DNA of 64,000 nt from Antedon mediterranea. Its lineage: Eukaryota; Animalia; Echinodermata. Positions 1 to 64,000 of the stretch are shown in pieces. Numbering within the stretch: position 1 is the stretch's first letter; each line of letters opens with the position of its first letter. The notes beneath the pieces are model-generated. The model saw only the letters and a program-made list of their open reading frames with translations, did no database searches and was not told the DNA's origin. Both the position numbers and the translations under genes were made by a program. The DNA lies in the NCBI RefSeq assembly GCF_964355755.1, contig NC_092676.1, positions 18,928,871 through 18,992,870 of the forward strand, read 5' to 3'.

Positions 1-350
1 ACAACCACAATTCTTTCTTGATACAACTAACCAACCATACAACTAACCAAACAACTAGCTATACAACCAGACAACCAACCATTTACAACCACAATTCTTC
101 CTTGATACAACCAACCAACCATTCAACTAACCAAACAACTAGCTATACAACCAGACAACCAACCATTTACAACCACAATTCTTCCTTGATACAACCAACC
201 AACCATTCAACTAACCAAACAACTAGCTATACAACCAGACAACCAAGCAACCAACCATACAACCACAATTCTTCCTTGATACAACCAACCAACCGACCAA
301 ACAAATATACAACCAACCAAACACACATACAACTATTACAACCACAACCA
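1..350. repeat. CAAC-rich tandem repeat, higher-order unit about 84 bp (about 3.5 copies), running off the window edge
   Basis: Unit ACAACCACAATTCTTCCTTGATACAACCAACC... recurs at about 1, 85, 169 and 258. The 18..416 ORF simply translates it with a 28-aa period. Confidence 0.85.
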
Positions 351-929
351 ACTAAAACTTGTCAGTCAGGTGGTCAGTTGGTCAGGTGGGCAGTCAGTCG
401 AGAAGGCGGTCAGTAGTCTAGTCGATATAAAGGCGGTCAGAGTATGTTCATTCGTTTATCCATGGTTCAATTCACCTAGCCTATTCCTATGCATTGCGAA
501 TTAAATCACATTATTCGCAATTTTCATTGATTTATCTCCATACCGCCGACAAAAACCTCCAATGAAAAAAAAAATTATAATGTACAACGTAGGCATATTT
601 ATAATAGTTTGCCGAGACATTTTCACAATGAAAAATTGTGATGTAATTAAATATAAAATAAATATATTAATGCAATTTATTAGTAAACTACTTCCTCCCC
701 AGAGATGCTATAAATTGAATTTATTTTTATTGCATGCAAACATGAATAATGTATGCGATTCTATGAAGCTAAATTTTTTTAAACTTTTCAGCATTTTTTG
801 TGATAATAATATAATGCTGTGAATAATAATAAGACTGTATTGTTTAGGTTGCAATATTACTATGTATATATAATGTGATTATAATGTTTTAACCCTCACC
901 TATCATGCAAGGCGTGCCTACAAAAGTAA

Positions 930-1087
930 AGTTTGGTTTCCACAAGGGACGTAACACATCAACGTAGCGCAACGTAAGAGATTTGACCAATCACAAGCGA
1001 TGGATTTATTCCACTGTCGCTTGTTATTGGTCAACTCGTTTGCGTTGCGTCTACGTCCTTGCGTTGCGTCCTTGTGGGAACCAAGCT
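930..1087. mobile_element. PIF/Harbinger-type MITE (family H1)
   Basis: Imperfect TIRs AGTTTGGTTTCCACAAGGGACG / CGTCCTTGTGGGAACCAAGCT, flanked by TAA on both sides. Same family as 55796-55969 and 59548-59726. Confidence 0.75.
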
Positions 1088-1287
1088 TAAAGGGCTTAAC
1101 ACTGAATCACACTAAAATAGGATTTTCTCCCATTTAGTGATGCGTTTTGAAGATCGTAAAAGTTCGTAGTACAAAAAGATCATTTTCACTATTCAAAACT
1201 CTTATTCTAAAACCATATACGCACTTGAGGGTATTCTCCTCGTGGCAAATATGTTACTACTGTAGCAACACTACGGTGCAACAGTAT

Positions 1288-1448
1288 ACAAATAATTAAT
1301 GTTTATGAGTGCAATGGTACAAATAATGGCACGAGGTGAATGATGAAAGGTTATATCAACGAGGCAAAGCCGAGTTGATATAACCTTTCATCATTCACCA
1401 AGTGCCATTATTTGTACCATTACACGAATACAAAACATTCATTATTTG
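1288..1448. repeat. Long hairpin (foldback) element with central CGAGGCAAAGCCGAG motif, probably a non-autonomous DNA transposon
   Basis: Arms of about 70 bp: ...ATGGTACAAATAATGGCAC..GGTGAATGATGAAAGGTTATATCAAC versus GTTGATATAACCTTTCATCATTCACC..GTGCCATTATTTGTACCAT. Family not assigned with confidence. Confidence 0.6.
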
Positions 1449-1601
1449 TTTTATGTAACATCTAGACGTTTTTTTTTCGTACACAAAAATGTTTCAAAAA
1501 GTACTATTTAACGATCGTTGAATAGTGCGTACTATTGCACGCCATGTGACCCACATTCGTCCAATCAAATGACAGGAATTTATATAGGTGTTATATAATA
1601 A

Positions 1602-1792
1602 AGGATCTTTCACACCTGTTCCGGTACGGTTCCGGTCCGGCGACGGCAAATCCAATCGAACGTCAATGTTTTGTTTTTACGCGGCTACGCGCATATCAAT
1701 TGGTGCTTGGCCGCGTGGAGCGTCGTGAAAACGAAACATTGGCGTTCGATTCGCCGGACCGGAACCGTGCCGGAACAGGTGTGAAAGGCCCT
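1602..1792. mobile_element. PIF/Harbinger-type MITE
   Basis: TIRs CTTTCACACCTGTTCCGGTACGGTTCCGGTCCGGCG / CGCCGGACCGGAACCGTGCCGGAACAGGTGTGAAAG, flanked by TAA/TTA. Confidence 0.75.
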
Positions 1793-2477
1793 TTAGTGAT
1801 GAGTTGTTATAGCAATTCTTATTGTTAGAATATGTTCTGTAATTAAAAAAAAATCAATTGCTTTACTGTTGACTACCTTTCTCCCACATTCATTACGGGT
1901 TGTCCCCTGCCCTGACAATACCCCTTTTTCAAATATGATGTATATAAAACAGTGGTAACAACAAAACATTATACGATGTATACTTAGTTCTATACCGATC
2001 CTGATAGTTAACAGCATTTAGTTGAGACTTGGCTAAGTGTCCTATTTTTTTTCAGGAGGAGACAAAGTAAACTCATTAATGTTTACCTGCGATACTAGCC
2101 ATAGATAAGACATCTAGATAGGCATCAGGAGACGCAGTCTTGTCGTCAGCTCTTTCATGTTGACATCTATAGGTTGCTCCCTTTGGCCCTTCATTAGACG
2201 TACATGTTCGTCCGCTAATGCTTACGGGTAAATTCTCACTGAAGATAGAATCTGTAACATACCCTTCAGTTTTATCTAAAATGTTAATTAAATAAACATT
2301 ATATTATAGGATTATATCTTAAGATAATTTGAACATTGTATGTTTTACTCGAGGGCTAAATGTATATATGATTATACGTCATGTTTCATATAAACTTATA
2401 CGGTACACTATAGGCTACCTATACTACTACTGGTGTAATTATGAGGATAGTTAACGCATCAATCGTCTTTTACAAGA

Positions 2478-2859
2478 CTACTCGTTTACACTAGGACGAT
2501 AATGATAAACAGATAAACATTCTTAGATAAAACAAAATAAATTGGAAATGGTTTCCTTTTAGTATTAAATGATAATCATATAATGCTGTCTTTGATTAAT
2601 TTAATATTTTAAAAATCAATAAAAACAATTACATCATTGCATTGTCACTATAATTCATCATCATCTAATCATGACGTCATTTGATTGTTGGACGTGTGAA
2701 AATATTATTTTCATCAAAGGCAGCATAGATGGTTATACTATAGTTCTATGATAAACACTTTTTAGATTTCTTTTGTTTTATGTACGGAAAATGTATGTTT
2801 ATCTCTATTTATCGTCCATCAGTATCGTCGATCGTTATCGTCCATAGTGTAAACGGGCT
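2478..2859. mobile_element. Degenerate Harbinger-like MITE
   Basis: CGTTTACACTAGGACGATAA... at left versus ...TTATCGTCCATAGTGTAAACG at right, followed by GGCT|TTA. Confidence 0.55.
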
Positions 2860-5800
2860 TTAAAACGCACTATAAACGATCAAATAAAACTGTTGTCGAT
2901 TTTCCTTTCTACCGTGCCACTTACAGCCAAACGTCACAACCATCGTTCAAACTGTAAGTTAAACTAATTTTTAAAAAGTATCGTGTTGGTGATCGATCGT
3001 GCACTTGCCTTTAGGCGAACTCTCACTTGTGCATCACTTATTGATTATGGCCTTCGCTTGTTTAGTTACCGTACATTTATTTAAAATATGAATAGATATT
3101 ATTGATCTGGGGGAAGTTACGACGTCTTAATGCTTTAGGCCTGACGGTGTGTGACATGTTTAATACCATATTCGTTGTGATCTAATAGTCGCCTGTAAGC
3201 AAAAAGTCACGGGTTCCAATTCTTCCTTCCCCCTCCGTTTTTGGTAATATGTGTACTAGAGGCTGTCCTGAATTTCCACTTTGCTTACACGACGGGAGAA
3301 TGTCATAAATGCCATTTTCAACGCATTGTTTTTTACAATAAATTTGTTGCTTTTCTTTTAGTGTAATCAAGACATGATAAGTATAGTTAAATCTATATAT
3401 AAATATAAATTTACCAAAAATACAAGGCAACCATATTATTATTTACAAAATGATTTTTATAAAGTGTATTTTTGCGATACATTAATATTTTTTTTTCTTT
3501 TAATTCATTACTCTCTTATTTTTGAGAGAGTATTATCGTGTTTCTTCTTATTTGTTTAATGGTTACGTTACCTTTATCTCTTAATTTTGTATTATGTATG
3601 TGTTGAAATGAAATTAAAAAAAAGTATAGTTAAATCTTACCTGATTTAACAATTGTGTAAACGGTGAATACCTGAAATAGAAATATTATAAATAATAATT
3701 TAAAATGCTAATCAATGATGTCCTGCTTGTATTATATTACCCCTTCAAAGAGGCAAAATATTGGAATGTAAATGTGCTGTACTGGATCGGGAACCATTAT
3801 GTCGTCACACAACACACACCACGTCCCCTTCCCCGGCTAGCACCACATCTGAAATCTCACGTTTTACAATCTTCATTATTGGACAAATTAGGAGTACATT
3901 TAACACCTATTATAAAATAATGTTCTACGTCCGGTTGCGTTGGTTCGCATTGATTTGATAATATGCTAATAGTTCATTATGAGAGGTAATTTATTTTTAA
4001 TGAATGAATTTGTTCAAGCTTTCATTTATTATAAGAATAATTTATTGTATTTTTAAAAAATCTTATCCGAGACGAATATTTAATTTTAAAATGAAATTAT
4101 TAGAATATGATTTATATGATTTCGTATTACATTTAATTTGCAACTACTGTATTAGTTTCAATATTCAATATAGGCCGATTTTTTTCATAACGTATCACAG
4201 TGTCAATGCATAAATGTATCTTGATCGTGTATGTAAAGATAGCATAGATACCACATTGATTAGACATATATTATGCGAGTATTCTTCGAATTCCTAAAGG
4301 GACGCATATTTTACAAGTTTGCATAGAAATCGAGGTGTATCTTGTCAGCATTATTGCAGGCAAGAGTAACTTCTAGTTATCTAATTAGGTTTTGTGTTTG
4401 AAATGCAGAATATTATATACTTGAGTGGAATCACGATGCATCGCATGTAAGGAGGTAGCGATCATATCGGTTTGTGCATTTGACACCTTGTCGTCCGTTT
4501 GTACGTCTCTTGTAAAGGTGTTCTTAGACTGGCGGGATCCTGTTTTATGGATGTACCAGGCAGTCTGTAGTTATTGTCTTTGTTTTATGTCGGCATTTCG
4601 ATTTTTTTTTCGAAATAGTGATCTCAAGTATTATAAGTATGAAGCGCCATGTGTGTCAAAATAATATTTATCTTTTACTAATTTCGGTATAGAACCTAGA
4701 CTAAGCCTTTTTATGATAGTTGATATTGTGATTATGATATTATTATATCAAAATTTATAAAAAAAATAACATTGCGGAAACAGAGAGAGACTGCTGCCAG
4801 CCCCGTAGCCATGCAGTGAGATCACAGTATATTTAAAAAAAAAAAAAATCCCCTGCCCCCATTCAGAGTTATAATATAGGCTTAGGCTTATGTATTTCTT
4901 TTTAACTGTATTTAAAACAATAATACATTTTTTCGCCATAATTATTATCATCAGTCTTCTAACCCGTTATCCTTATCTTTACCATCCATGATCTTATCAC
5001 AAATTATCATCATCGTCCTCTTCTGTATTCCAATGTACTAACATGATTATATTCCTTTATTTGTTTCAGTTTTTGTGAACATAATTCATGCACACTTTAA
5101 TCTTTAATATCCACCAGCCATGTAAGAAAATATAATGCTAGCGAAGTAGATCGATACATACAAAATGAATAATACATGAATGACGACTTTATCGTAGCTG
5201 GAAGGTGTTTGTGTACTGCGTTTGGTGGGGCGCCGACTTCTACGATCATTAAATCTGTTATTCTTACTTAAACCTTACCTCGCGTGTATTATTCAATTGA
5301 CACATTATTTTTTGTGCAACACAGGTGAATTATTTGTGGGACACTCGTGCATCATTAGAGTGACACGCGTGCATTATTTGTGCAACATAGGTATAAGATG
5401 AATCTTCGGATAAAAACATGTATTCGAGTGTTTTAGTCATCGAATTTCACTCAAAAATACACGCAATTATCTTGTGATACAACATTGTATAATACAACCA
5501 AATAGTAGGCCTTATTATAATCAGAGACCCTAAAATTAATTATGCCTACGCTATATAAAACGTATGCCACGCGTGGCACACGCGAGGATTGTTTGATTGG
5601 CACTAGTATAGGTAATAAGTGAAACCCATTCGAAATATCTAATTATTTACTCCAATGATAAGAATAAATAAATATGAATACTTACAAATATAATATGGCA
5701 GATGAACGTATACATATTCCACAGCAACATGGTGTCGCTGCTTTAGACGTTAGCACTGTTGTGTTTTATTATAGATGTTACACCGCTACAGCCAAGTATC

Positions 5801-7238
5801 GTATACGAATAACATCTTGGTCGATTCGACATCTCGATCAACAGTATTGATTTGCGGAGAACAAGGCATTTTAGTTAGATTGGCTGAAAAGAGCATAGCT
5901 TGCACACCATCGCAAACGAAGCATGCTAGCAACAACAGAAACATTCATTTGACCTGAACGACTGAGCGACGATTAAGATGAATACGATATGCAGATATTC
6001 TAGGTTGTAAACATTTTAAATACAGTATTTGATTGATTCGTGGTTCGTATTTTCAAGAGCATGTTGCCCGAGGCCTGTACATTTTATACGAATATTATCC
6101 AAAGTCGAACTACTGTATTTGCAATATTTACAACGATCACAAAAATAAAAACAAATTATATTCATATTGTATTTTTGTATAAATGGCTAGTAAAATGTAC
6201 AATAATCGTTAATTATTTCAAAACATGTGTTATATGATTTCCTAATCTTAGTGCAATAATGTTAAACTCAATTAATATTAACCCATTATTCTAATGAAGT
6301 ATTCTGTTTTTTCATCTTTGTATATTTTTTTATTATTTTTTTTAATGTATTTTTGTCAGAGTTTTGATTATAGGCCTATTTGTTTATATATTGATTTCAA
6401 TAAAGATTATTTATTAAAATTAAATTGGTTATAGACAGATGCGACAGGTCAATATAAGTACGGTAGTAGCCTAAATAAATTTACTCGAACTTATATCTTT
6501 TACTTATTGTTTGTCTTACCAGGGAAGAGTAAATTCACGCTTACCTGGTCTTACCATGTGTACACTAATGTGTGAGTGGCCCCTTACTTCGTCTCATGAT
6601 TAAAATTACATTAGTCTCTGAAGTCAAAAGGCATGTAGTGGCGTATGACTTATTTAAACAGTACAGCAAGCATTTTTATGATATAATTCTACCCCTAATA
6701 CAAATTACATTTGTTCCAATTGAAAATACACAGAGTACAAACTGTGATAGTTTCCACGTAGGCCTATCCGAGACAGTAAAATTGTGCATTACTTTATTTC
6801 GTTCTTTTAGTTATAAAACCACTTCGCGACTGACCATTGGTTTAGATATGATTATCATTTCGGCAACAGGCCCTCTACTACATCCACATGGGAGTGTATC
6901 GGTAGATACTTTCGCCCTGTTACATCTGAAAGTCCGAAAATACTTTCAATACTCTTTATAAACTGTAAACACAATATATTAATCATATTATTGCTGTATG
7001 CAGCCTACTAACTAATTTAGAGACACCGTAACGTGGTTCATAGTATCTTGTTTGTTAAACAAATAAAAACATCTGAGTCTTGGCATTAGCAAGAACATCC
7101 AAGAAGTCCTGGTATTCTATAGCAAGAACACCAGAGTCAATTGGTATCTATCAGAAAGAACACCCGCCAGTCTCCAACAGCGAGTCTCGGTATATTATCA
7201 AGAAAACTCGAGTCTTGGTATTAACAAGAACATCCAAT

Positions 7239-10200
7239 TTATTTAGACTTATTCCTCCGCTTGATTTGCTCACAATAGGTATCCGCAATCACCTTCTCTA
7301 TATTTCTTTCATTTTCCAGTAAGTTTCGAATATCATCATACGTTACGTCATTTTGAAGAATAATCAATCTACGGAGAAATAAACTCAATTTGAAATGAAA
7401 CACATAATATAGTAAATTCAGTCTTAAAACTTTCCATGAAATAGGCCACATGTGACACACATGCGATGCTATATTACGGAATTCGCCTATGACGGTGGCT
7501 AAATATTGTCATGCAGTATGTGGAGATACGGCACTGAAAATCGAGTGAATTCAAACTTACCTAGAATCTCTCTTTCTGGCTCGTCCTCTCAATTGAACCA
7601 GTGCTGTCGTTGAAGATGGTGTGTACAGTAAGATAACTAAATCACACTGTGGGATGTCAACGCCCTCTTCAGCAACGCTTGTTGCAACGATCACCTAAAA
7701 GACAACAGTCATAATGACAACTCATTTTTATACCTGGGGATTTCGACTCTGCCGAAATTTGCTTCTATCTGGCTACATCAAATACCAACACTACTGTACT
7801 ATGTTGGCCTACATATTCTCCGCGGCGCGCGATGTCTGCTAAAAGTGGCGTGTAAATTATCGCGTCGCAGCCACAGATAAACCGTTGATCTCCGAAGCAC
7901 AGCATCCTGTAGTTATACAGTATTGCCTTGCTTGAAATAAGTTTTCCTATTGCATTCTCGGAAAGGATTAATAGTATGCTGTTGATGATGCGAGACACTC
8001 GATCACCATCTACAACGTAGGGCACCGTATAACACTTAAAGAATAATTTGATTCCACAAAGTTCTAACCTGGTACATTTTTCTTTTAATACACTGCAATG
8101 CTTGACGTTGCCTACTGACAGACATCCCAGGGGCTGTAGTGCCATCTTTTCTTGGCTTCCTATCGCTTCCATGACCCACCAATTTTAGTGCTCGGATATT
8201 TTGACTTTTAAAAAAGGAATGGCTAAAAACAAGATGTTATATGGCACATTAAGTAGGGCCTAAGTGTATGTAGATTATAATTATTATTATATTTTATGTT
8301 TAGGCATAATATGTAGCCAATGATTACCAATAGTAAACAAATCACTGCCCTATCACATAGGTGGTAATCCCCTTGATACAGGGAAGTGTACTGGACCTAC
8401 GGTGTATATTCCATATCCTAGAAGACTTGCTCCACCACCACCAGAACTAGGAGCGAGTCGACTTCGAACCCATGCCTATATAAACGGCACTTAACCGATT
8501 GACTTAATTATATCAACATATTTTATTAGGTAGCGGAACTAACCACAGGGTATAGGCTCATGCATAACATGTGACGGAAACATCACATCACTATTATTGT
8601 CACGCCATAGTTGTTTTTTGCTGGTATCACCGTCATAAAAAGTCGTCGACGCTAACAGAATAACTGTAATTTTAGTTAGGCCTACCAAATACTTACCTGT
8701 TTAACTTTTGTGTTAACTCTTCTGCGTCTAACCTCGTTTGAACCATAACCAAAGCAAGTGGTTCGTCATCTCTTCGGTGTTCATCAACAAATCTTCGGCC
8801 TAACTGTCTAAGAATCGACACAACTAAGGGATTGGAAATCTCACAGTTTTCAACAGATTCCACAAACCGTTTCAAACACTCTTGATTGAGTGAGAACGTA
8901 TTATTTTTGGAATTGAAACATGTATTGATACATTTCTTCGCTTGAACAATACAGTTTCTCGTGCGTAATTGAAATACTGCAGTAACGAATAGAGACACAG
9001 ACTTTATGGTATAACCAATCAAGGGAGAATTCCGCACCTTTTCTCCGTCCGACAGTTCATTTAGAGCATCCAAGACCTGTACAACAGCACCACTATTCAA
9101 CACATCGTCTGGGTTAAGATTCCTGTCTTGTAACATGTAAGGCAAATTTGTTTTTGTCATTAATCGTGTTAAACAATGATTTGCCATCGCTATGAATTCA
9201 GATAATAGGAATTCAATGTCACGATCAAACTCTATCCTTGTCATTTCTAGTTTGCTTTGTGATTTTACTTTATTCAAATCATCCTTACACTTGACCACAT
9301 GTGTTATTTCTGCATTGCCTAGATTTGCTAGCAACTGCACTAACACTGACTTTGCGCCTTCTCTAGTCTTCCTTCCCGCTGGTGTTGCAGATATACCGAT
9401 GATCTTCGGCTTGTGGGATGACAAAGTGTAATTTTCTTTCATAATCATGTTGTAAGAGTGGTTCTTAGAACAGTGGTGAGTTTCATCAAAGACTATCAAG
9501 CTTATGTTTTGCCAATGCACAGTTCCTTTTTTAAGCATGTTTCGAAAATACTCTAAAAAAAAAAGATAATACTAGTTTCGAATAAAGCCTCCAGATTAAA
9601 GTATTAATCAAAGTTAATGATACAATATTTGTGTATTGAAAAAAAAATGTTATAAGTTTTTCTACAAAAGAGAGACAAGTACCTGCAGTGGCTACAAGTA
9701 GGCCTACGTATTGACTGAGAGGCCTACGGTAATTTGACGACGACTTCGTTGTGAATTGTCCACCTCCAGTTACTCCAATCACGTTTGGAGAGTTACGACC
9801 ATGTCCTTTTAACTCTTTTATGAAATAGTCGGTTTGTTGGATGCATAGAAGAATTTTGTCAACAAGAAACACAGCAATTCGTCCTGGATTCATGTCCAGC
9901 ATTGCTTGTATTATCATCGCTGCCACCAACGTCTTTCCAGTGCCTTTAAAATTGGAAGTCCAATATTTTATTATAATAATTAGTCACAAAACAGTGGTGT
10001 ATATCCCTCCTGTACAGGAGGGCGTGAAACAACCTCTTTCTGTTCAAGCTTGGTTCTGACTAGAGACGCAACACAAGGACGTCTAATCACAAGCGATAAC
10101 TATTGAAACTGTCGCTTGTCATTGGTCAACACGCTTTCGTTGCGTTTATGTCAGGGGTGGCGCCAGGATGTTCCCGACGCGGGGGCTACATTCCCCGACG

Positions 10201-13200
10201 AGGGGGCTATGCGAGCGAAGCGAGCATCACTAGGCTGGGGGCCAGGGGGCCGCCAAGGGCCCCCGGTGAGGGTCCAGGGGGCGAAGCCCCCGGAAGCAAC
10301 GCGTTCTAGCGTCATTTGAGGTCATTTTAATCAGATTTAGGGTAGCCATTTTTTATAATGCATAAATAAAATACTGCGTGCAAAAAAACGATGCGCGATG
10401 ACTGTTTCAATCCATATTTTTCAATTTAAGAAATAAAAGTTCAAAGAAAATTTAGAAAAATAGAGTTGGAGGTCCCGGAAATTGGACTTATTATACTTCA
10501 AAACATGAAATAAAATATATAAGTCCCTATCAAGGTTGTGACTGAGCTAAGAAATGTTTGAAAAATAGAGATGTTAGGTCCCGGAAAATGCACTTCTTGT
10601 ACTTCGAAATATGACCAGCTTTATTGTTGGGGCTGAGCTAAGAAACTGTTTAAAACTAGAGCTGCAGGTCTTCAAAAAATTGCATTTTATACTTCGGAAA
10701 CATCAGGCATAGAGGCTTAAAAAACGCAAGCGTAGACCTTTTTCAGTCGGGGAAATAAGTTTATTCCTCCCAAGTGTATGCGTGCGTCCCATCTGGACTT
10801 CCGAGTGATGAGAAATTCATGACATACAGGACATTGAAAATGTAATAACTTAGCTATAATAAGATGTTGGCTAAGCGAAAATGGCATGTTTTTTTGTTTA
10901 GTAATGGATGAAAAATTTATTTTAGGTGCCCCACGGTACAGAATGTTACTTGTAAATTAAAAAAATTGGTGAACATACGAACAATTAACATAATTCGTTT
11001 TTGCTGTAGTGTAGCGTACGTCGACGCAGTACACGACGTTAACCGTCAGTAAACTTCGCCTGGAAAATAACTACAGTACACATTTTGGTCCCTGGATGGA
11101 ATGTGATATCACGCGTCTCGACCCAACGTTGAACGATTCGTACAAAGGGATACCGCCAGACAAGTGCGAACCTAGCTATTGTTTAGTAGTAAGTTAGATC
11201 GCTGGCAATAATGAGTGCTTATAAAGTGCATAATATCACTCTGACGTACTCTCTCACGGTCAATGAAACGTCGCGGTTTTCTAGGCGCTGAAGCTAGCTA
11301 CGAAGTGAACGCGAACGCTTTTTACTGTATATTATATTCCCCGACAAAAAGTACCCGTGTTTCCTTCGGTAACCGTCGGTAAACTTCGCCTGGAAAATAA
11401 CTACATTACACATTTTGGTCCCTGGATGGAACTTGATATCACGCGTCTCGACCCAACGTTGAACGATTCGTACAAAGGGATACCGCCAGACAAGTGCGTA
11501 CCTAGCTAACGTTTAGTAGTAAGTTAGATCGCTGGCAATAAATGAATGCATAAAAGTGCATACTAGCCCTCTGACGTACTCTCACGGTCAATGGAACGTC
11601 GTGGTTTTCTAGGCGCTGAAGCTATATGAAGTGAACGCGAACGTTTTTTACTGTATATTATATTCCCCGACAAAAAGTACCCGTGTTCCCCGACGGGGGG
11701 GGGGGGGGGGGGGGGGGGGGCTAGGCTCCCCGACGAGGGGGCTAGAGCCCCCGTAGCCCCCCCGCTGGCGCCACCACTGGTTTATGTCCTTGCGTTACGT
11801 CTTAAAAATGGGAACTAATCTTTACTAAATGGGTTTTAAGACGTAGGTCATAGTAGCAAAGTCAGTGAGATCATTAAGCATCAACCCGATCAATGCCGTC
11901 ATTAAGCTTGATTTCCACCAGGACGCAACCTATGGAATTGACTAATCACAAGCGACAGTTCAGATAATCTATCGCTTTTGATTGGTCAATTTTCTTTTGT
12001 TCATTTTTAGTCGCGTGGAAGCGACTCTATAGTTCACTATGTCGGTCGGTCGGTCTGTCTGTCTGTCTGTCTGTCGGTCCGGTATCACTATGCGTTTTAT
12101 CGCTTTATGACCTTATCTTGATATCAGTTTAATCTAGCTAAGTCAATTTTTCACAGAATATTCCTTATGGCCAGGAATCGATGTGGTTATGTTTTCACGG
12201 TGCGCAATAAAAAATTACGCGGTCTACGCACGATTTAACGAAATCACGTTTGTAATCATATCTTAACAACCATGAATCACAATTAAATAAAATTTGGTAC
12301 TCATAAATTTCAGGGCATAAATCATCATATGGCAATACAATTACGTGCGTAGCGCATGTAACGCATGCGTAAGCGCGCTTAAAATTTTCAAAATTTATTT
12401 TTGATGAAATAAGAGTACGTTTCAGGCAATTTTAAGCGTTTACAAAATTGCCATGAGTGCGCAGATTTTTGCGCGCGCACTGCGCGTTAAATGTTATTGC
12501 GCACTCTTTTTGCCCGATTTCTGTTTTCTTGACATACTTTTCAACTCGAAATTACGTTATACGAGCACGTCAAAAGTGACAGGCTACGCACGTGTAAATT
12601 AAAAAAATATAAATGTTTTTAAACATTTTAACATTTTTAAACATGTTCAGTAATTTCGGTCAGTATAGTTCACTATGTCGGTCGGTCCGTCTGTCTGTCT
12701 GTCTGTCGGTCTGTTTGTCTGTCGGTCCGGTATCACTATGCATTGTAGCACGCGACTTAATGGCTGTTGGCCTTGTTTATTGTACATTTACTTTGTATAC
12801 CGTACTATTTTAAAATACATTATTACCTGTTGGAAGGAATATGACCGCATTACGTCTTTCCATAGCTTGATAAAATAGTTCCTTTTGATAAGCTCTTGGT
12901 GTAGTTGATGTTAACATATTCACATTCAAATTGTTGTTATTAACGTTTAGCTGTAACGGCGGTGACGATGGCTGTAACGGCGGTGACGATAGCTGTAACG
13001 GCGGTGACGGTATCCGTTTTGGTGTATTTTTTAAGTCTTGGTCGAATGTTAATTTGCTATGTTTTAACGGTAACGGTTGTCGTTTTGTTGAATTGAAAAC
13101 TCTTTTATGTTTTTGCCCCTTAATATGCGTTTTGTAATCAGTGATTGACGTAAAACATAACACTCTGCATGGTTGGCAACCTCTTCTCAAAATGTGGGGT

Positions 13201-13526
13201 ATCTGATTGCAGTGTTTCTCTGCTGATATCGGGCCACTAAAATGGACATCGCATGTAGAGCAAAATGTCGCAGCATCACTAGGCCTATTAGGCCTACTAG
13301 TTATTTCATTGTCTGTTTCTTTAACAGACTCGAACCATAGCTCTACCATTCGGTGGTGCCTAATGCTTTCGGTGTGGGCCTGGAGAGAAATATTTCCACT
13401 CATGTTCTTATTACAAGCCACACAGTGAAAAACAGCGCCTTTCGCTTCAATAGGGTTTTCAAAAAACACATCCTCCATTAATGATTCGTCGGATGATTGG
13501 ACTGCAAGATTGTTATTTTTGTCCAT
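7239..13526 (-). CDS. Paralogue A: 3x U1C/matrin-type zinc finger + RIG-I/Dicer-family DExH-box helicase (about 744 aa, 6 coding exons)
   Basis: Exons 13526-12827, 9943-9683, 9552-8697, 8222-8069, 7694-7561, 7368-7239, all GT-AG and phase-compatible. Motifs: Q-motif PRAYQKE, I LPTGTGKT, II DETHH, III SAT, IV VMVQTR, LVGHG...[27 protein letters not shown]. Fingers C-x2-C-x12/13-H-x5-H. The start codon (first ATG of the exon) is uncertain. Confidence 0.88.
8277..8505 (-). mobile_element. tRNA-derived SINE-like element in intron 3 of paralogue A
   Basis: On the - strand there is a B-box-like GGGTTCGAAG near the 5' end and an (AAT)n tail at 8277-8293. Related sequence occurs at about 42690-42950 and 61400-61570. 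Confidence 0.5.
10152..11779. mobile_element. Non-autonomous hAT-like transposon, copy 1, inserted into a Harbinger H1 MITE in intron 1 of paralogue A
   Basis: TIRs CAGGGGTGGCGCCAG / CTGGCGCCACCACTG; 8-bp TSD GTTTATGT (10144-10151, 11780-11787); internal tandem duplication of about 330 bp; no transposase ORF. Confidence 0.9.
12005..12777 (+). mobile_element. Helentron-associated (DINE-1/HINE-like) non-autonomous element
   Basis: Begins TTTTTAGTCGCGTG, has (GTCY)n microsatellite blocks at 12041-12080 and 12677-12730, a subterminal inverted copy CACGCGACT, and a 3' mini-hairpin GGCTGTTGGCC followed by TTGTT. Confidence 0.65.
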
Positions 13527-14609
13527 CGTTGTTGTCCTACTGGTTTTAATAATATTCAAGTTATTCTCTGTCCTACTACGTTTCAACGACCATAAAGGGG
13601 AGCAAATTTAATAGGCCTAGTTAAAAATAAGTAAAAATATATACCAATACAATACAAGTAGTGAAAGTCGTATATAATAACGCTCAATGATAGAGTTATA
13701 CAGCTTGTTTGTAATTATTTCTCTTTACTTTGGCTTTTAATGTATATACTAGACTTTAAGATATTTAAATAAAAAAATAGGCCTACAACTAATTAAAATA
13801 AATAAATAATTAATTTTTAACAAAATTCACACTTAACTGTTGCAATTAGCTATCGTGCGGTATTAAACATGTTAGTTAGTGGTTAAGTAATATAAAAACG
13901 ATGCGCGAACATTGTTTCAGTATTGTTCGTTTGGTTCCAACTAGGACGCCACGCAAAGATGTAAGCGCCACATATGATTTGACCAATCAAGCGATGAATT
14001 ATTTGAACTATCACTTATCATTGGTCATTGCCGCCTACAGTTATTGGAACCAACCTTTAAGCCTAGGCCTAGTCTACGGCAGGTATAATTATGTTAATTT
14101 GAAAATTACCAAATAGTACCTAGTTTTACACACAAATGTTTACATTTAAACTTTTTTTTTACACCCGCGTTATGTAAAATCAATGCCCCGTTGTTAACAA
14201 TTGGTGGATACATAAGTTTGGGACTCCTTATATGAAAGATAGCCGAACTACTTCCTAAATAAAACATGAATAGGCTACGCATGTAAAATGAGTTGCTCAT
14301 GGGATCAGAACCCCATACATCGACATGCAAAGTCCATAGTCCAATTCTTACGTCACAGCTTATGGATATGACTAATGAATATTCATGTTTGTTTTGTGAC
14401 GTTTCATGAGGGGTCCCAACTTATGTACGAAAAGAAATATTGCAACCGGCGACGGCGATGTAAGTTTGTTTCTCTTGAATTATTTAATTTACTTACTTTT
14501 ACCCTCCATGCTTACATTATGTAGACAAACTTTTAATTAACTTGAATTAAATTCATCACATTTATATCATAATTCTATTGATCTCTTATTATACTACAGC
14601 CGTATGTAC

Positions 14610-16031
14610 CAGGGGTGGCGCCAGGATCTTCCCGACGCGGGGGCTACATTCCCCGACGAGGGGGCTATGCGAGCGAAGCGAGCATCACTAGGCTGGGGGA
14701 CAGGGGGGCCGGCAAGGGCCCCCGGTGGGGGTCCAGGGGGCGAAGCCTCCGGAAGCAACGCATTCTAGCGTCATTTGAGGTCATTTTAATCAGATTTAGG
14801 GTAGCCATTTTTTCCATTTTTTATAATGCATAAATAAAATACTGCGTGCAAAAAAACGATGCGCGATGACTGTTTCAATCCATATTTTTCAATTTAAAAA
14901 ATAAAAGTTCAACGAAAATTTAGAAAAATAGAGTTGGAGGTCCAAAATATATAAGTCCCTATCATGGTTGTGACTGAGCTAAGAAATGTTTGAAAAATAG
15001 AGATGTTAGGTCCCGGAAAATGCACTTCTTGTTCTTCGAAATATGACCAGCTTTATTGTTGGGGCTGAGCTAAGAAAATGTTTAAAACTAGAGCTGCAGG
15101 TCTTCAAAAAATTGCATTTTATACTTCGGAAACGTCAGGCCTAGAGGCTTAAAAAGCGCAAGCGTAGACCTTTTTCAGTCGGGGAAATAAGTTTATTCCT
15201 CCCAAGTGTATGCGTGCGTACCATCTGGACTTCCGAGTGGTGAGAAATTCATGACATAGGCCTACAGGATATTGAAAATGTAATAACTTAGCTATAATAA
15301 GATGTTGGCTAAGCGAAAATAGCATGTTTTTTTGTTTAGTACGGAATGGATGAAAAATTTATTTTAGGTGCCCCACGGTACAGAAGGTTACTTGTAAATT
15401 AAAAAATTGGTGAACATACGAACAATTAACATAATTCGTTTTTGCTGTAGTGTAGCGTACGTCGACGCAGTACACGACGTAACCGTCGGTAAACTTCGCC
15501 TGGAAAATAACTACAGTACACATTTTGGTCCCTGGATGGAACATGATATCACGCGTCTCGACCCAACGTTGAACGATTCGTACAAAAGTGAACGCGAACG
15601 CTTTTTACTGTATATTATATTCCCCGACAAAAAGTACCCGTGTTCCCTTCGGTAACCGTCGGTATACTTCGCCTGGAAAATAACCACATTACACATTTTA
15701 GTCCCTGGATGAAACTTGATATCACGCGTCTCGACCCAACGTTGAACGATTCGTACAAAGGGATACCGCCAGACAAGTGCGTACCTAGCTAATGTTTAGT
15801 AGTAAGTTAGATTGCATAAAAGTGCATATTAGCCCTCTGACGTACTCTCACGGTCAATTGAACGTCGTGGTTTTCTAGGCGCTGAAGCTATAGGCCTATG
15901 AAGTGAACGCGAACGTTTTTTACTGTATATTATATTCCCCGACAAAAAGTACCCGTGTTCCCCGACGGGGGGGCTAGGCTCCCCGACGAGGGGGCTAGAG
16001 CCCCCGTAGCCCCCCGCTGGCGCCACCACTG
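14610..16031. mobile_element. Non-autonomous hAT-like transposon, copy 2
   Basis: Same TIRs and internal sequence as 10152-11779; 8-bp TSD GTATGTAC (14602-14609, 16032-16039). Confidence 0.9.
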
Positions 16032-18904
16032 GTATGTACGCGCACGCCTAATATTATGTGAGCTTTCGCATCTGAACGATCAGAAGAAAGAAGACGATAA
16101 ATCTATACGAAAGATTAAACTGCGTATTAATATTGGTCCATGGGCAAACGTTTGTCCATGATTGGTCGAACTGGCATTCAGTCCAACAACCAGACGGAGC
16201 AAAGTTTATGACGTCATGGTGAAACTTTTCAACTGTAAAAAAATGGCCGCTCAGCCTACGAAGCGAAATACAGTAGCCTATACTGTATTTCATTCTGTGT
16301 TCATTCATTTTTAGTTAACTCTAAAAATTAGATATGTATATAGTAGTACATTATGTAGAATGTGTGAAGACTGTCTAAATACATAAACAAAATCAACATA
16401 GAAAAGGGCCTACTCTATTTTAGATCACCAGGCCTAAACTTTACTGACTTAATTAAGAGTAAGACATCGCCTGGCAAAAAACGTACTTTGAATAAATTCT
16501 TAAACGCCTATCAAGCCTGCAGGACGCGTATATAATCAGCTGCCTGGAGGTGGTTTAGAAGTGAGGCATGACCGTCGTCGCTGTCTTTTGTTTGTTACGT
16601 CCCGATGCGAAAGCTCATGTCTATGATATTGTGAAACTTCTAATTTGAAACAAAACAAGTAACTTTCTGTTTGCTTACTTACTTCTTAATATTCAACTGT
16701 CGGGTAGAATTCAAATATTCAACGTGTTTTATACAGTACAGAGTCACTCATGGTGCTGTCTATAGAGCCGTATTATTATTATACACGTGACACAACACGT
16801 GACACGGTTGTGTAAGCTTATAACTGTACACAATCAATACATGCCTCATTGAAAATTTAAAAACCCCGCGAAAAATACGATTTGCAATGGCCTTTTTTTC
16901 TTTTCTGGCTATCGTCTACCTTTACTATTCGCATAAAACATTTTCTCTTTTAATAGAGATATCTCTATTAATAGAGATATCATAGAAGAGATTAATTTTT
17001 CTTTATTTAACTTTATGAACCATGTCATTACCAATGATTTTCGGACATCAACACAGTAGGCCTAATGTTAATAAACGTATGAAAGTAGGGCGGGTTAGGG
17101 CAGAGGAAAATCATATTTTGCCCTTCGACCACCGCTAACACTGGGCCTACAAAGATTGGCCCTTAAGATCACATCAACTCCTCTGTATAACAGTTTGCAT
17201 AACCAAAATACAAGAAGTTCGTATTTCTAAAAACACCCGAATATTTATGCCAAAAAGGTTGTAGAGATATTATTATATACAAGAAATATTTCTTACAACA
17301 AAACGCCGCTCGACATTTTAAAATTAATCATTGTTCTTTCTTCAGATATATTAAATGATTAATTATTAACTGCAAAAATACATACAAATCAAAGATAGTT
17401 CTTTAATTATGAATCACACTATGCCTATTTTTTCACTAGTTAATTGTACTATAGATGCACATTTTTTTAATAATTTATGGACATTTTGTTACCATGGAAA
17501 CGTGTAACAAATTAAAAATATGTTGGTTAATCGTAAAAATATACAAAATCTAACATAGCTATTTAATTGTAAATCACATCATGCCCATTTTGGTTAGTGT
17601 TAGTAATCTGGTTGTATTTCATTGAATAATTGATATTTCTGCTAATTTTCAACAGCATTTGAAAGAAGACATGTGGACTTTCCAACAATGTATTATTTGC
17701 ATAATAATAATCTACTAATTAAAAAATGGCATTTAAAAATGGTAAAATTTGAACTTAATGTGCTGTGTGTGTGTGACCTCAACCTGTAGGCATGCAACTG
17801 AATACCCTCTAGAGTCAACGTGACTTCACGGTGGTACAAGTGAGAAATTCTTCCGCAGTCTGTTGATTCGCGTCAACCAATCAAAGGGCGAGAATCCAAA
17901 ATCGTTCAACCGTGGGCCCTCATAGACTCTCTTTTCCCATACGTTTTTTGGGTCCAGCAGCTGGGACCTATAAATTATAGTCGAGTTTACAAATTCACAA
18001 AACTGTCGGCCTTAGAACTATAGCTACCGCGATGATAAAAGCTTCTTAATGAGTATATCCTCTTGGGACATAGGTGGCTAAAGTCGCGACGCGAAAAAAA
18101 GAATTACATAACTTATAGAACTGTGATGGCGCTAGTTAGTCTTCGATATGCGTTATTAATAGAATGACGTAATGCATGCTATAAATAGTTGATTGCATGG
18201 ACAGGTGGATCGGCGAATTGTACGCACTTGTATTGTAACAGGACATTGTTGTTGTTGTTTCTCAATTCTTTCTTTAAATTTGCTGCTCACAATAGATATC
18301 CGCAATCACCTTCTCCATATTTTTTTCATTTTCCAGTAATCTATAAATATCATCCTGAGTGGCGTCATTTTGAAGAATAATTAATCTATGAAGAAAATAA
18401 TTTCAATTCAATAAACTTACACTTTTTACAGAGAAGCATCAAAATAACGAAATACTAATACAGAGACCTGAGAATGCCAGTAAGTTACTAAACAAAATAA
18501 TTTAAGAAAAATTACTGCAGAAAGGAGAGAATTCTTTCTTTGTTTTGTTAAAATATTAATCGAACTTGCCTAGAATCTTTCCTCCTGGCTCGTCCTCTCA
18601 ATTGAACCAGTGCTGTCGTTGTAGATGGTGTGTACAGTAAGATAACTAAATCACACTGTGGGATGTCAACGCCCTCTTCAGCAACGCTTGTTGCAACGAT
18701 CACCTAAAACACAATAAAAGAACACTGTTTATGTGGTTTTGCACTCAATAATGACGGTCTAAGTTTTCATTTACGCAATTCCATCGACATTATCTGAAAA
18801 TGAAGTTAATTTTAAAATGCATTCTCAGTCCCGGTAGTTCGTTTTATGAAAAAAGTGAGACTCCCTCTTCCCCACACATCCCCAGCAAACGGGCAAGATT
18901 CTTA

Positions 18905-19101
18905 AGCTCTGTCTACACTATCAAACTTTATATGACAAGAAAATGTGATGTGCCTATATATGGACATGATGATGTCAAATCACTACCATATTTGGGCATA
19001 TCACTACCATATTTAGGCATATCACTACCATATTTAGGCATATCACTACCATATTTGGGAACATCACATTATCAAACTAGTTTGATAGTGTAGACAGAGC
19101 T
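18905..19101. mobile_element. PIF/Harbinger-type MITE (family H2) with internal 21-bp tandem repeat
   Basis: TIRs AGCTCTGTCTACACTATCAAAC / GTTTGATAGTGTAGACAGAGCT, TTA TSD. Relatives at 57526-57670 and about 52660-52771. Confidence 0.8.
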
Positions 19102-20813
19102 TTAGGCAACTGTTAAAATTCGTCAAATTGGTCAACTTAAAACCACTTTAAGAATAAAAATAATGATTCCACAAACTTCTAACCTGGTACATTTTTCTTG
19201 TAATACACTGCAATGCTTGACGTTGCTTACTGACAGACATCCCCGGGGCCGTTGTAGTGCCATCTTTTCTTGACTTCTTGTTGCTTCCATGACCCACCAA
19301 TTTTAGTGCTTTGATTTTGTGATATTTTAAAAAGTGATGACTATAAGAGAAAATGTTAGACATTAATTTGGTCCTTTTTCCTAAGTGTATATTAATTTAC
19401 AGTAGTTTACTAGTCAGCGTTTAGAACTAGTCTCGCACAATTTCTTCCGGAGTTTTTCTGCGACATTGACAACCCTATCAAACTATGTTTTAATTACTTT
19501 AGCACTTACCTGTTTAATGTTTGCGTCAACTCTTCTGCGTCTAACCTCGTTTGAACCATAACCAAAGCAAGTGGTTCATCATCTCTTCTTTGTTCATCAA
19601 CAAATCTTCGGCGCAACTGTCGAACAATTGCTACTACCAAGTGATTCGAAATATCGCAGTTTTCAACAGATTCCACGAATCGTTTCAAGTGTTCAAATGT
19701 ACCGTAACTGAAATGTTCTTTGATAAATATTTTCACTTGAGGAAGACAGTTTCTTGTGCGTAATTGAGATATGGCAATAACCAATTGTTTCATGTAATGT
19801 ACTATATCCTCGAGGTAATTGCTCAGATTTTCTCCGTCCGACATTTCATTTAGAGCATCCAAGACCTGTACAACAGCACCACTATTCAAGACATCTTCTG
19901 GGTTAAGATTCCTGTCTTGTAACACGCAAGAAAAAACTGTTTTTGTCATTAACTGTCTTAAACAATGATTTGCCATCGCTGTAAATCCAGATAACAAGAT
20001 TTTAATTTCTTTATCAAACTCTATCTTTGTCATTTCCAGTTTGCTTTGTGACTTTACTTTATTCAACTCTTCCTTACCCTCCTTCACATATGCTATTTCT
20101 GCACTGCCTAGGTTTGTTAGCAACTGTACTAACACTGATTTTGAGTCTCTTCTAGTCGTCATTCCCGCTGGTGTTGCTGAGAATCCGATGATCTTAGGCT
20201 TGTGACGTGATACTGTGTAATGCTCTTTCATGATCATGTTATAAGGGTGATTTTTGGTACAGTGGTGTACTTCATCAAAGACTATCAAACATATGTTTTC
20301 CCAATGTACAGTTCCTTTTTTAAGCATGTTTCGAAAATATTCTTTGAAAAAGAACAAGAAAAATTATGTAGGGCCTACGCCACGTAAGGAAATGCATGCG
20401 TGTGCAAATGATGGAGGATGGAGAGAAAACCACCCATTTTCTGGCCCCTCTAAAATCTATAATTCACCTGTTTTGGATATCCCGAGATCCGCTCCAAAAG
20501 AGACTAGGCCTACTAACATAATACGAATTACAGAACTTTGAAATTCAAGATACAGTAAAATCAAAGTAGGCCTACCTGCAGTGGCTACAAGAACTTGATA
20601 CTGACTGAGAGTCCTACAGTCATTTGACGACGACTTCGTTGTGAATTGTCCGCCTCCAGTTACTCCAATCACTTCTGGAGGGTTACGACCATGTCCGTTT
20701 AACTCTTTTATTAAGTAGTCGGTTTGTTGGATACACAGAAGAATTTTGTCAACAACAAACACAGCGATTCTTTGTGGATTCATGTCCAGCATTGCTTGTA
20801 TGATCATCGCTGC

Positions 20814-20949
20814 TGTTATATCTTATGTGTCTTTATTGCATCTTTCATTGTGTGTACATACAGATTACTAACCATGTGGTTATAGTGTATCGATCTACCT
20901 TAACCCATAATGCCTTGCTTTCCCTTAGTCTCCCAATCCAGACACTACA
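20814..20949 (-). repeat. 3' LTR
   Basis: Identical to 25424-25559, adjacent to the PPT. Confidence 0.95.
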
Positions 20950-21268
20950 TCTTCCCCCTTCTTTAGCTAAACTCACAACCCAATTAACTCCATACAATAT
21001 GATATTCATTTTTTTTTTTTTTTTTTAACTTTAACAATAACAAAACAATTTAACTTTAAACTTTAAATCAAATATCATCATACATGCATATTATAAATGT
21101 TTCCTTGATCACATATCATTTCTTATTATTTCCAAGATTCCTATAATATCAATGAACAACTTAGCATATAATAGCACTTAAAACTTTCAACATCTTAACG
21201 AAATCTCAACTTCTGGTGAACTTTAAAAATTAACATAACTCATAAATATGACTTCTTAATTTTACACT

Positions 21269-24200
21269 TTAAAAATCATCAAACCTCTTGGGTTTTCTCT
21301 TCTCTCTTACTGGTCTGCTTTTAACTATCATATTTTCATTACTCTTTGTTATTTTGTCACTTTGCTCAGTATCAACTGGCTTATTCTGTTCAGTGTTATC
21401 AATCTTACTGTTACCATTAACTTTACTAGTATCAATTTGTTTTAAATTATCATTTGGTGTGTTAACATTTGCTTCATTTACTCTTTCATTATAGGATCGA
21501 ACATGTGTCGAATTCCTTTTGTATCTTACACCCTGTGGTGATTCAACCACTACACTATTCCCTTTTTTCTCTATTACTACATATGGTTCTGTGTGATATG
21601 GCGTACTCATCTTGTCCCTCTGTGTCACTTTCACTAAAACCTTATCTCCTTTACACACATCACTTTCCTTCGCACCTCTCTTCTCATCAATGTACAGTTT
21701 GTTCTTTAATTTAGACACGGCATCACGATCAGAAATTTCTTCGTCCATTATTGTATTGTCATCTAATTCTGGCAATTTTGTACGCAACTTTCTATTCCAC
21801 ATCATTTCTGCTGGTGTCACTCCGGTAACACTATGTGGGGTTGTACGATATGCGAATAGGTACACTCGTAATTCTTTTTTCCAGTCTTTTCCTTCAGCTT
21901 GCGCAATGCGAATTCTTTTCATTAGTGATCTATTTTGTCGTTCAACCTCTCCGTTTGCAGCTGGATGTAATGGTGTTACACGTCTATGTCTGATTCCATT
22001 TTCCTTCAGGTAGGTTTCAAACTCATTGGACACAAACTGGGCACCATTATCTGAGGTAATTGATTTTGGTATGCCATGTTGAACAAACATATTTTCAAGT
22101 GTGTCTATAATTTTCTCACTTGTGATTGTCTTCATTAAACTAATTTCATAATAACGACTATAATAGTCTACCACCACTAGTACATTATCCTTCGATGGAA
22201 ACGGTCCCAGCAAGTCAATCGAAATATCTTGCCATGGTCCTGTTGGTAGTTGTGTTGGCTGCAATGGTTCTGGTGCTGGCATCGAACTTGTTATCTGACA
22301 CTCATGACATGTTTTAACATAGTCTTCCACATTCTTCTCCATCCCAGGCCACCATACCTTGGTTCTAAGCCTTTGCTTGGTTTTGACTATCCCCAAGTGT
22401 CCTTGGTGTGCTAATTCAATACACTGTAATCTATATTTTTCTGGAATTACAATCCTTCTGTTTCTAAGAATTAAATATCCAAAACATGCAAGTTCTTGTT
22501 GTATTGCATTATACTGAATCAAGTCTCTGTCCCATTTATCTGTCCGTATACTATTTCTCACTTTACTCAATTCAGGATCTTCCTTTGATGCCTCTTCAAC
22601 TTCACGTGATGATAGTGCACATGGGGTTGCATTTGATGCTACCAATCGAATATACATCTCTGTGTCATCACTGTCATTATTCTGTTTGCCATCAGTTTCT
22701 ATTGGTAACCTTGATAATATATCAGCAATGTTATTCTTACCAGGTACATACTTTACTGTATAAGAATAGGACATAAGTCTCATCACCCACCTTTCAATCC
22801 GTGCATTTGGTTTAGACTTTGGTCCATACAGGCCTTCGAGTGGTTTATGGTCAGTTATCAATTCAAACTGTAGTCCATATAAGTAAACATGAAACCTTTC
22901 CATAGCCCATACCACTGCCAATGCCTCTTTCTCCGTTGTTGAATATTTCTTTTCAGTAGCTGATAATGTTCGGCTTGCATAACTTATAACTCTGGTTTCA
23001 CCATTGTATTTCTGAATTAAAACTCCACCAATGCCTACATTGCTTGCATCTGTCACCAACTGAGTACTTTCTGCATCTAATCTGAAATAGCCTAAACATG
23101 TTTCATTAGTTAAGCATTTCGTAAGTTTTACATAACTATTTTCTTGTTCAGACCCCCAATAGAAATTACAATCTTTTCGCACTAGTCGTCTTAAGGGTTC
23201 CGCAACTGTAGCTAAATTTGGAATGTATCGTGCTGAGAAGTTAACTAGACCTAAGAAACTTTTTACTTCTGCAGCTGTTTTTGGTCTCTTTGATTCTGCC
23301 AATGCTCTGACTCGCCCAATTGTAGGTTTGATTCCGTTTGCTGACAATATGTGACCCATGAATGTTATCTGTGATACAGAAAATTGACACTTATCCTTGT
23401 TGAGAGTCAAATTCTTTTCTTTAAATTTCTCAAGCACTACACGAAGTCTGTCATCATGTTCAGTCTGTGTTCTCCCGTGTACAACAATGTCATCTGATAT
23501 GTTAGCTACACCTTCGCATCCACTCAGCGTCTGACTGATTACTCTTTGGTACTTTTCAGGGGCAGCATTTATCCCGAACATCAACCTTTTGTACCGATAA
23601 AGACCTTTGTTAGTTATGAAAGTTGTGATGTTTCGTGATTGCTCATCTAATTCAATTTGGTGATAGCCGTAATTCATGTCTAATTTAGAGAACACTGTAC
23701 TTTGATTCATTTCATACAACACTTCATCAACTGTTGGGATTGGATGCCTCTCCCTTTTAACTGCTCGGTTGGCCTGCCTCATATCTACGCAGAGGCGTAT
23801 ATCCCCATTTGGTTTTGGCACTACTATGACTGGACTTACCCAATCACTTGGTTCGTCTACCCTTTCAATTATGTCAAGAGATTCTAACTCATCTAATTTA
23901 TCACTCACTTTATCTTTGAGACTAAACGGTATTCTATACATGCTCTGAACAACTGGTGTTACCTGTTCATCAATAAATAAATGTAACTTATAATCTTTTA
24001 ATTTACCAATACCTTCAAATACCTGTGTATACTTATCTTGTACACTATTTATCACTTGTGGTATTACAATATTTAACACTCCAAGCTTCATTGCAGTATC
24101 ACCTCCCAACAAAGCAGGGCCTTTCCCTTTTAACACATATACATCTGCTGTTATTTTAGGCTCAGTATTATTACCTGTACCTTGAAAAATTGACATGTTC

Positions 24201-25327
24201 GTAGTAAATTTTCCTAACAACTCTAATGGTTTTTCTGACCCATATGCATATAACTTTCTGTTTGTCAACTCAGATTTGCATTTAATTTTCTTGGATTTTA
24301 ACTGTTGCCATAAATACTGATCTATGATATTAACTGTAGCACCACTATCAACAATCATTTCTACCTTATGTACATCCATACAAACATTTATCTTTGTAGT
24401 TTTAGAATTATTATTTTGTATACCAAAAGCATAGTCATCGTCTTCACTTCCATTTTGAACATTACTAATACCACTACTCTTTTTGTCTTTACCTAATTTA
24501 GTTTTGCAACAAATAGCAAAATGTCCCAAAATTTTACATTTATTACATTTCTTGTCTCTTGCAGGACAACATTTATCCTTAGCCAAATGTCCTTCTCTTC
24601 CACAGCGAAAGCATTTCCGGTTATCTTGTCTATCATTGAACTTTGACTTACTTGTTCTGTTAGGCCTACCACTTGAATTTCCAGCTTGGTACCTGTTTCT
24701 GCTCGTCGTGCTTGATCTTGACCATCTCTCATTCCTCACTGCATTCATGTTTGTTGTTTCCACTCCATTAACTTCTTGTGACATCTCCTTTGCTTGCTTC
24801 TCACTCATTTCAAATGTGCTAGCTATTGCTTTTAAATTGGTTAATTTCAAAGTATTTCCTTTTTCTAGCAATTTTAGTCTCAGTCTATTTGATTTGCATT
24901 TTTCAATAACATGGTCTCTAATTAACTCATCAACATTCGCATCATCAAATTCACATTTTGCAGCCTGCTGCCTCAATCTGTTTATAAATTGGTGAATTGT
25001 TTCGTCATCACCTTGCGTCAGTTTTCTAAAACAATAACGCTCATACGGTACGTTGGTTTTCATAGCAAATTGTTTATTTAATGTGTTTACAACAACATCA
25101 TACTCATCTGTTCCGTTCTCCTCTGTTAAACAGTCATATATGTCCTGTACAGCCATTCCGGAGCAATGCAATAACAAAGCTTTCTTTTGGTTTTTGTCTA
25201 CTACTCCTTTACCAGTAGCATATAATTCAAAACTGCGAAGCCATTTCTTCCACCGTTCAGCCGAAGCGTGCACATCGTGTGGATCATACGCAGCGATTCC
25301 AGTGATTTCAACGTTTACAGCGGTCAT
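21269..25327 (-). CDS. Gag-Pol polyprotein of the Gypsy element (1352 aa)
   Basis: Single open ORF: gag with two zinc knuckles (CFRCGREGHLAKDKC, CNKCKILGHFAICC), protease DSGA, RT (LCVDMR, ISDD), RNase H (TDAS, EKEALA, TDHKPL), integrase (H..H..C..C, SDNG, NGEVER), in PR-RT-RH-IN order. Confidence 0.95.
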   Translation of the reverse strand: MTAVNVEITGIAAYDPHDVHASAERWKKWLRSFELYATGKGVVDKNQKKALLLHCSGMAVQDIYDCLTEENGTDEYDVVVNTLNKQFAMKTNVPYERYCFRKLTQGDDETIHQFINRLRQQAAKCEFDDANVDELIRDHVIEKCKSNRLRLKLLEKGNTLKLTNLKAIASTFEMSEKQAKEMSQEVNGVETTNMNAVRNERWSRSSTTSRNRYQAGNSSGRPNRTSKSKFNDRQDNRKCFRCGREGHLAKDKCCPARDKKCNKCKILGHFAICCKTKLGKDKKSSGISNVQNGSEDDDYAFGIQNNNSKTTKINVCMDVHKVEMIVDSGATVNIIDQYLWQQLKSKKIKCKSELTNRKLYAYGSEKPLELLGKFTTNMSIFQGTGNNTEPKITADVYVLKGKGPALLGGDTAMKLGVLNIVIPQVINSVQDKYTQVFEGIGKLKDYKLHLFIDEQVTPVVQSMYRIPFSLKDKVSDKLDELESLDIIERVDEPSDWVSPVIVVPKPNGDIRLCVDMRQANRAVKRERHPIPTVDEVLYEMNQSTVFSKLDMNYGYHQIELDEQSRNITTFITNKGLYRYKRLMFGINAAPEKYQRVISQTLSGCEGVANISDDIVVHGRTQTEHDDRLRVVLEKFKEKNLTLNKDKCQFSVSQITFMGHILSANGIKPTIGRVRALAESKRPKTAAEVKSFLGLVNFSARYIPNLATVAEPLRRLVRKDCNFYWGSEQENSYVKLTKCLTNETCLGYFRLDAESTQLVTDASNVGIGGVLIQKYNGETRVISYASRTLSATEKKYSTTEKEALAVVWAMERFHVYLYGLQFELITDHKPLEGLYGPKSKPNARIERWVMRLMSYSYTVKYVPGKNNIADILSRLPIETDGKQNNDSDDTEMYIRLVASNATPCALSSREVEEASKEDPELSKVRNSIRTDKWDRDLIQYNAIQQELACFGYLILRNRRIVIPEKYRLQCIELAHQGHLGIVKTKQRLRTKVWWPGMEKNVEDYVKTCHECQITSSMPAPEPLQPTQLPTGPWQDISIDLLGPFPSKDNVLVVVDYYSRYYEISLMKTITSEKIIDTLENMFVQHGIPKSITSDNGAQFVSNEFETYLKENGIRHRRVTPLHPAANGEVERQNRSLMKRIRIAQAEGKDWKKELRVYLFAYRTTPHSVTGVTPAEMMWNRKLRTKLPELDDNTIMDEEISDRDAVSKLKNKLYIDEKRGAKESDVCKGDKVLVKVTQRDKMSTPYHTEPYVVIEKKGNSVVVESPQGVRYKRNSTHVRSYNERVNEANVNTPNDNLKQIDTSKVNGNSKIDNTEQNKPVDTEQSDKITKSNENMIVKSRPVREKRKPKRFDDF

Positions 25328-25423
25328 CGTTACAACAGTATTAAAACAAATATATCGCCAAAAATTACAGTATTGAAACTTCTAATCACTTGTGGTTCGA
25401 TATTCTCCTTAACTCGTCGCCAA

Positions 25424-25559
25424 TGTTATATCTTATGTGTCTTTATTGCATCTTTCATTGTGTGTACATACAGATTACTAACCATGTGGTTATAGTGTAT
25501 CGATCTACCTTAACCCATAATGCCTTGCTTTCCCTTAGTCTCCCAATCCAGACACTACA
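25424..25559 (-). repeat. 5' LTR
   Basis: Identical to 20814-20949, adjacent to the PBS. Confidence 0.95.
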
Positions 25560-27699
25560 GCTGCCACCAACGTCTTTCCAGTGCCTTTAAAATTTGAAGT
25601 CAAGTTTTAATACTCCTTTTATATCGCCTAACAGACTCCAGAGCTGAGTAAGTATACACACTGTGGTGTCAACGCCGGCATTTCGTATGGTGTGCGCTCC
25701 GCAGTGTGTGTTGGCTCTGGAGTTTTCTAGGCGATGGGAAAGGAGAATAGTAATAACATATAGTCACAATCATCAGATTCAGTGGTGTATCTACCAAACC
25801 CAGTCGATCCCAATGACATCATCACAACGTCATCGTCAACGTGTCATTATCATCATCATTTGCATCACATAACAATCATACTTATTGTTGTAAATTTATA
25901 TAGGCCTATTGTAGGCTATATTATTATTATATTGTGATTGTTTTAAGATTACGTTATTGGGCCTACCTGTTGGAAGAAATATGACCGCATTACGTCTTTC
26001 CATAGCCTGACCAAATAGTTCCCTTTGATAAGTTCTTGGTGTAGTTGACGTCAACTTATTCACATACAAACTGCCGTTAAAGTTTATCTTTATCGGTCGT
26101 AACAGTTGCCGTTTTGGTGCATTAATTAAGCCGTGATCAAAAATATTTTTTTTATGTTTTTGCCCCTCAACATGTGTGTTATAATGACTTTTTGACGAAA
26201 AACATAACACTCTGCATGGTTGGCAACCTTTTCTGAGGTCATAGTCAGAATCAAGAGATGAACTTCTGTACGATAGGGGTGTTTGTATATGGTGTTTGTT
26301 CTTATAATGTTGATTTGCCGGTATCGGACCACTAAAGTGGACATCACACAAAGAACAAAAAGTTGCATCACAACCTTCCATTCCATTGGCTGGTTCATTG
26401 GGACTAACAGACTCTAGCCATTGTTCTTCCAGTTGACGGTGTTTGATGCTTTCGATGTGGGCCTGGAGAGGAATATTCCCACTCATGTTCTTATTACAAG
26501 CCACACAGTGAAAAACACCGCCTTTTGCTTTAATAGGGTTTTCAAAAAACACATCTTCATTGGATGATTCGTCGGATGATGGATCAGATTCCTCAGTTGT
26601 AACGGTTTCTTCCGCTGATTCGTAGGATGATTTGTCATATGTCCCACTAGCACACAATAACTTTGGATGTTTTCTAGGCCTAGTGGTGTTAATAAGGTCT
26701 GAATCATCCCTGTATCTAAGATTGAACGTACGTGAAAGAGGAACCATCTTTGTAATTCTAAATTTGGTTGTCTTAAGATCTTCTGTCACTCTGTAAAAAT
26801 AGCATTAATAATGCACATACAGACACTATATTTCTGTACAATATACGTTGTTCACAACTCTCCCCCTCCCCCCGCCTCTCTATCTCTTTGTTATTGGCAA
26901 AGAGAGCCCGTGAAATTGTCTTTAAATGAGGTTATAATATCCCAAAATTAGACATTTTAAGGCCAATCTATCCAATCAAATTTAAAAGAAGCTAATTTCG
27001 CTTGATTCTGGTGGTGTGGCTGTCACAATTTTCCAAAAAAAGTGACGGGTGGGGAACAGTCCCTTTTTTGGTGGGGGAGGGATGGGGGCGGATCAATGAT
27101 CAGTGTCCTCAAATATAATCGTGTTTGGTCTCATTTGAAAGTAAATTTAATTTTAAACACTGGAAACTGATTGCTATGGCAAGGCAATAAAACAAAAATG
27201 TCGACTGAATATATATAGGCCTACTTTTTTTAAAGGTAAAAATATAAAGCTAGGGCCTACCGGTTTTTCCTGGAGGTGAAAAGTGTCTGGTAAAGGCGAC
27301 AACGACGTCTTTTGGGTTGGGATTGCAACCGTAGTCTTGAAATGGTTGTAAGCGTACATGATTTCCTACCCATTCTTGGTTCCTTTGAAAACCTCTATGA
27401 TTTCAAAGAAACAAATTACTAATTTCTCAAAACAATTAAACCGTCACAAACAATCAAATTAAGGAACTTTGTTCTAAAGGTCATTTATAGAAGAAAGAAA
27501 CGAAGGATGTTAAAATGAAGTTATGAACTATAAATTTCTTTAAAAAATTATTTCTTTAAATGAAAATGTGAATTAAATGAAATACAGCAAAAACAAAATT
27601 AATGTAAACTTTTGTTTTGTTAACCAGCAAAAATAAAGAGCTTGACAATTATTCTCTTAATCCTCAAACAAATGGCATTACCTTTATAAATTGAAGCTA

Positions 27700-28362
27700 G
27701 GATCGCATTTTCATTATGCCTATCTCTTTGTTTGGCTTGTGATGACTTCTTCAATAGGCCTATACAAAACAGGAAATATCATAGGAACGTATAACATTAA
27801 TCGCAACACACGACAGCACACAATATGATTCTCTCTGTTAATTTTGTCCGGCCTGTATTCTGAGTTCCCTAAACTTTAGATAGATGATCTCTCATAAATA
27901 ATCCAGACTTTTCTAATTCGAAATAAAACAAGTAGCTTTCTGTTATATTTTTTCGAATTTCAACTTTGAAAACGACAAATGTGAATCAAATCCAAAATAC
28001 AGAGAAACAGAAACCTGGAAAAACCATTACTCATGTATTAAATTAAATTAAGGTAATGAATTATTCATGATTTCTGCCCACGTTCGTCCTGGAAAAAAAA
28101 ATTACGCGTTCGGGCGGAGGCCACTAAATAGTTAACTATAAACAGTAATACCGCCCTCTTGTATTATGTGAATGAATTTCTTTCAATTCCATGGATGATG
28201 CCTAGCCTGCCTCTCCTGCCCTGCTGCTGCCATTGAAAGTTTCCAAACCTCTCGCGCCGAGCAGCAGTCATTTGTATGTTGAAATAAAATATTTGAAAGG
28301 GCGGAACTTGATAAACGGGAATATTTCAATTTGAATGTGATGAACTAAGTCACAGATACACA
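27700..28362. promoter_or_regulatory. Putative shared (divergent) promoter region of DNAJC5 and helicase paralogue B
   Basis: The genes are head-to-head, with 1.6 kb between the B exon acceptor (26790) and the DNAJC5 ATG (28363). GC-box-like GGGCGG occurs at about 28112 and 28299. The TSS is not determined. Confidence 0.4.
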
Positions 28363-31300
28363 ATGAATCCTGAAAATCAACCACATGGTCATGGGGGAAA
28401 AGATACCCGGTCTATGAGGTGAGTCCGATGTATTCGTTTAGGCTAGCTAGGCTAGGCCTGGCCCTAGGCTAGGTAGGCCTAGGCCTAGGGCCTAGGCTAA
28501 TTAATATAATAATAAGGTCTAGGCCTACAGTATCTCCCCTCGCTACCTACTGTACCTTCCTAGGCTTTGGCTAGGATGGTAGACAGACAATCGATAGCGT
28601 GTACAGTTCAGTAGTGTATAGTTTGTAAATCCGTTACATTGTAGGCCTAGGCCCTAGGCCTAGTTAGTAGTTTATAATTAGTTCACAGCATACTGTCGCA
28701 CAGGGGGTGGGGGGACAGACGATCGGGACCACGGACGATCGAGCCCACATTTTGCGGTCCCGATCGTCTTGTGTGTTGGGACCGATCGTGGAGGTATAAT
28801 ACCTCCATGGACCGATCGTCTTACCAGTTGTTCCCGATCGTACAGTATTTTTAGAACCACGTTGGGCCCGATCGTCTTACCAGTTGGTCCTGATCGTCTT
28901 AGTGTTGGGCCCGATAGTCTAGTTGTTCCCGATCGTACAGTATTTTCAGAACCACGTTGGGCCCGATCGTCTTACCAGTTGGTCCTGATCGTCTTAGTAT
29001 TGGGCCCGATAGTCTAGTTGTTCCCGATCGTACAGTATTTTTAGAACCACGTTGGGCCCGATCGTCTTACCAGTTGGTCCTGATCGTCTTAGCATTGGGC
29101 CCGATAGTCTAGTTGTTCCCGATCGTACAGTATTTTCAGAACCATGTTGGGCCCGATCGTCTTACCAGTTGGTCCTGATCGTCTTAGCATTGGGCCCGAT
29201 AGTCTAGTTGTTCCCGTTCGTACAGTATTTTCAGAACCACGTTGGGCCCGATCGTCTTACCAGTTGGTCCTGATCGTATTAGCGTTGGGCCCGATAGTCT
29301 TTTGCGTTACAGTATATAAAATAATATTCCACATTTCATTCCTAGTGCTTAGTGTCAACGTGCTTTTCTTGCGTAAATTAAGATTTTAATTAAAAACATT
29401 AATTAGATTCATTCATAATTTTCTCCTAATTAACACTACTGGTTTTAAGAATTTCTTACCAAATACTCTCGATTTATGAATTGATAGTTAGTAATTGATT
29501 TTGATCGTTATTATTGTATTGTATTTGGCCCAAAGAAAAAGGTTAAAAATGTTGAAGAATTTAAAGTATATTGTAATGGTAAGGAACTATCACGGAAGCA
29601 TTCTGTTAAATACTTAGGATGTTATATGGATGAAGATCTTTGTGGTAAAACCATGGTAGAAAACGTACTTGCAAAAATGTATGCACGACTTAAATATTTG
29701 TATCGACAAAGTTGTTATCTTAATAGATCAAATCGTAAACTTTTAAGCAAACGCCCTCATACTTTGTCACTTTGATTATGCGTGTTGTGCAGCAGGCCCG
29801 TATGCAGCATTTATAATGGGGGGGTGCGAGCGAAGCGAGCAACAATGGCTGGGGGCCAGGGGGCCGCCAAGGGCCCCCGGTCAGGGTCCAGGGGCCGAAG
29901 GCCCTGGAAAAATTTGCGTTATTTGACGTTCTAAAGACTGATGTAAGACTCTCTGTTGTGGCTTGGGCTAGTTCAACGATGGACACCAGCTTTCATGATG
30001 AGGCCAACTCAGCAGGGGTGGCGCCAGGATCTTCCCGACGCGGGGGCTACATTCCCCGACGAGGGGGCTATGCGAGCGAAGCGAGCATTACTAGGCTGAG
30101 GGCCAGGGGCCGCCAAGGGCCCCCGGTGGGGGTCCAGGGGGCGAAGCCCCCGGAAGCAACGCGTTCTAGCGTCATTTGAGGTCTTTTTAATCAGATTTAG
30201 GGTAGCCATTTTTTCCATTTTTTATAATGCATAAATAAAATACTGCGTGCAAAAAAACGATGCGCGATGACGGTTTCAATCCATATTTTTCAATTTAAAA
30301 AATAAAAGTTCAAAGAAAATTTTGAAAAATAGAGTTGAAGGTCCCGGAAATTGGACTTATTATACTTCAAAACATGAAAAAAAAATATAAGTCCCTATCA
30401 TGGGTTGTGACTGAGCTAAGAAATGTTTGAAAAATAGAGATGTTAGGTCCCGGAAAATGTACTTCTTGTTCTTCGAAATATGACCAGCTTTATTGTTGGG
30501 GCTGAGCTAAGAAAATGTTTAAAACTAGAGCTGCAGGTCTTCAAAAAATTGCATTTTATACTTTGGAAACATCAGGCCTAGAGGCTTAAAAAAACGCAAG
30601 CGTAGACCTTTTTCAGTCGGGGAAAAAAGTTTATTCCTCCCAGGTGTATGCATGCGTACCATCTGGACTTCCGAGTGGCGAGAAATTCATGACATACAGG
30701 ATATTGAAAATGTAATAACTATAGCTATAATGTTGGCTAAGCGAAAATGGCATGTTTTTTTGTTTAGTAATGGATACAAAATTTATTTTAGGTGCCCCAC
30801 GGTACAGAAGGTTACTTGTAAATTAAAAAATTGGTGAACAAACGAACAATTAACATAATTCGTTTTTGCTGTAGTATAGCGTACGTCGACGCCGTACACG
30901 ACGTAACCGTCGGTAAACTTCGCCTGGAAAATAACACATTACACATTTTGGTCCCTGGATGAAACTTGATATCACGCGTCTCGACCCAACGTTGAACGAT
31001 TCGTACAAAGGGATACCGCCAGACAAGTGCGTACCTAGCTATTGTTTAGTAGTAAGTTAGATCGCTGGCAATAATGAATGCATATAAAGTGCATAATATC
31101 ACTCTGACGTACTCTCGTGGTCAATGAAACGTCGCGGTTTTCTAGGCGCTGAAGCTAGCTACGAAGTGAACGCGAACGCTTTTTACTGTATATTATATTC
31201 CCCGACAAAAAGTACACGTGTTCCCTGACGTTAAGTTGTCTGTATTTCTCCAGCAAACACTTTACCGCGTACCGCGTACATGAAGCGATAAAGCCTGGTT

Positions 31301-34300
31301 TCCATAAAATCGCTACACCGTTTCCATTGAAATCGCTACACGCGCAGATGTCACCGACGCGCATCGGGGAGGTCTCCCCATTCATCGCAGACAAATCGGC
31401 AAAGTTCAACCATGTTCAACTTTGCCGATTTTGTCGGCGATGAGTCGTATACGCGTGTACCAAAGAATATTTAGCGCTCGCGTACTAGATCCCCGATAAA
31501 TTCTAGCATTTCCATAGAATCGCTACGCTCTGTCGGCGACAGCAGTCGGCGACACGGTGTAGCGATTTTATGGAAACCAGGCTTAAGCTATTGCTTGTCG
31601 TCACATGATCGACTGCGCATGTTTTACATCGAGTTTGTAGTCAGTTCAGATTCCGTAATTTAATTACCGGTATTTTTTCATTTTATATTAGCATATTTTT
31701 GTTTGTATACCATTGATAATGTAAATTTTGTATATATATAATGATATTGTCTTTAGTTAAACAAGACAAGAAAAAATACCAACCGAGGAAATAGTGGACC
31801 TTTTGGGACTTGGGGGGGTGCGTCTGCACCCAACGCACCCCCCCTGGATACGGGCCTGTGCAGGGTATTCTGGACTAACCAGTTACTTTAAAGGAAAACT
31901 TTAATTTACTCAAAATAAAGTTGCCAGATTTATTTGTAACTAGGATAATAGGTCCCATATTGGTAAGGAAGAACTTAAATCTATTGGTCAAAAACTTAAT
32001 ATTGAAAGTCGGGTTAAACATTTAAAACTAAACCATGTTCACAAAATATTCATCAACAACCAAGCCATTCCATCCATGTACACACACTTCTCCAAGACAT
32101 CCACCATCCAAAATATCACAAGAAGAAGCTCTCACACATTCTTCTTCTACACAGCAGCACAACAATGGAACCTATTACCACACATTTTAAAATCCATTTT
32201 TAACAAGACAGATTTTAAATTTAAAGTAAAGGAATATAGCAACGTCTTATGAATGAATAAATGACAGATGTATTTTAACTTTACTGTAAAGACTTTAAAG
32301 AATGACTTGAAATATTATTTTAATAATCAATTTTATACAGTATGCTTTTATATTCTATGTTTTATTGTTTTACTGGTTTAATATTTTATTGTTTGTATAT
32401 AATGGACCCCAATGGAAATAAGCTTTTTGTGTTATCCATGGAAGACCGTATGTTTTAATTGTTCTTGTTGTCCAATTGTAATGTATATTTGTGTACTTCC
32501 GAATAAATCAAATCAAAGTATGTATTCCCATATTTAATTTTTGCTCTAGCGTGATATAACTTGACTTCTCTCTCGCGACAAAATTAATAGCACATGCATG
32601 AAACCTTATCCGTAATACATATTTTCATCTTTTTCTGAATCGAATAAACTATTTTAAAAAATTTTCCGAGAATGTTTTGGGCCCGATCGTCTCTGGTCTC
32701 GATCGACTTCACCCTTGATGGGCACGATCGTGTCTGGGCCCGATCGTCCGTGGTCCCGATCGTCTGATGACCTGTTGCACATACAGTACATATACTGTAC
32801 CGAGTGGATAAAGTGAAATATTAAGGTGTTTACACAGTAACTACCTGTGTAGCAGCAGTCAGGGGCATGATTGATGTGCTTTTATTTTATTTATTTTATT
32901 TTATTTTTTTTGCTACCAAAAATATACCATTAAACAGGCCTTTTTTGAATGGTTAAGTATTACTAACAAGAATAACTAGATTTGGTTTTCCTCACAACAA
33001 ACACGACATGCACGTACTGTACGTTAGAAAATGCGCACAGAAAATCATTTTAATGTTGATAAAACTATAATTAAAATATTTTATAATTCTTTTACATAGT
33101 GTAGTATACAGTATTTATTACGTTTGTGAAAGAACAGCTTTAATTTATTTTATGGCGAACAATTATACTTGCTTGATACTTGCTTGATGAATCCAATTCA
33201 TTTTCGTGGACCCGATCGTATTTTTAGAATGAGCCCGAACTAATTATGTTGGGCCCGAACGTCCATACAGTTGGGCCCTAACGTCCACACGCATCGGTAC
33301 CACATTGTCTTTGAATGGGCCCGATCATCTGACAATCAGACTACTGTAGGATAACTTGGTGAGTTAAAAATACTTCACAAATATACATTTTAATTTTTGA
33401 AATATTCATACAAATAATGATTTTTTTGATCGGCTGGTTGGTGTATGGGGGTTGTGAGTTTCATTCTATGCTTGACGACTTTAAACAATTTTTTGTCTTT
33501 TTTGTTGTTTTTTTTTTTCTTGTTACCATTTTGATTTTCTTTAGGTAAGGTAAGGCTGGCTTTACTCAACATTTTCCTATAGGGATGTATCTTACCTTCA
33601 GCCCCTAATTAGAGTGTAAGAAAGTGTACGTGTGTGGCGTGTGTATGTATAGTATAGTATGAAAACGCATTGGATGCATTCTAAGCGAAAACACTACAGT
33701 ACAATTACTGTACGCTGATGAGAAGGTCGGACCTCTGAACCAGCCCTTCTATCTATCTAAATATACTGTACTAAGTATAAAAAAAAAAACATCCCTCGAG
33801 GCTCTACAAAAGAAACAGTGAGTAAAAGAGGATTGGGGAGTATATTAAAAAAAGTGTTTTGAAACCGGACTCAAACAATGTTGGAATCTGAGCATTCAGA
33901 ATGGCTTAAAGTTTACACATACAGTAACAGTACTGTACAGTTCCGCAAATGTGTACACATTTTAGGCAATACAGTAGATGTACACTACTGTATATTTTTA
34001 TTAGATGGGCTTATGATATATTGTACACATAGGATGTATATGTATTGGTTTTATCAAAGAAGACGTGTTTAACAGTACTGTACCACCCAATGATTTTATA
34101 TAGCCAAGGGCTACATCTTAAAGAACAATATTTTGAACACATTTACGGCCGCCATCTTGTTGGTTCCCCCTCATATTGGAATCACTTTTCAGTCTGGAGT
34201 ACGCCCTCTAGCCTTCGGCTTTACCTCACTGGTACCACCCCAAACTGATGCCAATGAAGTGGCAGTATCGGTTACAGCTCTCATTAATTCACTTAAAATA

Positions 34301-37300
34301 AAGTCCTTACTACCCAATAACTAAATTAAAAGTTTCTGTACAAAATAATGAAATCATCATACAGTAATAACCAACATATTTCAAATAATTTCAATTAAAA
34401 CCTTCTGCCTTTAAAACACTATTGAAAAATCAGCCATAAGGGCTTTAACCCATTTTTTGGGACCCGGTGATATTCTTTGTACTGAAGTGGTTACCAAGAG
34501 TATAATATAAAAAATAAAAATTCATACTCGTAAATAATTTGATAAAATGTTGATTTTTATAACATATATTCATGTGACCTTGAGATCACTGGTCACATGA
34601 CATTTACTGATGATATTAATTTGGTATAAATTATTATTGGCTAAAAACTAAGATTTTCTCTTGCATGACAAAAACCATCAAACAGTGGCTGAATAGCTAA
34701 TGTACTCCTCATGAATAATCAATGAGATAATTTTATATGTGTCAAAGGTCACTAAGAAATTACTTGTATTATTGATTGTTGTATTGCAAAGTCACGCTTC
34801 AGTGAACATAATTTGATCATGACGGATGAAGACGTGCATAATTAGATGAGAGTAGTCATCGTATGTAAAGCTTCCAGCTTATTTTGCCGGCTTTTAAATA
34901 GCGTCTTCCTCCCGTAATAATAATAATCAGGCGTGTATTTTGTCTGGAGTCTGTCACCTCTAACTCTGGATTTTAGTGAAGATGACGAAGGATGATAAGG
35001 TTCCGTTGGTTGGTAACAAAGAAGGGTGGGTTTATTTGCTTGTTTGTTCCGTAGGCGGTTAAGATATATTAGTGAGTTGATTGCTTTTTTGCTGTAGTAC
35101 TCTAATGGATAGTGATTCATACAGATTTTAATTACACTGACGAACGTTCTGACATTGAATATTATATTAGTATTTTTAGTAACATCTGGAAACTTACTGC
35201 CCAATATACTGTTAGGCCTACAGTACAATTGTTAAAACAAAAGGTACTATAGCCTACTAGAAGCTACCGGCTACTTACTAATTAACAGCAGTTACAGTAG
35301 ATTGGTTTATAAGTGGTAGGCCTATACATTATTGTTTTCAGTATGTTAATTGTTTCAATTCTTTTCACTGTATTACGACAAAAATCAATGATGAAACATT
35401 GGGTGCAAGATCACTATACAACATAAAAGTAAAAAATAACAAATTAGTTGTACAGTAATTTTTGTCGTTACAAATGAATAAATACATGTATACAAATGAC
35501 TAATATTACTGTAACAATAGCATAGCACTTTGTTGCTATTATCGTATGTTTTTTGTTTAATTTGGCTGATAGTAAATATAATTATTCTGTGTAGTTGGCA
35601 ATAAGTTGATCACCAGTACTAATAATGTCAATGTTGTCAAATTTATATAGTGCTTTTAGAAATCAGCAGATTGCCCAAAGTGCTTTTAATAAATATTTTC
35701 ACTGTCAGCTGTTAAATAAATATATCTACTGTCAGTGCCAATGATAAATTTTACAGCTGTATTTATTTGAATATAAATGCCCTGCTTTGTAAACTCCCCC
35801 TCGAATAAATGCACCTCCTCCACCCACCCCCATATGACATCTTTCGGAATAAATTCCCCCATCACCTGCATTTGTATATAAAATAACACATTTCTATTGA
35901 AAGTAGAATTTATTAACTTCCAAGCATTTTAATGTATTTGATTACTTCTTGTGTTGTATTTTCCATTGGTACTACTTCTGGTCCTTATAACCGTGATACT
36001 AGACCACATATGGTGGCTATTGACTGTATACAGTTAGCACTGACAAACACTGCATGTTGATGCTCAAAACACTCATGCATGCCACTATCGTATACATTTT
36101 TTTATACAGTATAATCATAAAATGTATGCAAATTGATATAATTATGTTTACATACTATATAAAATAGTTTAGTAATCCTAAAATAGAAGAGTTGGATATC
36201 TTACCTTATTTACAGTATACCTCATGATATTCTAAATACAAGATTGTGTTTCTCTCAAAAAACAATGTTTAATTTATTACATGTTTGTGCCAACTGACGT
36301 ATTATTTGATCTTTGAAACACACCTCAATTTGCTTTTTGTTATTTGTAAAGTAATAAAACTAAATTTGCACATAAACAGAATGAATAAAGGGTAGATAAA
36401 AATCTTTGATTAAGTATTAATTATTGTTATCACAAAATAAAATCATATTTTTTCTACCTGAAAAACATGATCAATCTTTCCCGATGGGGGACCAATTCTT
36501 CTGACAGGGCGCCCTTCCATCACAAGGAGGGGAGAGGAGGGTGTTTGATCTGCCTGTGAATAAAAGGGAACCTCTTTAAAGCAATAGGGTTGGTGAAATT
36601 CAGTCCAAAATACGCAGAATTTTTTCCAAAATACGTCAAGTTGAGGGCGCTATTCATTTTCCAAAATACGCGATTTGTCCAAAATACGTCAACTTGAGGG
36701 CGTTAGTAATTTTCCAAAATACGTCAACTTGAGGCCACTATTAATTTTCTATTATCCGCTATCAGTCCAAAATACACAGAATTTTTCCAAAATACGTCAA
36801 CTTGAGGGCGCTATACTAAATACAAAATACGCGAGTCTTTCCAAAATACGTCAACTTGAGTTATCCAACTTAAAACAACTTTTGTAGCGCTATTAATTTT
36901 CTACAATAAGAAAGTTATCCGACATACCCTCCAACTTGAAGGCACAGTTTTCCAAAATACGCAAATTTTCCCAAAAAATATTCGAACCTTCAAAACGCGA
37001 GGCTGTTTTAAAAATTACTATAAAGGATTGCATCTTCAACATTGAAAAGATGAACCATTTTGGTAAGTTTTAAGTTCAGTTTGTATCATATTAGATAATA
37101 GTTCTTGTAGTACGGTAGTCCATTGGCAATATATCAATATTTGTTGTATGTTAGGATCTTCTGCTTGATATGCAGATGTGCTAACCATTAGACCACTGGC
37201 GCTTTCATGGTATAGTTCAAAGCCGATCTGATAGCGACTCTTTATATTCTCGGCGTGGTCCGGCGGAAAAGCACTAGTCCCTTAATTGTATGCACGCGCA

Positions 37301-40300
37301 CCAGAGATCAAATTGATACGCCCCATCTTATATATATATATATATATTATTTATTGTGAAAAATTAAGGTGCAGTTGTGACTCTAAACCTCTTTTTTCCC
37401 CTTCTCGTATTCATCATTTCATTTCAGGTATTTTTAAACAATTAAACACCCTAAAGTAAAGGTAATCATATGTATATAACATAATATAAAAACATTTTTA
37501 TTTTGCCGTTTTCGCGTAAAAAACGATTACTTTACTACTTATATAACTAAATATTAATATTATTTTAAACATTTTAACACTAATGGGTTTTAATTATTAT
37601 TACTATACTTTTCATCAAGATTGAAGATGATATTATAGTTCAGTTTGAGGATCATAATAATGTTACATTTAGATCTCTCTCGCTTAGCCGAACCATTTTG
37701 AACTTTAACTAACTGTTTTAACTATGGGTATTTTGCCGTTTTCGTGTAAAAAAATAATTACTTTACTTCTTCTAACTAATTATTGATATTATTTTAATTA
37801 CGATACCATATTCTTTTTATTATTATATATTATATGAAATAACTATTATGTTAGATTTCAGATTAGGTGATTTGTATTAGACCATAAGTACATTAAATTG
37901 AAAGCGATGTTGGGCTATCGAGCTCGGGAAAAATATCAATTTTGTAGATCACCAAATATATAACACATCACCTATGACTATACTTGTACATGCTGTTTTT
38001 AGCCGGTTTATGCCTCATTTCTAGCTACGTCTGGCAATGCAATCGTACATCGTTCAGACATTATTAATGTATATTATAGGCACTGTCTATTGACTGATGT
38101 TGGCACATATTTGTTTTTATTCAGTACACTCTCAATATGACACATTTTGGACAAATCGCGTATTTTGGAAAATGAATAGCGCCCTCAAGTTAACGTATTT
38201 TGGACAATTCGCGTATTTTGGAAAATGAATAGCACCCTCAAGTCGACGTATTTTGGAAAGACACGCGTATTTTGGATTAGTATAGCACCCTCAACTTGAC
38301 GTATTTTGGAAAAAATTCTGCGTATTTTGGACTGATGTTCACCAACCCGACTCCTTTAAAGTGGTGCAGAGAGGGTTGGAAGTTGGTAGTAGTTTTAATA
38401 ACTGTAGGTTATGTCGTATGTTTTTGAGGTTTTTTAGATATTATAAAACAGTACTGTTCTAGTCTAGATATTTATATTTTTCAATGATACAGTATGCAAG
38501 CCTCATACATAAACTGTATTTGTATATAATGTGTCAATATTTGAACAGGTAATTTCCTGAAATATAACCAGTGAAATATAATTGTACAGTGTGATATTAA
38601 TCTTAAGTATTTGCAGTGATTTTGTTTGGTTCCAAAACGATTTGTTAAAATACAAATTTACATTGGCATCATTATTGACCTACTAACTGAATTTGAGTTT
38701 GTATTGAGAATGTTATGTACATGAAAATACATTTTTTAGCATAGAAATTTTTAATTATTACAAAACATTGATGAAAAATTTTGCAATGTTTTGCTCTACT
38801 ATTACCAAAATTAATATTATATTGGAAGACGTAAACATTAGCTACTACTAGCCCTAGGCCCTAATATGTAATAATGATTAGGCCTAGGTTATCCTATGTA
38901 TTAAGGCCAAGCTTATATCTATTTATTATGTTAAATAGCCTAGGCCTAGATGGGGGTAGTAACAAAGTGCGAGGCACGCGAGGCAGGGAAGGCATGCGAG
39001 GCAAGTCAGAAATTTATGCGAGGCATCGTTTTACCAGCATCAAAAAATGCGAGGCATCATTTTATCATTTCTCAAAATTGCAAGGCAGGAAATCACCGAA
39101 ATTGAAGTAGCCTAGGCCTAGGCCCGCTAGGCTAGTTTCCTTTTGCACCTGCCTTGTATTTTAACCAACTTTATCCTGAATACCACAGCTTAGAATTAGT
39201 AGGCCTACTTTAATGAAGAAAAATCACATAAAAGTAACAATAAATCCATTAAATTGGTGATTTTACAGACGTTGTTTTTCTCGCATTTCGCACACTCAAT
39301 GTTCAATATTTTGGTTTCTATGAATGCCAAAAGAGCAAAATTAATTAGAGGGCTAAAAACTCTGTGGAATCCATTTATATTTAACGCATTATTTGGTGAA
39401 AATCAAGTACAATTTCAATAGATTTTGTCACTGTCAGTAAGGAAAAATGTTACTGTTGATAATGTACACGGTTTCGTTAACCTTTTAAAGAATAAAATAG
39501 AAAAATTCATCATAATATCCTTAGTAGGATGTCCTAGGTCTAGACTAGGTAGTGATGTTGATTTAGGATCGATTATTATTCTTTGAAAACAGAACAGTAT
39601 CAGCAGTAACATATTACAGCATTTTTATTGACAAATTAACAAATATATTGAAATAAAACGTGTTTTTCACCAATAAATGCATGAGAAATTGACGCATTCC
39701 ACTGAGTTTTAGTCCTCTATTATCGTTGCTCTTTTGGCGCTCCATAGAAACAAAAATATTGAACATTGAATAAGTGAAATTCGCGAACAGTGTGCGAGAA
39801 ACACGCCTGTAAAATCATTAATTTAAGGATTTATTTGTTACTTTTTATGTGATTCTTTCATTAAAGTACTCATGAGGTATACTTCTAAGGTGTGGTATTC
39901 ACACGATAAAGTTAGTTATCAAATTTGGAGTAAAAATACAAGCGAAGGAAAACTAGCGACAGGTTTATTAGTACGTACATGGACAACAATAAATAAAAAT
40001 CGTTCGTAATATACCTAGCTTACTAAAACAGGAATAGTGTATCATTATTAAATATTACACCAACTATTATTATATCAAAATTGATTAAATTATTTTCTAC
40101 ATAGGCCTCTTATCTAGGTTAGGGCTAAGCATAATAGCTAAAGTTTAATTTTAGGCCTAGTAATAGTATTACAATTGTCGGACGTAAGTCTTTTTTCACA
40201 CGCGCTCCAGAATTCTGTCGCAATTTTTTTCTTTGCGGCAGGTTATTGGATCGCCATATCAGTTACCTTTTATTCACCGCCAGTTATTGAACTTGTCCTG

Positions 40301-43300
40301 GCAATCGCTGTTCACCTTATTTGCGAGAGAGGTACACGTGTTGTTCCTAGAGAATGGAATGTCAAAAATATCTTTGGCACGCCGCTCAGAGAGAAGTCTG
40401 TGCGTTGCTGCTGCTGAAACCACGTGCTATAGGAGGAGAATGCACCACAATCCTCTGAGCTGAGGGCTGAATCATTCCGCTACCTGCTAAATAGTAAAGA
40501 GGGATTTTCCATCTCTCGGGTCTACCGGATCTAGGCGCAGGGGTGTGACAAAATATTATTTTCACTCTGCTATGTTCGAGAGACATGTGAGTGAACACGC
40601 TCGAAATGCCAACAAACATTGCAGTCATTTGATGAGTGTGTCGCTATAACAATTATTGTTTATCGAAAGTTGAAGACTGTCGTTCAGATTTTTGAACCGT
40701 AGTTTGGGCACTTTTGTAAAAGTAAAATTTGACAAGATATGACTTGAATGAAAAAACAATCGTTACATAAAAATAAACAACATGAGTGTATACACGAATC
40801 TATTTAGATACGCTTGTATCGATTGATTATTAGGCCTATAATATAGCATAATAGCACGTTAAGATATGCCTCGCACCTTTTTGAAATTGTAAACTATATG
40901 CCTCGCACTTTTGGAAATGATAAAATGATGCCTCGCACAAATATTTGGCATGCCTCGCGTGCCTCGCTGCCTCGCACTTTGTCAACACTCCCTAGATGGG
41001 CCTAAGCTATAAAATAATAAGTAGTACTATTTATTATGTATAAAGTGTGGTAAAATATGTTAGATCAGATGACTAAATATACATTAGGTAATATAACTTG
41101 AATTTTGCATTTCTGGTAATTTTATTCAATTCAGAGTTTTATTTTCATACTTCCTATAGCAAAAAATTATCCACCGTATATCCACCATCTTTTTTCACCT
41201 TTAGGAAGTCACCAGACATGTTATTACATTAGTTATTATATTACCTAACTACTGAAAAAATTCTTTCCTGGTTTTTATAGCAGAATTTAAAGGGGAATTC
41301 ATGTTTTTTCATCTTGATTTCTGTTACAAAATATTTGATTTATGTACAATTAACCAGATATTATATTTAAAAATTATGCTTATACAATATTATTGTATGA
41401 ATATGTACATGTTAACCATGGTTTAACCCTTATTTAAAAAGTTATTTAGTGTCAATTGGCAGAGTAATTTCTATTCAGTACACTACAACCACTACAACCA
41501 CTGTCTCATTGTATTCTGTTACTTCCATAGTTAGGCCTAATAATAAAATTCATTTTACAATAATCAATATTTGCTATTGTTACTTGTTGAAAGTGAATGG
41601 CCTTTGGCAATGTGTGACTGCCATTTTACCCTTTTAGCCACCAAACAGTTAATCAATTCAAGTTAATTATTGCATGGTGTAAATCGTCAACAATTGGCAG
41701 AAAATATTTCTGTATGCTTGACAGACCCTGGTAGTGGTACAGTTAAAATAGTAGTCTGGCTTTTGTTAGGAAAGAATGGGATATAAATATAGAGTTATTT
41801 TAAAGTACTGTATATACTGTAGGCTCAGTGAGATAAAGGCTAGAGGCTATCGGATTGTTAATTAAAAATGATATTTCCAGCAATCGTTGATGTTTTGTAA
41901 AAATAATTCACATTCAACCAGGTGATTCCTTGTCTTAAATGTACATTTTATATGGTTAATTTATAATAAATAGAGAAACACAGTAGCTTGCATCAAATGA
42001 CCTCTTGTAATTGTAGTGTAGCTGGTAAAACCAGTGGTTACGTACAAACATTGTACACTATACTGTATAGACAGTGTTTCATTGCTGAATTGTAATTGTC
42101 TTTTTTAACAGAATCTGTTAATACAAATCGGAGAACAAATCGGAGAAGACCCGGTTTTTCCAATGTGTTTTTCACGATATAACATCAAGTGACTGTATCA
42201 GTATCACAGAAGCAACACAAAAATATCAATCCGCACATGATGCATACTGGTATTTATAGTGGGCCGCTTTAATTTTTAGAATCAACATATTTTTCACATT
42301 TGTAACAATTTAAAAATAGGCCCATACTGTACAGTAGTATTCAATTTTACACAAACTGTAGTGTTACTGTACTGTAAATGTTACATTCCAGATCCACATA
42401 CTGTATGTACCTTCATTTCAACATTACTGTAAACATTGTTTAACCATACATACTACAGTATTCCTTCATCACCTTTTTAACTCTTTTTGAAAACTGATAT
42501 CTATCAATGGTATGCCACTGTTCAATTAGCAACACAAAGGGATTTCGAGATTTCAATGGGACTGTTCTATTTATGTTTAGAAGCACAAATAAACTTTATG
42601 TACAGTTCACCACTGAATTATTGTTCAAAACATGAGCATAACAAACAATACTTTATAGTTTTAATGTATTGTGACTGCTCTTGCTGCATAGAGAATAATA
42701 ATGTGGCATTTATATAGCGCTATTTCATGAAGATCAGAGGGCCGTTTTGTCAGCCAATTACAGCACCATTACGTCTGTCCATGACAGTGTGTGAACTAGT
42801 ACACCCGGTTCTCGAAAAATGTACTATGTTCTTTAAAGTGCACATGAGCTAGATGTGTACACTGGACTGACAGATATAGCCCTCCTTGTCCTACTGTAGA
42901 AGACTCGTTCTACCTCCAGAACCATGAAGCAAGTGAGCCTTGCCGATGTTGTGGCTATGGATTATGGTTCCACTGAGTAGAGATCTATCGAAAAACGATG
43001 TTAAGAGGCATAAGTGTGAAGCTAGCGATTTGCGAAAACCGACGACCAACCTACAGTAGGTCAATCAATGTGTTGTTAGTTGTTGCCTGGACCTAGAAAC
43101 CATCAAACCAGTGTCGAGATGAAGAATGAGGACATTCCTCCCAATATTCCCCTGCATGCGCACAATGAACTAACATGGCATAGTTTGGTTGTCGCAAAGC
43201 GAACGCTCCCTAGTATTATTATATGACCAGGTCCAACAAAAAACTGATATAGTTGTATAAAGGTGGAATGGTTATTAAATACAAACTACCAAGCTTACCA

Positions 43301-46153
43301 ATCTATTGTCATTGAACTAGAACAATAATAAAGACCATTACAATTAATACAGATTATGCTAATCCGAGATATAAATTTGTTTGTAAATTGATATAATCAT
43401 TAGAAAGCATTTATAGTACCAGCATACTATTGTATGTACTGTGCAAATATAAATGAATCATCTTAAAAATCTTACTAATACAATTATTAGATTATACAAC
43501 ATACATTGTAATTGTTGTGTTTTTTCTCTTTTAGTACATCTGGTGAATCTCTGTATGCAATTCTAAATATAGAAAAATCAGCAACACCTGAAGAAATTAA
43601 AAAGGCATATAGGAAGGTAATTTGTCAAACAAACTGCTTAAATGCAAGTACAGTACCGTATTAGCAATATCCAAAAACAGGACACTGAGCTCGCCTTACC
43701 AAGATAGGAACTCCTAACAGTCCTTTGAGCTTACAGTATGTCTGACTGTGACAACCAACATTACTGTGTAATACGTGTACTGTACATATTCTCTGAAGTG
43801 CGCAGTGACTGTTAAGGTGTGTGTAACTGATCATGATCAGTTACACACAGATAAACCCTTTCATCCCCGAAGCTCAGCATCCTGTTAGATTGCCTTGATA
43901 ATAAGTCACCCTAAACCTCTTCTGTTATCACAGACACGTTCTGAATCTTTTTGTAGTATACAGTAAAAAAAAAAAAACAAACAAAATTGATTGAATACAG
44001 AATGACGATTAGGAAATTATTTTTCTAATGACAGTACTTTCTATTTGAAATCTTATTTGTAATATTGATTTAATTAATAATTTACTTTCATATCTTTATT
44101 AATATTAACTTCCTGTTATTTTAATGCTTTCAGTTAGCTTTAAAGCATCATCCGGACAAGAACCCAGGAGTCCCAGAAGCTGCTGAAAAGGTAAAGAAAC
44201 TTAAAGTTTTAACAACTTGAATATAAATCATTTAGTCACACAACATTTGCACAATAAGCTAACGACACACTATAATGTCTTTAACATCAAACTCCGCAGT
44301 GAACTCCAGGGTTTGTCACCATTAACAACGTCAAGAAACTCTGGAGTAAATACCGCCCTCTATTTTGTTTACATAACGATCAATGTCAATAGTTGACCGA
44401 CTTTTGGTCAGCCTAAGGATATCAAGTTTGTTTTCACTGATTATAATTTTAACATTTATCATTTTTTTTTAATAGTTTAAAGAAATTAATCATGCAAATA
44501 AAGTTCTTAGCGATGAGAGGAAACGAAGGATATACGACGAGTATGGTTCTATGGGGTTGTATATTGCCGAACAAATCGGTGAAGAAAATGTTGATTTATA
44601 CTTCATGATGAATAGTAAATGTTTCCGGGTAAGATATTTTTATAGATTTTAATTTTTAATATTTTAAATTTTGTACCCATACTTTTATATCAATATAATT
44701 TTTAAATTTGAAAAAAAAATGCAATTCTACTTCCCAGTCTAGGAACATTATTTATTAAACAGAATCCTTTTCCCATCACTCAATCATCACATGAAAGTTC
44801 TGTGTTTGTAAGTCTAAAAAGTAAGGTAATCCGTGGTTGATCCAAGATTGCGAAATATTGTTGTGGTAGGAGTTAGAAGAAGGGGAAGTGGTGTATTGGT
44901 GCGATGGTGGACTATACGCTAAGCTAAAATAGCTTGTTTTAGTGACCCAATGTCATTAAAGCAAATTAACACATCAAACCAAAAATTCATTGATAAAAGA
45001 AGACAAACACTGTAGATAACTGACTGCAATGCATTACACAATATGCTTAAATTTTAAGCTGGTAGTATAATATGCTAAGAGTGACATGGTTGGTCTGAAC
45101 TCAGTGTAATTATATTTCTCTATGTTTTACAACCACACTATGCAGCTGCTGGTCAATTGTTTAAAATGAATATTTATACTTTAATACAATATCAGGGTAT
45201 TACTGTATGTGAAATGAAATGCACAGAGCTCAGAATACAGTTTTTGTTGAAGTAATTTGGTCAAATCATAGATTTTTATTTACAAATTTAAAAGTGCATT
45301 TTCTCTTGTTTTGTTTCATTAAAATTCCTTTTTTAATAAAAAAAAAATCATTGTGTAGTAGCATTGGAGGTGTAGCTTGGTTGTTATACAAGTACAGTAA
45401 ACTGTTCCAATTCTGAAAACCAGAAACTCGGTCTCCCAATACCAGACATTTCTTGTGAACCAAAAGGTCCTAAATTCAAATTAAAAACACGTTTCGAATA
45501 CAGACTTTCCAGAAAACCAGACCTATTTGGCCAGCCAAAAGGTGTCTGGTATTGAGAGAGTTGACTGTATTTTCCTTCCAAATCCAGTGTTCAATCATGA
45601 CCTACTACAGTAACTGCCAGGATGTTTTATTTATCACAAATCCTTCTATTCTACTTCCTACTGTAAGCCTAAATGACATTTTTATTTCACATTAAGCACA
45701 ATGGATTATAATTTTATCCATTTCATCCACAGTTTCTTGCTGTTGTATACATATACAAAAAAAAATTGTAATGAATAAAATGAACTTTTCTTTTTGCAGG
45801 GCTTTATTCTATGTTGTTTCCTTGTAACTGGTTGCTGTTTCTGCTTATGTTGTTGTTGCTGTTGCAACTGTTGCTGTGGCCGGTGCGGCCCCAGACCGCC
45901 AGAAGACGACGATGAGATCAACATAGTCATAGACGAGGACGAAGGTAGTGGAAGCCGAGGATCTAGCGATCCGATCATGAAGCAACCAAAATCAGGCGGG
46001 TCATCATACCAGGCCGGCGACACACCCGGCACCCACGACCACCGCCCTGCCAATGTAGCGATACCAATGCCTGCTCCAGAAAACTCATCTCAACCCAATG
46101 AGAAAACGGTACTGACTCAAGGCGACTATAAAACAACATACACAGATAGTTAA
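28363..46153 (+). CDS. DNAJC5: DnaJ homolog subfamily C member 5 / cysteine string protein (233 aa, 5 coding exons)
   Basis: Exons 28363-28418, 43535-43616, 44134-44190, 44476-44628, 45800-46153 splice in frame to MNPENQ...[14 protein letters not shown]...[17 protein letters not shown]...[20 protein letters not shown]...[25 protein letters not shown]. This gives a J domain with HPD plus a cysteine string. Confidence 0.95.
28810..29300. repeat. Tandem array, about 96-bp unit, about 5 copies, built from CCGATCG sub-repeats
   Basis: AGTTGTTCCCGATCGTACAGTATTTT(T/C)AGAACCACGTTGGGCCCGATCGTCTTACCAGTTGGTCCTGATCG repeated. Confidence 0.9.
30013..31230. mobile_element. Non-autonomous hAT-like transposon, copy 3 (right end missing)
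   Basis: Starts CAGGGGTGGCGCCAGG and is colinear with copies 1 and 2 up to about 31230; no right TIR. Confidence 0.85.
31292..31583. mobile_element. PIF/Harbinger-type MITE
   Basis: Perfect TIRs AGCCTGGTTTCCATAAAATCGCTACACCG / CGGTGTAGCGATTTTATGGAAACCAGGCT, TAA TSD. Confidence 0.85.
36582..38353. mobile_element. Non-autonomous TIR element with long modular inverted ends (hAT- or P-like)
   Basis: GGGTTGGTGAA..TCAGTCCAAAATACGCAG versus CTGCGTATTTTGGACTGA..TTCACCAACCC; subterminal CCAAAATACG repeats inverted at both ends; 8-bp TSD CTTTAAAG (36574-36581, 38354-38361). Confidence 0.8.
38954..40990. mobile_element. MULE-like non-autonomous element
   Basis: TIRs of about 130 bp rich in GCGAGGCA / TGCCTCGC; flanking direct repeat CCTAGATGG (38945-38953, 40991-40999), consistent with a 9-bp TSD. 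Confidence 0.75.
39125..39958. repeat. Internal foldback element with about 290-bp imperfect inverted arms
   Basis: 39125-39410 is the reverse complement of about 39660-39958 (e.g. AATCACATAAAAGTAACAA / TTGTTACTTTTTATGTGATT; CAATGTTCAATATTTT / AAAATATTGAACATTG). Confidence 0.75.
45395..45567. mobile_element. Tc1/mariner-type MITE
   Basis: TA|CAGTAAACT ... AGTTGACTG|TA. A second copy lies at 62505-62666. Confidence 0.65.
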
Positions 46154-49100
46154 TGATATAGCATTGCCCGCCTTCCATATTCCACTAGAGTTATTTAACA
46201 ATATCAATTTCAGAAAACCCAGTATTAAGCTGTTTTGTTGTAGCTTTGTTTTAGCACTTTTCATTCATGTGTAATTCATGCATTTCATATTATTTCTCTT
46301 GAGCATATTGTTTTCTGTATACAGTTTTAAAAACATCATTTTACTACTGTATAAAGAATATCTTGAAAACGTCCATTGTTTTCTTTAGACCATCCATGCC
46401 ATTTTTATAATCAGCAAAATGTCCGAAACAAATGAAAAGCATAGTTTAATACTAAATGATAAAAACGTTACAATTATGTTTTAAATTAAATTGACTCAAA
46501 AACTATATGAAGACCTTGCTAGGATTCTATTGGAAAATTTTGCATCACAAGATCCATTTCTTTAGGTTCCAATTATACAACAGATAGTAATCAATATTCT
46601 CTTAAATTTAATGATTTAAGAGAATTTAAATCAATGATTTTTGAAAAAGTAAAATCTGCTAAGCCCATGTTTTTTTCTGAAGTACCCTTTCAAACTAGAG
46701 AATAGCAGCAGCAGAAGTGATGGTAAATAGACCATTTTTCCCTTTTGTTGGAAAAAAACCCCCCTATTAAAATTCAGGTTATGGGTTTGTGTGGCTCGTT
46801 TTCTTATACCCTATTGAAACCTTCTCTTCATTCTTCTAATATATTTCTTATTCAAGCCCCTTCCATGAGAACAAAGCTAAAAACTCAACGGTCTTTTTCG
46901 CAGACAAATTTTACCTTTGAAATCTTTTATCTAGAAAACTTCTTAAGAACTCAATGGATTCTGGCTTCATATTTAAATTGCGCTCTATTTGAGAAGCATC
47001 TCAAATCACAGTGGACTAGAGGTTACACAACAACTTTTATCTTTCTTAAAATTCCTTCATTGAGCTATCACCAGACAGTGCTCATTTGTCTGTCCACAAG
47101 CATTTCATTAAGAAGGGCTGTACATATTTTTATAATAAATTCTGATAGGCCGGACTTAGCTTTGCCAACGTGCACTTTTTCCAAATTGGACAATTTTTTT
47201 TATTCATTAGATTTACATTTATTTTGGAATTCTAATTATTTGCATTCATTTTCAAGGTAAGGTATTGAAAAAAAATTAAAAATATGCTTTTTTTTTTAAA
47301 AGCACTAACACACAAAATGAAATTAATGTAGAATTTTAAATAAAAAATGTGTATAGTAATACATTGTAAAAATATTTGTATTAAAATCTTCCAATCACAG
47401 GTTTTTTGGAGTTAGGTGGGGAGGGTGTTGAGTATGTGGTATAGTTATTTTGGTACTAGATGAATTATTGAACATGTGTAACGCACATTAAATAAAAAAC
47501 ATAAAGATGAAACATTAAAAGTTGTTCTTAAACTTTTGAAATGGGGAAAGGATATTTTAGGAACCGTATGCGTAAATAGATAAATTGAATCGTTGAATGG
47601 CGTTAAATTAGGGGAAAAATACCTGCATTCCACAGTGAAATATGATTTCACCTTTTGTATTAAATATTTATAAATATTAATGGTTTAATTAAATGTGTTT
47701 TTTTAGATATTTTAATTGAAACTGCAACAAAAAAGGGATAGATCAAATTATGTCTGCTTGACACAGTACACTGTAGGCCTCATTATCGAGTTCTAACCAT
47801 TTGGTGGCCATTTACATTTAAAACTATACAGACCTGACTAATTCTGTTCGAAACCCATTAATACATTACCTCAATCTAACATGCAAAACTACATTGTGAT
47901 AAAATATGATCTTATAATCTGATTTACCAATAGCCAAACAAGAAAATAGGCTAGCAGTACACCATGTGTACAGTATATAGTTCAGAAATAAACCGTTGAG
48001 AAACTTATTTCTAAGAAACACTTATTTCAGAACTATATAAAGGTGGTGTAGTGTAAACTTTATATCAATATTTGATTTCTCCCTGCAAACCTTTGATAAC
48101 CTATAAGATAGGCTAGCAGCACATTAAAGTGGTTTTAGACACTGTATACACTAGACGTTGTATGCCAGGTAAATACTCAACCCTACTGTATATGTAAGTT
48201 ATTTCCAACAAGCATAGTTGTTCCCACTTGTTGTGTACTCGAGCTTAGAATGCTAACCCTAGCAAAATACTGAACAGCATTATTAAATATTTTATTTTTA
48301 ATGGAAACCTGAAGAATCATGTTTTGTAATAGCAATGCATAGACATTGAGTAGTGTGTAGTTTTGTATACTTAATGTAAAGATGTTACTGATAAACTAGT
48401 GGGGCTAACAGTTTATTAATTGTATTACCGTAATCCTCAGGCTTAATCTTTGGGTCTAATCCCACCCCTTACTTTATGTCTGATTTCACAAACAGGCATA
48501 TCCCCGAGTATAGTCCTAGTATTGACTTTTGGTCTGGATGTAGGAAGTTCAGATGCTTACCAATCATTCGTTTTCTGAAACTGGGTTTCCCCGGGTATAG
48601 TCAAACCTCCACCCCACCCTCGAAAGTCGGCCCAATTTCATGTTCTAAGGGGTGGGATTATACTAGAGAAATACAGTATTGGGGTACTTGGTGAAACCTA
48701 AAATTGTTTTAAATTTGTTATCTAGCGGTGTATATTTCCCTAAACTATGCGTATGTATGTTAACATACAAATACTTAATCTAAAAACTAATTTTAGGTAT
48801 TCCCCGACCTCAATTTACAATAATATTTGAAATTAAAAGTAGCCTCAATCAATATATTACATGTTTGTAATTATAATTCAGTTAAATATATTTAATATTG
48901 TTTTAGGCAGATTTTAATAATTATTAATTAGAAAATATATATATGATATTAATTTGCATTTTTACTAACTACTATTTAATTTTCTTAATGATTTGATGGA
49001 ACAAGTAAGTACATATATATTGAGTTCAATAAAGAATTATATAAATGGTATGTTTAGGTATTTTATTAATTGTGCATATTATTAGATGTACTTTCCCCTA

Positions 49101-52100
49101 ATGATATGCGGTTTTGGGAATAAATTTATAATAATTTAATTTTGATAATATAATTAAAATTATAAATTAAGTTTGTTTTATGGCACGCTCATGATAATTC
49201 TCATTGGCATGTCATAGCCAGGTAGGTTAACCGTCCCAGTTTTGGGCGTTACAGCTTCTGGTATTATTGATTTCTTCAACTTCGTTGCAAATACAGACAC
49301 AGCTGAATTAATTATTTTAGACATTATTTGAGATGTTTGCAAATGAAACCAGTGGCATAAGTTTTTGTCTAGAAGATCGCATTATTATGCTATGAAGATG
49401 AGTGATAACTGAAGAGGGTTCTAAGGAAATCTGCAGATTTCCCCGTTAGAGCTAAATTAATCTGGAATTAAACAAGAATTCTTGAATTATTTTGTAATAC
49501 AATATATTATCTTCAGAACTAAGGGTTACATTTTTTTAATTCAGTGATGTGTCATACGTTAATTTATATTCAGTATTACTAATATCTTTTTGTTAGGGGA
49601 AAATATATTCTTTAAGCTAAATCATAATTATCAAACTCAGTAAATTTTACATATTGTGTTGATGCAATAAATTAGAATATCAAATATTCCTTTTAAGCTA
49701 GTTATTATTTTATACCATGTTAAAAGCCTCAGCTAAATAATTAATTTGAATGTTATCACCATGGGCATTCTTGGAGGACATCATAGTGTGGTCATATTAT
49801 GCCATTGTATTAGATTCTAGATGTCATTTTGTTATTTTCTTTTTTTGTTCATTAATATGTGTGTGTGTGTGGTACCATTGTCATACCCTTTTCTGAGATC
49901 CTTCCCCAAAATAATAATTAATAATATCTCATACTCTTGAAAAAAAAAAATTTTAGTGACGTCATAAGTTATCCTAACCGCATGTGTTTGATAAAAATAG
50001 TATTTTGACAAATAATGCATAATTTCAGCTTCAATATTTTTTATTTAAATACATTAAAGCTGAACAGCAGGTATTAAAATGATGTAGTTTAATGGAAAAC
50101 TTGTAAAATTAATATTACGGCTAAAAATTGGTGTCACTTGATGAAAAAAAAAATTGCATGCTGGCAGGCGTAGGCACACCAGTGTTATCACTTTGTGGTA
50201 TCACTGACGACATTTTACTATGACAATGTTCCCAACATTTATCAGTTATTTTCAGATACTTTCATTGTGTTTTTGTATATACATTGTTCAGTAGTAGTAC
50301 AGTATTAATGATTTCAGTAGTGTTTTTAGCATGCTTGTAAATTTTGATTTTGTTTCGTTCTCTGAATTATTTTTGTTACACACACTAATGTGAAATATTT
50401 CAATAACGTAAATGCAAATAATGGCAATTGTGCATTTATTTAATATTGGCATTGACACATTTGAATACTGTATATCCAAACATATAAATACATATCGCAA
50501 TTTACATCTGTTTTACATAAAATACCCTTTATAAAAAAACATAATAATATATTTATTATTGTATTTTTAAATTGATTAACACCAAATATTCTTAACAACA
50601 TTGATTTAACATATTGTAATGTAGTGTAATCCATCAATTAGAGACCATTTAATTGTAGCCCAGATGAACGTAGCCTAATTATCAAGAAATCCAAAACTGA
50701 CAACTAAAGAAAATAAGTGGACAATTTTGGGAAGGCAGATTCGTACTAGCTAGAGCCTATAGTGCATGAATCCTTTGTGTGTACACCTTTTTTCTAGATC
50801 AGGGATCCACCCTTAATAATGGTCTTTAATTGGAGGAATAAACATTGTTCAAAGTAACTAATTGTATATATATATTTTTCTTACAGGGTTTAGAATGATG
50901 GTTTTAACAAGATAACAGTTGGTAAAGACTATCCCAAAACTATTTAATAGTACACAATGTAATTCTTCTCTCTAAATTAAATGAATAAAGCTAAGGCATG
51001 GGAAATTAATTAGTACATGGTTCTCATCACCCATCAACATGCACAATTTGGACCTCTGTCAAAAAGGTTCATTTTTTCCAATAAATAAATATCGAGAATG
51101 ATTGTGAAAGTTTTCATTCGCTTCTGTTTATATATTTCACAAAACATGACTTTTCACAAGTTAATGTCGAAGTGTATGCCATGGTTTGGTAATAGGTACC
51201 ACATACTGACCTGTTAAGTCTTATAAATGTATGCAACATTTTGTGCATGTGATATTAATATAGCGAAATCCTGCCACACCAATATTTTGAGATGTGTTGA
51301 TGATTACCATATAATGTATTTCCCCTGGCCTAATGAATAGAACAAGAAGGAGTTTGATATATATTGTAACTGCCGTTTATATCATAATTATACTGGCAAA
51401 TCAAAATTGGAATTTTTCATCTATAGGCATAGCTGTTGAATTTGCTAAATGTGTATTTTGTATATCTCCCTTTAAATTTGTCAGGAAAAATATTTTCAAT
51501 GAAATTCCAATGATATCCTAAAGTTTGATGTTCAGATGTATATAATCTTATAATAATATTAGTATTATTAATATAATAATCGTATAGGCCTACAGCAATT
51601 ATTATGTTAACATTAAATTTACATTTGAGGTATGTACAACTTATTGGCTCTTAATTGCATCTGTTATACCAAACATGTCGGCAAAGTTTATACAGTACTT
51701 TTTTTTTTTTTTTGGTTTGCAGTGTTTATTTAAATTAGTTTGAAACTCCTTCATGTTTTATTCATAGTCTTAGTTGTCTACATTTTCATTCTGCCGAAAC
51801 TAATCTTATTTCATACTTTAACTCCAGAACTACAGCATGTTTCACTTCACAAAATAACTTGTAAAAAATAACCACATTTGATTCAATTTTAAAAGATATA
51901 ACAGCCTGATTCTGTTCTTTTGTTGACGTATTGGCATATTCAATGTTGGACATTTCTGTATTGTCTATAAGTACATACTAATGAATTAGCCTGTGCTAAT
52001 TAATGTGTAGAAGAAGCAGATCCACTCAACAAATTTTCTTTTGCATAAAAGCTTGTTATTATTTAGATTGAATATGCCAGATGACATCACTCTGATTTGG

Positions 52101-54479
52101 GAGGGAGAGAAATCACGGAAGCAATATTCAGAAGTGACTCTATAAACACCTGAATCACCTGCCTCATTCAATCTGTATCTATCCTGATTGGGTTTTTCGC
52201 CCAACCGCCTGTCCATTTAACTTGTTTTGTATGTGTAAATGGTCATAAGAAATAACATAGATTCTATATTTTTGTTTTCGCTATGCTGTTTATCGCGCTT
52301 ACCATTACCAATCATCTGTTTAAATTGGCCTTTATTCCCTAAAGGACTGTAGTCGATATCCATTTTGTTCTTAGTTGAGTGAAACAATGCTGTTATCTTC
52401 TATCTGCTATAACTATCTGTATCATTTCATTCACTTTCCACTTCATCAAACCATCTCTAAAATATTTTCTTTGATTAATATTTTTTATCTATTGTTGCTG
52501 TGATTTGTAAGTTCACCAGTAAGGTCTGTTCACACTAGTACTAAAACCTTTTTAAAAAAATGAATAGCAAAAAACAATAGATTTAACATTACCAAATGTA
52601 TGTCTGGAACAGGTTTCTTGTATTTTGTAGTTATTTTCCTCATAGTCATTCATTCTTATGCTTGGTCTACACTACCAAACTAATTTGACAAAACAAGTGT
52701 GATGTGCCAAATTATGGTAGTGATACATACGCGCATCACATTTCTTTTGTCCCATAATGTTTGACAGAGCTTTAGGTACAGAGACTGTTGGGTCTAAACT
52801 GGAAGAGATAATTAGCCTAGTGGAACACTTAAGGGACTCCTTTGGGAACCAATGAAATTTCCGGTGTTGGCTGTAGTGTTAAAAATATATTAACTATCTT
52901 TCATTACTCTCATCTCTCATAGTGTGTCCTCTAAATAGAAGTATCCCAAAAGAAGTTCTGCAGTATATAGATTATTATGCTTTCCCAACTTTGATGGGAA
53001 CAAACTGGTTTCTTCTCTTTATTTAGAAATTAACAAAGGTACTGTACTGTAATAATGTGTAGTGCATGCAATTTTTTCCATTTACCTGCTTGATAAAAAA
53101 ATGACTTTCATGTTTAAACATAGTCTACACATAACAAAACTAGTTAGAAATTAGTGTATTTAAAATGTGAAATAATATATGAAACATTATTAAAGCCTAG
53201 TTCACACTGACACAAGTTGTGTTTAATCTGCCAGCACTACTACCACCACAGAATTGACTACTACATCATAATTGTTGTGTGAATCATCCCTAATGTGTAC
53301 ATATCTACAATTTAGTGTATTGCAATCTGTATCTTGTGTTTCAACTTTGACATCATCCAAATCTTTAAATTGAGTAGCTTTATCAGGAAAATTGCTATTA
53401 TTAATGGAATAAAACTACCATTTTAATTATGACAGCAAATATATAAATGATGATGTAGTTATTGTGATTATTAAATACATTTGTAATGTTTTTTTAATAT
53501 TGCTTGTTCAGTTTTTTTTTTTGAAATGTTAAAGTACTAATTTGTTAGGCTGTACAGTAACGACATCGGAATTATAAATTGTTTTAAATTCAGTTATATT
53601 ACTAAATGTTCAAAAGATACAACAGTACAGCAAAACCCCCTCCCCTATCCATTCCATACAAAGTGTCCCCTAAATGGGGGTGTCCCCGGAGTAGGAGTTG
53701 TTCATAGTGGTAAACATATATTGCCCCTTGTTCATTTAACAAAAGTGTCCCCTAAATATGGTTGTCCTGAAAGGAGGATCTGTTTTATTTTGTACTGACC
53801 AATAATACATTTTAGAATTTCTTTTTGAACTGGTTCTCTGGTTTTTTTTCCAACAAAAATATGTGGGAACTTTATTAATGTCTTGTTCATTTTGAGAATA
53901 ACATGCGGCAGTTTCACATTTATTTATTTTTTTAAAAGTAGCGCCACAGTATTTGCCTATTTCAGTGTGAAATGACACGAACAGGCCTGCCCGTCTCAAC
54001 ACATCTTTCAATCTAAGGTACATAACGCAGGCTGCACGACATGGTGACAGCGTATAGAATTGATGAAGGTGTTTGCCAATTTCACACAGGTGATAACAGT
54101 GTAAGGGTGAACTTCATCTCTCATTTCTCAAAATGGATCTTAACAATGACAATTAAGAAGACTGGTCAACTCAACAACAATAAAAAAGCATCAGAAAATC
54201 CATCATTATTTGCATGGTTTATATATTATTAATTTATTTCTGTCATGCTGGTTACAAAGTAAATATAATTCCATTGAATTAAATAAACTGACAAAATAAT
54301 TTATATATTGATCAACAATATTCTGTAACCAAAATTAAATAAAATTTTAGTAGGCCTACTGTTGCATAGGAAACACAATGACAAATATACCAACTTAGTC
54401 AATAATGAATGTTTATTACTAATATAAATTGTGTATTATGAAGAAATTAGCCCAACTGACTGGTTATATCACCCTGTCT

Positions 54480-55430
54480 ATGGCTATTCCTACATGTGTA
54501 ACACACCCAGGTAGTTGGACCACATATCATCCCTGATGAACACTTAGAACAGGACCACCTTTCCATTGTACCATGGCTATTCCTACATGTGTAACATACA
54601 CCCAGGTAGTTGGACCACAATCATCCCTGATGAACACTTAGAACAGGACCACCTTTTCAGTGGACCATGGCTGTTTCTACATGTGTAACATACACCCAGG
54701 TAGTTGGACCACAATCATCCCTGATGAACACTTAGAACAGGACCACCTTTTCAGTGGACCATGGCTGTTTCTACATGTGTAACATACACCCAGGTAGTTG
54801 GACCACATATCATCCCTGATAAACACTTAGAGCAGGACCACCTTTCAAGTGGACCATGGCTGTTTCTACATGTGTAACATACACCCAGGTAGTTGGACCA
54901 CATATCATCCCTGATAAACACTTAGAACAGAACCACCTTTTCAGTGGACCATGGCTATTCCTACATGTGTAACATACACCCAGGTAGTTGGACCACATAT
55001 CATCCCTGATAAACACTTAGAACAGGACCACCTTTTCAGTGGACCATGGCTATTCCTACATGTGTAACATACACCCAGGTAGTTGGACCACATATCATCC
55101 CTGATGAACACTTAGAACAGAACCACCTTTTCAGTGGACCATGGCTGTTTCTACATGTGTAACATACACCCAGGTACAGTAGTTGGACCACATATCATCC
55201 CTGATAAACACTTAGAACAGGACCACCTTTCCAGTGGACCATGGCTGTTTCTACCTGTGTAACATACACCCAGGTGGTTGAAACACATGTCATTTCTGAT
55301 GAACACATACACAAAACTATTTTCCTAGTCCATGGCTATGGACCATGGCTATTCCTACATGTGTAATGCCCAGTGGAACACATGTCATCATGGCTATTTA
55401 GGTATGGGACTCTAAACACATGTGGTTGGA
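54480..55430. repeat. Tandem array, about 95-bp unit, about 9-10 copies, just 3' of the ZNF143 stop codon
   Basis: ATGGCT(A/G)TT(C/T)CTACATGTGTAACATACACCCAGGTAGTTGGACCAC... starts at 54480, 54573, 54667, 54761, 54856, 54951, 55046, 55141, 55241. Confidence 0.92.
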
Positions 55431-55529
55431 CCACTACAGTTATTTAACTTATTTTATATGACTATTGCACAAGAATACCCATTAAGTGCAAGAATTTGAT
55501 TGATAGTGTTGAAGGATTTTGGGTGCTCT

Positions 55530-63374
<7,845 letters not shown>

Positions 63375-64000
63375 GGTAGAGCATAAACTATAGAAACAAT
63401 TAAATGATATATTCAGATGTTTGTCAAATGAATGACACAGACAGTGTTCTAATGCAGAGTCCAAAGGCCCCTATGCAAGGGCCTTCTTCTGGACCTAAAT
63501 CATTAAAAAGATAAATATTTTGGCAAATATGGCATTTCATATGTATGCATACAATACTACTTTCATGAGCTTCGTATTTTCAGACAAAAATCGAAACACT
63601 GAGTAGTGGACTAATAAAAGACAATAGCTACAGACTTGGGGCAAGTCTAGAAAGCCTCCAACACCATTGAGGAAAAGTCAGTGGCCAATTTTTTGATGTA
63701 TTTTAATGCAGTCTTTTGTCATATATTTACTGTAAATGTTAATACTTTAAACTTCTAATTCTGACTTTTGTGTGTCAACATTGATGAAATTGTGCTAAAA
63801 CAAAAGGCAGCCATATACATGTACTTATTTAACTTTCCCTAAATAGTATACAGTACTACAGTTTTTATACTTTACTGTTCTGTAGGCCTTTTCGGAATTG
63901 TATTTTATTTTGTGGGCTCTGCTCTGGGGTCCCAAGGTTTAGCCAGTGATTGTGCATAGCCGTTATGCCACTGGGGACAGGGTCTCTTGAATGGGTTTTT

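What the first reader, a model, noticed from the sequence alone, without database searches (positions are those of the whole stretch)
7239..26790. Tandem pair of zinc finger + RLR-type helicase genes: no CARD, no CTD, three N-terminal matrin/JAZ-type fingers instead
Seen: both paralogues splice into proteins of about 750 aa. Each has three C-x2-C-x12/13-H-x5-H fingers (e.g. [50 protein letters not shown]), then a full Hel1-Hel2i-Hel2 helicase (LPTGTGKT, DEx[32 protein letters not shown]). Both stop about 35-45 aa after motif VI. Known: RIG-I/MDA5 carry N-terminal CARDs, RIG-I/MDA5/LGP2 carry a C-terminal Zn-binding RNA-recognition domain, and Dicer carries PAZ/RNase III. Fingers of this spacing are the dsRNA-binding type of ZNF346/JAZ, ZMAT3 and ZNF385. 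Inference: an invertebrate dsRNA sensor or effector in which N-terminal fingers replace the CTD as the RNA-recognition module. Lacking CARDs, it would act as an LGP2-like regulator, an RNAi co-factor or a direct antiviral translocase. I do not know this architecture from a characterised protein.
Basis: partly seen in the sequence, partly recalled or inferred. Interest (0 to 1): 0.85.

Follow-up and report, generated by a model that had tools for sequence, protein, structure and literature searches.

The report
Unnamed animal zinc-finger Dicer-type helicase family
These two neighbouring feather-star genes, one broken here by a jumping gene, belong to an apparently unnamed family found from sponges to molluscs and echinoderms that joins zinc fingers to a Dicer/RIG-I-type motor, and it likely grips and moves along double-stranded RNA rather than sending an immune signal.

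Summary
The architecture is real, but 'two intact RLR-type genes' is not. Copy A splices into 744 aa, identical to a RefSeq Antedon mediterranea 'DHX58-like' model. It has three matrin/JAZ-type fingers, a full Hel1-Hel2i-Hel2 helicase and a 47-aa tail, with no CARD or CTD. Copy B is cut inside coding exon 2 by a full-length Gypsy retrotransposon and stops at 328 aa. An RNA-like run from another study shows B spliced without the element, with the finger exon joined to helicase exons. The layout is a family: 29 near-full relatives, with named ones from sponges, coral, a flatworm, molluscs, hemichordates and crinoids. Of these, 28 carry 1-13 fingers and 26 end within 60 aa of motif VI. The helicase groups with dsRBD-helicases (HelF-like layout) and RdRP-fused helicases. 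One clade with RLRs is rejected (AU p=0.0006), and with Hef/FANCM (p=0.012). The same N-terminal slot holds a dsRBD or an RLR-CTD-like domain in sister clades, and coral members add Z-alpha. Best reading: a dsRNA-binding ATPase that regulates or assists RNA silencing or dsRNA defence; function untested. Ten literature searches found no description of the family.

The parts
12827..13526 (-). Copy A exon 1: ATG, three matrin/JAZ-type fingers (13424-13356, 13262-13194, 13178-13107), linker, Q motif, start of motif I
   Evidence: zf-C2H2_jaz E=6e-7, zf-met E=4e-6
9683..9943 (-). Copy A exon 2: rest of motif I, motifs Ia-Ic
8697..9552 (-). Copy A exon 3: motif II (DExHH), motif III, Hel2i, motif IV
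8069..8222 (-). Copy A exon 4: motifs IVa/IVb
7561..7694 (-). Copy A exon 5: motifs V and VI
   Evidence: Helicase_C E=5e-10
7239..7368 (-). Copy A exon 6: last strand, one predicted terminal helix, stop; no CTD follows
27261..27396 (-). Copy B first coding exon (ATG 27373; 5' edge uncertain by 2 bases); a further 5' exon ends at 27682
   Evidence: joint 26790/27261 and loose end in run X1; matches the N-terminus of P0002
25967..26790 (-). Copy B finger exon (fingers 26507-26439, 26357-26289, 26225-26154), Q motif, start of motif I
25560..25584 (-). Copy B exon 2, first 25 bases, up to the insertion site
20814..25559 (-). Full-length Gypsy-type LTR retrotransposon inside coding exon 2 of B: LTRs 25559-25424 and 20949-20814 (identical), gag-protease-RT-RNaseH-integrase frame 25381-21272, target duplication at 25564-25560 and 20813-20809
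   Evidence: absent from the spliced contig of run X1
20576..20813 (-). Copy B exon 2, remainder after the element
19510..20341 (-). Copy B exon 3 (motifs II, III, Hel2i, IV)
19184..19340 (-). Copy B exon 4
18570..18703 (-). Copy B exon 5 (motifs V, VI), followed by a GC donor
   Evidence: exon 4-5 join seen as a loose end in X1
18274..18385 (-). Copy B last coding exon and stop (18276-18274)
   Evidence: same end as database model P0003

Best explanation
The locus is a tandem duplicate of an old animal gene family that fuses matrin/JAZ-type zinc fingers to a Dicer/RIG-I-class helicase with no CARD, CTD or nuclease, and the protein likely uses the fingers to grip long double-stranded RNA and the predicted-active ATPase clamp to move along or remodel it, as a helper or brake of RNA silencing or dsRNA defence rather than a signalling receptor. 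Shown: gene structure, domain layout, family breadth, tree position outside the RLRs, presence of the catalytic motifs, and disruption of copy B in this haplotype. Inferred: (1) the fingers bind duplex RNA; (2) they feed it to the Hel1-Hel2i-Hel2 clamp, taking the role played by a dsRBD or CTD-like domain in sister clades; (3) ATP turnover drives translocation or protein displacement; (4) the output goes through partners, since the protein carries no effector domain.
For: Model pLDDT 78.8; residues 207-742 align to RIG-I 240-778 (Z 37.3, rmsd 5.0, 505 residues) and the RIG-I CTD has no counterpart. Best PDB sequence match is the ancestral Dicer helicase AncD1D2 (E=4e-36), ahead of RIG-I (5e-31). 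Motifs I, II, III, V and VI are all present in 28 of 29 members. The last finger lies 49-69 aa before motif I in 25 of 28 members, and 138 of 139 inter-finger linkers exceed 8 aa. The top ten fold matches of the finger model are fingers of RNA-binding proteins, including JAZ bound to dsRNA (Z 5.4) and ZFa (Z 4.5). Tree: family 88/91, joined with dsRBD-helicases 98/92 and with RdRP-fused helicases 95/82, apart from RLRs 99/92. The same slot holds dsRBDs or an RLR-CTD-like domain (HHalign 95.9%, E=5e-9; 20 column-shuffled controls at most 1.05%); coral members add Z-alpha ahead of the fingers. Dictyostelium HelF is dsRBD plus helicase (PMC4894637, passages) and its loss makes cells hypersensitive to RNAi (PMC2175303, passages). 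ZNF346/JAZ binds dsRNA (10.64898/2026.06.03.729416, passages).
Against: No binding, ATPase, localisation or induction data. The finger fold does not single out dsRNA: TUT1 (Z 6.3), TUT4 and spliceosomal chains tie with or exceed JAZ, all Z are under 8, and Foldseek found nothing at E<=0.001; the sequence match to ZFa is not significant (E=0.36). Ordinary C2H2 fingers elsewhere in the window also hit zf-C2H2_jaz (E=7.5e-6). Only finger 3 of copy A keeps the G-x-K-H ending found in most family fingers (G in 100 of 174). The helicase fold does not exclude FANCM (Z 33.5). Family monophyly is 88/91, not starred, with long branches and only 7 RLRs and 3 Hef/FANCM-like rows in the tree. Splicing of copy A was not seen in reads; X1 has only low-depth cover there. 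dN/dS between A and B is 0.47, weak purifying selection.
Confidence: 0.55

Rival explanations
1. It works like LGP2: a CARD-less partner that loads on viral dsRNA with canonical RLRs and tunes their signalling.
For: Same fold as LGP2/MDA5/RIG-I; RefSeq names several members DHX58-like or RIG-I-like; tandem duplication and variable finger number (1-13) resemble immune genes.
Against: Not an RLR by descent (AU p=0.0006); lacks the CTD and everything after the first tail helix. That LGP2 needs its CTD for RNA ends is recalled knowledge. Function could still converge.
Confidence: 0.17
2. It is a housekeeping remodeller of structured cellular RNA or RNPs (snRNA, pre-miRNA, tRNA, pre-ribosome), not a defence protein.
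For: Best fold matches of finger 1 are TUT1, TUT4, spliceosomal U1/U2 chains and a tRNA dimethylallyltransferase; the tree within the family broadly follows animal groups.
Against: Its nearest helicase relatives are RNA-silencing proteins; finger number varies widely; Z-alpha gain in corals; one copy tolerates an insertion; no vertebrate, arthropod or nematode among the named members (weak, many hits are unnamed).
Confidence: 0.15
3. It is a FANCM/Hef-like translocase on branched DNA or R-loops, with the fingers binding DNA or RNA-DNA hybrid.
For: FANCM translocase scores Z 33.5 and archaeal Hef E=2e-27; Hef-type cores also end soon after motif VI (P0018, 48 aa).
Against: One clade with Hef/FANCM is rejected (p=0.012; only 3 archaeal-type rows, no animal FANCM). 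Motif VI reads like Dicer/RLR, not like Hef. The motif Ia D-[RK] signature is in 24 of 28 members, 10 of 13 RdRP-fused and 5 of 7 dsRBD helicases, but 0 of 3 Hef and 0 of 8 RLRs.
Confidence: 0.07
4. The models are incomplete or the genes are decaying RLR or Dicer fragments.
For: Copy B is disrupted here; the 3' ends were not read by long reads.
Against: 26 of 29 members from several phyla end 38-60 aa after motif VI and none matches the CTD profile; B is spliced and open in run X1.
Confidence: 0.04

Closest known systems
Dictyostelium HelF (dsRBD + DExH helicase; RNAi suppressor)
   Same: N-terminal dsRNA-binding-type module before a Dicer-like helicase, no nuclease or CARD; proteins of this layout (P0078, 836 aa, dsRBD 3-75, against HelF 837 aa, dsRBD 2-76) fall in the sister group.
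   Different: dsRBD instead of zinc fingers. That P0078 is a HelF orthologue is inferred from layout only. The original HelF paper was not held.
Helicase-fused eukaryotic RdRPs (Dictyostelium Rrp type)
   Same: Next-closest helicase clade (95/82); shared motif Ia signature; helicase on the RdRP noted in PMC2175303 (passage).
   Different: They carry an RdRP after the helicase and an RLR-CTD-like domain before it; this family has neither.
LGP2/DHX58 and other RLRs (RIG-I, MDA5, DRH-1)
   Same: Hel1-Hel2i-Hel2 fold and first tail helix; no CARD, as in LGP2.
   Different: No CTD, N-terminal finger array, separate lineage.
Dicer helicase domain (AncD1D2, DCL1)
   Same: Best sequence matches in the PDB.
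   Different: No DUF283, PAZ or RNase III in any of the members scanned with Pfam; Dicers form their own clade 99/98.
ZNF346/JAZ and ZFa dsRNA-binding finger proteins
   Same: Finger spacing, long linkers and fold.
   Different: They have no helicase (recalled); dsRNA specificity of these fingers is untested.
Anthozoan Z-alpha candidate of Romero et al. 2024 (PMC11298590)
   Same: The Acropora Z-alpha in its table S6 looks, by eye, orthologous to the Z-alpha of the Montipora member.
   Different: The passages read treat it as a Z-alpha candidate and do not mention a helicase family; its domain-architecture figure S3 could not be seen.

Membership tests
RIG-I-like receptors | C-terminal RIG-I_C-RD (CTD) domain, the criterion used in PMC8998645 | tested here: not met
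   No match in the window or in 29 members to a CTD profile that recovers a held-out RLR at E=3e-11; no PF11648 in the members scanned; criterion read
RIG-I-like receptors | Helicase core groups with RLRs | tested here: not met
   AU p=0.000635 against one clade of 14 members + 7 RLRs
RIG-I-like receptors | N-terminal CARD/death-fold domains (RIG-I, MDA5) | tested here: not met
   Pfam shows fingers only; N-terminal model is three small finger folds
RIG-I-like receptors | Hel1-Hel2i-Hel2 fold | tested here: met
   Z 37.3 to RIG-I over 505 residues
Dicer | RNase III, PAZ and DUF283 domains after the helicase | tested here: not met
   Protein ends 47 aa after motif VI; no such Pfam hits
FANCM/Hef | Helicase core groups with Hef/FANCM | tested here: not met
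   AU p=0.012; only 3 archaeal-type rows, so moderate strength
FANCM/Hef | Translocation on branched DNA | not testable with these tools
   Needs biochemistry
HelF-like dsRBD-helicases | N-terminal dsRBD | tested here: not met
   No dsrm hit in the members scanned; sister group only
Dicer/RLR-class helicase superfamily | Motifs Q, I, II (DExH), III, IV, V, VI in order with a helical insertion | tested here: met
Dicer/RLR-class helicase superfamily | dsRNA-stimulated ATPase activity | not testable with these tools
   Needs biochemistry
Matrin/U1/JAZ-type zinc fingers | C-x2-C-x12-H-x5-H spacing, long linkers, matrin-type fold | tested here: met
   x12 in 162 of 174 fingers; median linker 38 aa; zf-met/jaz above cut-off; fold matches Z 4.5-6.3
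Matrin/U1/JAZ-type zinc fingers | dsRNA-binding (JAZ/ZFa) subtype rather than snRNP/TUT subtype | tested here: inconclusive
   JAZ, TUT1 and spliceosomal fingers tie within 1 Z

The most novel reading that the evidence does not exclude
Animals inherited a further lineage of Dicer/RLR-class RNA motors, besides Dicer, RLRs and RdRP-fused helicases. In it an ancestral N-terminal RLR-CTD-like domain was swapped for an expandable array of JAZ-type fingers, plus Z-alpha in corals, making a length-tunable long-dsRNA sensor or effector kept from sponges to hemichordates and missed because RLR surveys require a CTD.
Probability: 0.35. Interest if true: 0.85.

Novelty: new variant of a known kind. Interest (0 to 1): 0.63.

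Why it matters
Invertebrate dsRNA defence is catalogued through RLRs, Dicer and ZNFX1. This family is labelled DHX58-like, RIG-I-like, Dicer-like or uncharacterised in databases, and a survey that demands a CTD (PMC8998645) cannot count it. It offers a testable candidate dsRNA factor in farmed bivalves and abalone, corals and sponges. It also shows that the RNA-recognition module of this helicase class is interchangeable and can sit on either side of the motor.

Tried and rejected
No whole genome is held for this window, so other copies, RLRs and RdRPs in this animal were not checked. No run on record as RNA was listed; X1 is guessed to be RNA and its GT-AG joints fit that. One search was flooded by repeats and gave no usable joints for copy A. 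A cryptic donor in the last exon (AAG|GTG) was considered as a route to hidden CTD exons and rejected: no CTD match downstream, relatives end at the same place, and an X1 contig covers 18295, beyond that site. The database isoform that joins B's finger exon to A's helicase (P0002) is not taken as real; see Noticed in passing. The ESM Atlas gave generic helicase clusters under 0.9 and no structure. The profile search was crowded by finger words and returned 16 proteins. Three look-ups of earlier scan findings returned nothing. Ten paper searches listed no description of the family. Passages of PMC11103948, PMC9334734, PMC8998645 and PMC10328071 showed none; PMC6396948 has no occurrence of 'helicase'. 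Subscription journals are mostly not searched. No complex prediction was run, since the partner in question is RNA.
Full report
Observation. The window holds two minus-strand paralogues with the same intron positions. Copy A has six coding exons with GT-AG ends and gives 744 aa. A search with its exon 3 returned that exact protein, named by NCBI 'ATP-dependent RNA helicase DHX58-like isoform X2' of the crinoid Antedon mediterranea. It has three C-x2-C-x12/13-H-x5-H fingers (residues 35-57, 89-111, 117-140), motifs Q to VI, and 47 residues after motif VI. The finger exon passes the Pfam cut-offs for zf-C2H2_jaz and zf-met. The pattern occurs nowhere else among the 2840 six-frame fragments of the window.

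Correction. Copy B is not intact here. Just after motif I, exon 2 is cut by a 4746-bp Gypsy-type element with identical 136-bp LTRs, a 5-bp target duplication and an open gag-pol frame. Identical LTRs imply a recent insertion (inference). Read as it stands from its ATG at 27373, B stops after 328 aa inside the LTR; at the empty site it would be 809 aa. Run X1 (a different study; RNA by guess) has contigs with GT-AG joints at 27261/26790, 25966/25583, 20576/20341 and 19510/19340, and a joint that skips the element. One 1002-base contig carries the joints from the finger exon through exon 2 into exon 3. So B is spliced and open in another animal, and the finger exon is joined to the helicase exons. 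Splicing of A was not seen directly. A and B are 75% identical over 689 aligned residues, with dN/dS 0.47.

Family. A search of 1.84 billion representatives listed 150 hits. From these and I took 29 high-scoring, near-full proteins with motifs I and VI; fragments were left out. Of the 29, 28 have 1-13 fingers before the helicase (the one without has only about 60 residues before motif I). 26 end 38-60 aa after motif VI; the three longer tails (86, 226, 520 aa) do not match a CTD profile. Named members come from sponges (Oscarella, Sycon), coral (Montipora), a flatworm (Macrostomum), cephalopods, gastropods, bivalves, hemichordates and crinoids. Six of the 20 clusters looked up had no name. The last finger sits 49-69 aa before motif I in 25 of 28, and five catalytic motifs are intact in 28 of 29. 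The exception is the coral protein, which has gained a Z-alpha domain and has degenerate motifs V and VI.

Descent. A FastTree of 138 helicase cores and an IQ-TREE mixture-model tree of 47 chosen from these plus two added rows both make the family one group (88/91 in the latter). It joins dsRBD-bearing helicases (98/92) and RdRP-fused helicases (95/82), with Dicers (99/98) and RLRs (99/92) apart. AU tests reject one clade with RLRs (p=0.0006) and with Hef/FANCM (p=0.012); both groupings were named in the finding beforehand. Limits: long branches, few outgroup rows, and group labels from Pfam rather than names. A D-[RK] signature in motif Ia agrees with the tree.

Structure. The model (pLDDT 78.8) aligns to RIG-I 240-778 and ends in one long helix, with no CTD counterpart. 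The fold alone does not separate RLR, Dicer and FANCM (Z 37.3 against 33.5 for FANCM). The finger model matches matrin/U1-type fingers of RNA-binding proteins, JAZ-dsRNA and ZFa among them, at Z 4.5-6.3. Foldseek gave nothing significant. The finger class is established; a preference for dsRNA is not.

The N-terminal slot. In sister clades the place of the fingers is taken by dsRBDs or by a zinc domain like the RLR CTD. A profile of 16 such N-termini, which I picked after seeing weak CTD hits, aligns to a profile of 7 RLR CTDs at 95.9% probability, against at most 1.05% for 20 shuffled controls. Pfam gives sub-threshold RIG-I_C-RD hits on four of the nine sister-group proteins scanned.

Mechanism. 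Most likely (0.55) the fingers hold long duplex RNA and present it to the helicase clamp, which hydrolyses ATP to move or displace proteins. Lacking CARD, nuclease and polymerase, it would act through partners as a helper or brake of RNA silencing or dsRNA defence. The nearest studied analogue is HelF, a dsRBD-helicase (PMC4894637, passages) whose loss sensitises cells to RNAi (PMC2175303, passages). All functional steps are inferred. Rivals: LGP2-like partner of RLRs (0.17), housekeeping RNP remodeller (0.15), DNA translocase (0.07), incomplete models (0.04).

Novelty. Ten full-text searches found no description of the family. The lophotrochozoan RLR survey required a CTD and never mentions zinc (PMC8998645, passages). 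One paper flagged what looks like the coral member's Z-alpha domain (PMC11298590; passages, section 4, legend file and one table row). Its architecture figure was not visible and may show the helicase. Subscription literature is largely unsearched. Verdict: real, an apparently unnamed variant lineage of a known helicase class, function open; interest 0.63.

Noticed in passing
window 20814-25559 (-): Gypsy-type element with identical LTRs. Contig depth over it is about ten times that of flanking unique DNA in runs X4/X5 and it is covered in the RNA-like run X1, suggesting a young multi-copy family; depth is not a copy number.
   Followed up: partly
window 25560-26228 and 9683-9943: Database isoform P0002 joins B's finger exons to A's helicase exons, and a contig in runs X4/X5 joins B intron 1 to an exon 2 with A-type letters. 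A and B share 35 identical bases at this point, so an assembly or annotation artefact is likely; a hybrid B/A allele or a collapsed empty allele is not excluded.
   Followed up: partly
P0071, P0055, P0060, P0145 and related RdRP-fused helicases, first ~120 residues: An N-terminal domain homologous to the RIG-I CTD (HHalign 95.9%). RdRPs with a built-in CTD-like domain plus helicase resemble a DRH-RdRP pair in one chain; not found in the papers read, not searched for separately.
   Followed up: partly
P0182/P0049 (Montipora) and P0063: Members with a Z-alpha domain ahead of two fingers; the Montipora protein has degenerate helicase motifs V and VI, so it may be a catalytically dead dsRNA/Z-RNA binder.
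   Followed up: partly
window 14535-18274: Run X1 has contigs of depth 40-48 here, similar to B's exons, which may be a 3' UTR of B about 4 kb long.
   Followed up: no
window 18570: Intron 5 of copy B has a GC donor where copy A has GT.
   Followed up: no
window 10147-11781, 14603-16033, 30013-31230: Three copies of a dispersed repeat of about 1.2-1.6 kb, 87-96% alike, one inside intron 1 of copy A; very high depth in DNA runs. Type not determined.
   Followed up: no
window 28731-29395: Tandem array of a 95-base unit.
   Followed up: no
window about 56100-63500 (-): Multi-exon gene with classical C2H2 fingers; resembles ZNF143/ZNF76 (name recalled, not tested). Unrelated to the finding.
   Followed up: no
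window 60270-61130: Tandem repeat giving a 287-codon open frame of about 15-residue units inside that gene's span; probably non-coding.
   Followed up: no
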